From a virus (lineage: Duplodnaviria > Heunggongvirae > Uroviricota > Caudoviricetes): a stretch of DNA of 64,000 bases. Within the stretch, counting starts at the first letter, position 1. Each line of letters begins with the position of its first letter. Position numbers and translations under genes: made by a program. The stretch lies in IMG/VR virus record IMGVR_UViG_2724679237_000005, positions 32,001 to 96,000 of that record; one strand, written 5' to 3'. This document shows, one piece after another, positions 1 to 64,000 of the stretch. A model generated the notes under the pieces. The model saw nothing but the letters and a program-made list of their open reading frames with translations, was not told the origin of the DNA and did not search any database.

Positions 1-141
1 CACAGTTTCGAATATGGCACGAATAGCCAGACGAGCCTCTCGATCGCTCATAAGCGACCGGGAATGTTCGTCCGCTACACGAATCAAAGCCTCTGTTGTT
101 TTCCGATCCAGTTCATCTTCAAGCAACAGTTCACTAAACAT
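1..141 (-). CDS. hypothetical protein, N-terminal part only (gene runs off the window start)
   Basis: ATG at 139-141 on minus strand preceded by AAGGAT; frame open to position 1. Confidence 0.3.
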   Translation of the reverse strand, partial: MFSELLLEDELDRKTTEALIRVADEHSRSLMSDREARLAIRAIFETV

Positions 142-202
142 TTTTTATCCTTAACCCATTTTGAGAGTTTTATTGTCGCAATGTCGAAGAGGCGAACAAT
201 TT

Positions 203-847
203 CTAATGAACGGTTACTCGGCCACAGAAGCGGTTTTCTATCTTTTCTACCGCGTTATCGAGCATTCTCATCACTGATCTGGCTCTTGCTTCAACCGTGC
301 GATATCGGTTGGAAACGACGAAGGTTTGCAGATCTCCCCTTTGCGGATGCAGGTGAATTTTTGTCAGTTCCCCGCACATCAACGCATCAATACGAGCGAC
401 ATACAGACGGTCTAATGATGCTCGTTGTGATCGCAAGTAATCTCGCTCTGAGAGAGCGACTCCCGGGCGTAAGCCAGCAATGGCGTTAAAGTTTGAAATA
501 GCAGTTTTGTGGCAAAACTTTTCGATATCGAGGGCTAACTCAATACACCGATCTTCATTTGTATGGCCGACCAAATCCAACGTGTAGGCCATAACATCAG
601 CAGGTGTGCGATCGATAACAAAGCCTTCAACACCACGTGTAAGTAGCTCTATATGCTTTGCTATTTCCATTTGAATCTGAAGCCGCTCATATAGAGGCAT
701 AGACTCACCTACTCGAACACCGAGGCGGCTCATCAAACTTCCGACACCAGCATCCACGTAAGGGATTCCGTAATGTTTGTCGATATATTTAGCCAGGGTT
801 GTTTTCCCACTGCCCTGAGCACCAGTGATCCCAATCCGGTAATCCAT
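203..847 (-). CDS. P-loop nucleotide kinase (dNMP kinase-like)
   Basis: Walker A GITGAQGSGKTT near N-terminus; start overlaps DHFR stop; sits in nucleotide-metabolism block. Confidence 0.5.
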   Translation of the reverse strand: MDYRIGITGAQGSGKTTLAKYIDKHYGIPYVDAGVGSLMSRLGVRVGESMPLYERLQIQMEIAKHIELLTRGVEGFVIDRTPADVMAYTLDLVGHTNEDRCIELALDIEKFCHKTAISNFNAIAGLRPGVALSERDYLRSQRASLDRLYVARIDALMCGELTKIHLHPQRGDLQTFVVSNRYRTVEARARSVMRMLDNAVEKIENRFCGRVTVH

Positions 848-1323
848 TACGACCTTCTGTATACGATCTGCGAAAAGCCAGGCTCTTCCTCGCTGGCTCG
901 TTGGGTATAAGCTGTTTCAACAGGCACAAAGCCTAAGTTACGCATCATGCTTGCCGGGAAGAATGCATCAGCGTTTGGTACATCAACGCCGATGTGGGAG
1001 AGCCAAATCTCTTCAACATGCGGCATGAATAGCGAGTAAATTTGTTCCCCGCCAATCACCCACACAGGCTCTGGTAATCGCAACACATCATCCACACCAG
1101 CAGGGTAGAATCCATTTGGTACAAAGCCATGAGAGCGCGTCAAAACGAGGTTATGACGCTCTGGAAGAGGGCGTTTGAGACTTTCCATCGTTTTACGCCC
1201 CATAACGACAGTGGCGTTTTTGGTGAGTCTCTTAAATAGCTTCAGATCGGTAGAACAGCGCCAGGGCAGTTCGTTCGCTATGCCGATCTCATAGTTACGG
1301 CCAACAGCAGCTATCATCTTCAT
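847..1323 (-). CDS. frd: dihydrofolate reductase
   Basis: MIAAVGRNYEIG...ELPW N-terminus and GGEQIY motif typical of DHFR; GAGGTGA RBS. Confidence 0.8.
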   Translation of the reverse strand: MKMIAAVGRNYEIGIANELPWRCSTDLKLFKRLTKNATVVMGRKTMESLKRPLPERHNLVLTRSHGFVPNGFYPAGVDDVLRLPEPVWVIGGEQIYSLFMPHVEEIWLSHIGVDVPNADAFFPASMMRNLGFVPVETAYTQRASEEEPGFSQIVYRRS

Positions 1324-1733
1324 TTGCTCACCTCATAGATGACCGGTCTATGATGAGAGTCAGCTAAAGCGGCACGGAGTCGAGGATCGTGCACCAGCGC
1401 AGCGATAAGCAGATCGCCTTTATGCTCCGCTAATGTGCGTTTAATATGCTTCTCATAACTGGTGCTATTCGGTACGAGATGAAGCCAGTCGTAATCAACG
1501 CCAAAATCTTTCAGCCATCGTTTAGTGGGCGCTTCAAGAGTTTCAGAGCGGCTACTGATAAGCACCACTTCAGCCCCTGAGCGAGCAAAACCACGCAACA
1601 TACGGCTGGTGGGGAAAATGAGTTCATCACCGGCAATGAGCTGGCCTGCATCCGCGTCAGATACAGATTTACGATGGCTGGTATTTGCCAGCACACCTTC
1701 AATTTCGCATAAGACATACATACCTCTTGCCAT
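1320..1733 (-). CDS. hypothetical protein (weak HAD-like motif, catalytic Asp not conserved)
   Basis: ORF with ATG immediately after thyA stop; motif LCEIEGVL resembles HAD motif I with E in place of D. Confidence 0.4.
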   Translation of the reverse strand: MARGMYVLCEIEGVLANTSHRKSVSDADAGQLIAGDELIFPTSRMLRGFARSGAEVVLISSRSETLEAPTKRWLKDFGVDYDWLHLVPNSTSYEKHIKRTLAEHKGDLLIAALVHDPRLRAALADSHHRPVIYEVSK

Positions 1734-1734
1734 A

Positions 1735-2838
1735 TCACACCGCCACTGGAACCTTGATCCACGGTAGAGGGTCATAGCCAAGAATTAAAACCTCGTCCCA
1801 TTTGAAATCATCCAACTCTGACCATTCATGAGGGAAAATAACGACCGGATCTGAATGCTCTGGAGCCTGTCGTTTCATTAGCTCACACACACCTTCCATG
1901 TGGTTGTTGTACAAATGCACGTCAAAGCCAAAATGCACAAATGCACCGGCCATGTGACCCGTAATCTTCGCGAGAAAATGAGTGAGAATGCCATAGCCAG
2001 CAATATTGAATGGCATACCAACAAAAGTGTCTACGCTACGCTGTACGAGGCAGGAGTTGAGGATGCGTTTGGGGATTCCAAGTTCATCCAGTTCGGCTTC
2101 AGTAACACTGCCGTCCATCTCCAGATCGTATAGCATCTTGGTGTAGATAGACTCGTAACCGAGGCGACTGTGTTGAAGACCAATGTCAGTTGCCATCGTT
2201 AAACGGGTTTCAAAATCCAGCTCACGACTCCACAAAGAGAAGACAAAGTGGCAAGGTGGCAGCTTCATATCCTCAAGCTCGCCTACGTTCCATGCGTTAA
2301 GCATGATGCGACGATCGGTAGGGTTCGTGCGCAGTGTATCGACAATACGCTGTAGCTGATCGATTTCACGGGACAGCACTACGCGATCTTCACAGATACC
2401 CAGGTATCCCTCGACTTTGTACCCGCGTTCACGGAAAGTAGCGATCTTGCTCAGATATTCACTATGGCTCACGATGCGGGTATCTTCCCATCGACGCCAC
2501 TGCTTACCGTAAACCGGCCCCAAATCGCCATTCTCATCGGCCCATGCATCCCAAATCTTAACGCCGTTATCCTTGAGAAATTGGATGTTGCCCGTGCCTT
2601 TCAGATACCACTCAAGTTCGACAAGTAGTGGCTTAAGATTTACCGCCTTTCCAGAAATAAGCGGCACAGTCCCACCAGTAAGCATGTAGTAAGAGGGAAC
2701 GTAGCAGGTGCTTAAAGTACCAGTGCCTGTGCGATCATCAGCCTGCACGCCGCTTTTAAGCACCGTCTCAATAACTTTTGCATACGATGCGTTTGTTACC
2801 TGACCGTTCGTATGCTCACGATTCAAAAGGAGTGACAC
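1735..2838 (-). CDS. thyA: thymidylate synthase
   Basis: DRTGTGT, GPVYGKQWR, DRRIMLNAWN and LPPCH motifs; GTG start with GAGGT RBS. Confidence 0.9.
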   Translation of the reverse strand: MSLLLNREHTNGQVTNASYAKVIETVLKSGVQADDRTGTGTLSTCYVPSYYMLTGGTVPLISGKAVNLKPLLVELEWYLKGTGNIQFLKDNGVKIWDAWADENGDLGPVYGKQWRRWEDTRIVSHSEYLSKIATFRERGYKVEGYLGICEDRVVLSREIDQLQRIVDTLRTNPTDRRIMLNAWNVGELEDMKLPPCHFVFSLWSRELDFETRLTMATDIGLQHSRLGYESIYTKMLYDLEMDGSVTEAELDELGIPKRILNSCLVQRSVDTFVGMPFNIAGYGILTHFLAKITGHMAGAFVHFGFDVHLYNNHMEGVCELMKRQAPEHSDPVVIFPHEWSELDDFKWDEVLILGYDPLPWIKVPVAV

Positions 2839-2853
2839 AATAACCTCACAAAG

Positions 2854-2869
2854 ATAAGTAATTACTTAT
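2854..2869. promoter_or_regulatory. perfect 16-bp palindrome ATAAGTAATTACTTAT upstream of thyA (member of ACTTACTTAT motif family)
   Basis: read directly; 16 nt upstream of thyA start. Confidence 0.5.
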
Positions 2870-2912
2870 TCATTGCGTGAGTTTACATTTATTGAGGGGA
2901 CAAGGCCAGATA

Positions 2913-2945
2913 GATAAAAAAATGGTGGCCATAGGCCACCAAAAA
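2913..2945 (-). terminator. rho-independent terminator after NTP-pyrophosphatase gene
   Basis: 8-bp stem tggtggcc/ggccacca followed by T-run on minus strand. Confidence 0.55.
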
Positions 2946-3009
2946 CGAATAGTTGTTTCAGGAATTTAACGCGCCAACACAATATACATAGATAGATAAC
3001 TACCTACAA

Positions 3010-3879
3010 TTATTTTTTGATCATTCCATACATTGCTGAGGATTTAGCTTGCTCAACAAAGGAGGATAAATCGACATCACTATAGGTTGGAGACTTCAGA
3101 ATCTTTCCATCGGAAATTCGAAAACCGATCATCTTATCGGTGCCATCAGCATGGCGGAATCCCAGATCTGAAGAGTCGTATTTGCAGTTGGCCACAGCCT
3201 GGCGACGTTCCTCGACATCAGCAGGCCATAATTTTGTCATGTTCGACCGATGAATTTCGCCAACCAGCTCGACTACATTGATACCGAGGAAATCAGCCAG
3301 TCGATAGGTCATCATGCACGCCACATAGATTTTGTTCATGACACGGCGCAGTTCCTGAATCAGTTCAGAATCCTTAACAGTCTTGTTCTCAAGTTTATCT
3401 GCCAGCTCTTCGAGCATACATGACGCCTCACGAGCTTCCTGAAATGGCATTGCCATATCATCGAAAACAGTGTTACCGGGCACAAAAATTGTCTGCATAA
3501 AGCGATCAATGCTCTGTTCCTGCGTGTAATAGGTCATGCCGGTAGAAATACCACCTTTGATGGCGACCATCGTACCAACACCAACGTATAAAAAGTCGGC
3601 CATTGCATCCAGCAGTTGCTCAATATCCCCATTCATTGCGGCTGGAATACCTTCCACTACAGCTTCTTCATGAATCAGGCTTGCACGGAGACGAAGCAGC
3701 TCTGGTGTCGGCATAACGCGTCTCGGATGCTGGAAGAGTTCATGAAACTGATCGACCATCTTGTAAATACTTTCAGTAGCTACACCATGACCTTCATGCA
3801 ACTCATATGGTTCTGGCTTAAATCCAATGAGACGATCGGTGGCAAGTTTCAGGTGGTCAGTCAGTTTGGTAAAGTTCAT
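3010..3879 (-). CDS. putative all-alpha NTP pyrophosphohydrolase (MazG or dimeric dUTPase-like)
   Basis: EExxE-type acidic helical motifs (LIHEEAVVEG, MLEELADKLE); start reassigned to internal ATG with AAGGAA RBS because upstream part overlaps nrdB. Confidence 0.4.
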   Translation of the reverse strand: MNFTKLTDHLKLATDRLIGFKPEPYELHEGHGVATESIYKMVDQFHELFQHPRRVMPTPELLRLRASLIHEEAVVEGIPAAMNGDIEQLLDAMADFLYVGVGTMVAIKGGISTGMTYYTQEQSIDRFMQTIFVPGNTVFDDMAMPFQEAREASCMLEELADKLENKTVKDSELIQELRRVMNKIYVACMMTYRLADFLGINVVELVGEIHRSNMTKLWPADVEERRQAVANCKYDSSDLGFRHADGTDKMIGFRISDGKILKSPTYSDVDLSSFVEQAKSSAMYGMIKK

Positions 3880-3956
3880 GCTAGTTTTGTTCCTTCTTAA
3901 TTCTTGTGATCCATTGTGGCCCAGCGTTGCCAGGCCACATAATGCTTTGTATCGGT

Positions 3957-5099
3957 TTACAGGTCTGCAAACTGGCTTAGAGAAGCCTTGTCCACGGTAG
4001 AATCGATCTGACCTACCAGATATGTGCTTTGCTCTGCCTCTTGTGGTGCAATTTGCAGTGTGTCGGTTAACAACCACTTGTTCATCCAGACCAGCGGATC
4101 TGTGGTAACTTCTGGAAATAAAGCCTTCAGGCCAAGACGATTCATAGCCAGATTGGTTCGGTATTTTACATAGGTCTTCAGAATATCCGCGTTTAAACCA
4201 ATCATCGAACCGTCTTTGAAGAGATAGTCTGCCCAGTTCATTTCTTGTTCGGCGACTGATTTCATGGTGTCGTAAATGACGTTTTCTTCATCAGCAGCAA
4301 TCTCTTTCCACAATAAACCTTCGCGACCGGTACGCATGAAGCGGATCATGCGTTCAGTTCCTTCGCAATGCAGAGCTTCATCACGGGCAATAAAGCGCAT
4401 AATTTTGGTGTTACCCTCAAGCAACTTCCGTTCGCCAAAGGCAAACGTACATGCAAAACTTACATAGAAACGGATCGCCTCAAGCGCATTAATGGACACC
4501 AACGTGCGGAAAAGCTGACGGTGCAAAGGGTATGGCTCCCAGCCATATTCATTTACGTACAGACGTTCAAACTCTTTCTCACCTAACGACTGGCGCTCGC
4601 AGGTCATCCCATAAAGCCTGTCATATTCAGCAGAGATACTGATCGCTCGGTTGATGATTTCTTCATCCGTAACAATACCGTCAAAAACAATGCTCGGATC
4701 GTCCACCATGCCACGAATAATGTGGGTGTAGCTGCGGCTATGGATAGTCTCAGAGAAAGACCATGTTTCAACCCACGTTTCCAGTTCAGGAATAGAGATA
4801 AGCGGCAGCAGCGTTGCATTTGGGCTACGTCCCTGAACTGAATCGAGTAACGTTTGATAACGGAGATTGCTCAGAAAAATGTGACGTTCGTGGTCCCGCA
4901 GCTTCGTGTTGAAGTCGATACGATCGCTCGAAATATCAACTTCTTCCGGCCGCCAGAAGAAAGACAATTGACGTTCAATCAACTTTTCAAAATCACGGTA
5001 TTTTTGCTGATCGTAACGTGCCACGTTGACAGATTGTCCGAGGAACATAGGTTCTTTGGTTGCATCATTAGCACCCAAACGGAACGTTGAATATGACAT
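3957..5099 (-). CDS. nrdB: ribonucleotide reductase class Ia small subunit
   Basis: Strong resemblance to enterobacterial NrdB N-terminus ([31 protein letters not shown]); start at ATG 5097-5099 with AAGGA RBS. Confidence 0.9.
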
Positions 5100-5129
5100 G
5101 TGTTTTTCCTTTTGTTTTTTGATGTGTTT

Positions 5130-5148
5130 AAACAAGTTGTTATCTTAT
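5130..5148 (-). promoter_or_regulatory. conserved palindromic element AAACAAnTTGTTnTCTTAT (site 1, upstream of nrdB)
   Basis: motif recurs at 23251, 29287, 42815, 45744. Confidence 0.5.
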
Positions 5149-5166
5149 TTGTTTAAACAAGGCTTA

Positions 5167-5199
5167 CAAATCAAAGAGAAGGTGGGGATACACCCCACC
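5167..5199 (-). terminator. terminator after nrdA
   Basis: stem ggtgggg/ccccacc, then T-rich tract on minus strand. Confidence 0.5.
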
Positions 5200-5204
5200 A
5201 TATG

Positions 5205-7520
5205 TCAGATTTTGCAGGCTCCGTCGCACTCATCTTCTGGCTCGACGGCTACAGCTTGCGTCAGTGGATTCTGCGGTTCGTCGTCATCACGCTTTCCTGC
5301 CCCATCTCTGGTGTTGTGGTAGTAAAGCGTTTTAACTCCCATCTTGTAGGCGAGAAGCAAATCTGACAGTAGCGTCATCATTGGGACTTTATCGCCTTCA
5401 AAGCGAGAAGGGTCATAGTTGGTATTGGCTGAAATAGCCTGGTCAAAGAACTTCTGGATGATCGCCACCTTTGTCAGATAGCCGCGGTTGTCCGGCATAT
5501 CCCACAGGTATTCATACTGTTCCTTCAGTTTTTCAAACTCAGGCACGACCATCTTAACGATGCCGTCCTTAGAAGATTTCACCGACACCGGGCCACGAGG
5601 CGGTTCGATGCCGTTGGTGGAATTAGTGATCTGGCTGGAAGTCTCGCATGGCATTTGTGCCGTCAGTGTGGAGTTGCGAAGGCCGTATTTTGCAATACGT
5701 TCACGCAGTTCTTCCCACGGCATCTTTAACTCAAAGTTGGTTTCGCCACTTTCGTCTAATGAAGAACGGTAATGGTCGATCGGCAACTGACCAATTGCGT
5801 ACTTGGTCTGCTCAAACCAGTCACACTCACCTTTTGCTTCAGCAAGTCGGCAGCTGGCATCAAGAAGGTAATACTGGATAGCTTCGAACGTTTCATGCAC
5901 CAGTTTATTGCCAGCGGTATCAGAATAACGAACGCCATTCTTTGCCAGGTAATAAGCAAAGTTGGTTACACCAATTCCCAAGCTACGACGAGCTTTGGCA
6001 GGCACTTCGGCTGCCTCCATCGGATAGTCTTGATAATCCAGTAACGAATCCAGTGCAGCAACGGCATAGAACGCCACCTCTTTAAGAGACTCCAGTGAAC
6101 GGATAGCTCCGAGGTTAAAAGCGGATAAAGTGCATAGCGCGATCTCACCGTTCGGGTCGTCGGTAAATGCCAGTGGACGAGTGGGTAGAGTGATCTCCAT
6201 GCACAGGTTTGACTGGCGGACAGGTGCAAGAGCAGGAATGAAAGCGCCATGCTCATTAATATGATCTACGTTCGCAATATAAATTCGGCCCGTGGACGCT
6301 CGTTCCTGCATCAGAGATGAGAACAGCTCAATGGCAGGTACTGACTTCTTGCGAATTGAATCATCGGCTTCGTATTTATGGTACAGCTTTTCAAACAGCT
6401 CCTGGTCTGTGAAGAAGGCTTCGTACATATCAGGCACATCATGCGGGCTGAACAGAGTGATGTTCTCGCTTCTGACGAGTCGACGGTACATTAGACGGTT
6501 ACTCATGACGCCGTAATCAAGATGGCGAACGCGGTTTTCATCAATACCACGGTTATTTTTCACCACCAGCAGACTTTCAACTTCAAGATGCCATATCGGG
6601 TAAAACGCTGTTGCTGCGCCACCACGAACACCTCCTTGCGAGCAAGATTTAACAGCAGTCTGGAAATGCTTCAGGAATGGAATAACTCCGGTATGGGTGG
6701 CTTCACCATTGCGGATCTCGCTGCCCAGCGCACGGATACGGCCAAAACCAATACCAATTCCAGCACGACGTGAAACGTAGTCGATAATTGCGGCTGAAGC
6801 TGCACTAATCCCTTTCAGACTATCGCCAGACTCAATCAGCACACAACTGGAGAACTGACGGGTTGGAGTACGGACGCCGGCCATGATTGGTGTGGGCAGA
6901 GACAGTTTGAACGTACTTGTAACGTCATAGAAACCTTTGACCATCTCCATACGTGTTTTGCCAGCGCAGTCGTCTTCCCAATTCTGGAACAGACACATGC
7001 CCACCAGCATATAGATATGTTGCGGCCCCTCATGAATCTCACCAGTAACACGGTTTTGAACGAGGTATTTGCTTTGCAATTGCACCGTAGCCGCATAGCC
7101 AAAAAGATCGTCACGTTTAGGCTTAATGTAATTGCCGAGTTCTTCGATCTCTTCAAATGAATAATGTGTCAGCAAATCCTTGTCATAAACGCCCTTGTTA
7201 ACGTTCTTGATAATGTGTTGGTAGAAGTTCGGATAGTCGTAACGACCGAAGGCATCTTTGCGGATTTTAAAAATGTTCAGGCGGGCAGCCACCTGTGAGT
7301 AATTTGGTGCTTCTGGTGAGATCAAATCAGCGGCAGATTTAACCAAAGCCTCATGCAACTGGCTGGTGGTAATCCCATCAAAAATGCTGGCCGCAGCTCC
7401 CATTGCTACAGCGGATGCGCTTACACCACGAATGCCTTCTACGCCATACATTACGACGCGGTTGTATTTTTCTTCGGATAACGGCTCTGTTTGGCCGTTA
7501 CGTTTTACGATGCTTATCAT
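5205..7520 (-). CDS. nrdA: ribonucleotide reductase class Ia large subunit
   Basis: Near full-length similarity to NrdA incl. PTPIMAGVRTPTRQFSSCVLIE, CSQGGVRGGAAT and C-terminal CDGACKI. Confidence 0.9.
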   Translation of the reverse strand: MISIVKRNGQTEPLSEEKYNRVVMYGVEGIRGVSASAVAMGAAASIFDGITTSQLHEALVKSAADLISPEAPNYSQVAARLNIFKIRKDAFGRYDYPNFYQHIIKNVNKGVYDKDLLTHYSFEEIEELGNYIKPKRDDLFGYAATVQLQSKYLVQNRVTGEIHEGPQHIYMLVGMCLFQNWEDDCAGKTRMEMVKGFYDVTSTFKLSLPTPIMAGVRTPTRQFSSCVLIESGDSLKGISAASAAIIDYVSRRAGIGIGFGRIRALGSEIRNGEATHTGVIPFLKHFQTAVKSCSQGGVRGGAATAFYPIWHLEVESLLVVKNNRGIDENRVRHLDYGVMSNRLMYRRLVRSENITLFSPHDVPDMYEAFFTDQELFEKLYHKYEADDSIRKKSVPAIELFSSLMQERASTGRIYIANVDHINEHGAFIPALAPVRQSNLCMEITLPTRPLAFTDDPNGEIALCTLSAFNLGAIRSLESLKEVAFYAVAALDSLLDYQDYPMEAAEVPAKARRSLGIGVTNFAYYLAKNGVRYSDTAGNKLVHETFEAIQYYLLDASCRLAEAKGECDWFEQTKYAIGQLPIDHYRSSLDESGETNFELKMPWEELRERIAKYGLRNSTLTAQMPCETSSQITNSTNGIEPPRGPVSVKSSKDGIVKMVVPEFEKLKEQYEYLWDMPDNRGYLTKVAIIQKFFDQAISANTNYDPSRFEGDKVPMMTLLSDLLLAYKMGVKTLYYHNTRDGAGKRDDDEPQNPLTQAVAVEPEDECDGACKI

Positions 7521-7523
7521 GTA

Positions 7524-7562
7524 TCACCAAATAAAGAGGGCCACTATATTTAGTGGCCCATG
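7524..7562 (-). terminator. terminator between RuvC-like gene and nrdA
   Basis: 9-bp stem gggccacta/tagtggccc followed by T-rich run on minus strand. Confidence 0.5.
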
Positions 7563-7593
7563 TTAATAGATAAGCACTTACCTATCAATGAGA

Positions 7594-8163
7594 TCAAATG
7601 AGAGACTTGAGAACATCGCGCACCTGGCGAAACTGATCCGTTTGCATACCGGTATGGATGGCAGCCACCGCATCAGCCAAATGTTCGTTTTTGTTCACGA
7701 GAACATCCTGTCCAGATTGCTTACGACGCAGCCACGGTGCTTTAGGGTGTTTTTTCGTAGCCCACTGGATAATCTCTTCTTTCGATGTAGTAAGTTTATT
7801 GCCGACAAAATGCTTAATTTCGTTTGGAGTAACCTGGATCAATGGCTTATCCACACACGCAAGTACACCGATACAAATACCGTAAGACGTCTGCGAACGA
7901 GAGTTTTGGCTCCCAACCGGTAGCTCACAAAAAACCATATTCGCCTTATCAATGATTGGCTTCGCAACACGCCATATTTCACTGGCACGGCGCAGATCGT
8001 CACTGTTCACACGAACGGTCTTTTTGTTACTCCCCGCTTTAGTCTCAACAAGAGTAAGGCCGTGAATCTCAAGTTCGTCCGTTTCAAGGTCTAAAGTGCC
8101 CACAGCAAGCCCAAAGTTGCTCATCGAGGGATCAACACCAACTACGCTGATTTTTTTACTCAT
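7594..8163 (-). CDS. RuvC-like Holliday junction resolvase
   Basis: N-terminal VVGVDPS acidic motif and C-terminal EHLADAVAAI resembling RuvC DAADALA motif; AAGGAGA RBS. Confidence 0.5.
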   Translation of the reverse strand: MSKKISVVGVDPSMSNFGLAVGTLDLETDELEIHGLTLVETKAGSNKKTVRVNSDDLRRASEIWRVAKPIIDKANMVFCELPVGSQNSRSQTSYGICIGVLACVDKPLIQVTPNEIKHFVGNKLTTSKEEIIQWATKKHPKAPWLRRKQSGQDVLVNKNEHLADAVAAIHTGMQTDQFRQVRDVLKSLI

Positions 8164-8172
8164 ATAGTCTCC

Positions 8173-8916
8173 TTACCATGTTCCCCATAGAGGGTTTTCC
8201 AATAATCTCGCCTCCAACGAATTGGCTACTATTGCCGTTTGCAACGTTGGTTGGGGATAGTTTGCAAAGTCTGAATACTCATTTTCCTGCGTGACACGTT
8301 TATCTACGGCATGTTTAACGCCACTTGCTATGAAATGACGCATGATGCCCAACAGCCTCCGACTGTCTGCACTATCGTTTGCTAAAACATGAGGGAGCTG
8401 AAGTTCGATTTCTACCATTTCTCCATACTTACCAACAAACTGTAGTTTGTCCGCACTGTACTTTTTATCCCTCCTTTGGATAAGGAAACCAGTAAAAGCA
8501 TCACCTGGCGATGCCAAACTATCCACCCGCTTATTGGCAAGTCGAATAAGGTTCGTGAAAGCCATACAGTGATGCGCACCCATTCCCCCAAAGAACCCTT
8601 CGCTATTAATGTTAAGATCTTCAGTTTCATGGGATGCAATAAACCCAGGCCCGACGTTGGGAAGATATCCCCCCTCAACAAAAGGATTAATCAGGATCGG
8701 CGCAATACATCCAGGTGGTAGTGATTTCAAACTTTGCATCAATGGCGTCTCGGATATTAGACCAAGCAACGCGGCGAATTGTACTCCGTCAATATTGTTG
8801 CTGCCCCACAGAATACGTGGAGCCGCACCATTGGAAGTATGCCCATTGATCAGTTTTATCGACTGCATCACTGCAAATACCTGCAAAAACTGCGAGCGGC
8901 TTAATTTAAACGACAT
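8173..8916 (-). CDS. hypothetical protein
   Basis: 247-aa ORF overlapping sbcC-like stop by 11 nt; no recognisable motif. Confidence 0.5.
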   Translation of the reverse strand: MSFKLSRSQFLQVFAVMQSIKLINGHTSNGAAPRILWGSNNIDGVQFAALLGLISETPLMQSLKSLPPGCIAPILINPFVEGGYLPNVGPGFIASHETEDLNINSEGFFGGMGAHHCMAFTNLIRLANKRVDSLASPGDAFTGFLIQRRDKKYSADKLQFVGKYGEMVEIELQLPHVLANDSADSRRLLGIMRHFIASGVKHAVDKRVTQENEYSDFANYPQPTLQTAIVANSLEARLLENPLWGTW

Positions 8917-10822
8917 AGCTGCGCCCCTCTTTAACTTCCAGCGTAATAGTTTCCCGGAACCATGACTTCATCTCTTTATGGGAGATAATCAGCACAGTAC
9001 CTCGCTCGCGAGCTTTGGACTCCAGAATACCCATGAGGCGTTCAAGACCGGCTGTATCGAGTGCATCGTCAATTTCGTCGCCGATAAACAAATCGATGTT
9101 TTTACTCGCCCGGTTACTAACCAGATCCTGCAATGCCAAAGAACACGCAATGCGAACCTTCCGCTTCTCACCACCAGAGAGGGTCTGGAACGACTTACTT
9201 GAACCTTTCTTCTGCACACTAATGTTGAATTTGTCGCGATACTCACCTTTTTTAGTGACATCCATCGTCGACCACTCAGCAGTAATATTCCCGTCAGACA
9301 ACGTATTGAGATACTCGGCTGTGCGTGTATTCAGGAAAGGCGTAACAGACGTCAAAATATGAGAACGCACCCCGGCAGGAGAGTAGACCTGACGAGCTTT
9401 TTCCAATAGCAACGTTTGTTCCTGAATAGCCTTTAACTCGTCTTTTAAGGACTTGAAGGTAGACTTACTGGATGCCAGGTTATCTTCGTGTCTGGCGATA
9501 AGAGCAATAAACGGATTAATCTCTTTTGATATACGATCGACCTCAGTACGAGCACGAGTAACAAGAGACTCAATAGCAACAACCTCCTTCTCACGATGAC
9601 GCAAAGTTGAGAGTTGTTTAGTAAGCTCTTCAATCCGGGCAATGATAGCCGTTACATCAGGTGTCGTTTTAACAAGGGCAGACTCAATGCTTAACGCCTT
9701 CTCAAGATTCGTTTTGTGTTTAGCCATTGCCTCTGCAAGTGTCTTCGCCTGACCAATTTCCTGACGTGCTTGTTCAATGAAACTCTCCTTCACCGTTGAT
9801 AGATCTTCTTCGCAGTAGGCTTTGCCACAAGTAGGGCATGGTGATCCCACTTTAGTACCAACCTCTTCTGCTTTGGTCTTAAAATTACGCGCGCGGTTCA
9901 TTGCATCAGCCTGACTATTTTCTGTAGCTTTGATGCTTGCCCGAATATCAGTTATCGCACCACGCACTTTGAGCAACTTGGCATCATGTTCTTCTTTTGA
10001 GGCTAACTTTTTGCGCTCACTTTCGATTGCCTTCTCGGTATCACGGATCTGTTCGGGAAGAGTGCGGATCTCAAGTTCAACTTCCGTTAACTCAACTTCG
10101 GCACTTGCCAACCCAGCTAGGGCATCGTCATAACGTTTAGAACGCTCTTGCTCCCATGATTCAGAGGAGGCTTTCGCGGACTCAATTTCTGACTGTGTTG
10201 CCTCAATGGTCGAGATTGTCGACTCCAATTTGGTTTTAATCACGTCCATACGTGCGGCAGCTGCGTTAGCTCGTTCACGAGCAATAGCGTAGGCGCGTGT
10301 CAGTCTGTCAACGCCAGCGGCTTCTTCTACGATGGTTTTGAGATTTTTGTCGGACATTCCAGGTAGATCTGGCATAGCTTCTTGGCTTGCATAGATGGAA
10401 GCCATGAAAACTTCTTTAGATGCACCGATCAGACGCTCGACGAACTCCTGCGTCAGCGCATCTTTGCCTTTCGTCATATCGCCATCTTCACCACGAACGA
10501 TAAGACGATTTTTGAACTCTTTGTGTTTACGGTGACGAATGATCGCGTATCTCTTGCCTTCATCCTCGATGGTTACTGCAACACGACAGTTCTTTTCATG
10601 GTCGGTAGACAACACATCGTCACCCTTCACACCATGAGCTGTTTCGCCATAAAGACACCACATCAGGCTATTCATTAGCGTTGACTTTCCAGAGCCATTG
10701 CTTGATGCGGAACTATCATCACTATTAACGCCCTGAATTAGCACTAAACCACGCTGATCTAACTCGACCTCCGCGCTGGCGATAGCCATAAAATTCTCAA
10801 CCTGGAGTTTTAAAAACTTCAT
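8906..10822 (-). CDS. sbcC: SbcC/Rad50-like recombination ATPase
   Basis: N-terminal Walker A GSGKST, long coiled coil with central CPTCG zinc hook, C-terminal signature and Walker B. Confidence 0.8.
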   Translation of the reverse strand: MKFLKLQVENFMAIASAEVELDQRGLVLIQGVNSDDSSASSNGSGKSTLMNSLMWCLYGETAHGVKGDDVLSTDHEKNCRVAVTIEDEGKRYAIIRHRKHKEFKNRLIVRGEDGDMTKGKDALTQEFVERLIGASKEVFMASIYASQEAMPDLPGMSDKNLKTIVEEAAGVDRLTRAYAIARERANAAAARMDVIKTKLESTISTIEATQSEIESAKASSESWEQERSKRYDDALAGLASAEVELTEVELEIRTLPEQIRDTEKAIESERKKLASKEEHDAKLLKVRGAITDIRASIKATENSQADAMNRARNFKTKAEEVGTKVGSPCPTCGKAYCEEDLSTVKESFIEQARQEIGQAKTLAEAMAKHKTNLEKALSIESALVKTTPDVTAIIARIEELTKQLSTLRHREKEVVAIESLVTRARTEVDRISKEINPFIALIARHEDNLASSKSTFKSLKDELKAIQEQTLLLEKARQVYSPAGVRSHILTSVTPFLNTRTAEYLNTLSDGNITAEWSTMDVTKKGEYRDKFNISVQKKGSSKSFQTLSGGEKRKVRIACSLALQDLVSNRASKNIDLFIGDEIDDALDTAGLERLMGILESKARERGTVLIISHKEMKSWFRETITLEVKEGRSYVV

Positions 10823-11010
10823 ATAACACCTCTGATACCGTGTGTTAGCTTTTGGCCTTCTTTCAATCTGAACTCCGTATGCGCCGGGAAGGATCTACGC
10901 CTCAATACGCCTTTTTTGGTTAACCTTCCTAGATAAAACGCTACGGGATTTCCTTGTGGCGGGTAGGGCTTGTGAAACATCACCGTCTGGCCTCGTTCAA
11001 GTCTTTTCAT
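10819..11010 (-). CDS. small hypothetical protein
   Basis: short ORF filling gap between sbcD-like and sbcC-like genes; weak. Confidence 0.2.
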   Translation of the reverse strand: MKRLERGQTVMFHKPYPPQGNPVAFYLGRLTKKGVLRRRSFPAHTEFRLKEGQKLTHGIRGVI

Positions 11011-11051
11011 CGTGATGGCAAAGTCTCGAAAGCTCCCATAACGACTTTGCC

Positions 11052-12137
11052 TCACACAGCCTCCGAACTCTCCGCTTCGGTGAGGATTTCCTGACACAAA
11101 ATATCCAACTTGCTCAGATCAAATCCGCCGTCAGTATCGTGAACAATCTTGCAATAAGCAGATACCGACTCTCCTAGGCTATCGATTTTGCTGGTTTCCG
11201 TTGTGCTTGCTGTCCCTTCCATCATTGATGACTTACGGATGAAGTTGCACACGACACCTTTTGCACCCATTGTTTTGAGGATGTTCTGGTACTTAATGCC
11301 TTCTTCATCGTTCTCAATTACGGCGCGGAAACGCACGTAGTTGCCGCGAATTTGGTCATCAGCAACATAATCTTCCAGGTTAATGAATTTAGGCGCACTG
11401 GTTTCGTAGTGACTGAAACTGCCGTCCGGGTTTACGATCATGTAACCAGCCAGAGATCCAACATCTCCCCAATTTTGATGGGTCAGTGCACCGACACTGA
11501 TAACTCCAGGAATGACCTCTTTGTGGTTGTGGTAATGCCCACTAAGCACGAGACGAAAGCCGATATCCTTTAACTCCTGCGCATCGATACCGACGTCAGG
11601 CATTGTTGGAATGGCTTTGTTAATGGATGTATGGATAACAACGTCATGATTATCACCTTCTACGCTCTTACGTAATGCTTTCAGATCGCTGATAAGCTCC
11701 GCATGATTGTTACGCCAGCTAATCAGGTGGACAGTCACATCACCAATTTTTATTGAGTGTGGGCGCTTGCCACATACGATTACCACGCCGATAGAACTCA
11801 GCGATGCTGCTGCGTTGGCGCTATATACTGAATCGTTGGTTTCAAGATCGTGATTACCGGCCAGCATTACTACTGTCAGATCAAGCTCGTTGATAATCCA
11901 CTTGTACGTTTCAGTTACGTAATGCAAAACAGAAGGGGACACAGTTCCTCGGACGTGAAATGTATCACCGGCAACCAACATGTACTTACAACCGGCCTTC
12001 TTCATGGCGATGGCTGCTTCTTTCGTTGCTTCCAACTGTATTTCAAGTCTGGAGTTAAGCCCCTCAGCGTTCGTCGTGGAGAACGCATCCCATTTGTGGT
12101 AGTGGCAGTCAGAAATGACGCCGTATGGCAAAGTCAT
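11052..12137 (-). CDS. sbcD: SbcD/Mre11-like nuclease (calcineurin-like phosphoesterase)
   Basis: DCHYH, GDTFH and GNHD metallophosphoesterase motifs; AAAGGA RBS. Confidence 0.8.
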   Translation of the reverse strand: MTLPYGVISDCHYHKWDAFSTTNAEGLNSRLEIQLEATKEAAIAMKKAGCKYMLVAGDTFHVRGTVSPSVLHYVTETYKWIINELDLTVVMLAGNHDLETNDSVYSANAAASLSSIGVVIVCGKRPHSIKIGDVTVHLISWRNNHAELISDLKALRKSVEGDNHDVVIHTSINKAIPTMPDVGIDAQELKDIGFRLVLSGHYHNHKEVIPGVISVGALTHQNWGDVGSLAGYMIVNPDGSFSHYETSAPKFINLEDYVADDQIRGNYVRFRAVIENDEEGIKYQNILKTMGAKGVVCNFIRKSSMMEGTASTTETSKIDSLGESVSAYCKIVHDTDGGFDLSKLDILCQEILTEAESSEAV

Positions 12138-12391
12138 GTGTTTTTCCTTTGTGGTTATTTTGATACAAATTTTAAGAGCAATGAGAAGGTAAACAACTAT
12201 GCATAACGGTATGTTAGGAATGAAACGAGCGTCTTAATATACAAAATTTATAAGTAAGTATATACCTATTTGTTGTGGCGCAACTTTGCTTGTCTGTATG
12301 ACTAAAAATAAGACAGGATCACTGTAGAACGCTATGAGAGCTATTTTGAGGGGGCGTAGATTCTATCTACGCCAATATACGATCTGGAGGG

Positions 12392-13036
12392 TTACAGCGC
12401 GTCAGTGGGCTTTTTACGCGCTGCGTTTATGCTTATGACGCCAGCTTTTGGACGTGGGTCAACAAGGTTAAGCTCTTCTTCGCTGTGGTATTCGAGGTCG
12501 AACTCACGTTTTACATGTCTGATGTAGATTGCGGTGAGCAGGCTATCTTTGGTCAGAAAGTGTCCGTAGGATTTGCGGATCACTTCTTCTACCTTCTCGA
12601 TTTTCTCACCACCCATACAGAGATGATTAAACCGGCTGTGTTTCCGCAACATTTCGTCTACTGGGCCTGAGTAAACCTTGTCTACTTTCCCAAAACGGAT
12701 GATTTTCCCTGTGTCTGCGGATACGAGGCAAATCAGCTTGTCTGGTGATAAACGATCTCGCCACGTCACACCTGAACGGAGTGTGTTGAAGTAGGGAGCA
12801 TCCAATCCGATGATCGGTTTACGAAATGCGAGTAATGGAACGTACCTGATGCAACTGTTTAAATGAAAATTCACACCAGCCTTATCAAGTTTAATTCTGG
12901 TTTCGTAGATCGGGCACTTCGCCGCTATACCGCAGATGTCACAAAGCAACTTCTGCTTATTCAGGTTGGAATTTGATTCGATAGTGTAGGAGCCGTCTTC
13001 AAGACGACGAACCCAGCGCGTGCGTTTTAGATCCAT
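12392..13036 (-). CDS. hypothetical protein
   Basis: 214-aa ORF with ATG start; no recognised domain. Confidence 0.45.
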   Translation of the reverse strand: MDLKRTRWVRRLEDGSYTIESNSNLNKQKLLCDICGIAAKCPIYETRIKLDKAGVNFHLNSCIRYVPLLAFRKPIIGLDAPYFNTLRSGVTWRDRLSPDKLICLVSADTGKIIRFGKVDKVYSGPVDEMLRKHSRFNHLCMGGEKIEKVEEVIRKSYGHFLTKDSLLTAIYIRHVKREFDLEYHSEEELNLVDPRPKAGVISINAARKKPTDAL

Positions 13037-13235
13037 ATGTCATTTTTCTGTGATTGTTAGCCGAGGCAACGATAACCCACCAGGTGCGCCGAAGGTAGTA
13101 AATGCCTGTTTTAATTATTCACATATCCACAGGATAGATCCTAATAAAGAGATCCATAGATAGATCCTTGTATAGATCAAATAAGATCCCCGATCGCTGT
13201 AAGCCGCTCCACGACTGGTCTGAAGCCATGTTCAT

Positions 13236-13341
13236 GTATGCTGCCAGCGGTAATTGATAGTCTGTCAACGGTTCGCCGTATGCTGCCAACTGTTTTTGGT
13301 ATGCTGCCAGCGGCAAATCAAGTATGCTGTCAGCGGTTGAA
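13236..13341. repeat. upstream iteron set (4 copies of GTATGCTG(C/T)CAGCGG) of replication origin
   Basis: direct repeats at 13236, 13278 (degenerate), 13299, 13323 immediately 5' of repA. Confidence 0.7.
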
Positions 13342-13357
13342 TGACAAAGGTGTCCAC

Positions 13358-14452
13358 ATGTCCACAAAAAATAAAAAAGGTAAAAATAACAAAGAAGTAG
13401 AAGATAATCTCGACAACTTTGAAGAAGGTTCCCTTGAATTGTACACAGGGGAACTTGTCCCTAATAGCAACAATACAGTCCAACCAATTGCGTTGATGCG
13501 GCTGGGGTTGTTCGTGCCCACGCTCAAGGGGACAAAATACAGCAAGCGTAACAAGCCAAATGAGATCGATGCTTCAAAGGAGCTTGTTCAGCTCGAAGTA
13601 GCCCGTTCTGAAGGCTATTCCGATATCAAGATAACCGGTCCTCGTCTCGACATGGATCATGATTTCAAAACGTGGGTGGGCGTTGTGCGTTCGCTGGCAG
13701 AATACGGCGAACCTAACGGTCGTGTCGAGTTAAGCATCACGAAATTTGCGAAGTTTTGTGGCTATCCATCGTCACAGATCCGCAAAACACTCCGCGACCG
13801 GCTTACAAACAGTCTTTTGAAGATCATGCGTACAACTCTGTCTTTCCAGAGAACGTATGAAGAAAAGAACGTCGACGGCTCTAACAAGATCTCGCTTCTG
13901 ATGGTGCACCTCATCAATAGCGTGGACTACAACGAGCAGAAAGATACGGTGGTGTTCTATGCAGAACCGAAGCTGGCCGAACTATATCGCTTTGACCATA
14001 AGGTTCTTTTGCAGTTAAAGGTTATCAATAAGCTACCACGCAAAGAAACAGCACAGGCTCTGTACACCTTCATCGAAAGTCTTCCAACCAAGCCTGCGCC
14101 GGTATCGCTTGCTCGATTGCGTGCGCGACTCAATTTGAGTAGTAGGAATGTCAGCTCGCAGAATCAGACTATACGTAACGGCTTAAAAGCTCTCCAAGAT
14201 TTGGGCTATCTCGAATACAGCGAGATTAAGCGTGGGCGGTCGATCTATATCCAGATTCACAGCCGCAATCCAAAACTCAAAGTCGCACCGCCAAAACCTG
14301 AAGACATCGAACCCAAAAAACCAGATGAGAAAGCTGGGGAAATTGATGCCAAACAGAACATTATCAACAAGATAACCGAACTTTCGCAGAATTTGACGCC
14401 TGAAAATATCAAGATGATTGAGATCCTTTCCAATAGTCTCAAACTGCTTTGA
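13358..14452 (+). CDS. repA: plasmid-type replication initiator (RepA-like, iteron-binding)
   Basis: 364-aa ORF flanked on both sides by iterons; start set at ATG 13358 because ORF-track N-terminus overlaps the iterons. Confidence 0.65.
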   Translation: MSTKNKKGKNNKEVEDNLDNFEEGSLELYTGELVPNSNNTVQPIALMRLGLFVPTLKGTKYSKRNKPNEIDASKELVQLEVARSEGYSDIKITGPRLDMDHDFKTWVGVVRSLAEYGEPNGRVELSITKFAKFCGYPSSQIRKTLRDRLTNSLLKIMRTTLSFQRTYEEKNVDGSNKISLLMVHLINSVDYNEQKDTVVFYAEPKLAELYRFDHKVLLQLKVINKLPRKETAQALYTFIESLPTKPAPVSLARLRARLNLSSRNVSSQNQTIRNGLKALQDLGYLEYSEIKRGRSIYIQIHSRNPKLKVAPPKPEDIEPKKPDEKAGEIDAKQNIINKITELSQNLTPENIKMIEILSNSLKLL

Positions 14453-14985
14453 TATGCTGTCAGCGGTGAAATGTATGCTATCAGCGGCTATTTTTCTGAA
14501 AAGTATGCTGTGAACGGTTAAAGATATGCTACCAGCGGTATAGTGAGATGAACGTATGCTGTGAGCGGTAAATCATCTATCACCACTCAATGCTCTGTCA
14601 TACCTCCCCAGTGGTTACTAACCTCGAAGAGTGCATTCCATATAGGTTTGCGCTCACTAACATTCTATTGCTATTGCGCTGATTGCTTGTAGTGAAAGGC
14701 ATTTATTGCCTGCTGCTCCTGATAGAACGTATGCTGTCAGAGGTGTTTTATTGAGGAATTTTTGTTTGGATATGCTATCAGCGGTAATTAATGGCATATG
14801 TCAGACCTTCGTATGCTGCCAGCGGTAATTTTGTTCTGGTTATACCCATACCGGTACATATTATTCATGCAATGTCTTAAGTATGCTGTCAGCGGTAAAA
14901 AATCGAGTAAAGTATGCTGTGAGCGGTGAGATAGACTCTCGATATGCTATCAGCGGCAGTTGATTGTGTATGCTGTCAGCGGTGA
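14452..14985. repeat. downstream iteron array (about 12 copies of the same 15-bp iteron, irregular spacing)
   Basis: TATGCT(G/A)(T/C)(C/G)AGCGG copies at 14452, 14473, 14503, 14524, 14544, 14728, 14770, 14810, 14880, 14902, 14942, 14967. Confidence 0.75.
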
Positions 14986-15030
14986 CGACTATGAAATATG
15001 ACTGCGGAACGAGCCGCAGTCAGTTTGCAT

Positions 15031-15243
15031 TTAGTGTATTTTCTTCAACAGACCCCAAAGTGTTCCGGCTTTTGTAGTCAGTTTTCCTGTTTCTGGATCG
15101 TACATACGCCATTCACGCCGCTGGTGGACGATATACCCATCTTCACGTTCCAGACGCTCAAGAACGCCAGGCTGCTTGAAACCCTTAGCACGCCAGTATC
15201 CGCTTGTTTTCTCGATTTCCAGACCTGCTAGTGTTAATGCCAT
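15031..15243 (-). CDS. hypothetical protein
   Basis: 70-aa ORF. Confidence 0.35.
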   Translation of the reverse strand: MALTLAGLEIEKTSGYWRAKGFKQPGVLERLEREDGYIVHQRREWRMYDPETGKLTTKAGTLWGLLKKIH

Positions 15244-15578
15244 TATCCAACCTCCTTGCAGTCATCGAAAAGGTAGCTTTGCTGAGAAGCGTGAACGCCA
15301 TAGAAGCCCTTGTATTTGTTGTATACGAAGTGATCTTCTCCGACGCCGGTTAATTTGCCATTACGGTTTGTGAGATATGGGGATGACAATACTCGATCGT
15401 CACGCACAACATAGAACTGGTCGCCGCTGTCTACGACCATCGCGCCATATGGTGCTTTTATGACGTCGGTAAGAGCGCCATTCTTAACGTCGGCTACAGA
15501 CATTTCACACTGATAAACAGTGGTGTCGGCCACAACGATCGAAGAAAGGAACAACAGCGCGAATGGGATGGCCTTCAT
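15243..15578 (-). CDS. secreted hypothetical protein
   Basis: N-terminal signal-peptide-like segment MKAIPFALLFLSSIVVA. Confidence 0.5.
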   Translation of the reverse strand: MKAIPFALLFLSSIVVADTTVYQCEMSVADVKNGALTDVIKAPYGAMVVDSGDQFYVVRDDRVLSSPYLTNRNGKLTGVGEDHFVYNKYKGFYGVHASQQSYLFDDCKEVG

Positions 15579-15754
15579 GCTGCCACCTCTTTGATTACAT
15601 CAAATGCTGAATTAAATACGAGCACGATAGCCAAAGCGTTTATGACTACGTCGTTCACCGGGGAAAAGACTTTACGAATGACACCAGTGAAAATGCTGTC
15701 GATGACAAAAGCTATTGACACGATGAGTAACAAGTATTCAATAAAAATCTTCAT
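15575..15754 (-). CDS. small membrane protein
   Basis: 59-codon ORF (below ORF-track cutoff), hydrophobic, stop overlaps downstream ATG (ATGA). Confidence 0.35.
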   Translation of the reverse strand: MKIFIEYLLLIVSIAFVIDSIFTGVIRKVFSPVNDVVINALAIVLVFNSAFDVIKEVAA

Positions 15755-15793
15755 GATAGGTAGATACTAACTTATATAAATTTTACTGTAAAC

Positions 15794-16069
15794 TCACTCA
15801 AAAGTGCTGATGCTTAAAATACGCTCAAGATGTGCGGCATCTTCATCACTGATTTGTTGAGTCTCTTCTACGTACCAACAGTTGCCGTTATGCCAACAAA
15901 CACCATCATCATCAACCATCACTGAATCAGCGTCATGACCTGTATATTCAACGAGAATACGCTGGATCAGCGCGTCAGTTTCCTCGTCGTTAAGGCCATT
16001 GGCTTTGACCATAAAAAGCGGAAACACGTCATAGACAGTGCTGGTAACGATTCGAACTAAAACTCTCAT
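15794..16069 (-). CDS. hypothetical protein
   Basis: 91-aa ORF preceded by conserved AAAAGGAAAAATAC leader. Confidence 0.45.
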   Translation of the reverse strand: MRVLVRIVTSTVYDVFPLFMVKANGLNDEETDALIQRILVEYTGHDADSVMVDDDGVCWHNGNCWYVEETQQISDEDAAHLERILSISTFE

Positions 16070-16124
16070 GTATTTTTCCTTTTGTGGTTAGTGTTTACTT
16101 ATTTTGTTAGTTATGAATAGGCGA

Positions 16125-16550
16125 TCAATCTTCTTGTTTAGGGAAAAACTGTTCAATAACTCTGTCAACGGCTGTGTCTATATGGAGTAGATGCCACACA
16201 ACCATATCTTTGCTCCCCATGCCTTGTGTGAATATCACGTCATACTTACGCCATGCGCAGTGGAACCAATATGCTGAGTCATCAATTGGTAAATCCTCTC
16301 CCGCCTCTTTGAAGTATTTCAGCAGCATTGCTTGCTCTGCCGTTGGCGTTGGGCCTATTTCCTGAGCGTACATACGGATAAATCGCTGCCAGTCTGTCTC
16401 GTCGGTGGTCGGATCTGGTGGATTCATTTCGGCGATAGCGTTTCGTAGCTGATGCGCCCAATCAGGTTCAGGAAAGCCTTTTGATACTTCATCATCAATA
16501 ACATCCAGAGCCGCGTTTGCGGCATCGTAGAGTTTCTTAATTGCTGCCAT
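16125..16550 (-). CDS. hypothetical protein
   Basis: 141-aa acidic ORF. Confidence 0.5.
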   Translation of the reverse strand: MAAIKKLYDAANAALDVIDDEVSKGFPEPDWAHQLRNAIAEMNPPDPTTDETDWQRFIRMYAQEIGPTPTAEQAMLLKYFKEAGEDLPIDDSAYWFHCAWRKYDVIFTQGMGSKDMVVWHLLHIDTAVDRVIEQFFPKQED

Positions 16551-16613
16551 GTTTTACTTCTCCTTATAAATAGGAAAATAATCACCTTTGAAAAAAATAA
16601 AGCAAAGATATAT

Positions 16614-16880
16614 TCACTCCGATACAAGACGTTTATATGCTTCAATATCTCGCCGTGCTTCACCGAGCTTCCTCCTTAGATCCATATTTTCCAATTCAAG
16701 TTTCTCCATGTCTTTTTGGTATCGATCGCGGTGTTCTTTCCATGCTTTTCGATACGCCTTCATGTATGTCGTATTAGCTTTTCTCTTTGCCTGACGAACA
16801 GCATGGTGGTTTTCTATAAACCAGTCAGGGTCGTTAAATGCGACCAACGCCAACCACTTCACCAATCCCTTTGTCTTCAC
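16614..16880 (-). CDS. hypothetical protein
   Basis: 88-aa basic ORF; overlaps alternative small lipoprotein ORF. Confidence 0.3.
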   Translation of the reverse strand: MKTKGLVKWLALVAFNDPDWFIENHHAVRQAKRKANTTYMKAYRKAWKEHRDRYQKDMEKLELENMDLRRKLGEARRDIEAYKRLVSE

Positions 16881-16989
16881 CTAATTTGTTTACTTTGATG
16901 CCAACGTATCCAGGCTCCACGCGATCGCAGCCAGTAAGACCCATTGTGCAAATAGCCGCCAGAGCAACTGCAAGTAAACCTTTCTTCAT
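16834..16989 (-). CDS. small lipoprotein candidate
   Basis: MKKGLLAVALAAICTMGLTGC signal peptide with lipobox; 51 codons. Confidence 0.3.
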   Translation of the reverse strand: MKKGLLAVALAAICTMGLTGCDRVEPGYVGIKVNKLGEDKGIGEVVGVGRI

Positions 16990-16992
16990 TAC

Positions 16993-17193
16993 TTATTTCC
17001 CCTTTGCTTTGATTAATGAGTTGATAAACTTACGACCAGCAATAAGACCGATTACAGGAGCACCAAAACCAACGATAACTCCAAACATGACGGCTAAATC
17101 ACTCTTGGTAGAAATCAGCGACGGAACCAGTAAACCGTAGATGAGAGCCACTGAAAGGCCTGTGGCTACTGCCAATAGATAGATTTTGATCAT
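16993..17193 (-). CDS. small membrane protein (2 predicted TM helices)
   Basis: 66-aa hydrophobic ORF. Confidence 0.45.
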   Translation of the reverse strand: MIKIYLLAVATGLSVALIYGLLVPSLISTKSDLAVMFGVIVGFGAPVIGLIAGRKFINSLIKAKGK

Positions 17194-17253
17194 GTGTTTT
17201 CCTATGTGGTTGTTATGCGAAAATAATAAGTAAGTACTTATATATTTTCAAGA

Positions 17254-17281
17254 GATAAAAAAGGCGTCCTGTGGACGCCTT
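17254..17281 (-). terminator. rho-independent terminator after recombinase gene
   Basis: stem aaggcgtcc/ggacgcctt followed by T6 on minus strand. Confidence 0.65.
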
Positions 17282-17285
17282 GTGT

Positions 17286-18359
17286 TTACTCTTCTACTGA
17301 CTCGGTGGGGTTGTCTTTTGCTCTTCGGTCGTCGATTGCCTGCAAAGCCGCAATGATTTCAGCCAGTGGCTTCTCCCGATACATCTCGACGATCTGCGAT
17401 TTGGTGTATTTCTTGTCACCAATTTCAACTCGCCCGCTGGCGTTCTTTGGCAGGTATCCTTCTTCCAGCATGTACTCGACGAGCGATTCGATAACGTCGA
17501 GGCCACGAGTAGGATCGAAGTAGAATTTCCAGGTGCATTTGCCATACGGTGGTGCAACTTTGTTTTTGATGCATTCTGCGCCTACGTCCTGGCCGATCTT
17601 CTCTTTACCATCCTTCATCACCGATGCACCAAGACGGATACGTACAGAAGCGTAGAACTTCGGTGAATCCCCACCTGGCGACGTAGTAGGGTCGCCAAAC
17701 ATTACACCGATTTTTGTGCGAACCTGATTCAAGAAGATGATGCAGGCGTTGTATTTGCGTGCCCACAAAGCCAGAGTAGGGAAGTTCGCACTCGTCGCAC
17801 GAGCCAGTGCCGTATTGTCGTTCATGTTTAGCTGATCTTTGTCTTTGGCAGTGCCTTCAGCCATCTTTTCGAACTTCTCGGCTTTGGAGTTCGGAACCAT
17901 AGACGCAAGAGAGTCAGCCACGATACAGATTGGTGCTGATTCGGGGATAAGCTCTTCATCACGAACCAATTTAAGTATTGTGCCGATCAACTCTACAGAG
18001 TCTTCGAAGGTATCTGGCTGCTTGTATACCCACTGACCGTCATCCTCATCTGCGTTCAGGCCATTGGCGACAGCCAGGCCAACGTCAAAACTGTTTTCAT
18101 GATCGAGGAATACCGCCAGACCATCTTGTTTTTGAGCGGAGATCATCGCTGCTGTTGCAAGGAACGTTTTCCCTGCACTTGGAGGACCGAATACTTCGAC
18201 GATACGACCACATGGGAAGCCGCCATCGTAACGACCAGAAATAGCTTTGTTTAACGGTGGAAAGCCTGTATCAATCCAATGAGTTACTTTCTGAATTTCG
18301 TCGTTGCTACCGATTTTCTTTTTCAGAGCAAGTGCCAGTGCGGATTTTCCTTTTGCCAT
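17286..18359 (-). CDS. RecA/UvsX-like recombinase
   Basis: Walker A GPPSAGKT in RecA-like context, Walker B IVADSLAS. Confidence 0.8.
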   Translation of the reverse strand: MAKGKSALALALKKKIGSNDEIQKVTHWIDTGFPPLNKAISGRYDGGFPCGRIVEVFGPPSAGKTFLATAAMISAQKQDGLAVFLDHENSFDVGLAVANGLNADEDDGQWVYKQPDTFEDSVELIGTILKLVRDEELIPESAPICIVADSLASMVPNSKAEKFEKMAEGTAKDKDQLNMNDNTALARATSANFPTLALWARKYNACIIFLNQVRTKIGVMFGDPTTSPGGDSPKFYASVRIRLGASVMKDGKEKIGQDVGAECIKNKVAPPYGKCTWKFYFDPTRGLDVIESLVEYMLEEGYLPKNASGRVEIGDKKYTKSQIVEMYREKPLAEIIAALQAIDDRRAKDNPTESVEE

Positions 18360-18361
18360 GA

Positions 18362-18634
18362 TCAGGCTCCTTTTGTTTCGTTGATTCGTTTTAAAGCGGC
18401 GGATTCATCGAATACAATCGCATCGTGGTTAAGGAGTCTGGATACACGAGCGAGGATTTTTACGACCTGCTCGCTGACTAATCCAAACTCGCGATCTGTC
18501 GCTTTCATTCCGGCAGCGCCTAGAATTGACGGCAGTGCGATGACAGCGTACTCACCGTGATAAAAGACAATCTCTTTTGCCAGTTGGGCAGGGGTGGTTG
18601 TAGCGCCATTGATAATCGATTTAAGCATTAGCAA
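18362..18634 (-). CDS. hypothetical protein
   Basis: 90-aa ORF between recombinase and FEN. Confidence 0.4.
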   Translation of the reverse strand: MLMLKSIINGATTTPAQLAKEIVFYHGEYAVIALPSILGAAGMKATDREFGLVSEQVVKILARVSRLLNHDAIVFDESAALKRINETKGA

Positions 18635-19572
18635 TACCTTTCGAATGGAAGAACAAACACTTCAAGGTCTTCAAGGAACGAACGGAAATTCAGCTCGTAG
18701 CACAGTTGCTCGAATGCTTTCACGTCACGATTGCCTTTGATTGTTTCGATTTCGGTAGGCGGAAACTTCGTCTCAATCAGGTTCATTAGCGTGATGTTTC
18801 TCTTGAACGCTTCGAGCATTCGACAGCCTGTTTTCTCGTTGAAGGCATTCTTCGCTAGTTTGTTGAAGGCGGTCTTATGACGCCCTTTATTAACCACGAT
18901 TGAGCCGTCGTTGATGCCGCGTACCATCGTTGCGACACTTCCCCATTCATGCAGCAGCTCTTTCGCACCGCCAGCACCAATGCCACCAACACCGCTAATG
19001 TTGTCCGAGTTATCGCCTTGTAATGCTTTTGCTTCCAAAAATGCGCGAGGCGTGGCGAATCCTGTCAGCTCCGCAAATTGCTCAAAATTAACCTGCTTGT
19101 TTTTGGCGTCTTCACGCAGGCTTACCCAGCTTACGTTTTCACGAACTAACTGAAGCCAGTCGCTATCGCCTGTTAACAGATAGATGTGTTCAACGGTTGG
19201 CTGCGGTGCCATGCGGGATACCAGCAGCCCGGCCAGATCATCCGCTTCTGCATCTTTTGCAATGAGTTGGGTAACTCCAAGCGCGGTCATCATTTTGAGG
19301 ATGTATGGCTTCTGGATAGCAAAGCCTTCCTTCATCTTTTTCATATCAGGATCGTCGTCGCGATTTGCTTTGTAGTCCGGGTAAAAGTCGCGACGCTTGT
19401 CACTAAATCCATCCCAAAGAATCATAGGTCGGGCATGGAGGATGGAGGCATAACGACGGACGTTCTTAACAAAGCCGAAAGCAGCCTGTACTTCCATTTC
19501 GCCGTTGTGCAATTTGTCAGATTGTTGGTGGTAATAACCCAGGCTATTGCCATCTACGAAGAGATAATTCAC
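18628..19572 (-). CDS. 5'-3' exonuclease / flap endonuclease (FEN)
   Basis: LFVDGNSLGYY, AEADD, GDSD, GDNSDNISGVGGIG motifs; start moved to in-frame GTG with GGAAGGA RBS because a terminator hairpin sits inside the longer ORF. Confidence 0.75.
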   Translation of the reverse strand: MNYLFVDGNSLGYYHQQSDKLHNGEMEVQAAFGFVKNVRRYASILHARPMILWDGFSDKRRDFYPDYKANRDDDPDMKKMKEGFAIQKPYILKMMTALGVTQLIAKDAEADDLAGLLVSRMAPQPTVEHIYLLTGDSDWLQLVRENVSWVSLREDAKNKQVNFEQFAELTGFATPRAFLEAKALQGDNSDNISGVGGIGAGGAKELLHEWGSVATMVRGINDGSIVVNKGRHKTAFNKLAKNAFNEKTGCRMLEAFKRNITLMNLIETKFPPTEIETIKGNRDVKAFEQLCYELNFRSFLEDLEVFVLPFERYC

Positions 19573-19585
19573 CGGTACATTCCTT

Positions 19586-19614
19586 CCAAAAAGTAAGGCG
19601 TCCGTAGACGCCTT
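19586..19614 (-). terminator. rho-independent terminator after SSB-like gene
   Basis: stem aaggcgtc/gacgcctt then T-run on minus strand. Confidence 0.6.
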
Positions 19615-19632
19615 ACTGGTCACGTAATGGGA

Positions 19633-20661
19633 TTACAGAGAGTCCAGCTCTCTCAGTAGGTCATCCAGACCTTCATCTTCCGTCGCAGATGCGGTTGCTA
19701 CAGATGTCGCTGCGACTGCTTCAGACTCTTTGACTGATACGGCAACGGCAGCGGAACTTGCCTCTGGTTTAAATTCAGTTTCAACGGCACGGAGGATTTC
19801 TTCATCAACCAGACTGGTTGGTTCAGAAGCCGGTGTGTGCGCGGTTGCTACAGCCGTCGCTCCTTCTGTATGACCAGTGACAGAGCCAAATCCAGGTAGT
19901 GCCGCAGCCGATGTTTTCGCGGTTGAGGAAATTGCTGGTGCAGATGCTGCGGCAGTTGGTGCAGCGATGCCAATCAGACGACCCATAGTGCGAACTGTCG
20001 ACAGAAGACGAGTTTCATCAGCCTGATTTGCGTATGCGATCAGATCATGCTGGGTGTTCCAGAATTTATCTTCGATATCGCCTTTGTAGACTTTACGCTT
20101 AGGCGAGACGTCATATTTGGTATCGCGACCAGAGCCAGTACGTTTAATCAGGAATGCGTAGCCTTCCTCTTTGCTCAGTGGATTGCCGATATCATCAGCG
20201 ATGTCTTCGGTGATTGCTTTGCAGATATCATCGAATACAGTAGACGGCAGCTCGATTAACTGGCATTTCTCAGCATCTGCGAAATCCTCACGAGCAGAAA
20301 GAATGCCGTTGACCAGGTAGCGAGGAGTGGCACGCATTTGACCGATGCGTTCTTCCATTGCTTTGTTACCCTTGTGACGAGCGCGACCTTCCATCACCAT
20401 TTCGCATAGCTGACAAGCGCGACCGTGAGTATGTTGCTCACAAATATAAGCGTTGGTTGCTTCTTTACCTTCCTCGTTCTGATACTTAACGTAGTGCATA
20501 CCGAAAGTCTGGAAGAACTTACCGTTTGGGTCGTCTTTATTCGGGAAGATGCGGATATAGTTGACGCCGTCTTTTAAGCGAGTCAGATCAACGTTGTTAC
20601 CACGTTTGGCGGCAATGTCTTCACGAGTTTTGTTAAGCAAATCAAGTAATGTCTTAGACAT
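19633..20661 (-). CDS. gp32-like single-stranded DNA-binding protein
   Basis: IRIFPNK resembles T4 gp32 IRFLPSK; C-x2-H-x-H...C-x2-C zinc motif; acidic C-terminal tail; AAGGAGA RBS. Confidence 0.55.
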   Translation of the reverse strand: MSKTLLDLLNKTREDIAAKRGNNVDLTRLKDGVNYIRIFPNKDDPNGKFFQTFGMHYVKYQNEEGKEATNAYICEQHTHGRACQLCEMVMEGRARHKGNKAMEERIGQMRATPRYLVNGILSAREDFADAEKCQLIELPSTVFDDICKAITEDIADDIGNPLSKEEGYAFLIKRTGSGRDTKYDVSPKRKVYKGDIEDKFWNTQHDLIAYANQADETRLLSTVRTMGRLIGIAAPTAAASAPAISSTAKTSAAALPGFGSVTGHTEGATAVATAHTPASEPTSLVDEEILRAVETEFKPEASSAAVAVSVKESEAVAATSVATASATEDEGLDDLLRELDSL

Positions 20662-20778
20662 GTGTTTCTCCTTGTTGTGATTTGGCCGATGGCGCTATGC
20701 GCGTTGGGCTTTCGTTCATTCGTGGCTCTTTCGAGCTGTTAAATGATAGATCAGTACTTACTTATTATCTATCAAAAA

Positions 20779-21234
20779 TCAACGGGGAGTAATAAAGCGT
20801 TCAGAGCCTAATCGCTCTAATTCAACGATGGCCATCTTTGACGCCTGAACGATCATGTCTCGGCGATGCGAAAAGGCGGCGACAGCATGTTTGTATATGT
20901 CTGCGATGTGCCGTGCTTCATCCAACTTCTGCCGTTTAGACAGATACTGTGGGTTTGTTTTAACCTTAGCGTCCAGTACAGATTCGTTGAACTTAATGCC
21001 GTTCATACTCAAGTTCTTACGCTCTGTGTCGTATAGCTTTGCTTCAACAGCTTCAAGGTTAAGTTTTGCTTCTGCGACACTTCTTTCTGCATGGGCGAGT
21101 TTTGAGCCATATTCCATCAACAGGCGGGGTTGTCTACGCCAGACTTCTTCCAGATTGTCTCGGTCAAACTCGAGATCAGACATTATTTTCTCGTAAATAT
21201 CGGCGATCATGCGCATTTCCTTATCACTTATCAT
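20779..21234 (-). CDS. hypothetical protein (coiled coil)
   Basis: 151-aa ORF. Confidence 0.45.
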   Translation of the reverse strand: MISDKEMRMIADIYEKIMSDLEFDRDNLEEVWRRQPRLLMEYGSKLAHAERSVAEAKLNLEAVEAKLYDTERKNLSMNGIKFNESVLDAKVKTNPQYLSKRQKLDEARHIADIYKHAVAAFSHRRDMIVQASKMAIVELERLGSERFITPR

Positions 21235-21335
21235 TTTGTATTGATTATATCATTGTAATGATGAGGCAATGAGCTTGAAGATAGGGGGGGGAGGGGATAA
21301 GGGAAAACATGGCCTTTATGGCCATGTTTATTGGA

Positions 21336-22505
21336 TCACGTCTTAATAGTTTCTGCTACGTCGGCTAATATCGCTTCTAGTCGTTCTCCCTCTTCAGGTC
21401 TGAAGTAAAGAATGTTGGGGTTAAACCCGTAAAAGACAGTAACGTCAAGGTCTGGAAGATACTCCTTCCTGCCGACCAAATCGGATGGCTTGTTTTTGTT
21501 GTTAAACAATGCCGTTGCCCGGCTGCCACACGTCAGCACATAGGTCGGACGCACCAGATTGATCTCTTCACGTATAAAGTCGGTGAACTGGCCGATCTCG
21601 TCTTTGGTGTAGTCTTTTTCTTTGTCTTTAACCTTCTTGCAAACGCCTGTGACATAGAGATCGCCCATGCGTAAATCTCCAGCCGTCAATAGCTTGGCCT
21701 TAAAGTCGTCGTATCCGTTCTCCATAAAGTAACCGGTTCGAGCATCATTGCCGTTCGCATTGTCCAGAATGATCATGATTTTCGGCTTAATACCAATGCT
21801 GGGGCGGATTAGTTCATCACCTAAGCCCATTTCAGCCGCCATCCGCGTCATGAGTACGTTAATTTCAGCCGAACGTTTGGGGTTCATCTCAAACGAACGT
21901 GAGGCTTTAACTGCGTCTATGACAAGATTTCCCATCAATTCAGCCTGGTCGCGTAGGCGCTCTGGAGCAGTTGCTGGCAGACTACCTGGCTCGATGGATG
22001 CAAACGCCCCTACTTTTTGCAGCGATTCGCGCACTCGACTATTACAGGCACGTTTCTCGACAGCTTCTTCGAATTGCGCCAGTGACTCGAATTTGCCGCC
22101 AACTTTTTCTCGCGCTCTCATGATGGCTTGGCAGCCATTCTCAGAACACCCCTTCACAGCAGAGAATGGCGCATACAGCACCTGGCTGCCATCTTCAAGC
22201 GTGCGGATCTCGATTCGGTTAGATGACACGTTAACGTCTGGTGGCAATACGCGAATTCCATAGGTCAGCGCATCTTTAACCAGCCCTTGGTGTTTATCTT
22301 CGCCAAGAATAGTGAGAGCAGCAGCGAAAAACTCTGCGGGATAATGAGTTTTCAACCACATAGATTGATAACTGATTAAGGAGTAAGCAACAGAGTGTGA
22401 TTTGTTGAAGGCATACGCGCCGGATTTCTCAAACATATTCCAGATTTCTTCGGCTCGTTCGTGCGTCAGGCCATTGCTCTCTTCAACTACACTGGTAATT
22501 TTCAT
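21336..22505 (-). CDS. dnaE: DNA polymerase III alpha (DnaE-type) C-terminal fragment
   Basis: YAFNKSHSVAYSLISYQSMWLKTHYPAEFFAA matches DnaE segment following the fingers domain. Confidence 0.8.
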   Translation of the reverse strand: MKITSVVEESNGLTHERAEEIWNMFEKSGAYAFNKSHSVAYSLISYQSMWLKTHYPAEFFAAALTILGEDKHQGLVKDALTYGIRVLPPDVNVSSNRIEIRTLEDGSQVLYAPFSAVKGCSENGCQAIMRAREKVGGKFESLAQFEEAVEKRACNSRVRESLQKVGAFASIEPGSLPATAPERLRDQAELMGNLVIDAVKASRSFEMNPKRSAEINVLMTRMAAEMGLGDELIRPSIGIKPKIMIILDNANGNDARTGYFMENGYDDFKAKLLTAGDLRMGDLYVTGVCKKVKDKEKDYTKDEIGQFTDFIREEINLVRPTYVLTCGSRATALFNNKNKPSDLVGRKEYLPDLDVTVFYGFNPNILYFRPEEGERLEAILADVAETIKT

Positions 22506-23236
22506 TCAGTCACCTCATCAATCTTCACGAACTCATACCCATTGGAGGCCAGCCAGTCCCGCTGGCGCTCCCAGCTCCATACCTTTTCACGCATTTCGCT
22601 ATGCAGGCGAATGTGGGCGTCTTCTGGAAGTGCCACCAGATTCCCAGGGGCGTTATCTACCGTATCGCGGTTAATATGGTGGACATGTTCATCGTCACGT
22701 AGCTCCCGACCGAGACGTTCTTTCGCTATCAACCGATGAACGTATTCGTATTGCGAAACGCCATTGTTACCAACCAGCTGCATCATGTAGCCGTTGGTTT
22801 TTACGATGATGCCATCTTTGTAGTTGTTCGCTTCTTCTCCGATCTTTCCGCGTTTGGCAGCCGCCAGCTTTTCCTTCGTCTCCGCGCGGATTGTTCTGCC
22901 GGTTAGCTTTTTCGAAACGGTGGCCACTCGCTCATCGATATCAGCACGCAGACCGGCATTCCACGAGGTTTTCCCATACATAGGGTTGCCAGTGCCAGTC
23001 CGGGCTTCGGAGAGTCGCTTCATACGTTCGTCATTATTTTTGTTTTTGCCACGATTCCAGGCTGGGGTAGCGGAGATCCGCGCGTTTCCGCGCCTGATCC
23101 CCCATTTGGCTAATAAGCGGTCAATATTTGCCTTGCTGCAACCAGCTTCGGCGGCAATGTCTTCTTTTCTCATCAGGTCAACCATGTAACGCTGACGTAA
23201 CCATTCTTCTGTGATTTTGTACTTCGTACTCGGCAT
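22502..23236 (-). CDS. HNH homing endonuclease inserted between dnaE fragments
   Basis: C-terminal HNH motif (EHVHHINRD...N) plus NUMOD-like repeats. Confidence 0.75.
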   Translation of the reverse strand: MPSTKYKITEEWLRQRYMVDLMRKEDIAAEAGCSKANIDRLLAKWGIRRGNARISATPAWNRGKNKNNDERMKRLSEARTGTGNPMYGKTSWNAGLRADIDERVATVSKKLTGRTIRAETKEKLAAAKRGKIGEEANNYKDGIIVKTNGYMMQLVGNNGVSQYEYVHRLIAKERLGRELRDDEHVHHINRDTVDNAPGNLVALPEDAHIRLHSEMREKVWSWERQRDWLASNGYEFVKIDEVTE

Positions 23237-23250
23237 TTCTAAGACTCACT

Positions 23251-23269
23251 AAACAAATTGTTTTCTTAT
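23251..23269 (-). promoter_or_regulatory. same element, site 2 (upstream of HNH endonuclease gene)
   Basis: AAACAAATTGTTTTCTTAT. Confidence 0.5.
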
Positions 23270-23284
23270 CTTATAAATTAATTC

Positions 23285-25648
23285 TCAAATATCGAAGCTC
23301 GTTATGTCGGCATTTATTGCCATTGCTTCGGCATAAGTGCGACGCTCACCATCAGCACAAAGTAGGCGTGCTGCTTTATGGATTTTTCTCGTAGAACCGT
23401 CATCCAGTGACACTGTCACCCAGCCTTCCTCCGCTCGCTTAATGAAGTCGCCGCCAATGGATTTCATTTTCTCCATATCTTTTTTCCCGATCGCTTTCCT
23501 GACCGAGTCTGCTTCCGCCATTGAGAACCCCGCCAAGATTCGCGTAGCAGCCATGATCTGTTCCTGATAAATCAGAACACCGTTTGTGTCGCGAGAGATG
23601 TCGTCCAGCATAGGGTGTAAGGAATGTGGAGCCATGAAGCCTTTGGCCACGGAGACATAGTCGTCCAACATGCCGGATTGAATCGGGCCTGGTCGGAAGA
23701 GTGCGGTCGTGGCGACAACGGTCTTGAAGCTCATTGGCTCGATGCCACCGCCCAGATCTTTAAGCAACTTACGCATGGGGCCGGACTCCAGCTGGAATAC
23801 GCCCTGCGTGTACCCTGCAGCGAACCCATCCAGAACCTTGCGATCGTCCAGTGGGATAGCGTCGAGATTGATATCTTCACCTGTGTTCTCTTTTATGTAG
23901 CGTTTTGCACTATCGAGCAAATCGAGAGTTGCCAGGCCAAGCACGTCCAGCTTAATTAGGCCCATAGCCTCGCAGTAACGCTTGTCAAATGCGATACAAC
24001 GCGCGTCACCACGTCGTTCAACCGGTGTACGTTCTGTCAGAGGAACACCTGCTACGATCATCCCTGCCGCATGTCTACCAAAGCCACGCATAAGGCTTTG
24101 TAACTTGCAGGCTGCATTGAATGCATCAGGATATTTTGTTGCGTATTTGTCGAGACTTGCCAGTTGTTCGCGCAGTTCTTCCAATGGAAGGCTATCATCC
24201 TCAGCGTTCTTCAGTTCTTTTGATACCGCCATATCTGCGGACTCCACACCATAAATACGAGCGGTGTCACGTAGTGCAGAGGCTGCGCCCAGGTAGGTGA
24301 AGTTCGGAATGCCTGCAACGTAATCTTCGCCGTAGCGTTCATTCAGATACTCGATCACCTCATGGCGACGTGCCTGGCTGAAGTCCAAATCCGCATCTGG
24401 CAAGTCGAGACGCTCAGGGTTGATGAAACGCTCAAACAGAAGACCGTGACGGATTGGGTCGACGTTGGTTATGCCTATGCACCACGCCACCAGAGAACCG
24501 GCAGAGGAACCACGACCAGGCCCAACGGGAATGCCAGTTTCACGACTATGATTCATCAGATCGCGCACCATCAGGAAGTAACCACAGAATCCCAGGCGAG
24601 TCAGCGTGTCCATTTCGTACTTTAGCCGCTCAACATAAACCCTGTTCTCAGAAGCAGGTGGTGTGTATCCAAACTCTTTTGTGGTAAGACGTTTACGCAG
24701 CCCTGCAACAGCCAGTTTCATCAGCGTTGCAGGTTCGTCGTCTGCCATCTTGGGCAGTGCTGGTGGCAATTCATGCCAGCGCCATGTGCAGGAATCGATA
24801 ATGGTATCCTGCGTTGTTGAGGCCATTGCAGCTGTTACAGGCACATCCATGCGAACGGAGAAGGCTTTAAGCGCCTCAAGGAGATGGCGGCGACCATTGA
24901 CGGCGTTATCTCGCTGGTGGGGGATACGCAGACGATGCGGCTGGTCGATTTTGATGTTGTTCGTAACCATGTGCGCAATGTCTTTAATGTCTGCATCGTC
25001 GATCGATTCGTAATAAGCGGGATAGAACGCCACTGGCTCTATTTTCAATGCGCTGGCGACTTTCATCGCCCGGACGTTAATCTGGTCGTAGAATGGGGTA
25101 GGGTGCGGATAAACCACACTATAGAAGTTGTCTTTTCCACCCGCTGTAATCAGTGTGCTTATGATTTTTGCAAAATCGTTGCGTTGGAACACGCTACCGA
25201 TGTCGGAAGTAAGCAGGATGATGTTGCCTTTGGCATATGTAGAAACCAACTGTTCGAGCGAGAGACGCGGTACAAAGTAGAACTGTTCTCGTGTGTTGGC
25301 CGCCGTCATTAGTTCGCAGATGTCGCGATATCCTTGCTCATTTTTAATTAGAGCGGTAAACGAGTAGTTACGTCCCCGCTCTAATGATTCCATACATCTC
25401 ATAGATTCTTTAGCAAGTTTAGCCCGGTGCTCGTATGTGGGATCATCAACAATGTTTAGTTTCACACCACAAATAACCGCCATGTCGTCACCAGCGGCAC
25501 GTTGTAGTGGAATAACGCTCGCAATATTCATGCTATCTGCTGAAATTACAGCGGTGTAGCCAGCTTCTCTGGCAATCTTCACCGCGTTTTCTGCTTTTAG
25601 AGCCGACTCCCCAAGTGAGAAGTCAGTTCGAACCATCAGTGCCTTCAT
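23285..25648 (-). CDS. dnaE: DNA polymerase III alpha (DnaE-type) N-terminal fragment (PHP, palm, fingers)
   Basis: GFCGYFLMVRD, PVGPGRGSSAGSLVAW, FQLESGPMRKLL, LFRPGPIQSGM, IYQEQIMAA align to DnaE. Confidence 0.85.
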   Translation of the reverse strand: MKALMVRTDFSLGESALKAENAVKIAREAGYTAVISADSMNIASVIPLQRAAGDDMAVICGVKLNIVDDPTYEHRAKLAKESMRCMESLERGRNYSFTALIKNEQGYRDICELMTAANTREQFYFVPRLSLEQLVSTYAKGNIILLTSDIGSVFQRNDFAKIISTLITAGGKDNFYSVVYPHPTPFYDQINVRAMKVASALKIEPVAFYPAYYESIDDADIKDIAHMVTNNIKIDQPHRLRIPHQRDNAVNGRRHLLEALKAFSVRMDVPVTAAMASTTQDTIIDSCTWRWHELPPALPKMADDEPATLMKLAVAGLRKRLTTKEFGYTPPASENRVYVERLKYEMDTLTRLGFCGYFLMVRDLMNHSRETGIPVGPGRGSSAGSLVAWCIGITNVDPIRHGLLFERFINPERLDLPDADLDFSQARRHEVIEYLNERYGEDYVAGIPNFTYLGAASALRDTARIYGVESADMAVSKELKNAEDDSLPLEELREQLASLDKYATKYPDAFNAACKLQSLMRGFGRHAAGMIVAGVPLTERTPVERRGDARCIAFDKRYCEAMGLIKLDVLGLATLDLLDSAKRYIKENTGEDINLDAIPLDDRKVLDGFAAGYTQGVFQLESGPMRKLLKDLGGGIEPMSFKTVVATTALFRPGPIQSGMLDDYVSVAKGFMAPHSLHPMLDDISRDTNGVLIYQEQIMAATRILAGFSMAEADSVRKAIGKKDMEKMKSIGGDFIKRAEEGWVTVSLDDGSTRKIHKAARLLCADGERRTYAEAMAINADITSFDI

Positions 25649-25832
25649 GTGTTTTTACCTTTCTGGTTTTTTTGATTTTGTCATTGGGGAAGCCTACGAA
25701 CTTCCCATGCATCGAAATCGCAACTTCTTTTGCTGATTGGTGACAATCGGGCTTGTCTGGACACACCAGACAAGCCTTACCAGTTTCAGAAGCAGCGATA
25801 AGAGAGCCGAAACATCCTTTACGCACGATCAA
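25623..25832 (-). CDS. small Cys-rich hypothetical protein
   Basis: 69-aa ORF with C-x4-C...C-x2-C-x5-C-H; overlaps both neighbours; weak. Confidence 0.25.
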   Translation of the reverse strand: MIVRKGCFGSLIAASETGKACLVCPDKPDCHQSAKEVAISMHGKFVGFPNDKIKKTRKVKTHEGTDGSN

Positions 25833-27064
25833 CCAAATATTTTTTGAACAACTTCACGAGCCGCTTGTGCAGAAGCTGAAGGGAGTTTGTTAATGAAAGA
25901 ACGCTCAATACCTGTCACAAAGTCGCCTCGCATCATTCCAATCTTGGCCGACAACAAAAGTTCACGAGGGCCAATTGGCTGACTGATAAGGTGTTCTTCG
26001 TATCCATCGCGAACGATACCGGCAAACTTAACCATCTTTTCTGCGTATTCATCCACGATACCGGCATTTATCAACATGTTGATCTCTGCCTCTTTGCTCA
26101 TGTATTTCACATTCGAAACGATGCCAAAACGCGAAAAGTTCGCGGCGTTCTGGATGTTTGTACCCTGGTACAAGCCGGTTTCATCACCAGATCCGTTCGT
26201 GTTGCCAGTGCCAATGAAAGCAAACCGTTCATGCGGAGTAATGCGACGCCATTCTGGAGTCGCCTCTTTGATGACCAACGCTTCACCTTCCAGCACTGGC
26301 TGATACACGCCAAGAATCTGTGGAAACGCAAAGTCGTATTCATCCGCGAGGTAAACCCAGCCATGCTTCATTGCGAGCGCAAGCAAGCCAGGTTCGAAAT
26401 ACGTAGAGCCATCACGCGCCAGAATTTGCCCCGTAACATGTGCCTCTTCCATTGATGCTGTATGTTGGGCACGGATCAACGGACGATTGAGCAAAGCACA
26501 TAGCTGTGTAGGCAATGACGATTTGCCTGTTCCTGCATGACCCCACAAATAGCCAGGTATGCCAAGTTCAAGCATCATGAAAATATCTTTGATCAGTTCG
26601 AAGTCGCCATATACGTAGCCTTTCTTCACTTCGGGAACGAACTCTGGAAACGGCGTATTGACGTTGACGCTAACCATGAGCGGCGTCCCACGTTTTGTTC
26701 CGAGTTCTTCCACCGTTACGTCTAGCAGTTCGTGAGCTGCGACCAGATCTGTCTTGTACTCAACTGTGCCTGTGTAGCCTGGGCTACTGGTCACGCCAGA
26801 TGATTTGGCCATTTCGCTTTTTTGCTCGGCACGTTTAGCTTGAATTGCATCAAGTGCCTTTTTCGATAGCGTTGGCTCATCTGGAAACTGTGTTGTGTAC
26901 ATTTTCAGTACGGTGTCAGGATCGGCATCTTTTACTGACTCAGGAATGCCCTCGCAATTACCATTGGCTACATGGGACTTAAAATAGTGAAATGATTTTC
27001 CGCACCACTTGCAAACAAGGTAATCAGAAGGATTTTTTTCATTTTGCAGTGCAGTAGTCGTCAT
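25829..27064 (-). CDS. CobS-like / MoxR-type AAA+ ATPase
   Basis: Walker A GHAGTGKSS, Walker B LADEYD; paired with vWA gene. Confidence 0.7.
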   Translation of the reverse strand: MTTTALQNEKNPSDYLVCKWCGKSFHYFKSHVANGNCEGIPESVKDADPDTVLKMYTTQFPDEPTLSKKALDAIQAKRAEQKSEMAKSSGVTSSPGYTGTVEYKTDLVAAHELLDVTVEELGTKRGTPLMVSVNVNTPFPEFVPEVKKGYVYGDFELIKDIFMMLELGIPGYLWGHAGTGKSSLPTQLCALLNRPLIRAQHTASMEEAHVTGQILARDGSTYFEPGLLALAMKHGWVYLADEYDFAFPQILGVYQPVLEGEALVIKEATPEWRRITPHERFAFIGTGNTNGSGDETGLYQGTNIQNAANFSRFGIVSNVKYMSKEAEINMLINAGIVDEYAEKMVKFAGIVRDGYEEHLISQPIGPRELLLSAKIGMMRGDFVTGIERSFINKLPSASAQAAREVVQKIFG

Positions 27065-27159
27065 GCGTTTTTCCTTTGTTTTCTAATGAGCGTTCAACTT
27101 CTTATATAAATATATCATTAACTATCGTAAGTGGTTACTTATCATTAAGGCTGTTTTGT

Positions 27160-29268
27160 TCACTTTAAAATGATACGAGATAGTTCAGTAACTACAGATG
27201 AACCAAGACTATCAACGCTCGTTACCAGGGCATGATTTGAGTAAAATCTCTCCGGTGCGTCAGTCATGATGCCAATTGCCATCAAATCAATGTCAGTCTG
27301 CGTTTCAATTTGTTTCGCAACCGAACGCAAATGAGCGTCAAAACCTCTCCCAACAGCCCACGGCGCGCCATCACTCAGAACAAGCATGATCTTCCTGTCC
27401 TCCATGCGACCGGAAAATAACGATGCAAGGCTGGCTATGCTTTCACCATCCACGTTATTAAGAAGTGGGAATGTGTAGCCTACGCACCCCATACGTGAGC
27501 GAACTTCGCGAGAATTTACCTTTTCATTCCAATTTTTGATGATAGGTAGCATTAAAGATTCAAAGCGAGAGAACTCATACTTGACAGCCTTAAGTTCTCC
27601 TGCCGCCATATGACTACCAAATGTAGTGAAGCCGGTGATAATGTTGGGAACATTTATTCGATCAAGGGCATCGGCGATGGTATATGCACTTGCAAGAGCC
27701 AATTGTATCGTTATACCACTCATTGAACCTGATAAATCAATCACTTGTTGAACACAGGCGTTAACGGCTTTAGATTCTTCTTTTTTACGAAACACGCGAT
27801 CATCATTCATTGCTAATCTGTAGATACTAGAACCATGAATGCGCCCCCGACGCTGGCCCGGTATAAACTGAACTCTGTTTCTGCTTGCTATTGCTCGCTC
27901 TAGGTCTTTTGCCAGCGTCGACGAAACACCTGACGAAAGATGCTTTTCAATATATTTGTCGAAGAGCTGGTTGCCTTCAGGAACGATGCGATAGCGGCTG
28001 ATTGGATATCCTCCCAAATCAATATCGGAGAATGTTTTAATAAGCCGTTTGATATGGGCTTCTGCCTGATCAATCGAGCCGATGAAGTCGTATGAGCGAT
28101 TGTATGGCCTGTATTCGCTTTTCGAGCTTTCTGTTAACTCGCTTTTAATCGTTTCGGATAGAGCATCTTCTGTCATGCCTCCGACTTCATCTTCTATGCT
28201 ATCCAGCTCCTCTAAAGCCTCTTCCAGACTCATTTTTGACGGAGTTGGAATATCTGAAGAGCCGTCTTCTGTCGTTTTTCTTTTTTCGTGGTCAGCGGTT
28301 AATGATTCTGACGCCGCGTTATCAGAAGCATCAGAATCTGATACCTCTTCATCATTTTCTGTATCATCGAATATTGTTTCTGATGATTCAGAATTATCTG
28401 AATCATCACTGTCGTTATTATCATGTTTGTGCTTACTGTGTGATTCTGGTTTGATAGATTTGTGATTATCTAACGCTGAGGGTGTCTCATAATCTTCGTT
28501 ATCTTCATTGTTTTCTCCAGAGGCATCCGTCTGGTCAGCGTCTGAAGGATCGGAAGTTTTTCCCGGAGCTGACTCCTTACCTTTGCTTTCACTTTCAGTG
28601 TCTTTGAGGATCTTAGCTATGGTCGCAGCCACCTTTACACAATCCTCGGTGCAAGACATGTTACGCACAGCCACATCGATACCATGTTCTTTTAATAATG
28701 AAATTGGTTTCTCAATGACAGGCCAGTATTCATCCATGAAATCTACGAACGGTGCTTGGCCATCCCAGGCTCTTACAACCGGACAGAGAAAGAAGTTTAG
28801 AAAAAGCGCGCGCTGATCTTTGCCACAATAAGCAATAGCCTCTGAAGCCTTTGGTTTAAAGACTTTTTCGATTATAAGGCGCTGAGTTGCCATCAGATTA
28901 CGTCTTGTTCCGTTAAAGACCTGCCCCATTTTTCGCTCGATGAACACGTCTTCTAAGGCATTCCATAGCGACCAGGAAGGAACGCGTCCTTTTTCTCTCA
29001 TTTTGTTGGACACACGAATATCGGTAAACAAAATGTGAGCAACCTCATGATCGAGAAATCCGCGCACAGCATTCATCAATGCCGGTGTTGCGTTATCCGG
29101 GATTGATGGGATGTTTACGAGAATTGGCTCTCCATCATCGTTATAGCGTACATAAGCGTCGTCCCCTCGTTCTGCAACAGGGATGTTTTTACCTGAAAGG
29201 AGAGCGACAACTCGTTTTACACTGTCACGGAAGTCCTGAACCTCTTTGATGGAACGTTTTTTAGACAT
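27160..29268 (-). CDS. CobT-like protein with C-terminal von Willebrand A domain
   Basis: MIDAS motif VIDLSGSMSG; long central Asp/Ser/Glu-rich acidic low-complexity linker. Confidence 0.7.
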   Translation of the reverse strand: MSKKRSIKEVQDFRDSVKRVVALLSGKNIPVAERGDDAYVRYNDDGEPILVNIPSIPDNATPALMNAVRGFLDHEVAHILFTDIRVSNKMREKGRVPSWSLWNALEDVFIERKMGQVFNGTRRNLMATQRLIIEKVFKPKASEAIAYCGKDQRALFLNFFLCPVVRAWDGQAPFVDFMDEYWPVIEKPISLLKEHGIDVAVRNMSCTEDCVKVAATIAKILKDTESESKGKESAPGKTSDPSDADQTDASGENNEDNEDYETPSALDNHKSIKPESHSKHKHDNNDSDDSDNSESSETIFDDTENDEEVSDSDASDNAASESLTADHEKRKTTEDGSSDIPTPSKMSLEEALEELDSIEDEVGGMTEDALSETIKSELTESSKSEYRPYNRSYDFIGSIDQAEAHIKRLIKTFSDIDLGGYPISRYRIVPEGNQLFDKYIEKHLSSGVSSTLAKDLERAIASRNRVQFIPGQRRGRIHGSSIYRLAMNDDRVFRKKEESKAVNACVQQVIDLSGSMSGITIQLALASAYTIADALDRINVPNIITGFTTFGSHMAAGELKAVKYEFSRFESLMLPIIKNWNEKVNSREVRSRMGCVGYTFPLLNNVDGESIASLASLFSGRMEDRKIMLVLSDGAPWAVGRGFDAHLRSVAKQIETQTDIDLMAIGIMTDAPERFYSNHALVTSVDSLGSSVVTELSRIILK

Positions 29269-29286
29269 GGCTAATCCTTTGTTATG

Positions 29287-29305
29287 AAAACAAATTATTT
29301 ACTAG
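29287..29305 (-). promoter_or_regulatory. same element, degenerate site 3 (upstream of CobT-like gene)
   Basis: AAACAAATTATTTACTAGT. Confidence 0.35.
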
Positions 29306-29366
29306 TGTGTTTAATGTAGCACTGCGCGAACAGGGAACTAAGCCATTCGCGCAGGGAGAAGAGGGG

Positions 29367-29579
29367 TTAACAGATTCTGACGGCTAAAGACCCGGAGCCG
29401 GTATTGAGAAGCGTGAAGCGTTTGTTGTTAAGTTCGAATATAAAGCCAGTTGTGTCATTCACACCAACCTGAATCTGCTCATTCGGTAGATCGGTGAGGA
29501 TGTCAGCTACACACTCATCAGCTAATTTCTGTACGTGTCCGATCTCAAGAGCGATTAGGCTGGAAATAGTGGTTTTCAT
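29367..29579 (-). CDS. hypothetical protein
   Basis: 70-aa ORF. Confidence 0.4.
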   Translation of the reverse strand: MKTTISSLIALEIGHVQKLADECVADILTDLPNEQIQVGVNDTTGFIFELNNKRFTLLNTGSGSLAVRIC

Positions 29580-29830
29580 TCAATCAATCCATTCTAACTT
29601 ATACTATGGTAAGGAATACTACTAAAATTTGTATCAATACTGAATACATCTATATCAGATGCAAGTTAATTTTCTTACCTATTTTGGGCTGGTTTTTCTC
29701 CATGCATGGACCTTTGCTCGGTCTTACAAGTGCCTGCCGAAAAAAATGATAATAGCTTTACAACCCTAATCTTTGATGTAATATCGGTAAGCACTTACCA
29801 GAGAGAATTAAACGCGCAAAGGTTGTAATA

Positions 29831-30217
29831 ATGTCTGACAACAAGATTGAATTTATAGAAAGTCGCTATGCTGCTTTTATCGCAGGGCTGATTGAATCCT
29901 CACCTATGAGTCAGGCCCAAATAGCCAGACTTATTGGTTATAAAAATGCCAACAACCTTTCTTTAATTAAAAGTGGCAAAATTCCTTTGCCTATCGATAA
30001 GGTTCGTCCGCTGGCGCTGGCGCTGGGTATTGAGCCAAGTCGTCTTATGATGATGGTGCTGGAAGAACGCCAACCTGAACTCGCAGCATTTTTATACAAA
30101 GAAGGCACCGCTCCTCTTAACGAGGACGAAAAACAGGTTCTTGCTGCATATAACGAGCGATTCGGTAAAGAGAAAGGCGCATCACAAAAGGTTGTTGAGG
30201 CCATAAAGTCTCTATGA
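29831..30217 (+). CDS. XRE-family helix-turn-helix transcriptional regulator
   Basis: SQAQIARLIGYKNANNLSLIKSGK HTH; convergent with recombinase gene. Confidence 0.7.
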   Translation: MSDNKIEFIESRYAAFIAGLIESSPMSQAQIARLIGYKNANNLSLIKSGKIPLPIDKVRPLALALGIEPSRLMMMVLEERQPELAAFLYKEGTAPLNEDEKQVLAAYNERFGKEKGASQKVVEAIKSL

Positions 30218-31315
30218 AAAATTTACACGAATAAGCTCTGTTGATAGACGATCTCCCTTGAATTTGTGGTCAATTTCGTCTAAATCCGGTTGCTCTACGA
30301 TTGATGCGATGTACGTCGAGAAACTTTCTAAGGCGTCTCGCATCTCGTCCATATAATCGTGCCGGTCGTAGACCCGATCTATCCCCTCAAGACTGTGGTT
30401 CATGATTTTGCGTGATACCTCCTGGCTTATGCCTAATGCTGGGAAGTAACTACGCGCAGTACGGCGCAAATCTCGGGGTGTAAATGGCTCAAGCTCCATC
30501 AGTTCTGGTCGTTCCAGAATACGACGTAATGCCTGGGCTATTGCCACTTTAGACATAGGAAGGTCTTTCCCGATTTTTTTATTCGAAGGCACGAGCCACT
30601 GGCTATCTTTACCGTATTCGAACAACTCTTCAATGCATGTGCGCATTAATGTGCTTAAAGGCAGCGAATGCTCACGTGCTGACTTGTTTCTTTTGCCTTG
30701 ATTCCAAACCCCACGCTTAAGATTGAACTCACTTTTTTTAGCCCGCAGTACTTCGTCAGGTCGTCTTGCTGATACAAGACACAGCCTGGCCGCCCATTTT
30801 GTACCAGCGCACACATTGAAGTAGTCCCATATATTCCAGAACACCCATACCTCTGCGTCGGTCAGCTTCCGCTCGCGAGGTGTGGGCTTTGCGCCACCGG
30901 CAACTTTGTTTAGTGACATATCGTTTAACGGTGACACGTCTATCATTCCCTGGAAGGCGCACCAGCTAAGGAACTGCTTCATCAGAGAGAAAACGCGGCG
31001 GCCCATAACAATTTTGCCATCCAGTATTAGTGGGTTGACCAGTTGGTTCACCATGAACCTATTAATGTCACTTACTTTTACATCGGCAATGTGCGGCAAA
31101 ACATGTATCAAAATACAATGAACAGCGATCTCTGGCCGACGTCTTGTTATCAGCAGAGATAAGCGAGTGAATAACATGAATGCGTCCGAGAATCTCATGT
31201 CATTGCTGACCTGGGAGATCATAACGGCCTGCATTTGAGATGCTCTTTCGAGATACTCAATCGCCTCTTTTGAGGTGTTCTCCGCAGCGCGTGCTCTGTC
31301 AAAGCTATTTTTCAT
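30212..31315 (-). CDS. tyrosine site-specific recombinase (integrase or resolvase)
   Basis: C-terminal catalytic region with LRRTA, NHS and YDRHDY (R-H-R-Y family layout). Confidence 0.85.
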   Translation of the reverse strand: MKNSFDRARAAENTSKEAIEYLERASQMQAVMISQVSNDMRFSDAFMLFTRLSLLITRRRPEIAVHCILIHVLPHIADVKVSDINRFMVNQLVNPLILDGKIVMGRRVFSLMKQFLSWCAFQGMIDVSPLNDMSLNKVAGGAKPTPRERKLTDAEVWVFWNIWDYFNVCAGTKWAARLCLVSARRPDEVLRAKKSEFNLKRGVWNQGKRNKSAREHSLPLSTLMRTCIEELFEYGKDSQWLVPSNKKIGKDLPMSKVAIAQALRRILERPELMELEPFTPRDLRRTARSYFPALGISQEVSRKIMNHSLEGIDRVYDRHDYMDEMRDALESFSTYIASIVEQPDLDEIDHKFKGDRLSTELIRVNFS

Positions 31316-31413
31316 ATGACAATCACCGAGTTACGCCGATGTACTGTATAAGTAAACAGTATATTAGGCATAGATTCTTATAGGATCAAGAGTAAAAGTA
31401 ACTCATTTTCAGT

Positions 31414-31446
31414 AATGATTCCATACATAGTAGGTATGGAATCATT
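31414..31446. promoter_or_regulatory. lox-like site: perfect 13-bp inverted repeats AATGATTCCATAC/GTATGGAATCATT around a 7-bp spacer
   Basis: read directly; lies about 100 bp upstream of the tyrosine recombinase start. Confidence 0.6.
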
Positions 31447-31525
31447 TAGACGTTGTTTTTTGAATTTTAAGGGAAACAGGAGTGAGTTTGGTGGGAATAA
31501 AAACGGCTCCTGTGAGCCGTTTAAA

Positions 31526-31771
31526 TCAGAGGGTGCTGACGTATGCAGCCAGTTCTGTGTATCCGCCAATCGGTTGGCCATCGATCAGTACCTGGGGGAT
31601 AGTCTCTACCGGTTTACCAACAATTTCACTAAGTTTTTCCTTGTCGATACCGGCAGTGGTGATGTCGATGTACTCATAATCACCGTAGCCATGTCCCTTT
31701 AGTTGCTTCGCCAGCTCGACCGCACGTTTGCAGTATGAGCAGTTATCTCGTCCGTAGATAGTGATCGTCAT
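31526..31771 (-). CDS. glutaredoxin
   Basis: TIYGRDNCSYCKRA CxxC motif and GKPVETIPQVLIDGQPIGGY; start at internal ATG with GAGGT RBS. Confidence 0.8.
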   Translation of the reverse strand: MTITIYGRDNCSYCKRAVELAKQLKGHGYGDYEYIDITTAGIDKEKLSEIVGKPVETIPQVLIDGQPIGGYTELAAYVSTL

Positions 31772-31945
31772 TGTTACCTCATAGAATTGATATGCAACTT
31801 TACTTACAAAGAAGATAGGTATGTGCATACTTATCATTGCAGTCTGCATTATAAAGCTATTAAAGCCTCGATCAATCTATTAATTAAGGCATTGTTTGGT
31901 TAACATTACCCTAATATTTTATAGTTAGTAGAGTGAAATACATAC

Positions 31946-33208
31946 ATGCCTTTTTTAATTTTCATTATTATACTACTGCTCACCGTGATTTTTTGGGATT
32001 GGGTTGTTTTAAATGGTCAAATTGTTGGAACATTGGCTACAGCATTTGCTTTTATAGCAACAGCATGGAATGCCTACGAAGCGAGAAAAAGTGCAAAAGC
32101 AGCTTTTTCAGCCCTTCAATTAACAACAGAATCATTGTTCGAAATGCGAAAGAGTGCATTTAAACAATGGTTTGATTCCTTATTAAATCAACATGATGAG
32201 CTATGTCTTCTTGCAAAACAAATTATCGATAAACGCAAAGTTAATTTAAACAGCGATGAGTTACATAGACTATATTACCCATTGGTAAAACAGCATGAGG
32301 TAATACAGTATGTGAAGCATATTATTAATATTTTTGAGTATGTGGATAGTTCATTTTATATTGATGGGGAATGTCTAAAGGAAAAAAGAGCGTATGTGTC
32401 ACAATTAATTTTCAAAATCCCACCTCAGATGAAGTTGATCATTGCTATCTTTGGATTAAAAATCGATTATTGTGAACATATTAATTCGGGAAAACTGTGT
32501 TGTTTATTGAATAAATATGATTTTTTCAATGATGAAATATTTTTTGATGATGCTTATTCAGATATGCCTTATCTGGATGCATTCATAAACCTTAGATTCA
32601 ACAAAATATTCAAATCTCGAATGATAAATTATTTTGATAATATCATTAAAAGTTATTATGTTCCATCGGACGTTAAAAGGGACTGGATGTTTCGAAACCC
32701 AAAGCTCGTGCCGTCGGTTCTTATGAATTATAAAACTCCTTGTTCTCCTATAATTAATGATTACTTTGAGAAGTTGCCTTTACATGTAAGAAACTACTTT
32801 GAGGAACTACTTAAAACCGCGAATGATAGAGTTACTCATTTTGACGTTTACATCCCACGCCTTATTGGTTGTTCAATCGTGCAACATTACGAAGATGTGC
32901 CTTCCGAAAAAAACAGGTTAAATGACAGGAATGATGTAATAGCTATGGCTGAAGATTACATCGAGAAAAGAAAATATAATCAACTGGATTACATACTTGA
33001 AGATATATACTTCAAGAGTGACGAAGATATAATCCCTGGCCACCATTTGATTGTGGCATTTGATGACTATGAATTTAAATTATCACTCATTAAGATAAAT
33101 GAGAATAAAGATAGCGATAATCTTTTAAATCGAATTTATACTGAATCCAGTAGCATGGTTAAAGAATATAAGCGCGAAATATTAAAACTGGGCGACTATG
33201 TAAAGTAA
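31946..33208 (+). CDS. membrane-anchored protein of unknown function in AT-rich island (candidate defence or exclusion protein)
   Basis: 420-aa ORF, two N-terminal hydrophobic helices, strongly AT-rich versus surroundings, own terminator. Confidence 0.6.
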   Translation: MPFLIFIIILLLTVIFWDWVVLNGQIVGTLATAFAFIATAWNAYEARKSAKAAFSALQLTTESLFEMRKSAFKQWFDSLLNQHDELCLLAKQIIDKRKVNLNSDELHRLYYPLVKQHEVIQYVKHIINIFEYVDSSFYIDGECLKEKRAYVSQLIFKIPPQMKLIIAIFGLKIDYCEHINSGKLCCLLNKYDFFNDEIFFDDAYSDMPYLDAFINLRFNKIFKSRMINYFDNIIKSYYVPSDVKRDWMFRNPKLVPSVLMNYKTPCSPIINDYFEKLPLHVRNYFEELLKTANDRVTHFDVYIPRLIGCSIVQHYEDVPSEKNRLNDRNDVIAMAEDYIEKRKYNQLDYILEDIYFKSDEDIIPGHHLIVAFDDYEFKLSLIKINENKDSDNLLNRIYTESSSMVKEYKREILKLGDYVK

Positions 33209-33223
33209 ATTGCACTGTTCAAC

Positions 33224-33255
33224 AAAAAAGGGGCCGAAGCCCCTTTGAATTTTGC
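33224..33255 (+). terminator. rho-independent terminator (bidirectional character)
   Basis: stem ggggc/gcccc with cgaa loop, flanked by A-run and T-run. Confidence 0.6.
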
Positions 33256-33320
33256 GCTGAAAAAAGTGTTGCTAGGATGTTAGCAAGCTATGGTTAAGAA
33301 CGTCTGCCGTAATTATCTAT

Positions 33321-33398
33321 CACAGCGTTGAGCGGTCTGGTTTATGTTAGCGGAGTCTTAATCGAGTTGATTAAAAGGCCAAACCGCTCAACGCTGTG
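33321..33398. repeat. 16-bp inverted repeat (cacagcgttgagcggt / accgctcaacgctgtg) with about 46-nt loop abutting tRNA-Ser 3' end
   Basis: read directly. Confidence 0.4.
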
Positions 33399-33400
33399 TC

Positions 33401-33487
33401 TGGCGGAGAGTAATGGAATCGAACCATCATCGTTTGCACAATGGGACGGTTTTCAAGACCGCTTGAGCACCATGCTCCCTACTCTCC
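33401..33487 (-). tRNA. tRNA-Ser (anticodon UGA), type II with long variable arm
   Basis: hand-folded cloverleaf: acceptor GGAGAGT/ACTCTCC, anticodon loop CTTGAAA, T-loop GGTTCGATTCC, encoded CCA. Confidence 0.75.
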
Positions 33488-33807
33488 AGCTATTGTGATG
33501 GTCGGTGCTGAACTCCGACACAGGGTTGTAGCAAGCCCCGCAAAGCGCGCACTACTGTAGTTGCGGCACATCAGCCTGTGCATTCATCACAATGGTAAGA
33601 TCACTACCTTTCGACCAGTCATTGTGCACATGAACGACGATTAACCGTAATGATATTATCGTTGTGTTGTGAAGCCAGATGCTTATCTTCTGGTTGCTTC
33701 AAAGAGCTGCACTTCCTCACAACGGTAAGAGCACTGGTCTGACTCTATCGATTTACGGCCTTGTGGGTCAGTATCGCCGATTCGCCCAATGCTCTTACCT
33801 GTTGTGT

Positions 33808-33883
33808 TGGTGCCGGTTAACGGACTTGAACCGCTGGCCATTCGCTTACAAAACGACTGCTCTACCAACTGAGCTAAACCGGC
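33808..33883 (-). tRNA. tRNA-Thr (anticodon UGU)
   Basis: acceptor GCCGGTT/AACCGGC, D-arm GCTCAGTTGGTAGAGC, anticodon loop TTTGTAA, T-arm AGCGGTTCAAGTCCGTT, CCA. Confidence 0.8.
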
Positions 33884-33887
33884 AATT

Positions 33888-33974
33888 TGGTGGGGAGTGA
33901 TGGAGTCGAACCACCCGAGTCGCCATGACAGTAGATTTACAGTCTACACCGCTACCTCTACGGACTAACTCCCC
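33888..33974 (-). tRNA. tRNA-Tyr (anticodon GUA), long variable arm
   Basis: acceptor GGGGAGT/ACTCCCC, anticodon arm GTAGA-CTGTAAA-TCTAC, T-loop GGTTCGACTCC, CCA. Confidence 0.7.
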
Positions 33975-33979
33975 TAAAT

Positions 33980-34054
33980 TGGCGATGGTGGGTGGATTCG
34001 AACCACCGACCAGTTGGTTAACAGCCAACTGCTCTACCGCTGAGCTACACCATC
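33980..34054 (-). tRNA. tRNA-Asn (anticodon GUU)
   Basis: acceptor GATGGTG/CACCATC, anticodon arm GTTGG-CTGTTAA-CCAAC, T-arm GGTGGTTCGAATCCACC, CCA. Confidence 0.8.
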
Positions 34055-34832
34055 AATTCAGCACTGCCAGTATTTATTACTCAACAGTGCCAATCGCGAC
34101 GGTTTAGTTTCTGCCAGGAAACGCACCGCTACTTGCACTTTTCGTTAGTGCCAGACGCTTTCGACTTCGCTCAATAGTAGAAGGCAAAATCTTTAAGTAG
34201 ATGATGTTTCTGAGGACAGCACCTACTTTGTAATTTATACAATGTGATGTATGGAATCATTTGTTGTGAAAACAGGCACCAATGGCAACAGTGGTTAAAC
34301 CTACACAACAATCCCGTCTTCACAACGTTGAGGCCACTACTCCGATTGAATGTTTGCCCAACATGTTACATATCAACGCTCGCCGGTATCTCTGTGAATA
34401 GAACCTTAGAATTGATAAAAATGTAATGGCCTCAACGTTGTGTGCTGGCTAACCATACCAGCCGGGCTACGTCGCCGCTTTTTAACCCAGTATAAACGAC
34501 ATAATTGAACAAAATGACGTAACAGGATGGGCGGTCAGTGGCTAAGAATCCGGGAGTCATATGGAGTTGAAAATATACCAACCGCCCATTCTGTTACTTC
34601 ATCGGAGGGAACATGAATGTTCCCTCCTGCGTTCTGCAATCACACTCGCTCAGTGTGTCCCATTTCGGTAACGAGGCTGGAAACTGACCTCGCTGGTGTT
34701 TGGCTTATTAGGCTACTGCCAGATAGACTTCTTCGTTTGCACTTGTATTTAAGTTCAAACAGTCGCGTCTCAACGAAAACAAAGTCATCTTATACATAAA
34801 AGATAAGTAAGTAAACACTTATCGCTGTGTTT

Positions 34833-35123
34833 TTATTCGGTTGTGACTTTTTTGATCAAGGCCACTCTACGACTAGGTGTTCTTGTGATGGTGGCAGTGA
34901 ATCGTTTCGCTTGGATAGTAATGGTTTCGTTCTCCTTAAGTTGCCCGTAGCGAGTTTCAACCAGGGTGCCAAGACGCCACAGACCATCATCGATACGTTT
35001 ATGACTAGCAAATTTAATCAGCAACAGTTTTACGACTAACTGACCTACGTAAAAGGCGAATGCGACTCCGGCCGCTAAGAAATAGGTGGCCAACCACCAT
35101 TCCCAAGAAGTTAACTTGCTCAT
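34833..35123 (-). CDS. membrane protein (N-terminal TM helix)
   Basis: 96-aa ORF, AAAGGTGA RBS, ATGA overlap with upstream small ORF. Confidence 0.5.
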   Translation of the reverse strand: MSKLTSWEWWLATYFLAAGVAFAFYVGQLVVKLLLIKFASHKRIDDGLWRLGTLVETRYGQLKENETITIQAKRFTATITRTPSRRVALIKKVTTE

Positions 35124-35272
35124 TTTTTCACCTTTGTTTCATGAACTACCCGATACACGCGCTTTCCGATGCACAGTGTTTTGGTTTTAAGTTCCTGCTT
35201 AATCAAATCACGACAGATGCCGAAGCCGATAAGGAAGCCACCCATAAAAGCCAATGAGATGTATGGAATCAT
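35120..35272 (-). CDS. small membrane protein
   Basis: 50-aa ORF starting MIPYI inside the GTATGGAATCATTT motif, AGGAG RBS 7 nt upstream, ATGA-coupled both sides. Confidence 0.4.
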   Translation of the reverse strand: MIPYISLAFMGGFLIGFGICRDLIKQELKTKTLCIGKRVYRVVHETKVKK

Positions 35273-35484
35273 TTCAACGCTCCTGACTCTACTAGTTGCT
35301 GTAGCAATACTTTCCCTTTATCAGTTAACTGGTAGTTGGCCGAACACTTCGTTTCAGAAACGTTTGCAACCAACCCTAACCGCTCTAACTTAGCCCGCGT
35401 TTTAGGCTTCCAGTACTCAGGGAACTCTGACCACTTACTGATTTCATGAAGTGTTTCCTTCTCCCGTTTACTTAATACGATCAT
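35269..35484 (-). CDS. hypothetical protein
   Basis: 71-aa ORF with strong AAGGAGA RBS. Confidence 0.5.
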   Translation of the reverse strand: MIVLSKREKETLHEISKWSEFPEYWKPKTRAKLERLGLVANVSETKCSANYQLTDKGKVLLQQLVESGALK

Positions 35485-35647
35485 CCTTAATCTCCTTCAC
35501 GGTGTTGGTTATTTCTACAATGCGATAAATACGACCGCGTCTTTCTATAACACCGCTTTTAATGTAGTCATTGATGCAACTGGACATCACCACAATACCT
35601 ATGAAAAAACCAACTGCTAAAAATGCAATCATCCAACCGAGCATCAT
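35471..35647 (-). CDS. small membrane protein
   Basis: 58-codon ORF with N-terminal TM helix; ATGATG start overlaps ligase stop. Confidence 0.35.
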
Positions 35648-36966
35648 TCTTTATCTCCGATTCGATCTTCTGTATCGCGTAAGCAACGCGGCCATTTCAG
35701 TCGTGGGTGGCGTAAGCTGCCATCCGGCGTTTTCTCGTGACAATGAACCTCGACAATACGACCACGGTACTTCTCTTTGTTGTTCCAGATCTCGTCCAGA
35801 TATTTATGCTTAATGCCGCTCGCACGAACAATCACACCGTTTTCAAGGCGAATAACAATTTTTCCAAGCGTGTTGGCAAAACCAGAGTCCGGGTCGCCCG
35901 GCTCAAAGTCGATAATTTCACCATCTTCTGAATCTTCGTCTTTTAACTTCCACCAGCTGCGGGTACGTTTAAACTCGTAAACAGAGTTCGGATCTTTGCC
36001 CATCTCCCCTTCTTCGTTATCGTCCAGGCGTTTCATGAAGCGTTCGATGAAGTCTTCGTGGCTATGGATGATATAGAACGGATGCAGGTGAATGTCTTGT
36101 GTGTAGCCTTCACTGCGATCGTTTTTGAACAACGCCACCAGCATAGCCAGGCGCTCTTTCAGCTTCATACCTGTCTTTGCATACTCTTTGGATTTAGCCT
36201 GTGCTCGCCATTCCGGTAGGAAGAAGTCGAAAACATGATAAATAGCGCCAATTGCCTGCACGTTCTTTTTGCGCAATGCAGATACGGACTGGTTAAATGA
36301 ACCGGCTGTTCCTTCACCATCGAAGAAGATGTGTTTGTGGCCTGAAAGTTTGCCTAATTCGAGCATGGCTGGCTTTAGGTGATCGAGAGACGTGATTGGA
36401 TTACCAGTACGAGAAAGGAAGTTAACCTCTTCCTCGTCAACAATAACCTCACAAATTACTCGCAAACCATCGAGCTTAAGGCTGCCAATCATCGGCCATT
36501 TGGCTTTAGGATTTGGCTTGAAGGGGTATTTGTCGCCTTTTTCTTTATACGGTGACGCCAGCTGCACCTCGAATTTCGGAATGGGATTTTCAAAAACCTT
36601 GTTGCATAGGCTAATCCCAACGCCAGCTTTCGGATCTTTTAAGAGGAAACGACGGAAGACGTCCTGCCCATCGGCGCACATTGACGCAACGATAGACTCA
36701 ACAGCAGCTATTGCTGCGTTCCCCGTCAGCTCGCGAGAGGCCAGCTTATTCAGTATATCAATGGCTTTTTCGTCACTAGGGACGGACTCACTAAGCGGCT
36801 CTGCCACTTTGTATTTCTTTACCCCAAAACGGATGAAAGGGTTGAGCATCAATGAAACCATGCTTTGCTCGAAGTCATCCATGTTGGCTAATGCCTCTTT
36901 TTTTGCATTGGTTCCCATAGCTTTCATTTCGTCCAGCTTATGCTTAAGTGCGATCAACTTTTTCAT
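35644..36966 (-). CDS. ATP-dependent DNA ligase
   Basis: KLDGLR (motif I KxDG), FDGEG, WWKLK motifs of nucleotidyltransferase ligases. Confidence 0.8.
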   Translation of the reverse strand: MKKLIALKHKLDEMKAMGTNAKKEALANMDDFEQSMVSLMLNPFIRFGVKKYKVAEPLSESVPSDEKAIDILNKLASRELTGNAAIAAVESIVASMCADGQDVFRRFLLKDPKAGVGISLCNKVFENPIPKFEVQLASPYKEKGDKYPFKPNPKAKWPMIGSLKLDGLRVICEVIVDEEEVNFLSRTGNPITSLDHLKPAMLELGKLSGHKHIFFDGEGTAGSFNQSVSALRKKNVQAIGAIYHVFDFFLPEWRAQAKSKEYAKTGMKLKERLAMLVALFKNDRSEGYTQDIHLHPFYIIHSHEDFIERFMKRLDDNEEGEMGKDPNSVYEFKRTRSWWKLKDEDSEDGEIIDFEPGDPDSGFANTLGKIVIRLENGVIVRASGIKHKYLDEIWNNKEKYRGRIVEVHCHEKTPDGSLRHPRLKWPRCLRDTEDRIGDKE

Positions 36967-37445
36967 TGTTGTTTTGCCTCCATATGTTGATCGATTTGCT
37001 CATGTGTTTCTTTTGTTGTTTCTTCAAGCAACGCCGCATACACGTCAGTGATCGCTGTTTGTGATGTGGTGCTCTTCTTAACCATGCTATTAATCGTTAC
37101 ACTGTCACGTTTTCGTTTTATAGTTCTGGCTTGTTTATTCCGTTCTTCAACCTCCTTAATGAGTGCGGTCATATCTTCAAAATACAGAGATTCTCCTTTA
37201 CGAATCTCTTCAACCATCATTTTTAACGCCTTGCATTTGCCTGCTTTAATAGCGGTTGCGCACGACTGGAAAGAAGTTCGAGGAAGACGGTTTTCTTTGA
37301 AGGCAAGAATGGTGTGCTGGCAAACGGAATAGCTGCAATATGCCGACTCACCGTTTATCTTTACTTCCTCACAACGAAGTGAATAACCGTTATTTCCTGA
37401 AATAGAAGGGATTTTTGACAAATCAGCTTTCACAATTACCGCCAA
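36963..37445 (-). CDS. hypothetical Cys-rich protein
   Basis: 160-aa ORF; start codon uncertain (TTG in ORF track). Confidence 0.4.
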   Translation of the reverse strand: MAVIVKADLSKIPSISGNNGYSLRCEEVKINGESAYCSYSVCQHTILAFKENRLPRTSFQSCATAIKAGKCKALKMMVEEIRKGESLYFEDMTALIKEVEERNKQARTIKRKRDSVTINSMVKKSTTSQTAITDVYAALLEETTKETHEQIDQHMEAKQQ

Positions 37446-37500
37446 AAATAATCTTGTGCTTACCTATCATTATTTGCGTAAAAAACGACACACTGAGAGC

Positions 37501-38283
37501 TTACCAACTTCCCCAGCTAATCATCTTGCGCTGATCGCTTTCTAAGCGATAGGGGGCAAGAAGCTCTGTGACATGATTGGTGGCGTATGATTTAGCCTCT
37601 TGCTCTATCATCGGTAATTCGTTAGCAATCCTGACCATCTTCCCAGCAAATTCCGCCATTACGCCATCACATGCCTTACCCGCATCAACAACGATATGCA
37701 CCAGATCCAACTGGCTTTTGCACATGTCCCAAAGAGTCGAATATTCGCTCTCCCTGATTAGGTTTACAGCATCATTAGCCCCTTTATTAATCAAAACCTC
37801 CAACAGATTTGTCGGGGTGACGAAATCGGCTTTCAGAGACAATGTTGGTTCAGCTTTTACCGACAGCAAGTAATCTTCAAAGTTTTGCTTGTCTTCCAGC
37901 AAAGCTAAACTACGCATAGCTCGAATTGATTCTCGAATAACGGCTTCAATATGTTCGTCACCTGGAGGACAGATAATAGTATCTGTATAGATGACTCTGC
38001 CATCAAACCACGCCCCAACCTGCACTTTTAGAGTTCGTAAGTTTTCTTTGCGTACAAAAACAACTAATGCAGAACGTCGTGCATGTGCAGGTTCGCCCCA
38101 TACGCACAACTTAACCTTCAGATAAGGTAGCCCCGGTAGAGGGATCTCGACCAAACGAGTGGCGATATGATCCATTGCCGTATTGACGGCTTTTTCAATG
38201 ATGTCTAGCCGATTGCTCTCGCTGATTTCTAAACCAGTTTTATCAATGATGTTGCAGGCTAATCTCTTAATTTCTTCTTTCAT
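37501..38283 (-). CDS. hypothetical protein
   Basis: 260-aa ORF with AGGAG RBS. Confidence 0.5.
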   Translation of the reverse strand: MKEEIKRLACNIIDKTGLEISESNRLDIIEKAVNTAMDHIATRLVEIPLPGLPYLKVKLCVWGEPAHARRSALVVFVRKENLRTLKVQVGAWFDGRVIYTDTIICPPGDEHIEAVIRESIRAMRSLALLEDKQNFEDYLLSVKAEPTLSLKADFVTPTNLLEVLINKGANDAVNLIRESEYSTLWDMCKSQLDLVHIVVDAGKACDGVMAEFAGKMVRIANELPMIEQEAKSYATNHVTELLAPYRLESDQRKMISWGSW

Positions 38284-38408
38284 ACCAACTCCTAGCTAAC
38301 GGATGAAAGTATTCTTACAAAAACTTAAGTATGTATCTACTTATCATTTTAGATGCAATAGTTCTTTATACTAAGATGCCGGGCATATCCTCAGCCCAGC
38401 ATTCACCT

Positions 38409-38822
38409 TTAATGAGCTACAGCCTCACTGTTGCACATCTTTCTGTAGACCTGCTTATAACGCTGTAAATCATGAGGATCATTAGGTGCCAACGACTTCG
38501 ATAGGATTTTGTATACCACCCCTTTTGAAAACATGCCCTTTGGCTTCATTTCGAGTTCAACAACATATGAGTGATAGCCCACGTATGCACCAAAGCCATT
38601 TTTGGCGTTTAATTCACCACACACAAAGCCTGTCACACTCCCATCATCATGATCAGTCCTGACAAACTTATCTTTCCTAAACATCACCGACGTGGGATCT
38701 TTCATATCATCCGCAATTGCCTGTTGGCCCAGAGTAATAGCCTTCTCGTCTGTAGGCTTACACCCAACTAATGCAAACAAAGACAATAAAGCACCTGTTA
38801 AAATCAACTTCTTTTTGCTCAT
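38409..38822 (-). CDS. lipoprotein of unknown function
   Basis: signal peptide with lipobox LVGC. Confidence 0.6.
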   Translation of the reverse strand: MSKKKLILTGALLSLFALVGCKPTDEKAITLGQQAIADDMKDPTSVMFRKDKFVRTDHDDGSVTGFVCGELNAKNGFGAYVGYHSYVVELEMKPKGMFSKGVVYKILSKSLAPNDPHDLQRYKQVYRKMCNSEAVAH

Positions 38823-39052
38823 TTTGACTTCCCTTTATTTATATTTATCGTAGGTATTAGTTAACCAAAACACGAGCCGTGTCACAATAATTCCATAGCT
38901 CATTATCTCTATCGGTGATTAATATCACATCAACTTTACAGTCCATAAATTAAATTATCAAAGCTGACAGATTAACTAAATTTAAGTACCCTTTTCGCAC
39001 ACTTGACGCTTGCCGCGTCTAAACTATTCATCCTATATCAACAGAAAAAAAC

Positions 39053-40198
39053 ATGAAATACATAAAACCTTCATCGTTGCTGGCATTAACTTTGCTTTTT
39101 AGCTCTGGATTCGTTAACGCAGACAATAAACAAACGCTGATAGAAGCCGCTAACGCAGGTGATACCGCAGCACAAAGTGAGTTAGGGACAAATTATTTGG
39201 ATGGTGTCAATGGTTTTGATAAGGATGTAGTTGAGGCCAAGAAGTGGATTGATCTCGCTGCAGAAAAGGGAGATAAAGTAGCATATTATGCACTTGGAGT
39301 TATGTACACATTTGGCGAGGGTGTAGATAAAGACCTAAATAAAGCTGTTGAGTACTACAAACTTGCGGGGGATGCTCGTGAAGGTAGAGCCTACAACAAT
39401 CTTGGTGCTATTTATCAAAAGGGGATGCTTGGTAAAGTAGATCATGCACTCGCCATTAAATACTTCAAACTAGCCTCTGATGCCGGGTATGTTAAAGCAA
39501 CTTCAGTTCTTGGGGCGTATTACCAATATGGTAAAGGCGTTCAAAAGAATTATAAAAAGGCTTTTACTTATTACAAAAAGGCGGCAGACCAAGGCAGTTC
39601 AGAAGCTATGATAGGATTAGGAATACTATACGATGATGGGTTAGGCGTTAAACGCAATGATGCAGAAGCAGTTAAGTGGTATAAAAAGGCAGCGGAACTT
39701 GGAAACGCCGACGCCATAACCAATCTTGGCATTATGTATGAGAATGGGGAAGGAGTAAAAAAGGACTATAAAAAAGCAGCCGACCTTTATCAGACTGCTT
39801 GCAATAAAGGAGAAAAAAGAGGCTGTGAATACATTACTGAACTGAAAGAAAGCGGAAAATATCGAGTATCTGATTCCAAAGCCAAATCAAAATCAGATGT
39901 ACAGCGACTTATTGCTAAATCCATTGATAAAGGCGTTAACGCAACTTTTACCTGGCAAGGTGATGACGCCACATTCACCGCTAATGGCGGCAAAATTGAC
40001 TGCACTTTCCTAAAGGATTTTTCAGAGAAAGGAGGCAATCTGGCTACCTCGTTTGTTTGCACCGATAACGTTCAAATCATCCTGAAGCAATTCAGAGATA
40101 CCAAGAATGCCTACCTCGCGGTAATGACTGACAACTTCAACACAGAAGTTAAATCATTTTCGGTCAATGTTTACGTGACTAATACTGGTTCAAACTAA
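39053..40198 (+). CDS. secreted Sel1-like repeat (SLR/TPR-like) protein with extra C-terminal domain
   Basis: signal peptide then about 6 repeats of A..W(Y)..AA..G...A...LG.MY..G.GV..D; plus strand, lower GC. Confidence 0.75.
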   Translation: MKYIKPSSLLALTLLFSSGFVNADNKQTLIEAANAGDTAAQSELGTNYLDGVNGFDKDVVEAKKWIDLAAEKGDKVAYYALGVMYTFGEGVDKDLNKAVEYYKLAGDAREGRAYNNLGAIYQKGMLGKVDHALAIKYFKLASDAGYVKATSVLGAYYQYGKGVQKNYKKAFTYYKKAADQGSSEAMIGLGILYDDGLGVKRNDAEAVKWYKKAAELGNADAITNLGIMYENGEGVKKDYKKAADLYQTACNKGEKRGCEYITELKESGKYRVSDSKAKSKSDVQRLIAKSIDKGVNATFTWQGDDATFTANGGKIDCTFLKDFSEKGGNLATSFVCTDNVQIILKQFRDTKNAYLAVMTDNFNTEVKSFSVNVYVTNTGSN

Positions 40199-41371
40199 TG
40201 CTGCTATGCCTTTTACCTTGCTTAAAAGTTCAAGCTGTCGTGAGTAAGGTTTTGCGCAATAGTAGGCTTTGATAATCTTCCCCGGTGTCGCATCGCCGGG
40301 GTCGAGTCCTTCCTCGCCCAAACACGCAACTTTGACATTAAGACCGATACTGGTCAGTCGCCTGGCTGCGGCCATAGTGTTGCGTATAGCTTGCTTTTCA
40401 CTATCCCACATCATGATCACATTACGTAACCCACGCGCCTTGAGCGTCAGGAACGCGCCTAACTGATCTTCTGCATCCTGAGTGGTGTTACCAGATAGAT
40501 GCATCCCGAACGTTCCTATTGGTTCCACGTAATCACGTAATGTTTCTTCGTCAAAAATAGCTCGTTTAACCCCCATAACATCGAACGCCCCCTCACAGAC
40601 AACTACAGTCTGTTTGCCGACTGCATTATGGCCGTTGTAGAGAAACTTACCTGAAGCTGGAAGCTGCATAGGAAAGAGGTAGCGGCGTTCTGCTGTACCG
40701 GTAATGTCTCGTCCCTGAAATGTCTTCATTACCCCATCCAGATCGTAAACCGGTATCAGTATTCGCATATCGAATATCTGCCCTTTTACCTGATCTGTAT
40801 ACGGATCTACATAAGCGTGCTTGCCTTCGACGCAGTATCGTAGGTCAAAATACTTTGCCATTTCAGGTGATATGTTTCGTTCAACCAGATAGTCTGGAAG
40901 ACGGCCATCTATAGGAAGCTCGTAATGACGAGGGAGTGCAACTGGCCCCTCTAACTCGACTGTGCTTGCAAGCACTAGCTCTTCTTTCTTTGGTGCCCAC
41001 CCCTGGGAAAGAAGGGCGTTCTGCACATATTCCTCGAACTGTCGTCGTGATTTGCCGCTGTAGTGCTTGAGGAAGACCAGCTTATTGAACTGAATCTCTT
41101 CGGGATGATCACCAGCGAAGCATTTACCGACGCCACTGGTCAGATTGAAATATACCTTCCAGTTGGAGCTGCCGCATACCGGACACTCTTTGATATTCAC
41201 TTCACGACCGCGAGCACTCACGCCTCCACGTCGATAAACGATACCTTCAGTATCCAACCATTGTTCAAAATCTAATTCGGCAATTAGCTCTTTCAGCTCG
41301 CTCACGATAATTCCACTTTTAACAGGCAATATTGTGACCAACCTAAATGTTGATATAACATAAAGGCTCAT
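40190..41371 (-). CDS. DnaG-like DNA primase (zinc finger + TOPRIM)
   Basis: CPVCGSS...C zinc ribbon, TOPRIM VVVCEGAFD; start taken at internal ATG (ORF-track start is GTG at 41443). Confidence 0.7.
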   Translation of the reverse strand: MSLYVISTFRLVTILPVKSGIIVSELKELIAELDFEQWLDTEGIVYRRGGVSARGREVNIKECPVCGSSNWKVYFNLTSGVGKCFAGDHPEEIQFNKLVFLKHYSGKSRRQFEEYVQNALLSQGWAPKKEELVLASTVELEGPVALPRHYELPIDGRLPDYLVERNISPEMAKYFDLRYCVEGKHAYVDPYTDQVKGQIFDMRILIPVYDLDGVMKTFQGRDITGTAERRYLFPMQLPASGKFLYNGHNAVGKQTVVVCEGAFDVMGVKRAIFDEETLRDYVEPIGTFGMHLSGNTTQDAEDQLGAFLTLKARGLRNVIMMWDSEKQAIRNTMAAARRLTSIGLNVKVACLGEEGLDPGDATPGKIIKAYYCAKPYSRQLELLSKVKGIAALV

Positions 41372-41424
41372 GTGTTTTTCTTTTGTGGTTTGGCAAAAGA
41401 AAAGTTGTTTCACCAATGAATCAA

Positions 41425-41456
41425 GCGTGGAGGTGTTCTCCACGCTTATTTTTTAG
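41425..41456. terminator. hairpin with flanking T/A runs between helicase and primase genes
   Basis: stem gcgtggag/ctccacgc; overlaps the alternative primase GTG start. Confidence 0.35.
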
Positions 41457-42793
41457 GTAACGTCTAAGATTCGCTCAATGAAGCGCATTTGTTCGAGGTT
41501 TTGTTTAACGCGAATGCTGATCCCTCCCTGCTGGTTACGCGAACCAGCAAAGTAGAGACGAGCCTCTCCTTTCGCTTCTTCTTCTTCGGTTTTGTTGATC
41601 GTTATTACCAGGTCAGCAATACGTACTTTTTCGATGTTGTCGGCAGCGTGCATCATTGTGGCAACTTCTGACGCGCCACCTTCACGGTTTGTTTGCGACG
41701 CCGTGATACCAGCAACGTTATGCTTGTCATAAAGAGCACGTAAATCGGTGTAGATACTACGAATGTTGGCGCGATCATCACGAAGGTCATAACTGGCACG
41801 CATCAAATCTGCGTAGTCGACAACAACCATGTCAGGCACCATGCCATTGGCTTTCATACTGTTAAGCATACGGTCCAGATCTGCCGGTGACATACTTCCT
41901 GACGGACGCTCAACAACCCACAAACTACCAATCCCCTTAGAGGCTCCCAACTCTGCCAACTTACGATGAACTTCATCGCGCCGTTCCACCAACTTGGACA
42001 TTTCCGTCTCCGACAATCTTGCATCAAAACGGTCGGACAAAATGTTGGTGTGAACCTCCAGCGAGAGATACAGAACATTGTAGCCAGCAAGCGTTGCGTT
42101 TATGGAAAACTCACCCATTGCGGTCGATTTACCGGATTTAGCGAACCCCATGAAGAGCACCATTTCGCGCTTTGCCCAGCCTTTTTGGTACAGCAACCTA
42201 TCGAGAAGAGGGAGTCCAGTTGTAATACTGTTTGGTACATACTCCTCTGAAGCCTCATATTCACGCGCTTTCAATCGCTCACTTGCGGAGGTGTAGTAGT
42301 CATAGATTCCGGTCGCTTCGTTCGATCCAATCTGCTGAACCTTGGCCATGATTGCCATCGCCCCCTGAAAGTCGCCCTTCTCTTTCAGTTCAGCAGCCTT
42401 AATCAGAGCATCATCAAACGCTACGCTTTTTGCGAAGGTTGATACCTGGTCAACCATGTACGAGGTATCGGACAATTTTTCTGCAAGGATGCGCTTAAAC
42501 GCAGCAACAACATCGGCGAATAGTTCCTCACGGATAGTCTTATCGCGTTTCGCACGCTTAAGCATATCCAGAATTGCAGATGAAGAGGGCGCGCTCTTGT
42601 ACATACGGTAATAGCCCGAAACCATATTAACCAATATGGCATTGGCCGCATTGGCAAATTGGCTAGGCACAACCAGATCTCCCGCACGAGTAAGAAACTC
42701 GTGATCACGACAAAAATATGCCGTCAGTCTGTTCTGGAAATCTTCATCAAACTCTTCGGACAGCCCGCGTCCTGTATGGCAAAGTTCGGTCAT
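41453..42793 (-). CDS. DnaB-like replicative helicase
   Basis: RecA-fold Walker A GFAKSGKST, Walker B VVVDYADL; ATG start with AAGGA RBS. Confidence 0.8.
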   Translation of the reverse strand: MTELCHTGRGLSEEFDEDFQNRLTAYFCRDHEFLTRAGDLVVPSQFANAANAILVNMVSGYYRMYKSAPSSSAILDMLKRAKRDKTIREELFADVVAAFKRILAEKLSDTSYMVDQVSTFAKSVAFDDALIKAAELKEKGDFQGAMAIMAKVQQIGSNEATGIYDYYTSASERLKAREYEASEEYVPNSITTGLPLLDRLLYQKGWAKREMVLFMGFAKSGKSTAMGEFSINATLAGYNVLYLSLEVHTNILSDRFDARLSETEMSKLVERRDEVHRKLAELGASKGIGSLWVVERPSGSMSPADLDRMLNSMKANGMVPDMVVVDYADLMRASYDLRDDRANIRSIYTDLRALYDKHNVAGITASQTNREGGASEVATMMHAADNIEKVRIADLVITINKTEEEEAKGEARLYFAGSRNQQGGISIRVKQNLEQMRFIERILDVT

Positions 42794-42814
42794 GTGCTTT
42801 CCTTTGTTTTTTTT

Positions 42815-42833
42815 AAACAAATTGTTTTCTAGT
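42815..42833 (-). promoter_or_regulatory. same element, site 4 (upstream of helicase gene)
   Basis: AAACAAATTGTTTTCTAGT. Confidence 0.5.
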
Positions 42834-42838
42834 ATTAG

Positions 42839-43579
42839 TTAATTAGATAGGGGATCAATAAACCGCCGTGCTTCTTCCAGTTCTTCTGGAAAGTGGGCGG
42901 AAATAAGGCGCTCTGGAACGATTTCCATTAGCCAGATAGCGGAGAAAATTGCGCGTATGCGCTTGCTGCGGGGGATGGTGCGTAAACGCTCCAGAATCCA
43001 CTCAAAATAGCTTTCCTGAATCGGGTTGAACTGCATGTCTCCCATATGCTTAAAGCTAACCAGAGAGTCATCCAGACGGGTTGTTGCGCGTCTGGCTAAT
43101 TTCTCTTCGAATATCTCAATCAACTCTGGCTGCCACAAATGCTGTGGGCGCGGCAGCTTGTCCCACAGACGTCGTGCAGCTGCGGAAAGAACGGTGGAAA
43201 TAAAGTAGTCGTATGAGCAGCAATAGCGGTCAGCAAACTGGCGTGCTTTCCATAGCGACGTTTTATTGGCAGTCGACAACTCCTGATAAGGCAGGCGTTT
43301 TAACCCGGTGGTGAACGGAGCTGTTTCAAAGTGTTCGCGACCGTGCGTCAGCATGATATTTGAGTACTGACGTTTGTATGCCTCCGTAAAAAGACAGGTG
43401 GCCATGAGAGGATGCATGTCGCGGTAATCAAACCACTTCGTCTCGAAGAGTTCAGCCTCGTCTTTACAGCGCGACAAACCAATGTTTTCAGCGACCCACT
43501 TGTCCATAACAGCGGTATTCCACTCTGTCATGAAGTCGTACTGGTCGTTGTCGATGGTATCGAAAAAGATTTGGCTCAT
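42839..43579 (-). CDS. hypothetical protein (position suggests helicase loader or replication accessory)
   Basis: 246-aa ORF directly upstream of helicase; AGGTGA RBS. Confidence 0.4.
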   Translation of the reverse strand: MSQIFFDTIDNDQYDFMTEWNTAVMDKWVAENIGLSRCKDEAELFETKWFDYRDMHPLMATCLFTEAYKRQYSNIMLTHGREHFETAPFTTGLKRLPYQELSTANKTSLWKARQFADRYCCSYDYFISTVLSAAARRLWDKLPRPQHLWQPELIEIFEEKLARRATTRLDDSLVSFKHMGDMQFNPIQESYFEWILERLRTIPRSKRIRAIFSAIWLMEIVPERLISAHFPEELEEARRFIDPLSN

Positions 43580-43860
43580 GTGGCTCACCTGGTAGGTAGT
43601 TACTTACTTATCACAATGAGCGGATGATAGCGACTGGTGGCAGTTTTTGGAAGTGGAAACGGAAGGGAGTTGTTCTGGTGGTGTCTTTTAAAAGACCTGC
43701 TTCCGTATATATTTAATAAGTTACTTATTATTTATATATACAGAAGCAGGCATAACTTGTCGTCTTAGACGCCCAGAAGCTCTACACTTTGAGCCTGTTA
43801 AATTGATTAAAACCTATGTGTAAAATAGAACGCATTAGTCAGTAGCAAAGAGATGCAATA

Positions 43861-44628
43861 ATGGACGATTTATCGGTATACGCGAGATCATTGGATAAGG
43901 CTAAATACTATGTTTACTGTCTCTATGATACAGAAGACAAGATGAAAAGACCGTTTTACATAGGAAAAGGCAAATCGACTCGTTGTCTCGATCACATCAA
44001 GTATCCCGATGACTCTCCCAAATCCATGCGGATCAAAGAACTTTTGGCTAATAAAAAATTAGGCATAGATATTCTTCGTCATGGTATGGATGAAACCACA
44101 GCCAAACTTGTTGAGGCGACATGCATCGACCTTATGGGGGTCGGAGAGCTTACGAATAAGGTTCGAGGAAGTGGTTCCATGATGGGCAGAATATCACTGG
44201 ACGCCTACCATCACTTAGTGCTGCAAGAGGAAACTGAAATTGCTCCTGAGCACGCCGGTCTTGCCTTCCTGCTAAACAGCACCTACAAGTCAGGAATGTC
44301 CGCTCTGGCATTATATGAAGCTACGCGTGGCGTATGGGCAAAGGTTCCAAGAGACGAGAATCTCAAATATGCCTACGCTACATATGGTGGGCTGATAATG
44401 GAAGTTTATCAGATTGAATGCTGGGTCAAAGCCGGTTCTCAGCAGTACTTTACAAGGGATATAGCTCTTGGCCCCGACACAAAACGTTATGAATTTGTTG
44501 GCAGAATAGCCGATGAGCATATTAGAAAACTGTATGTAGGCAAATTAATCAAGAAGCCACCAAGCTACGGTAGCCCTTTTGTGAAGGTTGGGATGGTTAG
44601 GACTGAACATAGTGTTAGCGCGGCATAA
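43861..44628 (+). CDS. GIY-YIG domain nuclease
   Basis: N-terminal YYVYCLYD...FYIGKGKSTRCLDH matches GIY-(8-10)-YIG-R spacing; plus strand. Confidence 0.6.
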   Translation: MDDLSVYARSLDKAKYYVYCLYDTEDKMKRPFYIGKGKSTRCLDHIKYPDDSPKSMRIKELLANKKLGIDILRHGMDETTAKLVEATCIDLMGVGELTNKVRGSGSMMGRISLDAYHHLVLQEETEIAPEHAGLAFLLNSTYKSGMSALALYEATRGVWAKVPRDENLKYAYATYGGLIMEVYQIECWVKAGSQQYFTRDIALGPDTKRYEFVGRIADEHIRKLYVGKLIKKPPSYGSPFVKVGMVRTEHSVSAA

Positions 44629-44645
44629 AGCTGACACTGTAGTTA

Positions 44646-44683
44646 TGCATTGGCGCAATGTACGCGCCAATGCATGATTTTTA
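44646..44683 (+). terminator. rho-independent terminator after GIY-YIG gene
   Basis: 12-bp perfect stem atgcattggcgc/gcgccaatgcat, 7-nt loop, T-run. Confidence 0.55.
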
Positions 44684-45040
44684 ACCTTTCTTCATCAACT
44701 CTCGTTTGATTTCATCGGTACGCATCGTGACATCGGCAGCGGTGATCGCCTCATTCAATTTCACGATGTCCTCGATTTCCTGCGGTGACTTCTCTGCCAG
44801 ATGGAAAATGGCTGCTCGAATCACGTCAGAACGAGTGAACTTCTCGAAGCGAGGGATGAACTTCATCATCTCCAGCAGTTCGAAGTATTCGTCCTCCAGT
44901 GACATTGTGCGGCTTTTAATTTTCTCTTTGCCACGAGTCGGGCGTCCCTGTGGTCTGACTGGTTGGCGCAAAGGAGTTGTGTTCTTAGCCGGTGCATCAG
45001 GCTCTTTGCGCTTTGCTAGGTCACCCATTTTCATGGACAT
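44681..45040 (-). CDS. ParG-like partition protein (putative ribbon-helix-helix)
   Basis: small basic protein immediately downstream of parA-like gene, start overlaps its stop. Confidence 0.45.
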   Translation of the reverse strand: MSMKMGDLAKRKEPDAPAKNTTPLRQPVRPQGRPTRGKEKIKSRTMSLEDEYFELLEMMKFIPRFEKFTRSDVIRAAIFHLAEKSPQEIEDIVKLNEAITAADVTMRTDEIKRELMKKG

Positions 45041-45708
45041 TATTCTTCTTCCTCCAGACTCAACAGATAATCTACAAATTCTTCAAACTCGGCTTCCGCC
45101 TTTTTGTCGCGCTCGCTACCGGTCATTTCAAAGATAGAACGACCAGACTCTTCCGCATCATCATAGACGTTGCGGTTATATAGATTGACTGGCGCAGACT
45201 CGATTCCAAACGTCTCAACAATCTCTTTAGCCGCCAGAATGCGAGACACTTGTGATGGCAAAGCCGGGCACTGGTTCATGACCGCGCGGACCTTCACTTT
45301 ATCGTTTACATTGCGAACATTGTCGATAATAGGATCGATGTCACGTAAAGATTTCAAATCACGACGCTTAGGACGCAGCGGGATAATGATAACGTCAGCC
45401 ATCAGCATCGCTTGTCGCTGAATTTCGGAGTCAAAGCCACCAGCATCTACCACTACATACTCAGCTCTACCCTGAAGCGATTTTAGGTGCTTAATGATGT
45501 CATCCTGAACGTATGCAAAAGGAATCAGCTCAAGGTCTTCGTTCTGTCGACGGTCTTCACACCAGCTCGTTGTCGTGCGCTGAATATCTATATCGGTGAT
45601 ATAAACCTTCTTCTTCTTTTTGACTTTCAGGCAAACGGCAATTTGCTGGGCAACGGTGGATTTGCCAGGCCCGCCCTTTGTGCCGCCAACCACAAAGATC
45701 TTGGTCAT
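45040..45708 (-). CDS. parA: ParA/ParF-type partition ATPase
   Basis: deviant Walker A GGTKGGPGKST, short type Ib form. Confidence 0.8.
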   Translation of the reverse strand: MTKIFVVGGTKGGPGKSTVAQQIAVCLKVKKKKKVYITDIDIQRTTTSWCEDRRQNEDLELIPFAYVQDDIIKHLKSLQGRAEYVVVDAGGFDSEIQRQAMLMADVIIIPLRPKRRDLKSLRDIDPIIDNVRNVNDKVKVRAVMNQCPALPSQVSRILAAKEIVETFGIESAPVNLYNRNVYDDAEESGRSIFEMTGSERDKKAEAEFEEFVDYLLSLEEEE

Positions 45709-45743
45709 TGGAGAGTTCCCTTTGCGTATATAATTATCGTCTG

Positions 45744-45762
45744 AAACAACTTGTTTTCTTAT
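45744..45762 (-). promoter_or_regulatory. same element, site 5 (upstream of parA)
   Basis: AAACAACTTGTTTTCTTAT. Confidence 0.5.
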
Positions 45763-45854
45763 ATGTGATATAGCCTAAATGCCTACGGCTGTGGTGTAAA
45801 GGTTAAATGGTAGGTGCTGCCTTAGAATTTTTAGGCGAGAATCAATGGCTGTTA

Positions 45855-45888
45855 ACAAAAAAGGCGACCAAAGTCGCCTGATTTTTAA
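45855..45888 (-). terminator. rho-independent terminator
   Basis: stem aggcgac/gtcgcct flanked by A-run and T-run. Confidence 0.5.
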
Positions 45889-46637
45889 TCTTTTAGGTAT
45901 AAACCTACTGGAGTTCTTGTTTTGCGGGAGATGATAAGTACGATAAATTTCTGAACGTTAACTTGCACTTTGTTTGGGAGCCAAGAGCTTAACTCTGCAT
46001 CAAGCAACAATCCTCTGTTCCACGGCAAAAATCCGGTTTCTTTCCCCATCCCGTACTCGCCTAACACATCCTCGAACGTTTCTGTTTTGGCATTGTATAT
46101 ACGCACATCGCCGGTTCGCATGAGAGGCCCTGCCCAGATCTTAGCACCAGGAATGGTTTGTGTATCGTCGCAGACTAAATGCTCATACCAATGAAGAAGA
46201 AAGAGATAGGTACGGTGACACAATCCTCGCTGACGACGCTCTCTGACAGTTTCGACACCAGCTACCTGGTAACATTCGATCTCATTACCGTCTTCAACAA
46301 AACTATATTCACGCAGAGCTATCCTACCAGCGATCGTATTTTTGTTTTCGTCCAGAAGCCCGGACTGGAGCACCTCTTTGATAATCTCTTCTTCAGGGGC
46401 ATCTTCATCCGCTCGATCTAAGATGAATTCGCTCAGGTCGCCTTGGTCGCGCGCACCTACACGTTCCATAGAGACATACAGGCAAATGTCATCTTCTGGT
46501 TCAATGATTTCAATTTCTGAGATTTTATAGAGGGAGGCTTCATTGATAAGAAAGCCAAAACGAACAACACGAGTCTCCCCTTTATGAGGAAACTCGCTTA
46601 GATCTTTTGAATATGCGCTATCTAGTGTAGGAGCCAT
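45885..46637 (-). CDS. hypothetical protein
   Basis: 250-aa ORF. Confidence 0.45.
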   Translation of the reverse strand: MAPTLDSAYSKDLSEFPHKGETRVVRFGFLINEASLYKISEIEIIEPEDDICLYVSMERVGARDQGDLSEFILDRADEDAPEEEIIKEVLQSGLLDENKNTIAGRIALREYSFVEDGNEIECYQVAGVETVRERRQRGLCHRTYLFLLHWYEHLVCDDTQTIPGAKIWAGPLMRTGDVRIYNAKTETFEDVLGEYGMGKETGFLPWNRGLLLDAELSSWLPNKVQVNVQKFIVLIISRKTRTPVGLYLKD

Positions 46638-47005
46638 TTTGTAGCAGAATCATCAGCCTTAACCGTGCTGACAATGCTACCATGATTGCGTAAGAAGCGG
46701 CGAATAGAATGTTCAATAACCTCCGAAAAAGCCTCGATAAAACGAGACAGCTCAGGGTACTGTTTAGCTGGCTTGACTACAAAACGAACACGACCATTCA
46801 GGTAAATTGCTTCAGCTAATGGCTTCACGCTTGCACCAGCGCGCTCAACATCGTCTTTGAAGGTAACGATGAAGCGTGAGTCTTCCGGTTCAATAGCGTC
46901 ATTATTGAGCTTACGTACTTCAAGCTTGTGCTGATTCAGCACATGAGTCTCGATAATACTCGTGCAATCGCGAATAGTTTGTATAGAACGTTTCTCGTTC
47001 AGCAT
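46622..47005 (-). CDS. hypothetical protein
   Basis: 127-aa ORF with AAGGTGGA RBS. Confidence 0.45.
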   Translation of the reverse strand: MLNEKRSIQTIRDCTSIIETHVLNQHKLEVRKLNNDAIEPEDSRFIVTFKDDVERAGASVKPLAEAIYLNGRVRFVVKPAKQYPELSRFIEAFSEVIEHSIRRFLRNHGSIVSTVKADDSATKWLLH

Positions 47006-47229
47006 GTGTCCACCTTAGCCGTTAACACAAGTGTCATTGCGGCACCCCTCTCGGGGTTGAAGGCTACGAGGATGCGTAGCCTGTATGTGCCCACTTACGT
47101 GGATGCCTAATAAATCTACATCAAATTACTAAATGATTCAACATGAGCTTGAGTGAACAGGCGTGTATATGAGTGAAGATGCCATCTTTAGGATAAAAGG
47201 TAAACTGAGACCACTCATCAATCATCGAC

Positions 47230-47457
47230 TCAGTTCAGGTGCCCCCACTCACACAGCCTTTCACCTATCGTATTGTGGATAAGCAACTGTCGCTCCGTTT
47301 CCTCAGTCATAAAATCCTCTCTACTCACATAGATAGGATTTGCAGCATCGCAGAATAGCACGCCTGGAGCCTGCGTCTTAATCACGCACCCATTTATCAA
47401 ACAGCTCGCGATGAACACCAGAGGCATCTTTTTGCCGCACTTCATTAACCGTTTCAT
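47230..47457 (-). CDS. o-spanin (Rz1-like lipoprotein) in alternative frame overlapping Rz
   Basis: signal peptide with lipobox LINGC; start codon uncertain. Confidence 0.45.
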   Translation of the reverse strand: MKRLMKCGKKMPLVFIASCLINGCVIKTQAPGVLFCDAANPIYVSREDFMTEETERQLLIHNTIGERLCEWGHLN

Positions 47458-47629
47458 TTTTGACATCCACTGTGCTTTGAAGTCGTTTTCTGTCTTCCTG
47501 TTTTGCCTTCTCTTCCATTGCTCGTCGCGCCGCATTTCCGCCCATCGTGTAAGCGCCGACCAGAACGAAAAGAACGGCAGCCAGCGTAATCAAAGCAACT
47601 TTTAGCTTTGTCATCAGGCTGCCTAGCAT
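47378..47629 (-). CDS. i-spanin (Rz-like)
   Basis: N-terminal TM helix followed by charged coiled-coil region; AAAGGGA RBS. Confidence 0.55.
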   Translation of the reverse strand: MLGSLMTKLKVALITLAAVLFVLVGAYTMGGNAARRAMEEKAKQEDRKRLQSTVDVKNETVNEVRQKDASGVHRELFDKWVRD

Positions 47630-47630
47630 A

Positions 47631-48323
47631 TTAGACCATCCCTTTCTGGTGTCTTCTTACCTGCGACCAGGCGATAAATCCAGCCACAACAATAGTGGCA
47701 ATACCGAAGATGATGCGTACTGTATCCCCGCTAGAGATATGACCTTGTGCTTTATCCATAGCAGCGGAAACCTGCGGCATAACATCGGCCAGCTGCGCCA
47801 GACCAATACCTGCTGTAACAGTTGCGCCTGCTGTTTCTTTAGTTACAGGAACAGCCTTCACGGTTTTCACCGGCTTAACGACGCCAGCTCGACGCAGACC
47901 TTCCTCAATAACTTCTGCCGCATACCAGGTGTTCAGCGTTTTTAGCGGACCTCGCCCATTCTCATGGCGAATGATTGCCTCAACCAAAGGTCGAAGAATG
48001 TCGTAATCATGCAGATCGATAATCATGTCTGCGGTTACACCAACGGCTTTAGACACCTCATTAATGTAGGCGTCAGTATTGTTTTCATTCGGCGGTGCCC
48101 AGCGTTCAATAACTTCACGAATGGTATCGATACTTGAGCCGTCTTTTGCGCGACGTTTGTCGTGGTAGGTAATTAGAGTCACCGCCAGCGCACGAATCCC
48201 CCAAACAGGGTCTTTAAACGTGCAAAAGCGCGGTTCGTCTGGATTCGCAACCAGACCTTGCCACGGTGATCCTTTATCAAGATTACCGGGGTTATTATTA
48301 CGAATGCCTCTCGGAGTCTTCAT
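47631..48323 (-). CDS. putative endolysin (peptidoglycan hydrolase) with C-terminal hydrophobic segment
   Basis: position between holin-like gene and spanins; IRNNNPGNL motif; enzymatic family not confirmed. Confidence 0.4.
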   Translation of the reverse strand: MKTPRGIRNNNPGNLDKGSPWQGLVANPDEPRFCTFKDPVWGIRALAVTLITYHDKRRAKDGSSIDTIREVIERWAPPNENNTDAYINEVSKAVGVTADMIIDLHDYDILRPLVEAIIRHENGRGPLKTLNTWYAAEVIEEGLRRAGVVKPVKTVKAVPVTKETAGATVTAGIGLAQLADVMPQVSAAMDKAQGHISSGDTVRIIFGIATIVVAGFIAWSQVRRHQKGMV

Positions 48324-48336
48324 CCTTGATCTCCTG

Positions 48337-48660
48337 TTATTGCAGTCCATTTTTTACGCCATACGCGGCTAACCCCAAAAGCAGTGCAGTAATAATGAAC
48401 GACGTTATTTTAGAAACAATGCCGCCAAAGAACCCACTGGAGATGGAATCTAACCGGTTAAGGAGCTTGTCCAGGTTGGAGTGTTGAATACTATGTTGCG
48501 CTGGGGTCATATCACCAAAGTAGGTTTTCAGCTGATCATTGACCTCCTGGCCAATTTCTTCACGTAGCTCTTTGCCTAATTTGCCAACAACCTCCCGAGC
48601 AACGATCGCGGCAATACGCTCAACTTGCTCTGTTGTAACGCCCGCCATCTCGTTCGACAT
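48337..48660 (-). CDS. holin-like small membrane protein
   Basis: single C-terminal TM helix; first gene of lysis cluster; GGAGG RBS. Confidence 0.35.
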   Translation of the reverse strand: MSNEMAGVTTEQVERIAAIVAREVVGKLGKELREEIGQEVNDQLKTYFGDMTPAQHSIQHSNLDKLLNRLDSISSGFFGGIVSKITSFIITALLLGLAAYGVKNGLQ

Positions 48661-48738
48661 GTTTTCCTCCATGAAAAGTCAAATCGGGATGGCGGATTTA
48701 TATCACATTTCACCCTTTTGTTGTAGGTGTGTACTTAC

Positions 48739-48975
48739 CTACCATTCAGCATTGCAACGGACTGATGAGAAAGCACCTACTCCTACCCATCGCCAGTTAT
48801 AGATGCTACCCGCTTTGTATAAGGTATAGTCGTTCACTTTTTTAACAGCATATATGGGTATGACTGTCTCCTGTCCACCAATGATAGCCTCACCATAACA
48901 TATAGGTGTCGGCAATTTCTGGCAGCCAGTAAGAGAGAGAACAACAGCTATTGTTAGAAATAATCTTTTCATCAT
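48739..48975 (-). CDS. lipoprotein (candidate superinfection-exclusion factor)
   Basis: signal peptide with lipobox LTGC; sits between tail-fiber accessory genes and lysis genes. Confidence 0.5.
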   Translation of the reverse strand: MMKRLFLTIAVVLSLTGCQKLPTPICYGEAIIGGQETVIPIYAVKKVNDYTLYKAGSIYNWRWVGVGAFSSVRCNAEW

Positions 48976-48982
48976 TTACTCA

Positions 48983-49591
48983 TCAGTTATACAGATTTCT
49001 ATTTATTACCGGTACTCTGCCATTTACGCTAAAACTATGGCCGCCATTAAGTTGGTTTACGAATATAGAGCTAACAGTATTTCCATATGCCGCATATCCA
49101 TAAACCATTGTCATGGCCCCGCCCGGTACTGGAACCGCGAACACATTTGCATATGTTGGGATTATCGCTGGCGGGTAATCAAAAACATGCCCTCCAGAAC
49201 TGTTCCACTCCGTATTATTAAGAAAGGTAAATGAAAGTGGGATATTTGCCGTATTATAGATCTCCTCTCCTCGCGCATTGAAAAAACTCATGCCCCAAGT
49301 TTCTTTTTTGGCTATACCTTTCGAAAATACGTATATCGTGGCACTAGAGTCGCTACCCTGACCTCCGAAACTGTAAATCACCTGGTTGTTACGCACTATT
49401 CTGTTGGCTATTAATGAAACAGCTTTCGAATAGGCAACAAAAATCATCGGTGAACGATCTGGAGATATTTGGGTGTTAAACTCTGTCCCGCCGGACAAAG
49501 AAACAACCTGCTTTCTCTGAAAAACGATAGGAGACAAAGAAGGAGACATCCAGACCTTCCCGTCAGATCGATATATCTTGCTTCCGTACAT
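48983..49591 (-). CDS. hypothetical protein downstream of tail fiber
   Basis: 202-aa ORF. Confidence 0.45.
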   Translation of the reverse strand: MYGSKIYRSDGKVWMSPSLSPIVFQRKQVVSLSGGTEFNTQISPDRSPMIFVAYSKAVSLIANRIVRNNQVIYSFGGQGSDSSATIYVFSKGIAKKETWGMSFFNARGEEIYNTANIPLSFTFLNNTEWNSSGGHVFDYPPAIIPTYANVFAVPVPGGAMTMVYGYAAYGNTVSSIFVNQLNGGHSFSVNGRVPVINRNLYN

Positions 49592-49845
49592 TATTTTTGA
49601 AAAACCAATATGTTTAAATTACCACTAGCTCCAGACCACGAAATGGTATTTCCAGAAACCGTAAGACTTGTGTATTTTCCATTGGTTACGTCCATTATGT
49701 AATAGTCGATTCCCAATCCCGCCTCAACCTCATATGTTCTACTTCCTGAACCAGAGGGAGTAAAATAATCGAGATAATAAACAGGGGCCAACGCATCGAC
49801 CATCTCCTGTCTTGATGGCGACCAAACCTGTGCACCATAGCTCAT
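49591..49845 (-). CDS. hypothetical protein downstream of tail fiber
   Basis: 84-aa ORF with AAGGA RBS. Confidence 0.45.
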   Translation of the reverse strand: MSYGAQVWSPSRQEMVDALAPVYYLDYFTPSGSGSRTYEVEAGLGIDYYIMDVTNGKYTSLTVSGNTISWSGASGNLNILVFQK

Positions 49846-49905
49846 AAATATATCCTTATACTTTTAAGCAGGGGCTGGTTTAGTTCCAGCCCCGATTGAA
49901 GTTGT

Positions 49906-52900
49906 TTATTCTTTAGGTGAATTTAACTTCGTTTCAAGCTCCTCAACCCTTTTGGTCAATTGCTGAATATGATGAATGAGTGGTACAACCAAACGCTCAT
50001 ACATCACTCCTTCAGCGACCATACCATTTGAGGAAATATCTCCTGGAGAATCATTATTTGTTGGTTCACGCCAATGGACATATTGCGGGGCAATCTCACC
50101 AACCTCTTCAGCAATAAGGCCGTAATACCCCCAATCCTTTCGGTCACCTCGACAAATTGAACGATACCAAACAGGTCTTAATGACAAAAGTTCATCAGCA
50201 TATCGATCTTGTAATGTTTCAATATCCTTTTTATAGCGCCTTGAAGATGTTGAACGCCAAACTGTATTGATACCTGGGTTTGGATCAATGTACATATTGG
50301 CACCGCTAGTAGTTGTGCCAATATCCCATATAGCAAACCCTCCACTACCGCCTGATTTGACAACCAGTGTTTCAGCAATAATATCCAGGTTGCCACTATA
50401 GCCTGTCAGTGATGATCTGCTTGCATAGGAACTTAGAAGGTTTGTTACCTCTGTTTTCGTATAAGCATTAAGGTTAGCCGCAGTCAAAGTAATATCGGCA
50501 GAGCCATCAAACGCCACACCAGCAATTTTCCTTGCTGTCTGCAATTTTGTGGCTGTTGCGGCATTACCAGTAGTATTCTGATTACCGGTTGTATTCACAC
50601 CAGGGATTGAATCCTTAGCGGTATATACCTGCGCCCACGCTGACCATGCCGCATCAGTGGTATCTCTTCTGGAGCGAATGAAAACCGGCGCATGTGCACC
50701 GCTCGTACCACTCCAGCCAATAAGCAACTCGCCCTCACCAGCAGCACTCGCACCTTTCATGTGCAATACGTTGCCATACGTGGTCGGGTAGCTATTGTTG
50801 TACGCCTCGTACATTTGAATGCCAGCAGTACCTTGAGTAGAACCGCTTAAAGCCGTAACTCGACCACGAGAAACCAATGTATTAATATTGATATCACCTG
50901 AACCATCAAACTTAACACCATTGATGTTTCTCGCTGTTTGCAACTTCGTAGCTGTTGAAGCATTGCCATTCAAGCTACCATTTACGCCACCAGTAACATT
51001 TAGTCCATTACCAATAGACACAACACCGCTGCTATTATTAATTATAATCGGTCGCAAACTGTTCCATGAACCTAACGTATCTCCTGATGCTGTTAGCATG
51101 AAATATGTGCTGCCGCCGTCATTACGGATAAAGAACCCGTAGTTACCGTAAGCAATGCGGAAACCATTTGCATATTTTGAAACGATCTCACCAGAAGACG
51201 TTAACCCTCCAGATAATGTGCCACCTGAAAGCGGTAATGCTCCTACATCAGAAGCTGTTGGTTTGTTTCTAGTGTTATAAGAACGACGCCAGCCTGGTGC
51301 ATAATCACTTCCATTGTACACATAAATAAATTCCGCATTGTTAACACCACCATGACCCGATGTTGTTGTCGTTGTAACACGAATAGTGTAGTGGCTTGTT
51401 GCCTTATTACTAAACACCTCAATCACGGAACCAGATAGATCGATCCTACCGCAACCAGTGTCGTCTATATAATTATTGTTGGCGTAAGTCCATGAGCACC
51501 GTGCGATCCAATGTTTGTTTGTAAATGCCCCCTGATTATTTAGCCAAGTTATAAATTGAGCAGTCGTAAATGCCGTTCCGTTACCACTATTTAACCATCC
51601 AGCGGCAGCGGTTGGCGCGTTTATATCAGCCGGCTGAGGCATAAATCCAGTCGTGTAAACCTGCTCCCAACCACTTTCAAAACCATAGCCATCTCTTGAG
51701 GAACGGTAGAACAGACCACCATTTTTATAGTGAGCTTTAATTTGAAGCGTACGGCAACTACCTACACCGGTATAAAAGTTGGCAAGAATATAACTGTCGC
51801 CTGTTCTAGTTACATTGTAAGCACCAGATTCAGCATTCCACGGCACGCCACCATCAGCATCCGCATATGACCCTGTTGCCCTTCTTGCGAAAGCGGCAAC
51901 ATGCGCAGCGGTTAAAGTGATATCAGTAGAACCATCAAATGGAACACCGGATATTTTTCTTGCAGTCTGAAGTTTTGTAGCAGTTGCAGCATTACCAGTG
52001 GTGTTCTGATTACCCGTAGTGTTTACACCTGGAAGGTTGATATTTGCAGAACCGTCGAAACCAACTCCACCGATAGATCTTGCCGTCTGCAATTTCGTTG
52101 CTGTACTTGCATTACCATTTAATGTTCCGGTGATCCCACCAGTAACAGACAACGGACCTGAAACTGTTCCTCCGGTTGTTGGCAGTGCTCCAATATCTAA
52201 CGGCGTCGGTTTCTGATGTGTGCTATACATCGTATAAACAACACCATCGGTAACGCTGGAAGGCTTACTCGCTGAATATGTTGGCGATGTATAAATAGAA
52301 ACTGACGCATTTGCAGTACAATCCCAATGGATATTTACACTCGTCGCATAATTGCCAATTTCAACGTAAATATCATATGTATCGCCGGATGTGTTGATCC
52401 AGGCGAAATTCGTTAATCCGACAGCTGTACGCTTCCACAAAGCACCTGTAATCCCTTTGGGGTTTCCATTGCCTGCTCGTAGAACCAGTTCTGAAATGCC
52501 TGCCTGATGTGGGGAGCCGACGTTGTAACCAGCGCCACCAATCAATGCGATGTAAACGATGGAACTCGCTTGTGGCATTGTAACAGTAGCCAGTTTGAAC
52601 CACCCGGCCCCGCCAGAGAAAGACATCGTTATTGAATTTAAAGTACCAATATCTTTCGGCGTTAATGTGATATCCGCAGTCAGTGCTTTCCCGTTAATTT
52701 TTCGGTTAGATGGCACCCTGCTGTTCGCATTGTCATTGACTACTTTAACTGCTTTTGGCGTTGCGGCCAGCGATTCACTGGTGCTGTCGACAGCACTGCT
52801 AAGTTTCACAACACCTTTAGTTGTAAGGCTTGCGTCTTCCATCGCAACTGCACCGGCAATCTCTTCAGCACGATCAGCAGCAGCTTCCGCACGGGTCGCA

Positions 52901-54204
52901 GCGGATTCAGCAGCAGTTTTGCTCTGAGATGCTGCCGTCGCACTGCCTGCCGCCTCTGTTGCTTTCGTGGATGCCGTCGTGGCGCTGCCCTTCGCTGCTG
53001 ACGCCTGTCTGGTCGCCTCATCTTTTGAAGCAGACGCAGATGATGCCGATGACGCTGCCGAACTGGCGGACGATGCGGCTGCCGTTTTTGAGGATTCTGC
53101 ACGGGTTTCCGACGCTTTCGCGTTCGTTTCGGATGTCTTCGCTGCGGAAGCAGACCTCGCTGCTGCGCTGGCCTGTTCAGTGGCTTCGCCAGCCTTCGTT
53201 GTGGCTGTTGAAGCAGACGATGCGGCACTTTCTGCCGATTTTCCGGCGGCGGTGGCACTGGCTGAGGCCTGCCCGGCACTTGTTGACGCGGCACTGGCAG
53301 ACGACGCAGCCGCTGTTTTTGAGCCTGCCGCAGCCGAGGCGCTCTGTCCCGCTGCCGTTTCAGAAGACCTGGCGTTCGTCTCGGACGTTTTTGCCGCCTT
53401 CGCGGAATTTCCTGCCGCCGTTGCCGAGGAAGCGGCATTACTGGCGCTCGAGGCTGCGCTCGTTTCTGATGATTTCGCTGCCTCTTTTGAGGCCGCCGCA
53501 TCCCGGGCTGAGGTGGCAGCTTCTGACGCCTTCGTGGTCGCGGTGGATGCAGAAGTGGCTGCAGATTTTTGTGACGCTGCAGCATTCGTTTCAGACGTTT
53601 TCGCGGCACCGGCACTGGTGGCCGCCGCGCTTTTTGAGGACTCTGCAGCGGATGCACTTTGAGACGCTTGAGAGGCTTTTTCTCCAGCGGTATTGGCGCT
53701 TTCTGCTGCTGCGGCAGCACTGGCCGCCGCCTCACGAGCTTTGTCGCCAGCAGCATCAATCGCGTCAGTGTTATTTTTATACCACTCAACGTTTTCGTTG
53801 TGCTCGTTGACGATCTGCATTAGCGGCTTAACGGTCACTTCTGTACCGTCTTCACGCTCGATTGTCACCTCATCCAGAGCAGTCAACCAACTGCGCATGG
53901 ACTTGGAATCAGCCGACATACGCGACATTAGTGCTGTAAAGCGCGCGCTAAACTGTGTTAAGTCGCCTTCATAGGTCGTAATGATTCGGCACGGAACTTC
54001 AGACTGAGTTTCGCCGGTATAAGGTTCTGAGAGAACAATGTTCGTATCACTGGTTACGCGCTTGATCTCATACAGCTTATTGTCGGGGCCAATGACGATC
54101 ATCCCCGGCAACACACCATTAGCTGTTACGTTCCAGGCTGTCCCTGCCCCAACCAGAGTATTGCTGCCCTGTGTAAATGTGATAGTACCTTCCCTGTACC
54201 ACAT
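49906..54204 (-). CDS. side tail fiber with C-terminal intramolecular-chaperone-like domain
   Basis: repeated NGNASTATKLQTAR-I-GV-FDGS fiber repeats; long Ala/Ser/Thr-rich region; C-terminal region resembles self-cleaving chaperone domains. Confidence 0.75.
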   Translation of the reverse strand: MWYREGTITFTQGSNTLVGAGTAWNVTANGVLPGMIVIGPDNKLYEIKRVTSDTNIVLSEPYTGETQSEVPCRIITTYEGDLTQFSARFTALMSRMSADSKSMRSWLTALDEVTIEREDGTEVTVKPLMQIVNEHNENVEWYKNNTDAIDAAGDKAREAAASAAAAAESANTAGEKASQASQSASAAESSKSAAATSAGAAKTSETNAAASQKSAATSASTATTKASEAATSARDAAASKEAAKSSETSAASSASNAASSATAAGNSAKAAKTSETNARSSETAAGQSASAAAGSKTAAASSASAASTSAGQASASATAAGKSAESAASSASTATTKAGEATEQASAAARSASAAKTSETNAKASETRAESSKTAAASSASSAASSASSASASKDEATRQASAAKGSATTASTKATEAAGSATAASQSKTAAESAATRAEAAADRAEEIAGAVAMEDASLTTKGVVKLSSAVDSTSESLAATPKAVKVVNDNANSRVPSNRKINGKALTADITLTPKDIGTLNSITMSFSGGAGWFKLATVTMPQASSIVYIALIGGAGYNVGSPHQAGISELVLRAGNGNPKGITGALWKRTAVGLTNFAWINTSGDTYDIYVEIGNYATSVNIHWDCTANASVSIYTSPTYSASKPSSVTDGVVYTMYSTHQKPTPLDIGALPTTGGTVSGPLSVTGGITGTLNGNASTATKLQTARSIGGVGFDGSANINLPGVNTTGNQNTTGNAATATKLQTARKISGVPFDGSTDITLTAAHVAAFARRATGSYADADGGVPWNAESGAYNVTRTGDSYILANFYTGVGSCRTLQIKAHYKNGGLFYRSSRDGYGFESGWEQVYTTGFMPQPADINAPTAAAGWLNSGNGTAFTTAQFITWLNNQGAFTNKHWIARCSWTYANNNYIDDTGCGRIDLSGSVIEVFSNKATSHYTIRVTTTTTSGHGGVNNAEFIYVYNGSDYAPGWRRSYNTRNKPTASDVGALPLSGGTLSGGLTSSGEIVSKYANGFRIAYGNYGFFIRNDGGSTYFMLTASGDTLGSWNSLRPIIINNSSGVVSIGNGLNVTGGVNGSLNGNASTATKLQTARNINGVKFDGSGDININTLVSRGRVTALSGSTQGTAGIQMYEAYNNSYPTTYGNVLHMKGASAAGEGELLIGWSGTSGAHAPVFIRSRRDTTDAAWSAWAQVYTAKDSIPGVNTTGNQNTTGNAATATKLQTARKIAGVAFDGSADITLTAANLNAYTKTEVTNLLSSYASRSSLTGYSGNLDIIAETLVVKSGGSGGFAIWDIGTTTSGANMYIDPNPGINTVWRSTSSRRYKKDIETLQDRYADELLSLRPVWYRSICRGDRKDWGYYGLIAEEVGEIAPQYVHWREPTNNDSPGDISSNGMVAEGVMYERLVVPLIHHIQQLTKRVEELETKLNSPKE
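52760..53770. repeat. low-complexity Ala/Ser/Thr-rich coding repeats inside tail fiber gene
   Basis: GC-rich repetitive codons leave all frames open (source of spurious overlapping ORFs). Confidence 0.6.
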
Positions 54205-54296
54205 GTTGAATATGCTCCTTGATTTGGTGGGCTATCCTTGCCCACCATTAAGTATGTACCTACTTATTTTTACCGATATAAATATTTTTTTCTACA

Positions 54297-57200
54297 TTAC
54301 AGAAGGCCAATTCTTACTCGTAGGACGTTGTTATCGTCATAAACGTCAATCCGCTGACCATTTATGACCAGTCGCCCATTACCCCCGCTATTACCGTTGA
54401 TCTCAAGCGTTCCATTTTTGCCGAACCGCCATCCAGATCTACCGCTAACAAAATTGGTAGATTGCAGATCGCCTACTTTTGCATTGGTGATTGTGCCATC
54501 CTTGATATACGCACCATTCATATAGGCGATACTGTTTTCGATAACAAATGGCGTGGTGATCTTCCCGTTAACAGAGTTGACCAAACCAAACCTGTCAGCC
54601 TGCACCAAAAACTGAGAAAGGCCAGTGGTGTCGATACCAAGCGCAATACCAGCAACATACTTCTGCCCTCCGCTCGTTGAAGTTTCCATTTTCAACGTCC
54701 ACGCGGTTGACACTTTTTTGTTGGTATCAGCAATAGCTGTTGCCTGCTGTTGAATTGTCGCGGTATTTCCATCCACCTCTGCTTTCAGAGTATCGATTCG
54801 CCCACTCAGAGCATTATCTGCCTGCGTTCTCGCTGTCGTTTCAGTTGTTACCGCCGCGGAAATGTTGGCTGCCGTTTGAGACTCTAAGTTTGTGATTTGA
54901 GTCGCCAATGCAGCATCTTGCTCTGTACGCGTTTTCGTTTCGGTTGCTACAGCCGCTTTAATATCCTCTTTGTATTGAGAGGTCAGCTTGGTGATCTGAG
55001 ACGACAACGCCGAGTCAGCATCAGTTCGAGCCTGCGTTTCAACTGCAACGGCCGCACTAATATCTTTCGCTGTCTGTGCTTTTAAACTTGAAACCTCTTT
55101 TGTTAAAGCGGTATCACCATCAGCACGAGCCGTTGTTTCTCTGGCAAGAGATGCCTCGAGATCATTAGCTTTTGCTGTAAGAGACGAAATCTGAGTGGAC
55201 AATGCACTATCGGCATCAGTCCTTGCCTTTGTCTCTACAGCAACCGCTGCGGCAATATCAGTTCCGGTTTGTGCTCGCAGGCTGTTAATTTCTCGTGAGA
55301 GCGCCTGGTCAGCACTTGCTCTGGCCTCCTGCTCCTGAGTGATGGCAGCGGATATATCACCGTCAACCTTTGACTGAAGCTGGTTTATTTGTTTGGCTAA
55401 CGCAGAGTCCCCGCTTGCTCGGGCCTCCTGCTCACTACGTATTGCAGCAGAAATATCATCATCAACCTTTGCCTGAAGTTGGGTGATCTGGCTTGCCAGA
55501 GCCGAATCTTCCGTTGCTCGGGCTTCTTGCTCTTCCTTAATAGCTGCGACGATATCGTTGCTTACTTTCGACTCAAGCTGAGTGATCTGTGTCGTCAGAG
55601 CTTCATCGGCAGATGTGCGAGCCTCCTGCTCTGTACTAATCGCCGCGCTGATATCTCCTTCAAACTTAGATTGCAGCTGAGTGACACGCTTTGCCAACGC
55701 TTCATCGCCATCGGCACGAGCGGTGGACTCTTCCAGAATACTGGCCTTAATGTCTTCGCCAATTTCTACGCGAATTTCCTCAACCTTCGTGGCCATTGCA
55801 GACATATCATCAGCAAAGGTTTTCTGTGTTGTTGCGATCTTCGCGTTATTGACCATCTGCTTGTGCTGGTCTTCATCTTGACGAAGAGCCAGGTCAATAT
55901 TTGTTTTGGCTAACGCCTCAATGTTCGTAGTCAGTTCTGCACTGGCACGATCGACCTCTGCAACCGTCTTTTTCATTTCTTCAACGGCAGCGGAGCTTTC
56001 CTCTACCGTTGACTGCAACACTTCCAGTTGTTTAGCGTTTGCAGCATCGCCTTCAACACGAGCCTCGCTTTCCTTAGCAATAAGAGCCGCCGCTTCATCT
56101 CTTGCAGCCTTTATTGCCTCGACTGTATTAGCGAGAGCTTTATCGTGTTCAGATACGGTGTTTTCGATTTCAACAATTGCAGCATCAGTAGCATCAATTT
56201 TTTCAAACGCTTCATTGACCTTGTCGATCGTTGCCGAAACCTCACCTTTAAGCTCGGTTTGTGCGTTCTCCAAAGCATCGCTACGCTCGTTGAATTTTAT
56301 TTCAAAACCCGCGAGGTTATCGCTGAACTGCTTATCTAATTCAGCTATATCTTCCTTAACGTCGTTTACCGACCCCTCCAAAGATTCGACGCTCTGGTTG
56401 ATATGCTCATTTAACTCGTCAACTGCTTCTTGAGAGGCTTTGCTGTTGATGTCCTCAAGCAGAGCCTGACCAAGCTCGGAAGATGTAATTTTGCCAGCCA
56501 GGAACGACAGTACATCGCGAGTTGTCGCCTCTGTACCCAAGTTTGAGTTCGGAGGGCTTAACATACCTCGCTTGTTCGATGCTCGAACCCAGTAATACCA
56601 CGTTTCGCTATCCCCAAGACCAGCATGTGTAAAGGTGGTGCTTGCAGACTCTGCGATCAGTTTCGCCGTATCCAGATTGTTGGTCTGGGATGCGTAAACA
56701 TTAATGTGATCAAGGTCTACCGAATCTGGATTAACCCAATTCAGTATCACATTACGATAGTCTCCAACGGCCGTTAATGACGTTGGTGCATCCGGCGGTG
56801 TCATTGTGCCCAGCACCTGATAAACGGTACTGATAATTTCTGTTTTTTTACCGTTGAATGAAACCGCATACAGTTGGAAGTCGTAGCGTCCATTCTCCGC
56901 GACATTAACGATTTCGTATTGCTCTTCGGTTACACGCGCCGATTGCCAGTTCGATACATTGTTTTCATCAGAACGTCGCCAACTGATCCAATACTCTGGA
57001 GATTTTCCTTCCCATGTTGCAGTCAGTTTTACTGACAGGTTGCCCGGGCTTGAGAGATAAGTCCCTTCAGTGATTTGCAGATTAGATGGCTTGGAGTAAG
57101 TTGGGTCCAATACCGTCGTATTCTGCGGGATCAGCGTTGCGCCATTGTCGATTGCCTCATATTTAGACGGATTGTTCTCAACAGCGGTGATGTCAAAGCT

Positions 57201-59024
57201 ACCCGGCGTTTCCCCCTGCGCGATGTTAACGATGCGAACGCGCATAGGTTCGAGATCTGGTTCTGTAATTGTCCAGACACCGTTCAAAACAGGCGTTTCC
57301 GCTGACGACAGGGCTTTTGAAAACGTAACCTTTGTTATGTTTTCGCCAGTTTCAAGAACATCGCGTTCAACGATTTTGCCTTCCTGATTCAATATCCGAA
57401 TAAAGCTGCCGCTTTTAGCTAACGACACAGGCGCATCGAGAGTGATGCTGTTTTTGGTAAACTCCACAATTCGACCGGAGTTACGTTTACCTGCACGATA
57501 TTTGTTCTGAATCAGAACGGTTTCACCAGGCATCAGAAATGAGGCGTCTAAGCCGGCAGTAAATGTAATTACATCCGACTCCATTCTGGCGGTATACAAA
57601 AGCCACAAACCAACTCGGTGAGCCTGGCCTCGGCTTGTACATCCAAATGCTACGACTTCTGTTTTACGCTCACCATAACGGCGCATTGCGTCCTGATCTT
57701 CAACGTATTCGATGTTTTGCTTATAACCGTCCTCCTTGTTGTTGTAGGTTACGAGCGCAACGGATGGGCGATCTTTACGCGCAGAACCTTTATAGGTAAA
57801 CAGTCCATCTTTGACGTTGGAGTTGGTAAACATCATTACCGGATCTGATGGGCTATCCTGCATGATGTTAACCATGCCACCAGCCCAAAACACCATGCCG
57901 CGGAATGCACCGGCAATATCCTGAATTAATCGGTATGCGTCTTGTCGACTGGTGATCTGCGTATTGATTGCAAAGCGTTTCTCTTTACCCCCAAAGCCAT
58001 CATCGACCTCTTCGTCACAATATCGACCAATCTGGTAGAGCTGGCCGAGGTCAATCATGGATTCCGACACAAATTGCCCAAGACCATACCGAGTATTGGT
58101 AAGCAAATCGTAGAGAATCCACGCAGGGTTTGAAGAAGACAACAGCTTAAAAGTACCGTCCCATACGCCGACATAAGTATTGGTGTATTCGTTGTAGTTT
58201 GACGGTACTCGGATTTTGATACCGCGCACCAAATACGAACGGGAAGGCATTGTGCTACCAAACTGCTCTGAATTGACCTTCAAGCCAACAAGAGCAGAGT
58301 TAGGGTAGTTCATTGGCGTGTCGACAATCTCACCTATGGAATCAACCCATGTGTCGTTGTAGAGGTACTGGCTACTGTTATCATCTGTAAGACGAATCAC
58401 CCTAACCTTGTATGCACGACCAGGCTTAGGTAGTTTCAGCTCATAGCTACGGTAATACACGCCTGTTTTCTTTGCCGTTAGCGTGATATCAACGCTTTTT
58501 TCACCTTCAGCGACCACATCTACAAATGTTGAGTCGCCATTTGCTATCTGGAACTTGTACTCAACAGTCGTACCGTTCGTGTCACCAGTTTTTTTATCTA
58601 TGCTTCGCAAAGAAGGAAACTTCATGATGACACGAACCCGATCAGCTTCATCGTTATCGATTGAAACCGTTACATAATGTGTTTTTTTTAACTGGATATT
58701 GACGGATTTAGGCGTTTCAACGAAATCAAAGCCAGACATTGGAGTCTGGTCTTGTGAACCGTCGCGAAAATCCCATGTGATTCCGCTGAAGTTGGAGGAA
58801 CCGTCTTCATTTACAATCGGCAGATCGTCGATAAAAATAGATCTTGCGCCATTTACTAAGCCGCCAATTACCCCTTCCCCAAGAAGATCGAGGATAGCGG
58901 CCATTGCACGAGAATTTACGGTATCGTCGGCTTCAACCGGTGTACGGCTGGAGCTTTTGCTGCTTTTTTTACCACCCGCACCGGCAATAAACAGCGGTAG
59001 CTTTTTCTTCTTGAACTGTTCCAT
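54297..59024 (-). CDS. lambda J-like tail tip / host-specificity protein with internal coiled-coil repeat array
   Basis: N-terminal half collinear with J-type central tail fiber proteins; position after I/K/L/M homologs; start at ATG 59024. Confidence 0.8.
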   Translation of the reverse strand: MEQFKKKKLPLFIAGAGGKKSSKSSSRTPVEADDTVNSRAMAAILDLLGEGVIGGLVNGARSIFIDDLPIVNEDGSSNFSGITWDFRDGSQDQTPMSGFDFVETPKSVNIQLKKTHYVTVSIDNDEADRVRVIMKFPSLRSIDKKTGDTNGTTVEYKFQIANGDSTFVDVVAEGEKSVDITLTAKKTGVYYRSYELKLPKPGRAYKVRVIRLTDDNSSQYLYNDTWVDSIGEIVDTPMNYPNSALVGLKVNSEQFGSTMPSRSYLVRGIKIRVPSNYNEYTNTYVGVWDGTFKLLSSSNPAWILYDLLTNTRYGLGQFVSESMIDLGQLYQIGRYCDEEVDDGFGGKEKRFAINTQITSRQDAYRLIQDIAGAFRGMVFWAGGMVNIMQDSPSDPVMMFTNSNVKDGLFTYKGSARKDRPSVALVTYNNKEDGYKQNIEYVEDQDAMRRYGERKTEVVAFGCTSRGQAHRVGLWLLYTARMESDVITFTAGLDASFLMPGETVLIQNKYRAGKRNSGRIVEFTKNSITLDAPVSLAKSGSFIRILNQEGKIVERDVLETGENITKVTFSKALSSAETPVLNGVWTITEPDLEPMRVRIVNIAQGETPGSFDITAVENNPSKYEAIDNGATLIPQNTTVLDPTYSKPSNLQITEGTYLSSPGNLSVKLTATWEGKSPEYWISWRRSDENNVSNWQSARVTEEQYEIVNVAENGRYDFQLYAVSFNGKKTEIISTVYQVLGTMTPPDAPTSLTAVGDYRNVILNWVNPDSVDLDHINVYASQTNNLDTAKLIAESASTTFTHAGLGDSETWYYWVRASNKRGMLSPPNSNLGTEATTRDVLSFLAGKITSSELGQALLEDINSKASQEAVDELNEHINQSVESLEGSVNDVKEDIAELDKQFSDNLAGFEIKFNERSDALENAQTELKGEVSATIDKVNEAFEKIDATDAAIVEIENTVSEHDKALANTVEAIKAARDEAAALIAKESEARVEGDAANAKQLEVLQSTVEESSAAVEEMKKTVAEVDRASAELTTNIEALAKTNIDLALRQDEDQHKQMVNNAKIATTQKTFADDMSAMATKVEEIRVEIGEDIKASILEESTARADGDEALAKRVTQLQSKFEGDISAAISTEQEARTSADEALTTQITQLESKVSNDIVAAIKEEQEARATEDSALASQITQLQAKVDDDISAAIRSEQEARASGDSALAKQINQLQSKVDGDISAAITQEQEARASADQALSREINSLRAQTGTDIAAAVAVETKARTDADSALSTQISSLTAKANDLEASLARETTARADGDTALTKEVSSLKAQTAKDISAAVAVETQARTDADSALSSQITKLTSQYKEDIKAAVATETKTRTEQDAALATQITNLESQTAANISAAVTTETTARTQADNALSGRIDTLKAEVDGNTATIQQQATAIADTNKKVSTAWTLKMETSTSGGQKYVAGIALGIDTTGLSQFLVQADRFGLVNSVNGKITTPFVIENSIAYMNGAYIKDGTITNAKVGDLQSTNFVSGRSGWRFGKNGTLEINGNSGGNGRLVINGQRIDVYDDNNVLRVRIGLL
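54920..56030. repeat. about 11 tandem 99-bp (33-aa) coding repeats within J-like gene
   Basis: periodic DISAAI..EQEAR..AD.AL..QI.QL units; DNA periodicity visible. Confidence 0.6.
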
Positions 59025-59041
59025 GTTCAAAAAATCCTTGT

Positions 59042-59635
59042 TTACATTAGCTGGTCAATCGTGATTGAAGAACTCACAACCTGTGAGCCAACCAGAATTT
59101 CCTCGCCATAGATAAGTTGTACTGGGTTGCCCTGGTTTTCTGTATTTTGAGGGCCGTCGAAATAATAAGAGTTCGAGTTATCTGCCTGTCTCACACTTTC
59201 GTTAGTGGCTTGCGGCGATATGATTTGTGATATGCCGCCCATCATCAGTGACAAACCGAGAGGTGCTAAAGCAGGCATCACTACCGCCGATACAACCAAC
59301 AAAGCGGCCCCTACTACCGTCTGAAACCACCCAAAAGCAGATCCACCGCTTCCTCGCGGAACAGGTGTAATGCGGATTTTGGCAATGTTGTCAGACTGCC
59401 CCATCATCTGATATTCACTCTCGTCCACAGACCACTTGTGGCCCTGTTTATTGGTGATCTGGATGTGGTATCTGTCATAGGTTTTGATGTTGCGCTTCAT
59501 CCATGCTTTAAACCCTGGCTTGTTGGCCTCAATTAAATCCAGAGCCTGTTTTGTATTGCGCACCTTTAGATGCCAGTGGCGGCCAAAATGTTTGGCCATA
59601 GGGCCGCCAAGCTGCACATGAACTAACTCAGACAC
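59042..59635 (-). CDS. tail assembly protein I-like
   Basis: position between K-like and J-like genes; hydrophobic C-terminal half; GTG start. Confidence 0.55.
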   Translation of the reverse strand: MSELVHVQLGGPMAKHFGRHWHLKVRNTKQALDLIEANKPGFKAWMKRNIKTYDRYHIQITNKQGHKWSVDESEYQMMGQSDNIAKIRITPVPRGSGGSAFGWFQTVVGAALLVVSAVVMPALAPLGLSLMMGGISQIISPQATNESVRQADNSNSYYFDGPQNTENQGNPVQLIYGEEILVGSQVVSSSITIDQLM

Positions 59636-60420
59636 GTCTCATCTCCCTTGAGCAAGTCTCTGTGACGCAAGTGATGCGTCGTATGTTTCTGATACATCCC
59701 GCCGTAATAAGCACGACAACTAAGGCGGTCGATCTGGTGATGAAGAATCATTCCATCGCCGATATAAACCGCACAGTGGTCAGGCATTTTTCCGTATTGG
59801 ATAAAGAAGACGTCCCCACGTTGAGGTTCTGTTCCGGACGCAAGCCGTACCAATCCTTCGTTTCGGTAGTTCTGATCGAGAATGTCGTTATCGCCGGTGT
59901 ACCACGATGGAATATGCAGGTGTGCGTTCGGGTTTAGTTCGACGTTAAACTCACGCTTCAAATAGTCCCGACACAACATCCAGCAATCAAATACGCCAAA
60001 TACATACGGTCTGCCCAGGTATGGCATTTCGAAACCATCAGGTGTGATCACATTCATCTCGCTAAAATGGAAAGGGGCATCTCCCTCAACATTCTTGCGA
60101 ATAGCCAGAATCATCCACGGAACTTCCGTCGCTTCGCAGCCTGCACGATCGGCATAAGATGCTTCTGCTGATTCATCAGTATGTGAATGCCAGATTGCGA
60201 TAACATCACCCGCATCCTCTGCCGCCATAATGTCGTCAACGTGCATTACAAAAGTGTTCTGCGGGTTCTCCGAAACATTCCGCGCTTCCATAAAGCGATA
60301 TTTGTCGCCATTAGTTCTAACCAGAAAGCCACACGCTTCATTAGGGTAGCGATTTATGGCGCAGAGATAGATTTGCTGCATAACGTCAGAGCCAAGCTCA
60401 GGGATTGCTTTATTACCCAT
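59623..60420 (-). CDS. tail assembly protein K-like (MPN/JAB + NlpC/P60 domains)
   Basis: HSHTDESAEAS (JAMM-like) and Cys/His NlpC-like motifs; start overlaps L stop. Confidence 0.75.
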   Translation of the reverse strand: MGNKAIPELGSDVMQQIYLCAINRYPNEACGFLVRTNGDKYRFMEARNVSENPQNTFVMHVDDIMAAEDAGDVIAIWHSHTDESAEASYADRAGCEATEVPWMILAIRKNVEGDAPFHFSEMNVITPDGFEMPYLGRPYVFGVFDCWMLCRDYLKREFNVELNPNAHLHIPSWYTGDNDILDQNYRNEGLVRLASGTEPQRGDVFFIQYGKMPDHCAVYIGDGMILHHQIDRLSCRAYYGGMYQKHTTHHLRHRDLLKGDETCLS

Positions 60421-61111
60421 ACCGCGTAGCTCCAATAAATCCGCCAAAATGGATCACACCGTCGGCAAAATAATTCCGACGCGCATTACAGGCGTCATAA
60501 CGTTTTGTGCAGTAATCCGCACCAGACATAGACGTCTGCTGGTTATTTTTGTCGAAATATGGACCGGTATAGCCGCATTCTGGCCCTCGGTATTTCCACG
60601 GGCAGGTGTTTTTAATGATCTGACGATACGGCAGTTGCACCCCCATCAAATCGAACACACTGGACAATTCAAACTCGACAACCTGATGAGTTTCGAGAGT
60701 TTTCTGTTCGATAAACCACATTTCATCCGGAAAATGTTGGTTTGGATCTGCTGTTGGGTTGCCGTCTTTAAAATTAACGGCATCGAGGAAGCGAGCCAGC
60801 GTCATCTTGCGAATAATGCGGCAGCCAACAAGATCGTCGTTCGCCTGAACTTCCGCAGAGACGGTTCCGGCAAAGTTCGATACCTGAATTTTTGGACGTG
60901 GCAACGTTCCCTGGCCAGTTTTGTCAAAGCCTGATGCTTTGATTGGCCACGGCTCGTATGTCACTCCTTGCCAGACGACCGGTTGCATCAGTTCGTTTGT
61001 TCCGGCGTGGAAGAATAGCTTTCCCCCTGAAGTTGTGTTCGACATATCCAATACGAACAACTCAATGAGTGCAGAGGGAGATAAGCTCTGAATATCAGCT
61101 TTAATTCCCAT
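60413..61111 (-). CDS. minor tail protein L-like
   Basis: VVWQGVTYEPWPIKASGF, RFLDAVNF, NTCPWKYRGPECGYTGP match lambda L; AAGGA RBS. Confidence 0.85.
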   Translation of the reverse strand: MGIKADIQSLSPSALIELFVLDMSNTTSGGKLFFHAGTNELMQPVVWQGVTYEPWPIKASGFDKTGQGTLPRPKIQVSNFAGTVSAEVQANDDLVGCRIIRKMTLARFLDAVNFKDGNPTADPNQHFPDEMWFIEQKTLETHQVVEFELSSVFDLMGVQLPYRQIIKNTCPWKYRGPECGYTGPYFDKNNQQTSMSGADYCTKRYDACNARRNYFADGVIHFGGFIGATRYG

Positions 61112-61193
61112 TGTTTCATCCTTGAAATAAGTAGGCGCTAACATCCTGTCAGCGCCACAATGATAGTAAATTAGTACTTACTTATCCAGATGC

Positions 61194-61529
61194 TTAAGCC
61201 TCAAATACTTGTCTGAATGTGGCAGTTAAGACACAGTACCCCTGATATCGCTTGACCGTATGACTGTCACATACAACTACAATCTGCTTGCCTCTTGGAT
61301 TAACCCAATAGAACGATTCAACACCTGATCGCTCAGTCAGGAAGTCATCGATTGCATTAATTTCGTTGTATGATCTGGTAAAGGTTAACGACCATTCTTC
61401 TTTAATACGATTAAGACCTTGAGCCTGTCGCTGCTCGTAGTCATCACCAAAATTAAGTACCGTTACATTCGGTTTTACGCTCTTTTCAGATTCGTAATCT
61501 GGATACCAATTAAACGTTTGTCTTTCCAT
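61194..61529 (-). CDS. minor tail protein M-like
   Basis: about 110-aa protein immediately upstream of L-like gene, downstream of tape measure. Confidence 0.65.
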   Translation of the reverse strand: MERQTFNWYPDYESEKSVKPNVTVLNFGDDYEQRQAQGLNRIKEEWSLTFTRSYNEINAIDDFLTERSGVESFYWVNPRGKQIVVVCDSHTVKRYQGYCVLTATFRQVFEA

Positions 61530-61571
61530 CTCACATCCTTGTGAGACTGCCCCGGTCGGGGCAGTCGATAG

Positions 61572-64000
61572 TTAGTTACGTTGAGTGTTTGGGTTGAGTG
61601 ATCCGCCAGGGCGTTTCTCTTGAGCGATAGTCTCAAGCGCGATTGCTTTCATCCGTTGAGCGGCATTGTTCCATATGCTTTCTGTATCGCCGGATTCTGT
61701 CGTGCTACCGTCACTATGGACGTTGATCTCAATTGATACAGGAGAAAGAACATTTCCGCCTCCACTCATACCATCGGTACTGAGCGTTACAGGGATTGTT
61801 CGGCCATCAGGCAATGGAACATACGCCTCATTCATAGAACCTTCCCCAAACAACGCTAATTGAGGCGAGTTAGCAATACCGCCTTTCTGGTATGCCCGGA
61901 GCGGGATCACGCCGTCTTTTCCGAATATTCCTCCATTTGCAAACTTCGGGATTGCAGGAATGCCTTTAGTTCCGTCAGCCACACTGCTGGTTGCGGTTTT
62001 AGCAGAGCTTGATGTCACGCTGTCGAAACCACCGCCAGTCCAAGCTGAAACAAGACCAGATGCAACCGTTGCTCCAAAACTCAACCACTTATTACCAGAG
62101 CCGGAAGCATTAGCTCCAAGCATTGCAAACGCGGCAGACAGAGCGCCGGTAACAGAGCTGAGGTTCTGCATCGAGAAGATGGAGTCCTTCACTGCTTTTG
62201 TCTCAGCATCTTTGGCTTCGGTGCTATCAAATAGCCCCGATACCCAGCTACCAATCGCATTTGTTGCAGTGCCAATTGCGCTGGTGGTCTGCTGTGTTGT
62301 TTGCCCCAATCCAGTTACCGAACTGGACGTCTCCTTCGTGGCTTCTCCTACTGACTTGTCGCCGTTAACAGTGTTGCCCATTCGTACCCCTTGATTGGCA
62401 ACGGCGGAAGCAACCCCGGCCAGCAAATTACCACTCTGTGAACTACCAGCTGCGGTGGTTCCCATCCCCAACATGTTCATTAGAGGCAGCGTGATCTGCG
62501 ACTTCACGACCATATTGGTGATATCTTTCAAAATGGACTGAGACAGGCTGGAGAAGCTCATCTTCCCGTTAATAACGAAATCAGTCAGGACATCAGTTAA
62601 GCCACTAAACAAATCAGTCCAGGTGCTTTCGATCTGCTCTGCCAAGTTTTCGTATTCCAGTGCCAACTTCTGCGTCGCAATCCCCGTCTCTTTAATAAGC
62701 GCGGTATTGCCAGCAGCAATAAGTTGATTGATTTTCTTTGTATAAAGCGCCACGACTTTAGGATCAGACGCCTTATCACGAAGTTCTATCAACGCTTTGA
62801 GATTGCGGTTGTAAGTGTCTTCGAAATCAGCAACTTTCTCTTCACGAGACGGCGTATAGCCAGCACTAATAATGGAATCCGCCTCCGGTGCCCAAGTGGA
62901 GATCATCTGCTCAACATTGCGGCGATTAAACATCTCGCGATATTCAGGTGTCGCATTTTTGAGGTCTTCAAGACGTTTTTTCGCCTTGTCGATCATCTCT
63001 TGAGTGATGAACTCGTTAGGAATCGCATTAGCCAAATCAGTTAGCGATTTTGTTGTATCGCGAAGAGACTGATCAAACGATACCGTAGCCTTAGAGCTTT
63101 CACCCATTTGCCCCATAAGCTGATCGGCTTTATCCAGAGCCTTCTGATATCCGGCCGCCAGTTTCTGTTGCGCTGCCTGTTCTTTCTTGGCCGCACGCTG
63201 CGAGGCATTAGCTGATCGTTGGGCTGCTTTCTCGGCGGCTGCGGCATCCTGTTCACGAGCTTTAGTAAGTGCGGCAATGGCTGCGGCACGCTCTTCATCG
63301 CTCATTTTCTCCAGAGAGCTGGCACTGGATGCTTTCTGCAAATTAAGCTGCGTCTTGAGTTGTTTAGGCCCAATAATCGGCTTACCTTCGAAGTCCATCA
63401 TCGGAGTGCCGTCAGGCAAAGTACGTTGATAAGTCGCAGAATCCATCTGGTTTCGCATATATTGCGCCAGCGCCTTCTGAGCAGCTTTATCAGTTGTACC
63501 TAACCCCAGAACAGTCCCCTGGTTTGACATTACGCCCTTACCAGTTTTGGCAGCGTTATCTCTCTCGAACTCTGCCTGAGTCAGTTCCTGAGCGACGACT
63601 TCCAAATTCTCCTGATAACCACGAATACTGCCTTGCAGTTTCTTGATCTGCTCGGTGTTTCCTTCCTTTTTCGCTTTTTCAAGCTGATCATTAAGAGTGG
63701 CTATTTGCCCCTCGACAGCATTCTTACGAGAAGAAAGTGAATCAACCAGTTTTTGCGCAGGCTCCAGATAGCTTTTGTTTACCGTTTCACGTAACGGTGC
63801 CAATAGCTTGTTCTTTTCGTCATCTGAAAGTGAACCGTCATCATTGATTTTCTGGATCTTATCCAGAGCCTCCTGCCGGGCTTTCACGAATGTTGCCGCA
63901 AAGTCTCTATTCTCTTCCCGTATTTTCTCTATCTGTGATTCTGCCGCATCTTTTGCAAGACGTTTGGCTACAGCAATGTCTCCGCGTTCAATTGCCCCAG
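61572..64000 (-). CDS. tail tape measure protein, C-terminal part (gene continues past window end)
   Basis: long helical Ala/Gln/Lys-rich protein upstream of M/L/K/I/J; frame stays open to position 64000. Confidence 0.7.
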   Translation of the reverse strand, partial: GAIERGDIAVAKRLAKDAAESQIEKIREENRDFAATFVKARQEALDKIQKINDDGSLSDDEKNKLLAPLRETVNKSYLEPAQKLVDSLSSRKNAVEGQIATLNDQLEKAKKEGNTEQIKKLQGSIRGYQENLEVVAQELTQAEFERDNAAKTGKGVMSNQGTVLGLGTTDKAAQKALAQYMRNQMDSATYQRTLPDGTPMMDFEGKPIIGPKQLKTQLNLQKASSASSLEKMSDEERAAAIAALTKAREQDAAAAEKAAQRSANASQRAAKKEQAAQQKLAAGYQKALDKADQLMGQMGESSKATVSFDQSLRDTTKSLTDLANAIPNEFITQEMIDKAKKRLEDLKNATPEYREMFNRRNVEQMISTWAPEADSIISAGYTPSREEKVADFEDTYNRNLKALIELRDKASDPKVVALYTKKINQLIAAGNTALIKETGIATQKLALEYENLAEQIESTWTDLFSGLTDVLTDFVINGKMSFSSLSQSILKDITNMVVKSQITLPLMNMLGMGTTAAGSSQSGNLLAGVASAVANQGVRMGNTVNGDKSVGEATKETSSSVTGLGQTTQQTTSAIGTATNAIGSWVSGLFDSTEAKDAETKAVKDSIFSMQNLSSVTGALSAAFAMLGANASGSGNKWLSFGATVASGLVSAWTGGGFDSVTSSSAKTATSSVADGTKGIPAIPKFANGGIFGKDGVIPLRAYQKGGIANSPQLALFGEGSMNEAYVPLPDGRTIPVTLSTDGMSGGGNVLSPVSIEINVHSDGSTTESGDTESIWNNAAQRMKAIALETIAQEKRPGGSLNPNTQRN

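Follow-up and report, generated by a model that had tools for sequence, protein, structure and literature searches.

The 33-bp palindrome at positions 31414..31446 of the window (the 64,000-nucleotide stretch analyzed here) is probably the core site on which the tyrosine recombinase encoded next to it, Int, acts, and through which pairs of site copies would be recombined into monomer circles (probability about 0.7). The window belongs to a phage-plasmid of the SSU5/pHCM2/pMT1 type, and the proposed system would serve phage-plasmids of this type as well as related large plasmids. In the proposed mechanism, each 13-bp arm would be bound by one Int protomer, and strands would be exchanged over the 7 bp of the spacer, between presumed cleavage positions. 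Where the site is present twice, in a plasmid dimer or in sister or terminally redundant copies, monomer circles would result. In most lineages, a LexA box overlaps the predicted int promoter, so that more Int would be made under SOS conditions, which is when recombination and prophage induction occur. Such a system would be of a familiar kind, although its family is unstudied, and the polar half-sites around the site are an extra.

The palindrome, termed full site B, consists of a left arm AATGATTCCATAC (31414-31426), the spacer ATAGTAG (31427-31433), and a right arm GTATGGAATCATT (31434-31446). The letters are those of the perfect 13-bp inverted repeat with a 7-bp spacer described in the initial annotation, and the distance of about 100 bp to the recombinase given there was measured as 98 bp, with the int ATG lying downstream of the site. 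Full site B is the longest perfect inverted repeat with a short spacer in the window. No perfect repeat with arms of at least 13 bp and a spacer of 3-10 bp arose in 200 first-order Markov simulations of the window (0/200); a chance origin of the 13-7-13 repeat is excluded. With two inverted arms, a spacer in the 6-8-bp class, and the recombinase gene adjacent, it has the geometry of a simple recombination site. Its half-site of 13-16 bp and its centre-to-centre distance of 20 bp fit tyrosine-recombinase core sites (loxP, FRT, dif, and the lambda core).

The int gene (30212..31315, minus strand) encodes a 367-residue, two-domain protein resembling the core of lambda Int. It matched Pfam Phage_integrase (PF00589; 39.9 bits against a cutoff of 27.1, 4.7e-10) and Phage_int_M, while the NCBIfam PRK09692 domain match (1.5e-08) was far under its cutoff. 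A sequence search against PDB chains up to E 1 returned no match, and a profile search gave only weak matches, to XerH (E 0.015 over 80 residues) and to integrase SAM-like domains. The AlphaFold model (pLDDT 82.5, pTM 0.73) predicted the two-domain C-clamp fold, formed by a core-binding and a catalytic domain. The top Foldseek match was lambda Int 1z1b (2.6e-07), with 1z19 also matched; a probability of 1.00 was obtained for lambda Int, Tn1549 Int, XerA, XerH, and IntI, and Cre was matched only at E 0.14-0.3. As modeled, the recombinase fold is intact and closer to the lambda-Int core than to Cre. Neither PF13356 nor any other arm-binding domain was found in Int, whose N-terminus is helical in the model; PF13356 is present in the outgroup proteins P0114-P0120, which are 26-34% identical to Int. 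The putative catalytic residues, assigned by motif position, follow the R-K-H-R-H/W-Y pattern of the tyrosine recombinase superfamily: R185, K211, R284, and Y316 were invariant and H307 nearly so among 25 homologues with 43-87% identity to Int, but the first His of HxxR is replaced by Arg (R281, in RDLRRT) in all family members. With this replacement, reduced or altered catalysis by Int is possible, which counts against the crossover-site reading.

The repeat and int travel together. The int and site block was found in 841 PLSDB plasmids, including those of Yersinia, Salmonella, Klebsiella, and Enterobacter, and the pair was followed through ten lineages, with a 7-bp spacer in each. In eight phage relatives, the arms were invariant and the spacer letters free, and about 95 IMG/VR loci carried the same arms with a handful of spacer variants. 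When more distant relatives were compared, the arms changed with the enzyme. They read GATTCCATAC where Int identity was at least 55%, were intermediate in Photorhabdus (48% Int identity), and read GACTCCAGAC at 44-50% Int identity in Xenorhabdus, Providencia, Pantoea, Erwinia, and Rahnella. The change to GACTCCAGAC is symmetric in both arms, the 7-bp spacer is kept, and the site remains just upstream of int. Further variants are TGTGATTCCATAC-N7-GTATGGAATCACA in pC714_2 and TTGATTCCATAC-N7-GTATGGAATCAA in a Klebsiella oxytoca plasmid. Such co-variation points to site-enzyme specificity. An integrase 34% identical to Int, with a classical arm-binding domain, had no such repeat.

In phage-plasmids, the conserved neighbor of int is a convergent gene for a 128-residue helix-turn-helix (HTH) protein (29831..30217, plus strand), a putative lysogeny repressor of Cyrano. 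This gene is missing beside int on the Pantoea (507-kb), Erwinia (106-kb), and Rahnella (221-kb) replicons, which were examined over 8 kb on either side of the site; the phage genes are also absent there, and the repeat stays with int. The HTH gene is thus outside the minimal module of int and site. The earlier proposal that the neighboring tyrosine recombinase has its lox-like core site in this repeat is strongly supported by the pairing of repeat and gene in the 841 plasmid records, by a spacer fixed at 7 bp but free in its letters, by arms that co-vary with the recombinase over 44-100% identity, and by the persistence of the pair on non-phage plasmids without the HTH neighbor.

Full site B is present once per complete genome (pJN2-26 and PhiR41_1). 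Among 5,426 complete Escherichia coli genomes, copies were located at 255 places in 252 genomes, all on plasmids and none in a chromosome, and window-type elements carry plasmid replication and partition genes. One site per replicon on varied plasmids is the distribution expected for multimer resolution. Since all 255 E. coli copies are on plasmids, multimer resolution or circle maintenance is favored and an attP function disfavored; of the two roles put forward in the initial annotation, only dimer resolution is retained as the favored one. Recombination products (dimers, junction reads, or products of B with itself, with C, or with D, where C and D are the single half-sites described below) were not seen in the approximately 95 assembled loci, which counts against the crossover-site reading.

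A predicted sigma-70 promoter of int was read from the sequence at 31361..31389 on the minus strand (-35 TTGATC at 31389..31384, 17-nt spacer, -10 TAATAT at 31366..31361). Its score of 8/12 is under the threshold of the scan tool, and both hexamers are kept in an alignment with Klebsiella relatives. The -10 hexamer and the int transcript start are overlapped by a LexA-type SOS box, TACTGTATAAGTAAACAGTA (CTGT-N8-ACAG; 31342..31361), with 17 of 20 matches to TACTG(TA)5CAGTA. It is the single box of this type in the window, where none (0) was expected, and was found in every locus of the four main spacer groups (35/35, 25/25, 18/18, and 8/8; 86 loci). By its sequence, int thus has the box-over-promoter arrangement of the LexA (SOS) regulon, and from this position of the box the Int level should rise under SOS. 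Ciprofloxacin induces Cyrano (PMC9928086). Repression by LexA would also leave little Int during normal growth of the plasmid; a housekeeping resolvase is seldom regulated in this way, which counts against the resolvase reading. Neither the LexA box upstream of int nor the dispersed half-sites had been mentioned in the initial annotation.

The system is most readily compared with Cre/loxP of P1, in which one tyrosine recombinase likewise stands beside one palindromic site in a phage living as a plasmid. The 13-bp arms around a short asymmetric spacer are shared, dimer resolution and circularization would be expected, and the comparison extends to Dre/rox, Vika/vox, Nigri/nox, and Panto/pox. 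Unlike Cre, Int belongs to a separate protein family, as its PDB and Foldseek searches indicate, and unlike Cre/loxP it is accompanied by a LexA box at the promoter and by extra single half-sites; neither homology to the Cre-type enzymes (Cre, Dre, Vika, VCre, Nigri, and Panto) nor a 13-8-13 target was found. The loxP analogy drawn in the initial annotation therefore holds for the mode of action but not for the family, the enzyme being lambda-Int-core-like and the spacer 7 rather than 8 bp. Published Cre-type screens were directed at 13-8-13 sites (PMC10250229, PMC4957104). In its best fold match and its Phage_int_M and Phage_integrase domains, Int is closer to the lambda Int core and to P4/CP4-57-type integrases. 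The lambda att cores have a 7-bp overlap region, as long as the spacer here, but their arms are short and degenerate, whereas those of full site B are long and perfect; unlike lambda Int, this enzyme has no N-terminal arm-binding domain, and chromosomal integration was not seen in the 5,426 E. coli genomes. XerH/difH, XerS/difSL, archaeal XerA/dif, and the plasmid resolvases ResD/rfsF of F and Rsd/crs similarly combine a single recombinase with a near-palindromic site and act on replicon dimers, and XerA and XerH were among the fold matches of Int; however, sequence similarity to the Xer systems is low (the XerH profile match) and the site letters are unrelated.

Hundreds of sequenced phage-plasmids of enterobacteria have the pair, among them the Yersinia pestis pMT1-type, the Salmonella Typhi pHCM2-type, and Klebsiella elements with resistance genes. 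If active, it would account for the monomeric state, and hence the stable inheritance, of these low-copy elements of about 108 kb, and the site would mark the edge of their main accessory-gene hot spot. It would also represent a compact recombinase with a 33-bp target, unrelated to Cre and occurring in nature with two or more specificities (GATTCCATAC and GACTCCAGAC), and would be material for studying or engineering target recognition. A full-text literature search with the motif gave unrelated primer matches only, and no description of this recombinase-site pair was found in the literature on phage-plasmid recombinases.

Single copies of the arm are dispersed around full site B. Beyond full site B, the window has three further exact copies of the 13-mer, at 25383 (+), 34249 (-), and 35261 (-), and when up to two mismatches were allowed, seven arm matches were observed against 1.95 expected, five of the seven being exact. 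Half-site A (AATGATTCCATACATC, 25383..25398, plus strand) lies within a dnaE-like gene and is antisense to it. Half-site C (34246..34261, minus strand) is intergenic, approximately 190 bp upstream of tRNA-Asn, and marks the far end of a variable cargo segment. Half-site D (35258..35273, minus strand) overlaps the stop of a 71-aa gene and the ATG and first codons of a 50-aa gene (35120..35272). All three face B. A degenerate arm copy, GATTCCAAAC (30700..30709, plus strand), lies within the int coding sequence; lineages other than E. coli have an exact GATTCCATACAT(C/T) instead, at -729 from B. Each genome has four single arm copies, none of them farther than about 6.3 kb from full site B in either direction, and none was found in the remaining approximately 98 kb of the genome. 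Their polarity is the same across about 95 loci: copies on the left are all on the plus strand, and those on the right are all on the minus strand.

Half-site A was an identical 14-mer in 34 of 38 loci (18 haplotypes) that had been gathered by protein alignment of the flanks, unbiased by the motif, and its conserved letters fall at synonymous positions in a variable peptide. At half-site D, 14 of 16 positions were invariant compared with 18 of 87 in the flanks, a comparison that is partly circular as the loci were selected on a 10-mer. D lies about 1.0 kb beyond C in all loci with distances measured. Both pC714_2 and the K. oxytoca plasmid have a C-type half-site as well, which matches the arm variant of the repeat in pC714_2 only. 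We know of no strictly oriented half-site array at synonymous coding positions described for any plasmid or phage recombinase.

Several simpler explanations of the half-sites were discarded. As promoter elements, their -35/-10 spacing is inconsistent among sites when judged by eye. As an RNA element, they are contradicted by Rfam, which finds tRNAs only, and by motif strands that are opposite relative to transcription between sites. As a coding repeat (MIPYI...), they would provide a real gene start only at D, the other frames differing or stopping at once. Nor are they the displaced right half of B, as flank similarity was no greater than in shuffles. Inversion or shufflon-like switching was likewise rejected, polarity being uniform and rearranged forms absent in about 95 loci, and deletion products were rejected because the distal flank of B never equals that of C or D.

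We tentatively suggest, at clearly less than even odds, that the putative half-sites are Int-monomer binding sites with a second, non-crossover role. They may constitute a polar array, directed from both sides at the resolution site, that blocks, unloads, or orients DNA-moving machinery or controls synapsis at a distance; replication forks, loop extruders of the SMC/MukBEF type, and transcription are equally tentative candidates for that machinery. In the GACTCCAGAC clade, int and the full repeat are present with no single arm copies within 8 kb on either side, so the core function lies elsewhere and the half-sites are an addition to it. A model of simple resolution has no need of conserved half-sites, and their presence may point to some further or other activity. 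The TnpI/IRS system of Tn4430 has one motif in an inverted core plus extra single copies, but its accessory motifs are confined to a 116-bp site, unlike the present copies, which lie kilobases from the core. The Rci/sfx sites of the R64 shufflon have a 7-bp spacer and one conserved arm and invert segments by recombining with each other, an outcome not seen in the approximately 95 loci compared here. According to a passage of PMC11840125 on Karaboja et al. 2021, XerD binds dif-like XDS sites in the Bacillus subtilis terminus and unloads Smc-ScpAB. The putative recombinase-binding motifs scattered around the resolution site here resemble the XDS of that account, which serve a use other than crossover. 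Those sites are chromosomal and spread over hundreds of kilobases, whereas the four half-sites here lie in a 12-kb stretch of a plasmid of 108 kb, keep a strict polarity, and in two cases fall inside coding sequence. If the suggestion is true, the polar array would be a plasmid- and phage-scale counterpart of XerD/XDS. The conserved polar half-sites raise the question of whether simple tyrosine recombinases have DNA-bound roles beyond crossover.

It is also conceivable, although unlikely, that Int acts chiefly as a binding platform, with catalysis dispensable, and would occupy full and half-sites as a barrier, unloader, or regulator, by analogy through fork stalling, unloading or blocking of SMC/MukBEF-type complexes, or a transcription block. 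The clustering of the four arm copies within about 6.3 kb of the full site with strict polarity, the half-site frozen at synonymous dnaE positions in an otherwise variable peptide, the family-wide His-to-Arg change in the catalytic motif, and the XerD/XDS precedent as that passage presents it (PMC11840125) are all in keeping with this. However, the GACTCCAGAC clade keeps int and the repeat without nearby single copies, the Tyr, both Arg, and the Lys are invariant and the second His nearly so, and GC skew shows no switch at the site. The skew is negative throughout, and an origin, terminus, or fork trap was rejected on this strand composition.

An improbable alternative to the crossover-site reading is integron-like cargo capture, in which circles with a one-armed site would integrate at the full site beside int, leaving the full site, the cargo, and a one-armed site with its conserved arm distal. 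The variable segment between B and C (31447..34245), which in the window holds a glutaredoxin gene, a 420-aa ORF, and four tRNAs, would suit such a process. Homology between relatives ends at 31445-31464, the distal edge of the repeat, and beyond it the B-C segment ranges from 1.2 to 11.5 kb and contains accessory genes that are unrelated between relatives, such as TA, type I R-M, colicin, and morons; in PhiR41_1, an entirely different cargo lies between B and a single site with novel flanks. The B...C...D geometry is what such integrations would give. Nonetheless, neither C nor D has flanks similar to B's distal flank (mean z 0.23 and -0.42), and only 2-3 of 7 spacer positions agree between B and the single sites, which makes them incompatible today. 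Inserts beside B end at the glutaredoxin terminator, with no half-site there, half-sites A and D lie within genes, and the C-D distance is constant at about 1.0 kb. Cassettes bounded by related sites, as in an integron-like platform, were therefore not recognized.

Very improbable is a role as an operator, bound by the HTH protein or another regulator controlling int and a divergent cargo promoter. The repeat lies approximately 22 bp upstream of the predicted int -35, the HTH gene is a conserved neighbor in phage-plasmids and is expressed in the lysogen, and invariant arms with a free spacer would suit a dimeric regulator too. But the repeat co-varies with Int, and a contiguous half-site of 13-16 bp with 20-bp centre spacing would be atypical for a single-HTH protein of 128 aa. 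Co-variation within phage-plasmids is uninformative about an HTH binder; the question is settled by the plasmids on which int and the repeat are kept where the HTH gene is missing, and these decide against it. Autoregulation by Int from its bound site is possible and compatible with the crossover-site reading. An informal comparison by eye gave no convincing match to host XerCD, IHF, CRP, DnaA, or Ter sites.

Still harder to sustain is an attP core for host-chromosome integration, to which the annotation of int as an integrase related to the P4/CP4-57 type (the sub-cutoff PRK09692 match) might point. None of the 255 copies is chromosomal, Int is without an arm-binding domain, neither arm-type nor further close direct repeats were seen around the core, and the elements hold plasmid replication and partition genes; the features of a lambda-type heterobivalent integrase, an arm-binding domain with arm sites and chromosomal copies, were both absent. 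For the glutaredoxin gene, a separate hairpin with a T-run behind it (31497-31520, minus strand) was seen by eye, at a place where the terminator scan gave none. A structural hairpin or intrinsic terminator without a protein partner can be dismissed for the repeat itself: a T-run lies 8-10 nt past the stem in phage-plasmid lineages, but it is apart from the stem and missing on the Pantoea and Erwinia plasmids, the scan was negative at the repeat, the glutaredoxin gene has that separate terminator-like element, and a stem conserved for pairing alone would allow compensatory changes, whereas the letters are invariant across relatives of 73-100% identity.

The window carries a perfect inverted repeat with a 7-bp spacer, AATGATTCCATAC-ATAGTAG-GTATGGAATCATT, at 31414-31446, just as the initial annotation had described it. 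Among the perfect short-spacer inverted repeats in the 64-kb window, this full site is the longest, and in 200 Markov simulations of the window no perfect repeat with arms of 13 bp or more and a spacer of 3-10 bp arose. The start codon of the tyrosine recombinase gene int (30212..31315, minus strand; 367 aa; Pfam Phage_integrase, 39.9 bits against a cutoff of 27.1) lies 98 bp downstream of the site. The region is 96-98% identical to the Escherichia phage-plasmids CMS-2020a, Cyrano/pLF82, and PhiR41_1, and ~73% identical to Klebsiella phage-plasmids such as pJN2-26. These relatives are SSU5-like and ~108 kb long; they combine genes for plasmid replication and partition with a phage morphogenesis module and carry replication genes of their own. 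The block of int and repeat was found in 841 PLSDB plasmids from Klebsiella, Escherichia, Enterobacter, Yersinia (pMT1-type), Salmonella (pHCM2-type), and others. Among 5,426 complete E. coli genomes, 252 carried the block, in 255 places, all of them on plasmids and none on a chromosome.

In eight phage relatives, both 13-bp arms were invariant, except that one arm differs at its outermost position in Klebsiella, while the surrounding intergenic DNA had diverged and the 7-bp spacer varied. More distant recombinases were accompanied by altered sites: K. pneumoniae pC714_2 (Int 59% identical to that of the window) carries TGTGATTCCATAC-CTATAGA-GTATGGAATCACA and a K. oxytoca plasmid (56%) carries TTGATTCCATAC-TATATAA-GTATGGAATCAA, in both cases with symmetric changes at outer arm positions and unchanged geometry. 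The syntenic phage-plasmids of Xenorhabdus (47%) and Providencia (44%) have GTGACTCCAGAC-TTAGTTA-GTCTGGAGTC and ATGACTCCAGAC-TACATAG-GTCTGGAGTCAT, respectively, and Photorhabdus (48%) has the intermediate arms GACTCCAGAT / GATTCCAGAC. The sites on a 507-kb replicon of Pantoea vagans (48%), a 106-kb plasmid contig of Erwinia (50%), and a 221-kb contig of Rahnella (50%) are TGTGACTCCAGAC-TTATTAG-GTCTGGAGTCA, GTGACTCCAGAC-CTATTAA-GTCTGGAGTCAC, and TTGTGACTCCAGAC-TTAATAG-GTCTGGAGTCACAA; on these three replicons, neither phage genes nor the HTH neighbor was found beside int and the repeat. The spacer measured 7 bp in all lineages, with the repeat 20-120 bp upstream of int. A 34%-identical integrase with a classical arm-binding domain and a prophage-like context had no such repeat. 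The retention of the repeat with int, the symmetric co-variation, and the dispensability of the HTH gene provide strong comparative evidence that the repeat is the cognate site of the adjacent recombinase, and the core idea of the initial annotation, a recombination site of the neighboring tyrosine recombinase, gains support from this co-variation and co-occurrence. The most fitting description of the whole is a new and uncharacterized tyrosine-recombinase system of the simple kind, with a 33-bp site, on phage-plasmids and large enterobacterial plasmids.

A single-sequence search with Int against PDB chains gave no match, and the family profile produced only weak matches, to XerH and integrase SAM-like domains. 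The AlphaFold model (pLDDT 82.5) predicted a two-domain recombinase closest to the core-binding and catalytic domains of lambda Int (1z1b, E 2.6e-07), followed by Tn1549 Int, XerA, XerH, and IntI; Cre was a much weaker match (E 0.14-0.3). The first 60 residues are helical, and an arm-binding domain is absent. The catalytic Arg, Lys, Arg, and Tyr never vary among 25 homologues and the second His hardly does; the first His, that of HxxR, is Arg in every one (RDLRRT). Although Int lies outside the Cre family, it would be expected to work on its site in the same way as Cre/loxP and single-recombinase Xer/dif.

The site probably serves multimer resolution, possibly with an additional role in the circularization of incoming DNA. 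Resolution is favored over integration because each complete genome has one full site (pJN2-26 and PhiR41_1 have one each), because the module is found exclusively on plasmids in complete E. coli genomes and also on ordinary large plasmids (Pantoea, Erwinia, Rahnella), and because Int has no arm-binding domain. Of the two roles initially proposed, dimer resolution is thus the one favored, by inference, and an attP core is disfavored by the 0 of 255 chromosomal placements and by the domain content of Int. Operator and terminator readings of the repeat were, like attP, disfavored. Neither dimers nor recombination junctions were seen.

The spacers of 87 oriented IMG/VR loci were ATAGTAG (35 loci), TTAATAG (25), CTACCAA (20), CTTACAA (4), and three singletons (one locus each). 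Every one has TAG/CTA beside one arm, and lineages differ in which arm. In PhiR41_1 (97% identity), the window's spacer appears as its exact reverse complement, the palindrome (86505-86545) is 4 bp longer per side (CAGT...ACTG), and CATTTTCAG forms a direct repeat at both flanks of the full site. The reversal and the flank repeats suggest a hairpin-templated flip or a template switch at the site. This reversed spacer shows spacer orientation relative to int to be unconstrained, as one would expect of a resolution site, where only the identity of the partner sites matters.

An int promoter is predicted between the repeat and the start codon (31361-31389, minus strand; -35 TTGATC, 17 nt, -10 TAATAT). 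Its -10 is overlapped by a LexA-type box, TACTGTATAAGTAAACAGTA (CTGT-N8-ACAG, 31342-31361), which has 17 of its 20 positions in agreement with the consensus. The box is kept in all loci of the four main spacer groups and conserved in the E. coli, Klebsiella, and pC714_2 lineages; it is missing from the K. oxytoca, Xenorhabdus, and Providencia lineages. The int system is probably under SOS control in most lineages, and ciprofloxacin induces Cyrano 39-fold (PMC9928086). Since the full site lies ~22 bp upstream of the predicted -35, Int bound at the repeat could regulate its own gene. A group II intron with an ltrA reverse transcriptase/maturase separates int from the site in K. pneumoniae pRHBSTW-00472_3 (locus L117, 5102-7300), its insertion point lying between the inverted-repeat position and the LexA box.

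The exact arm 13-mer occurs singly at three further places in the window, extended to AATGATTCCATACATC. Half-site A (25383, plus strand) lies in antisense orientation within the dnaE-like gene, C (34261, minus strand) is intergenic, ~190 bp upstream of the tRNA cluster, and D (35273, minus strand) spans the junction of two consecutive small genes, overlapping the stop codon of the first and the start codon of the second; no second arm was found after any of the three. Klebsiella pJN2-26 (~70% identical) has half-sites at the same positions and a further copy inside the int coding sequence, whose equivalent in the window, at 30700, is degenerate. Across ~95 loci (Int identity 59-100%), copies to the left of the repeat are all on the plus strand and those to the right all on the minus strand, so that all half-sites point at the repeat; C lies 1.2-6.7 kb from it, and D usually ~1.0 kb beyond C. 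In the complete genomes of pJN2-26 and PhiR41_1, all arm copies fall inside ~12 kb around the repeat, with none in the other ~98 kb. In pC714_2, the single half-site and the repeat share one outer-base variant, and a Nissabacter-type phage-plasmid, retrieved via the protein and not the motif, showed the same arrangement. Within 8 kb on each side of the repeat, the GACTCCAGAC clade lacks single copies, so the half-sites are an addition in one clade.

When the dnaE N-terminus was aligned as protein for 38 loci, without selection on the motif, 34 of them (18 haplotypes) had an identical TGTATGGAATCATT encoding C-M-E-S-L at half-site A, and the four most distant lineages had an unrelated peptide there. 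The adjoining codons vary, synonymously and in amino acid; identity amid such variation indicates that selection acts on the DNA site and not on the protein segment.

Promoters (inconsistent hexamer spacing), an RNA motif (inconsistent strand relative to transcription; Rfam matches to tRNAs only), and a coding repeat (a real gene start at site D only) were rejected as readings of the half-sites, and there was no strand-composition switch at the half-site locus. Nor do they appear to be displaced duplicates of the full site's right half, as flank similarity did not exceed that of shuffles. No inversion or deletion products between sites were observed in the ~95 loci. Because the spacer-side bases of the half-sites match the full-site spacer at only 2-3 of 7 positions, efficient crossover with the full site seems unlikely. 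A polar, accessory, non-crossover role is plausible. One of the two closest precedents is the Tn4430 TnpI resolution site, which contains accessory copies of the core motif. The other is the set of XDS around the B. subtilis terminus, dif-like sites which bind XerD and unload Smc-ScpAB (as described in PMC11840125). Polar, conserved, and partly intragenic, the half-sites constitute a novel, unexplained element.

Homology among relatives runs out where the repeat ends distally, or at most 18 bp away, and the segment from the full site to half-site C holds accessory genes unrelated from element to element. These include morons, among them CYRAN_43, transcribed at 723 times background in the lysogen (PMC9928086), toxin-antitoxin genes, a type I restriction-modification system, and a colicin-type DNase with its immunity gene; in PhiR41_1 the segment is a completely different 5.9-kb block. 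Integron-like capture at the full site would give this geometry of full site, cargo, and half-site C, but the displaced-duplicate, spacer, and inversion/deletion tests do not support it. It is simpler to read the cargo turnover as ordinary recombination, with the conserved site and the glutaredoxin gene as its anchors.

In PhiR41_1, ~6.4 kb of other DNA (80095-86508) replaces window 31447-36937; the ligase, small genes, tRNA cluster, and glutaredoxin gene are lost, and a GadW-like regulator, an 826-aa protein, and a transposase fragment are present, ~5.9 kb lying between the full site and a single half-site with novel flanks on both sides. The variable segment of the window contains tRNAs Ser-TGA, Thr-TGT, Tyr-GTA, and Asn-GTT (33401-34054, minus strand); the subsets differ, with Ser, Thr, and Asn in Cyrano and, as annotated, Asn only in pJN2-26. 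In pC714_2 (~23860-23920) and the K. oxytoca plasmid (~35360-35420), the C-type half-site lies ~15 nt downstream of an apparent tRNA 3' end (GGTTCGAGTCCTGC...) and therefore inside the tRNA array, not upstream of it. The distal flank of the repeat (31447-31475, and the corresponding DNA in relatives) holds, 8-25 bp from the repeat, a semi-conserved element made up of a purine patch and then TTTTTTGAA(W)TCTGA, which persists even where the DNA further out is unrelated. It occurs in the phage-plasmid lineages, in weak form in Xenorhabdus and Providencia, is absent from the Pantoea and Erwinia plasmids, and could be the -35 of a rightward cargo promoter or an accessory-factor site.

The dnaE-like polymerase gene of the window is split (21336-25648) into an N part of 787 aa (23285..25648) and a C part of 389 aa (21336..22505), with an ORF of 244 aa bearing an HNH-type motif (22502..23236) between them. 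PhiR41_1 and pJN2-26 have a single intact gene (~1172 aa), and pC714_2 and the K. oxytoca plasmid also have the two-gene version; the split looks like a homing-endonuclease insertion polymorphism. A second perfect inverted repeat (12-7-12), ATGCATTGGCGC-AATGTAC-GCGCCAATGCAT, lies at 44645-44675, flanked by a plus-strand gene (43861..44628) and by the end of the minus-strand parA operon (44681..45708). It has no further copies in the window and could act as a partition site or as a terminator for both directions. In the Xenorhabdus phage-plasmid, int directly adjoins a ParE/Phd pair and a cloacin/colicin DNase gene accompanied by its immunity gene, and a CobS-like AAA ATPase (12481-14802) apparently contains an intein, given its 773 aa and LAGLIDADG_3 match.

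Follow-up and report, generated by a model that had tools for sequence, protein, structure and literature searches.

Conserved lone copies of a recombinase-arm sequence around a predicted lox-like site in an SSU5/pHCM2-type phage-plasmid

The 64-kb stretch of DNA analyzed here (the window) represents an SSU5/pHCM2-type phage-plasmid, an element of about 110 kb with its own recombinase. A short word recurs in the window as the two arms of a palindrome next to the tyrosine recombinase gene int and as single copies kilobases away. These lone recombinase arms are kept letter-perfect, in and between genes, facing a lox-like site, and have the appearance of additional places for the recombinase to dock. 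The leading explanation, held tentatively, is that the word is the binding element of the recombinase (Int), that the palindrome is a core site of the lox/dif type, and that the lone copies are orphan, non-recombining single arms that would bind Int.

The palindrome and the recombinase gene

The palindrome lies 98 bp upstream of the int ATG (Table 1), and an 11-7-11 core is found directly upstream of int in all relatives. It stands beside int in E. coli, Y. pestis pMT1, S. Typhi pHCM2, Klebsiella and Enterobacter, where the Int proteins are 56-100% identical, and is also upstream of int in Pantoea and Rahnella megaplasmids, where Int is 46-47% identical. The Pantoea and Rahnella plasmids, which lack an adjacent HTH gene, are not phage-plasmids; their arms carry the same two changes on both sides (TGACTCCAGAC-N7-GTCTGGAGTCA). 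Judged from this distribution, the palindrome belongs to int, tracking it across replicon types with arms that co-vary with it. The spacer varies between lineages, at least eight different spacers being found, and in near-identical plasmids exactly the 7-bp spacer is inverted. Inversion of the spacer is thus tolerated, which would be harmless only if the palindrome recombines with copies of itself. An adjacent tyrosine recombinase gene, inverted arms with a 7-bp spacer, co-variation of the arms and a free spacer are all present, as in sites of the lox, FRT and dif type. The palindrome therefore behaves like the core site of the recombinase, with a predicted role in crossover. The searchable literature yielded nothing on this palindrome or recombinase site.

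Table 1. Features of the palindrome region and the lone sites (positions in the window)
Feature	Position	Strand	Description
Predicted core (crossover) site of tyrosine recombinase	31414..31446	.	13-7-13 inverted repeat adjoining int
Left palindrome arm	31414-31426		AATGATTCCATAC
Spacer	31427-31433		ATAGTAG
Right palindrome arm	31434-31446		GTATGGAATCATT
Tyrosine recombinase ("integrase"), int, 367 aa	30212..31315	-	PF00589, E=4.7e-10; phrog_1 integrase
Predicted int promoter	31342..31389	-	Read from sequence; between palindrome and int ATG
-35 element of predicted int promoter	31389-31384		TTGATC
-10 element of predicted int promoter	31366-31361		TAATAT
LexA-box-like sequence of predicted int promoter	31361-31342		TACTGTTTACTTATACAGTA
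Lone site B	34246..34261	-	AATGATTCCATACATC; intergenic, ~195 nt upstream of tRNA-Asn
Lone site C	35258..35273	-	AATGATTCCATACATC; over stop of 71-aa ORF and start and codons 2-5 of 50-aa ORF
Lone site D	25383..25398	+	AATGATTCCATACATC; antisense inside dnaE, codons for C-M-E-S-L
Lone site F, decayed remnant in int	30699..30712	+	TGATTCCAAACCCC; 3/14 positions changed
50-aa membrane-protein ORF	35120..35272	-	Start inside site C; full-length phrog_6302 match; Cyrano CYRAN_38

The residues RRPDE (R184/R185), K211, RDLRRT (R281-D-L-R284-R285) and Y316/Y321 of Int are invariant in 8 homologues; the candidate catalytic positions among them were picked out by visual inspection alone, and the HxxR box starts with R. 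A weak Phage_int_M match corresponds to a central domain of the P4/lambda type. Sequence links of Int to solved recombinases were marginal, and structure prediction gave a pLDDT of 38 and no usable fold. The predicted int promoter is kept in pHCM2, pMT1, Klebsiella and lineage L006. Induction by ciprofloxacin was 39-fold for the near-identical phage Cyrano (PMC9928086).

Lone copies of the arm sequence

The 13-mer AATGATTCCATAC is the most repeated of all 13-mers in the window, with five copies, namely the two palindrome arms and lone sites B, C and D. An earlier note on this DNA had reported the recurrence of a 14-mer at three loci, and exact copies of GTATGGAATCATTT were indeed found at 31434-31447, 34249-34262 and 35261-35274 (+ strand). 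Copies matching at 13/14 positions are present on the minus strand at 31413-31426, the left palindrome arm, and at 25382-25395, inside dnaE. The count against shuffled sequence that the earlier note had proposed gave five matches in the window at up to two mismatches; 100 dinucleotide shuffles averaged 0.71 and always stayed below five. The three lone copies are one identical 16-mer, AATGATTCCATACATC, and 20 nt are identical between C and D in inverted orientation. B, C and D have 13 nt in common with the arms, and there is no arm-like sequence across the would-be spacer. The dnaE copy, a 3-bp ATC extension, a common orientation and conservation in relatives go beyond what had been noticed before. 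In contrast, the 8-mer ATGGAATC, which had been pointed out near the 3' end of tRNA-Ser, is shared by chance: it occurs nine times in the window on both strands, five of them inside motif copies, against an expectation of about two for any 8-mer.

The lone copies occupy the same places in the E. coli, Salmonella, Yersinia, Klebsiella and Enterobacter relatives. TGATTCCATACATC stands unchanged at B, C and D amid flanks, codons and even amino acids that vary. Site B is an invariant 14-nt island amid diverged intergenic DNA, its 11-mer being intact in 79/80 loci sampled via an upstream anchor. At site C, TGATTCCATACATC is unchanged in six of eight lineages with variable flanking codons; in L006 the DNA motif has decayed and the peptide MIPYL is retained. 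Every position of site D, wobble positions included, is invariant between hypervariable codons, and the site is intact in 35 of the 36 unique sequences sampled via an anchor 46 nt away. Relatives such as pMT1, pHCM2 and Klebsiella have an intact site F; the E. coli lineage and L005 have lost it. The int gene of L005 encodes the same peptide IWNQ with codons different from the word at F, indicating that coding alone does not fix this word. As judged by these comparisons, the lone copies are under nucleotide-level selection acting on the DNA itself. Moreover, motif position 13 has changed from T to C repeatedly, at B, D and F, irrespective of the transcribed strand, which fits recognition of duplex DNA. 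The 11-nt core is without variation across the phage-plasmids, and co-variation of arm and int is known from the palindrome only. In Pantoea and Rahnella, the 15 kb to each side of int contained no lone copies.

Almost every lone site has conserved the ATC extension, which no palindrome arm carries. This counts against Int as the binder and might reflect binding in another mode or by another factor.

The copies are clustered around the palindrome. All six exact 11-mers of the complete pHCM2 (106.7 kb) lie inside 13 kb, and all motif copies of the window lie inside 10 kb. In pHCM2, and likewise in the window, the plus strand carries the copies to the left of the palindrome and the minus strand the copies to its right. 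All lone copies thus point towards the palindrome, a pattern that represents only four independent events (p ~1/16). Each lineage examined has at least one lone site on either side. The lone sites are 0.7 to 6.8 kb from the core and several are within coding sequence.

Three functions had been suggested for the repeated word, that is, extra recombinase-binding sites, duplicated gene starts, or an operator overlapping translation initiation. The start of the 50-aa ORF at copy C was borne out, as it begins inside the copy with AGGAG 8 nt upstream. The claim that a MIPY(I/L) start recurs is literally true as a reading of the letters, but the start is a conserved gene start at C only. Duplication of gene starts is not supported, since a conserved ORF (phrog_6302) follows copy C alone. 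At B the reading frame meets a stop 5 to 29 codons on, at a place that differs among relatives, and D and F are antisense, inside dnaE and int. An operator for the HTH regulator fared no better: the promoter region of the HTH gene (29580-29830) carries no copy of the motif, only a different palindrome, GGTAAGCACTTACC, and the int-linked palindrome persists in Pantoea and Rahnella without an adjacent HTH gene. Extra recombinase-binding sites are the best supported of the three suggestions, given that the word is identical to the arms of the int-tracking palindrome and that the lone copies are conserved; the binding itself stays a prediction.

Alternative explanations for the lone copies

The possibility was considered that another sequence-specific DNA-binding protein recognizes the asymmetric 14-mer TGATTCCATACATC, the overlap with the arms reflecting shared ancestry or dual use. 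Candidates would be the 71-aa protein whose stop codon is inside C, another phage protein, or a host factor. The ATC extension that sets the lone sites apart from the arms favors such a binder, as does the restriction of lone sites to phage-plasmids, Pantoea and Rahnella having int and the palindrome alone. Furthermore, the ORF of 71 aa beside C was labelled a putative transcriptional regulator by the annotators of Cyrano. However, this ORF has no Pfam match and belongs to a PHROG family of no known function, the HTH protein lacks a motif copy in its own promoter region, and the word agrees at 11/14 positions with the arms of the int-tracking palindrome. A separate binder is therefore considered unlikely. 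An RNA element appears a little less probable still. Here, an antisense duplex of 14-16 nt would couple the transcripts of the small ORFs and the tRNA leader to dnaE or int: transcripts of B and C carry AAUGAUUCCAUACAUC, the dnaE and int mRNAs (D, F) carry the exact complement, and the duplex at C would cover the start codon. All genes of the zone are transcribed in one direction, so that polarity is perfectly complementary on the two sides, and every lineage has at least one copy of each polarity. Site B of L006 and L007 is 15 nt after a tRNA-Gln, within a tRNA trailer, and some variants would keep G-U pairs (GAU to GGU at D and F, C to U at C). On the other hand, variants at B (AUC to ACC or AUA, UGA to UAA) break the pairing and no compensatory change was seen, contigs with the ACC form of B having a canonical D. 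The motif was not preferentially unpaired in local folds and no Rfam family was found at it. The target would also switch between unrelated genes, int in some lineages and dnaE in others, and the identity of the word with the arms of the int-linked palindrome would be left unexplained.

Alternatively, the lone copies might be secondary, one-armed crossover sites like the sfx sites of shufflons, at which Int would bring about inversion, deletion or cassette exchange. Such activity would account for the variation in cargo from the palindrome to B, and the cargo directly beyond the palindrome does differ among relatives, for example by the caf1 operon in pMT1. One conserved arm beside a 7-bp stretch and the inverted 20-mer identity of C and D are also consistent with this model. 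However, the 7 bp beside the lone arms vary from site to site within one genome, ATC excepted, and the tolerated flips of the palindrome spacer argue against a partner whose relative orientation matters. Moreover, recombinants joining two lone sites, or one of them and the palindrome, were absent from PLSDB among several hundred close relatives (~390 E. coli records at 95-99% identity and several hundred Klebsiella records). None of 50 synthetic recombinant junctions (20 for the E. coli lineage and 30 for the Klebsiella lineage, detection requiring an exact 28-nt word) was found, and the matches obtained were spacer flips and parental variants only. Secondary crossover is largely refuted at the population level, and we consider it very improbable. 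Even less credence is given to the view that the copies have no function and are relics of old duplications or recombination, or coding coincidences (MIPYI, CMESL, DVWNQ). It is true that C, D and F overlap coding sequence, that L006 retains the MIPYL peptide without the DNA word, and that F was lost in the E. coli lineage and L005. Nevertheless, three identical 16-mers are not expected by chance in 64 kb, the wobble positions are all invariant between hypervariable neighbors in dozens of lineages, and B, although non-coding, is the best conserved site.

Relation to known systems and a possible role

The anatomy of the sites, their conservation, the co-variation of palindrome and int and the absence of recombinants from PLSDB were observed directly and can be set beside several known arrangements. 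In the Rci/sfx shufflon of IncI plasmids, sites with one conserved arm and a 7-bp spacer are spread over a few kb in both orientations; they share the spacer and recombine, so that inversions are seen in every population. The one-armed sites described here are similarly scattered beside a 7-bp stretch in both orientations, but the adjacent 7 bp are not conserved, the 4 bp remaining after ATC differing within a genome except for C and D in the E. coli lineage, and PLSDB held no recombinants. The third FRT element, DR1/DR2 of TnpI (the Tn4430 IRS) and DR1/DR2 of IntI1 (attI1) are accessory recombinase-binding elements which act in synapse architecture less than about 100 bp from the core. The lone sites resemble them as extra single copies in a defined orientation that are not crossover points, and differ in their kilobase distances and in lying partly inside coding sequence. 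The Ter/Tus fork trap and KOPS consist of polar sites flanking dif that are bound by non-recombinase proteins and are unlike the dif arms. Here, too, polar sites lie on both sides of a resolution site and are oriented to it; however, they consist of the recombinase arm sequence, and GC skew does not switch at the palindrome.

As in Cre/loxP of P1, Dre/rox, Vika/vox, Nigri/nox and Panto/pox, the recombinase gene adjoins a single inverted-repeat site with two repeats of about 13 bp and a short asymmetric spacer, and as in P1 the site is on a phage-plasmid with presumed multimer resolution or cyclization. For Cre-type systems, looking for inverted repeats next to the gene has been a successful way of predicting the target site (PMC4957104; PMC7969092). 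The present system differs in its spacer of 7 bp rather than 8, in the P4/lambda-type central domain weakly matched by Int, and in the lack of a detectable sequence match to Cre when Int was compared with the PDB. To our knowledge, no Cre-type system has been described with conserved orphan arms kilobases away.

As summarized in PMC11840125, which cites Karaboja et al. 2021, the XDS of Bacillus subtilis are dif-like, XerD-bound sequences clustered near dif that unload SMC complexes. The lone sites likewise consist of one arm without a second arm, clustered around a putative resolution site, and the XDS offer a precedent for the role other than recombination that is proposed for them. The XDS differ in being chromosomal and dependent on the host Xer system, whereas the present sites are on a 110-kb phage-plasmid with its own recombinase.

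In the explanation favored here, the two inverted copies with a 7-bp crossover spacer would form the lox/dif-like core site, which would most likely serve plasmid multimer resolution or recircularization of phage DNA. B, C and D, together with F in relatives, would be orphan single arms with the ATC extension, kept by selection on the DNA and flanking the core within a few kb on both sides without being crossover partners. Each orphan arm may bind one recombinase protomer; we infer such binding of Int, and its effect is more conjectural still. As auxiliary sites bracketing the core, the orphan arms could create a recombinase-bound or looped local domain, or a polar barrier around the resolution site. 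We know of no established role for single half-sites kilobases from the core in simple tyrosine recombinases.

An unlikely extension is a polar, recombinase-based domain around a multimer-resolution site, with half-sites embedded in dnaE, int, a small-ORF start and a tRNA leader and with the protomers facing the core. Replication forks, loop extruders of the SMC/MukBEF type or transcription might meet a boundary or trap in such a domain; alternatively, the half-sites might together make up a split pseudo-site for synapsis with the core. If true, it would be a plasmid-borne counterpart of the Ter/XDS/KOPS organization at dif, made from the recombinase's own binding element.

The repeated word and its setting

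Exact copies of the 14-mer were recovered at 31434, 34249 and 35261, as the earlier note had reported, but its list of copies was incomplete, a 13/14 copy at 25382-25395 (minus strand) in dnaE having been missed. The left palindrome arm is likewise a 13/14 copy. The five matches in the window were not reached in any of 100 shuffles, and AATGATTCCATAC is the window's most repeated 13-mer. The palindrome has a 13-7-13 layout, while the lone copies B, C and D are identical 16-mers (AATGATTCCATACATC), with 20 nt common to C and D. The 8-mer shared with tRNA-Ser, to which the same note had drawn attention, proved unremarkable, and a literature search for the word returned unrelated primers only.

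Escherichia phage CMS-2020a and phage Cyrano (pLF82) share 97-98% identity with the region of the window, Salmonella phage SSU5 is a more distant relative, and plasmids from E. coli, Klebsiella, Salmonella, Enterobacter and Yersinia match it in their hundreds. Because of this phage identity and these plasmid matches, the window is, judged from its sequence, an SSU5/pHCM2/pMT1-type phage-plasmid. The features of the region are collected in the table.

Features around the repeated word (window positions unless another sequence is named)
Feature	Position	Strand
dnaE, split: 787-aa N-part plus 389-aa C-part	23285-25648 plus 21336-22505	-
244-aa HNH-type endonuclease ORF	22502-23236	
Site D (dnaE)	25383-25398	
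AAA ATPase gene and CobT-like gene	nearby	-
Perfect palindrome GGTAAGCACTTACC	29786-29799	
HTH "putative repressor" gene	29831-30217	+
Tyrosine recombinase gene (int)	30212-31315	-
Site F, decayed (TGATTCCAAACCCC)	30699-30712	
Site F in relatives L002, L003, L004	15607-15620	
Predicted sigma-70-like promoter of int	31342-31389	-
Core palindrome	31414-31446	
Palindrome spacer	31427-31433; relative L010, 6027-6033	
Variable cargo zone	31447-34245; relative L002, 9115-14241	
Glutaredoxin gene	nearby	-
Low-GC (36%) 420-aa cargo ORF, phrog_18168	31946-33208	+
tRNA-Ser, Thr, Tyr, Asn	nearby	-
Long inverted repeats amid tRNA genes	33321-33398, 33714-33810, 34263-34326, 34321-34442, 34514-34602	
Site B	34246-34261	
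Four small ORFs, DNA ligase gene	nearby	-
50-aa and 59-aa ORFs	35120-35647	
Site C	35258-35273	
Second repeated-word family	13236-14985	

The dnaE gene is split by the HNH-type endonuclease ORF, and a split by a NUMOD4 HNH is annotated likewise in a Klebsiella relative; dnaE is intact in Cyrano and pHCM2 (~1170 aa). In this family of phage-plasmids, the variable cargo zone extends from the palindrome to B. It holds the glutaredoxin gene, the 420-aa ORF and the four tRNAs in the window, the caf1 F1-capsule operon in pMT1, and toxin and immunity genes in Klebsiella, and some E. coli plasmids have an insertion of ISEcp1-blaCTX-M within or adjacent to it. CYRAN_43, the Cyrano cargo gene adjoining the palindrome, was reported at 723 times background in lysogens.

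The long inverted repeats amid the tRNA genes have arms of 14-22 nt, loops of 36-82 nt and ends of the form CACA(A/G)C...G(T/C)TGTG; one abuts site B, and 9 relatives have the arm AGTGGCCTCAACGTTGTG unchanged. Structured RNAs, processing signals and MITE-like elements are all possible identities for these repeats. The 50-aa and 59-aa ORFs look paralogous: in both, a membrane helix at the N-terminus precedes G(K/R)R(V/I)YR(V/I)V(H/E)E. Along with a 96-aa ORF, they make up a series of small membrane proteins located between the tRNAs and the ligase gene. The second repeated-word family, ACCGCTG(A/G)CAGCATAC and variants, has at least 10 copies within 1.8 kb and probably represents iterons or the centromere of the plasmid replication/partition region.

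The palindrome and the recombinase

Homologues of int were gathered by protein search. Immediately upstream of int, Cyrano, Y. pestis pMT1, S. Typhi pHCM2 and Klebsiella all have the core TGATTCCATAC-N7-GTATGGAATCA, and so do three phage-plasmids that are more distant, their Int being only 56-60% identical. Megaplasmids of Pantoea and Rahnella, in which Int is 46-47% identical, keep the palindrome beside int in an 11-7-11 layout, both arms carrying the same two substitutions (TGACTCCAGAC); the neighbour genes of this int are unrelated, and no HTH gene adjoins it. The spacer varies among lineages. Exactly its 7 bp are inverted in one E. marmotae plasmid, whose flanks are almost exactly those of the window, and likewise in four plasmids of K. 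oxytoca or K. variicola (H128-H131), whose flanks are near-identical to those of plasmids with the other form. The two forms are ATAGTAG and CTACTAT in Escherichia and TTGGTAG and CTACCAA in Klebsiella. The flip could be due to loop inversion of a perfect hairpin or to recombinase action. Since the arms are kept, the spacer drifts and flips, and the whole travels with the recombinase gene, the palindrome looks like a site of the lox/FRT/dif type, and from comparison of these sequences it is probably the site of Int. Sites of Cre-type enzymes have been predicted in this way and later verified (PMC4957104).

The Int protein has a catalytic Phage_integrase domain and a weak central-domain match. 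When its profile was compared with the PDB, marginal matches to XerH and lambda Int were obtained and likeness to Cre was undetected by sequence; a single-sequence structure model was unusable (pLDDT 38). Panto/pox was ruled out as a relative of the Pantoea homologue, Panto being a Cre/Dre-like enzyme with a 13-8-13 site.

In the DNA separating the palindrome from the int ATG, a conserved, predicted sigma-70-like promoter (TTGATC-N17-TAATAT) overlaps a LexA-box-like sequence, TACTGTTTACTTATACAGTA. The int gene therefore looks SOS-controlled, in keeping with the report that ciprofloxacin induces Cyrano 39-fold (PMC9928086). The promoter and the LexA-box-like element are present in pHCM2, pMT1, Klebsiella and the relative L006 and absent in the relatives L005 and L007.

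Conservation and orientation of the lone sites

Lone copies occur at homologous places in the pHCM2, Klebsiella, pMT1 and Enterobacter relatives, and alignments of relatives showed TGATTCCATACATC to be an invariant island at B, C and D. The intergenic DNA surrounding the island at B is poorly conserved; at C, where it coincides with the start of the 50-aa ORF, the ribosome-binding region and downstream codons vary; and at D, in dnaE, codons and even amino acids vary on either side. The arm is followed by ATC in nearly all lone copies and never in the palindrome. A scan of IMG/VR with the 14-mer as query was biased and gave mostly chance single matches in unrelated contigs, and IMG/VR was re-sampled with anchors outside the motif, which avoids selection on it. 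In this sample, G[A/G]TGTATGGAATCATT was kept at D in 35 of 36 unique sequences, in which the preceding 8 nt took more than a dozen forms, and at B the 11-mer was kept in 79 of 80 loci and the ATC in 76. One IMG/VR contig has a 7-nt tandem duplication inside D (GATGTATGAGATGTATGGAATCATT) that would shift the dnaE reading frame; either an error of sequencing or a true disruption of the motif may account for it.

The word is not explained by coding constraints, since in L006 the small protein still starts MIPYL with the DNA word at C decayed, and in L005 different codons encode the int peptide IWNQ. A fourth class of copy, site F, lies antisense inside int over the codons D-V-W-N-Q (GAT GTA TGG AAT CA), ~0.7 kb from the palindrome, towards which it points. 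Several IMG/VR contigs carry it, as do pMT1, pHCM2, Klebsiella, L006 and L007, and it has decayed in the window and in L005. Co-variation between lone sites and arms was uninformative, the 11-nt core being invariant in every phage-plasmid lineage down to 56% Int identity. In Pantoea and Rahnella, where the arms differ, no lone copies were found around int within 15 kb on either side.

Across the complete 106.7 kb of pHCM2, the 11-mer has six exact copies, namely D, F, the two arms, B and C, and these fall within 13 kb. Lone copies share a strand on each side of the palindrome and switch strand across it, so that every one points at the palindrome, and the window has the same strand pattern. 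At least one lone site is found per side in each lineage examined: B and C face D in the window, B and C face F and D in pHCM2 and Klebsiella, and C faces F and D in pMT1. L005 carries B, C and D, and both L006 and L007 carry B and F.

Competing explanations and significance

The possibility raised in the earlier note that the copies are duplicated gene starts was not borne out, nor was a role as operators for the HTH protein: a conserved ORF (phrog_6302) opens only at C, and the HTH promoter region has no copy and a different palindrome. That palindrome, GGTAAGCACTTACC, just upstream of the HTH gene, forms with further GGTAAG and CTTACC words at ~29608 and ~29675 a candidate operator set for the HTH regulator, unrelated to the present motif; the HTH protein is expressed in Cyrano lysogens as a putative repressor. 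If the lone sites were crossover partners, recombinant junctions would be expected. Junctions were built for every possible pairing of the window's five sites and of the Klebsiella relative's six, and trimmed so that parental DNA could not seed matches. When PLSDB was searched with the 20 E. coli-type and 30 Klebsiella-type junctions, the matches were confined to spacer flips, a single SNP variant and one parental variant of B, and the absence of recombinant junctions there argues strongly against such a role. A chromosomal attachment site was rejected, the full palindrome occurring in just seven species representatives, all plasmid-sized contigs. A promoter or terminator was rejected as well, consensus scans showing nothing at B, C or the palindrome; the distance of -10-like words after B is not fixed among relatives. 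A replication terminus or origin was discarded given no GC-skew switch and repA and iterons 12-19 kb off.

All genes run one way, so transcripts across B and C would be complementary to the dnaE and int mRNAs over 14-16 nt, and the word might act through RNA pairing, with G-U pairs surviving in some variants. However, variants at B would not preserve G-U pairs, and contigs with ACC at B have a canonical D, hence no compensatory change. Moreover, T to C at position 13 recurs at B, D and F whichever strand is transcribed, which is more in line with recognition of duplex DNA than with RNA pairing. The motif shows no preference for being unpaired, Rfam gave no family at it, and RNAalifold found weak structure only (-10.3 kcal/mol, positive covariation term). 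RNA pairing would also leave the identity of the word with the int-linked palindrome unexplained.

A recombinase-binding element is the most economical reading of the word. Taken whole, with Int binding at the lone sites included, this reading is put forward tentatively, at slightly less than even confidence. The palindrome would probably be the core site for multimer resolution or cyclisation, a role that Cre/loxP has for P1 (PMC7969092), and B, C, D (and F) would be orphan sites that Int binds for a purpose other than recombination. As the lone sites on either flank face inward, the resolution site may be enclosed by a polar barrier or by a looped domain to which the recombinase is bound; any one such downstream mechanism is much less likely than the binding reading itself. 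The nearest precedent for orphan non-recombining sites is XerD at dif-like XDS sites (PMC11840125).

Phage-plasmids of the SSU5/pHCM2/pMT1 type are widespread in Enterobacterales; right next to the palindrome they carry the F1 capsule operon of Y. pestis and, to a growing extent, ESBL genes. Definition of the core site provides a testable handle on multimer resolution and on where cargo accumulates, and Int and the palindrome are candidates for an orthogonal recombinase/site pair in which the spacer is 7 bp long. At the orphan half-sites, selection on a DNA word overrides codon, and even amino-acid, choice in an essential replication gene. If the lone sites are recombinase-bound, non-recombining recombinase sites of the XerD/XDS kind would be extended from chromosomes to mobile elements.

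Follow-up and report, generated by a model that had tools for sequence, protein, structure and literature searches.

The RNase III sites of rRNA operons and of the T7 early region are textbook cases of duplex stems that punctuate a polycistronic transcript, and in rRNA operons the duplexes also bracket the released RNA and adjoin spacer tRNAs. Cuts by this enzyme are usually staggered by 2 nt, a perfect duplex of 20 bp is expected to be a substrate in E. coli, and to our knowledge no conserved stem sequence is required. Two further sites are known from a phage and a prophage. For lambda, Daniels et al. (1988, Virology 167:568; PMID 2849240) reportedly mapped, as announced in the title of their paper, where RNase III processes the Q-mediated late transcript. 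The paper stands as reference 49 in the reference list of PMC7547250. In the dicBF operon of the E. coli K-12 prophage Qin, the 5′ end of a DicF species of 190 nt depends on RNase III (Faubladier et al. 1990; PMC10448788). The substrate groove of the enzyme holds ~22 bp, and an in vivo rule places a G-C pair among the two paired positions that the staggered cuts enclose (PMC6212723). Functional RNAs have also been described from a prophage region 3′ of PR′, namely AgvB, and from a tRNA spacer. The latter, 3′ETS-leuZ, is a tRNA 3′ external spacer that acts as an sRNA sponge. It is mentioned in bioRxiv 10.1101/2021.04.25.441314. AgvB carries CACAAC, the target consensus of the host sRNA GcvB (PMC4104026).

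In this study, we analyzed the 320-nt spacer between tRNA-Thr and tRNA-Ser (positions 33488–33807) in a 64-kb stretch of phage DNA, referred to below as the window, which is related to the deposited Escherichia phages CMS-2020a and Cyrano and which P1, P7, and D6 match only at the tRNA region and its spacer. We consider it probable (roughly 60%) that the hairpins found here act as RNase III punctuation in a phage tRNA/ncRNA operon, i.e., that they would function like the rRNA stems, the T7 early sites, the lambda late leader, and the dicBF site, the copies in the window presumably being cleaved as well. The operon would be a single minus-strand transcript with the spacer as untranslated RNA, and the intrinsic terminator listed in Table 1 is probably its end; no sigma-70-like promoter was predicted inside the tRNA/ncRNA unit. 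The untranslated region of ~1.6 kb is a chain of helices throughout, and the spacer can be read as built from long hairpins of ~20 bp and small structured modules, each with its own short closing helix.

Table 1. Parts of the tRNA/ncRNA region, in window coordinates and in the order of minus-strand transcription (R1, covariance model built from phage hairpins)
Feature	Position	Strand	Evidence
Weak fifth hairpin of like architecture (GUAACAGAAUGGGCGGU / ACCGCCCAUCCUGUUAC)	34518–34598	minus	R1 15 bits, E 0.063; sequence reading
Hairpin 4	34321–34442	minus	R1 54.9 bits minus vs. 46.2 plus
tRNA-Asn	33980–34054	minus	ARAGORN; Rfam
tRNA-Tyr	33888–33974	minus	ARAGORN; Rfam
tRNA-Thr (UGU)	33808–33883	minus	ARAGORN; Rfam tRNA 66.8 bits
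Hairpin 1	33718–33806	minus	R1 67.2 bits minus vs. 46.2 plus; stem covariation; inverted repeat I2
Module B	33666–33723	minus	Closing helix covarying across loci; also in P1 and Sashavirus
Hairpin 2	33588–33666	minus	R1 48.8 bits minus vs. 32.7 plus; aligned with phiWec188 hairpin 2
Module C	33492–33593	minus	~96–97% identity to P1; covarying GGCUGA hairpin stem
tRNA-Ser (UGA)	33401–33487	minus	ARAGORN
Hairpin 3	33321–33398	minus	R1 50.0 bits minus vs. 41.1 plus; inverted repeat I1, 95% complementary
Intrinsic terminator	33227–33246	minus	Terminator scan

An earlier note on this DNA had drawn attention to a motif occurring three times in the spacer, and all three copies were recovered, 3–6 nt away from where it had placed them, at 33588–33605 (plus strand, CACAATGGTAAGATCACT), at 33718–33735 (plus strand, CACAACGGTAAGAGCACT) and, inverted and with one extra base, at 33788–33806. 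Two plus-strand matches with ≤ 3 mismatches compare with 0.02 expected, and none of 100 shuffles reached two. What it had overlooked is that the motif is the arm of a minus-strand hairpin, and that two more hairpins of the same family, hairpins 3 and 4, lie beyond the spacer. The inverted repeat of about 20 bp that it described is present (arms 33724–33737 and 33786–33799, 48 nt apart) and extends to 33718–33806; hairpin 1 starts 1 nt past the CCA end of tRNA-Thr (33808). The stem of this hairpin has 20–21 bp (CACAAC-A-GGUAAGAGCAUUGG / CCAGUGCUCUUACC-GUUGUG) around a loop of 48 nt, and the GUUGUG of its 3′ arm is shared with the closing helix of module B (GUUGUGAGG, 33723–33715, with CUUCACAAC, 33674–33666), inside which lies a small hairpin, CCAGA-AGAUAAGCA-UCUGG (33693–33675). 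Hairpin 2 follows with a more degenerate stem (CACAACGAUAAUAUCAUUACGG / GGUAGUGAUCUUACCAUUGUG). Module C, which ends 4 nt short of tRNA-Ser and holds another small hairpin (GCACA-GGCUGA-UGUGC, 33581–33566), is closed by AUUGUGAUG (33593–33585) and CAUCACAAU (33500–33492), at the positions of a 9-bp inverted repeat that had likewise been seen correctly in the DNA (ATTGTGATG, 33492–33500; CATCACAAT, 33585–33593). Hairpin 3 (CACAGCGUUGAGCGGUUUGG / CCAGACCGCUCAACGCUGUG) begins 2 nt past tRNA-Ser, and hairpin 4, with a loop of ~80 nt, lies upstream of tRNA-Asn.

The hairpin structure is under selection, and it is so as RNA. In an alignment of 28 diverse copies (from the window, P1, D6, Sashavirus, Nonanavirus, a Phapecoctavirus, and prophage contigs), 95.9% of the cells of the 21-bp helix are paired on the tRNA-sense strand vs. 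88.6% on the antisense strand, and 12 of the 21 pairs show changes on both sides (55 cells), for instance from GAGCA/UGCUC to GGGUA/UACCC, GAACA/UGUUC, or GUUGAGAACA/UGUUCUCAAC. The observed values of pairing and covariation were reached by none of 500 shuffles, and in controls with a slid partner strand pairing fell to 33–55%. G·U cells outnumber A·C cells by 50 to 9 (5.5:1), an excess which favors RNA on the tRNA strand. The stem, CACAAC-A-GGUAAGAGCAYUGG ... CCAGUGCUCUUAYC-GUUGUG, is semi-conserved, and the loops (~30–85 nt) are interchangeable. A boxA-like UGCUCUUA in the 3′ arm, as in NusB/NusE antitermination, was considered and dropped because the covarying variants UACCCUUA, GUGUUCUCAA, and CCGCUCAA destroy the motif. 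Compensatory changes extend to the modules: the stem of the GGCUGA hairpin covaries in four versions, nearly all of them fully paired, the closing helix of module B becomes GUUGUGGUG/CACCACAAC in Sashavirus and GUUGUGGUG/CGUCACAAC at another locus, and the D6 counterpart of the module C closing helix is GUGGUG...CACCAC. Throughout, sequence conservation tracks helices, not reading frames.

A covariance model (R1) was built from the phage hairpins, with lambda outside the training set. In the 64-kb window it gave four strong matches, all of them in the tRNA region and end to end, the next best reaching 15 bits, and the minus-strand score of each of the four was 8–21 bits above that of the plus strand. 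A covariance-model scan, as proposed in the earlier note, returned no Rfam family for the spacer. With Rfam 15, at gathering as well as permissive thresholds, only chance-level matches (≤ 16 bits) were obtained for 33488–33807, and eight homologous loci gave only tRNAs, C4, isrK, and, beside the P1 and D6 hairpins, a sub-threshold match to STnc100. A tmRNA or extra tRNAs were rejected, since ARAGORN finds four tRNAs only, and so was a Y-RNA-like RNA (YrlA), the matches being at chance level and overlapping tRNAs. In six annotated contexts the copies are co-oriented with the flanking tRNAs or genes. They run with tRNAs in P1, D6, and phiWec188, with head genes in Sashavirus, and with the Q-to-holin direction in a CE10 prophage and lambda.

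The family is widely distributed: model R1 locates it in P1, D6, Sashavirus, a Phapecoctavirus tRNA cluster, many lambdoid prophages, lambda, and E. coli K-12 Qin, with > 400 matches (both strands counted) from 100 phage loci, and a pattern scan of viral contigs gave at least 120 stretches. By BLAST the spacer is a mosaic, different segments of which match P1, P7/D6/SJ46, Sashavirus/Nonanavirus, and Phapecoctavirus separately. In P1 the hairpin chain is on the strand opposite to plp and upl, the ORFs annotated over it, the Sashavirus copy occupies a non-coding gap between head genes, and the copy of phiWec188 (Phapecoctavirus) starts right after tRNA-Thr within its tRNA cluster. The element that precedes the hairpin in these loci is a tRNA 3′ end, a small GC-rich hairpin, or an intrinsic terminator, the terminator-preceded copies being found in lambdoid prophages, between the gene for the Q antiterminator and those for lysis; past tRNA ends or terminators the hairpins begin after 1–3 nt. 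The hairpin behaves as a unit, with identical arms and loop amid differing upstream and downstream sequences, and where tRNA-Thr is followed by module B, four unrelated loops occur between near-identical arms. The loop of hairpin 2 is conserved with the phiWec188 copy, although the stems have diverged, and the loop of the D6 hairpin downstream of tRNA-Ser is the same sequence as the free-standing module after the lambda hairpin. Cyrano has tRNA-Thr-ACACAATT-tRNA-Ser and no spacer, so that the spacer in its entirety is an indel with CACAA repeats at its bounds, one which covers several modules.

The copies in lambda and Qin connect this family with RNase III. Model R1 matches lambda at 44787–44862 (56.5 bits, E 4e−13), directly after the tR′ terminator of 6S RNA, and this hairpin is the sole ~20-bp stem of the late leader. 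Its stem (CACAACAGGUAAGAGCAUUG / CAGUGCUCUUUCCGUUGUG) is nearly identical to that of hairpin 1 and is followed by a module closed by GUUGUG.../...CACAAC; unlike hairpin 1 it is preceded by an intrinsic terminator, not by a tRNA, and its own loop differs. Going by the title of Daniels et al., we infer that the RNase III sites of their study lie within 44787–44862. In K-12, the match lies between ydfC and dicF (NC_000913.3, 1649173–1649256; 26.9 bits, E 1e−5) and keeps the architecture CAUAAC...GAAAGCGCAUGG / CCGUGCGCUUCC...GUUGUG; it precedes a small RNA, in a part of a polycistronic prophage transcript that is not translated. It differs in a diverged stem with one mismatch, in a moderate model score that is far below those of the phage copies, and in its neighbors, which are an sRNA and an mRNA and not tRNAs. 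Counting 190 nt, a gel estimate, back from the DicF 3′ end (1649434) leads to 1649245, which falls within the 3′ arm of this hairpin, between GUGCG and CUUCCGGUUGUG and 12 nt from the stem base. Judged by homology, the lambda late leader and dicBF sites belong to one family with the window hairpins. The rRNA stems and the T7 early sites have no sequence homology to it; the former depend on long-range pairing over 1.5–2.9 kb, and the latter have internal loops and are cut once. Transferred from Qin to hairpin 1, the predicted cuts would fall near 33792/33791 and 33730/33729 (± 2 nt); the pairs between them are A-U and G-C, with the site placed only to ~2 nt, and the largely uninterrupted stems of 20–21 bp match the length of the ~22-bp groove.

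On the RNase III reading, the host enzyme would make a staggered double cut in each long stem, ~12 bp above its base, and would thereby detach tRNA-Thr and tRNA-Ser from the intervening RNA. Trailers of ~16 nt would be left on the tRNAs and then be trimmed by 3′ exonucleases, while the loops (the “cargo”) and the downstream modules would be freed as separate small RNAs; cleavage of the window copies, the precise places of the cuts, and any function of the freed RNAs are all predicted here. The GUUGUG of each 3′ arm also takes part in another covarying helix, the one closing the next module, and the minimum-free-energy fold of lambda favors this alternative helix over the long stem; the long stem may therefore be transient. 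Because GUUGUG belongs to the alternative closing helix, one may speculate that the downstream module, once cleavage has occurred, could pair its 5′ end anew to form a protective stem. Processing hairpins had been among the possibilities raised in the earlier note, and it is this suggestion that is supported by the covarying stems, the wobble asymmetry on the tRNA strand, and the presence of the family at the dicF RNase III cut and in the lambda late leader.

Conserved arms with exchangeable loops are not fully explained by RNase III, because a conserved stem sequence is not needed, and they suggest something more, e.g., a cargo RNA cassette or recombination in the arms. A stable small RNA, another possibility raised in the earlier note, may arise from the loops or from the modules between the hairpins. 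A bolder version, which we hold tentatively and rate as unlikely, sees a portable RNase III excision cassette of enterobacterial phages, in which shared arms would release varied cargo RNAs of 30–85 nt and recombination in the arms would swap cargoes between unrelated phages. If true, this would be a previously unrecognised modular small-RNA expression system, with cargoes from tRNA operons and late leaders, some of their loops having T-arm-like or otherwise conserved hairpins, that act on host or rival-phage targets.

Alternatively, the function could reside in the cargo and not in the cutting: the hairpins would be cassettes that present or release regulatory RNAs (sRNAs, sponges, decoys), with arms comparable to the 16S/23S processing stems and with the variable loops and inter-hairpin modules as products, one example being a titration of GcvB by C/A-rich CACAACA stretches, in the manner of the prophage anti-sRNA AgvB. 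This alternative, which overlaps with RNase III punctuation, seems to us unlikely. The four unrelated loops at a single locus, the use of the same hairpin behind tRNAs, terminators, and other modules, the loop of hairpin 2 kept between the window phage and a Phapecoctavirus, and the D6 loop that recurs free-standing in lambda all speak for it, and 3′ETS-leuZ is a precedent for a tRNA spacer acting as a sponge. CACAAC is, moreover, ~30-fold enriched (three copies in the 320-nt spacer vs. 0.28 per kb in the whole window), and AgvB, which bears CACAACA, sits 3′ of PR′ in prophages (PMC4104026). The spacer copies of CACAAC, however, are base-paired in covarying helices, and AgvB is a primary transcript of 53–60 nt with its own terminator that is not homologous to the hairpin; in its sequence (PMC4104026 supplement) no GGTAAGAGCA stem was found, and the spacer lacks the 3′ terminator region that is conserved in AgvB. 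In an output that looked unreliable, the duplexes of C/A-rich spacer parts with the R1 of GcvB were only among the top 2.7–4.4% of the window background, and the strongest segment (0.19%) was the loop of hairpin 1, which is not C/A-rich. A GcvB sponge or mimic was rejected as an identity on these grounds, as the enrichment is real but the exact GcvB 9-mer GUUGUGAUG is absent from the window and the C/A-rich duplexes are unremarkable; it survives only within this low-probability alternative. The hairpins might also be passive insulators that let tRNAs and modules fold independently and shield a long untranslated transcript from Rho, RNase E, or 3′ exonucleases, uncleaved by RNase III. Such a role would suit an untranslated region made wholly of chained helices, the hairpin starts 1–3 nt behind tRNA ends or terminators, and the alternative closing helices, which suggest modular folding. 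We nonetheless find it improbable, given that a perfect 20-bp duplex should be an RNase III substrate in E. coli, that in Qin an end mapped as RNase III-dependent coincides with the homolog, and that the semi-conserved stem sequence would be left unaccounted for.

Readings at the level of DNA or protein fare worse. The repeats could be the inverted termini of a miniature mobile element, short linkers for the recombinational shuffling of modules between phages, or operator sites for a protein, and both the mosaic distribution over unrelated phages and the spacer-free Cyrano, with CACAA repeats at the bounds of the indel, fit such ideas. The 5.5:1 ratio of G·U over A·C and the higher scores of the transcribed strand point to RNA instead, and the hairpins have no associated transposase; a MITE in particular was rejected, no target-site duplications being seen in the flanks of 70 distinct copies. 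An integron attC-like site or an IS200/IS605-type end was set aside for lack of an integrase or transposase and for end sequences that do not fit. The operator idea had come from the earlier note, which reported a core shared by the spacer, the region upstream of an HTH regulator gene, and that upstream of nrdA. The 12-mer TAAGCACTTACC does occur at 29788 and at 7571, but these are its only two matches in the window, their flanks are unrelated, and the spacer has GGTAAGAGCACT in its place. Since chance alone should give ~120 pairs of identical 12-mers on the same strand in 64 kb (N^2/2/4^12), we rejected the link as a chance repeat, and operator sites in the spacer are unsupported because the supposed operator 12-mer is missing from it. 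Altogether, a DNA-level explanation is very improbable. A protein-coding plus strand, which the P1 annotation assumes (Plp, a putative lipoprotein, and Upl), is close to negligible as a reading and was rejected. In its favor, plp and upl are annotated here in P1 and its relatives, and PHROG families, all of unknown function, exist for upl and for a 73-aa ORF of the window; Plp matched none. Yet the spacer ORFs in the window have only 30–39 aa, the sole ORF of 73 aa crosses tRNA-Thr in antisense, 30 nt of P1 plp overlap with tRNA-Thr, and neither protein reaches the threshold of a Pfam family (Plp, no match; Upl, chance level with E 0.078 and 13 bits vs. a cut-off of 27). The conservation of helices and not of frames, described above, argues in the same direction.

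RNase III punctuation remains our preferred reading. It would explain the repeat of the tRNA cluster by an RNA-processing architecture rather than by regulation through a DNA-binding protein, and in P1 the genes plp and upl have probably been annotated in error over structured RNA. In the literature searched, a hairpin family common to lambda, Qin/dicF, P1, and other phage tRNA clusters appears to be undescribed. Its homology joins two old and isolated observations, the RNase III processing of the lambda late leader and that upstream of dicF, and extends them to a large family that is absent from Rfam and from RefSeq annotation, while the difference between conserved arms and interchangeable loops offers a testable path toward new phage small RNAs.

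In cellular genomes, a 241-nt lambdoid segment (one hairpin and its flanks) has matches in 1065 of 5426 complete E. coli genomes, with many of the matches covering the flanking module next to the hairpin only, and nothing is annotated in RefSeq under these hairpin sequences. A scan of species-representative genomes with a GGTAAG-type pattern, which represents one subfamily only, gave 15 stretches, among which model R1 confirmed those of Escherichia and Pantoea, plus three contigs binned to other taxa (two strong, one weak with 23 bits), which may be contamination or phage DNA put in the wrong bin. As a separate observation, the loops of the P1 copies contain a T-arm-like GGGTTCGAATCCC.

The sequence GUUGUG that ends each long hairpin is used twice: it also provides the 5' strand for another helix, which covaries and closes the next module (the small structured RNA unit lying between long hairpins). 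The long-hairpin stem and this closing helix are mutually exclusive, and they could act as a folding switch between the states before and after cleavage.

Modules can also sit within hairpin loops, since the same ~65-nt sequence (AATTAAGCGAATNCCGGAAGCAGAACCGGATCACCAAATGCGTACAGGCGTCATCGCCGCCCAGC) forms a loop in D6, in the hairpin lying downstream of tRNA-Ser (L003 2411–2522), and stands free after the lambda hairpin (lambda 44863–44935; L129 1064–1136). The loop of hairpin 2 (window 33606–33645) is kept in the Phapecoctavirus phiWec188 (L004 1520–1565) as ATCGTCGT..TGTGCACAA..TCGAAAG and contains a small covarying hairpin with the loop GUGCACA; its conservation spans a P1-like phage-plasmid and a Phapecoctavirus despite the divergence of the enclosing stems. 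Elements resembling a tRNA T-arm (GGGTTCGAATCCC, GGGTCATATCCC, and GGGTTCATATCCC) were found in the loops of P1 hairpins (L001 2828–2914, 2595–2688, and 2334–2412). Where a hairpin has no adjoining tRNA, a small GC-rich hairpin that resembles the remnant of a tRNA 3' end stands before it in several cases.

Coordinates of the alternative helices, overlapping P1 ORFs, and sub-threshold STnc100 matches
Feature	Locus	Coordinates	Remark
Closing helix of next module	Window	33715–33723 with 33666–33674	
Closing helix of next module	Lambda (L129)	1058–1066 with 1134–1142	
ORFs upl and plp ("putative lipoprotein")	P1 (L001)	2376–2945	Antisense to covarying hairpin chain
STnc100 match, sub-threshold	P1 (L001)	2218–2337	Directly after last hairpin of that chain
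STnc100 match, sub-threshold	D6 (L003)	2294–2414	Directly after tRNA-Ser-downstream hairpin

In P1, the annotated upl and plp run over the hairpin chain, with plp and tRNA-Thr sharing 30 nt. Neither Upl nor Plp reached the threshold of a Pfam family and no counterpart ORF was kept at 33488–33900 of the window; both are probably spurious annotations that were carried on through P1-like genomes.

The matches to STnc100 (RF02076, a Salmonella sRNA family) scored 33–40 bits vs. a gathering score of 47, and no equivalent was present in the window. In hairpin 2, the 5' arm (ACACAACGATAATATCATTA, window 33646–33671) is similar, save for a 3-nt indel, to the 5' seed region (ACACAACAATATCAGTA) of AgvB, an anti-sRNA of prophages; this likeness could be due to chance. 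The 12-mer TAAGCACTTACC, which the earlier note had tied to the spacer motif (i.e., the hairpin stem arms), has no such connection: its identical copies at 7571–7582 and 29788–29799 have unrelated flanks, the latter is part of the near-palindrome GGTAAGCACTTACC, and a repeat of this kind is expected by chance.

The Rfam tRNA model missed the tRNA-Ser (UGA) of the window (33401–33487), which scored as tRNA-Sec-like (44.8 bits, under the 47-bit gathering score); the same oddity was remarked on in the D6 annotation for the homologous tRNA-Ser.

Hairpin matches also occurred on MAG-labelled contigs. One contig of 137 kb, which carries the label of an Acidobacteriota MAG, has a strong match (54.8 bits) ~110 nt from a same-strand tRNA with a 4-nt anticodon (CCAT; region L138 4279–4556), and this contig is probably a misbinned phage. 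In L136, a contig with a Cellvibrionaceae MAG label, the match has the same score (58.8 bits) as the lambdoid copies that are commonest in E. coli, a coincidence suggestive of contamination.
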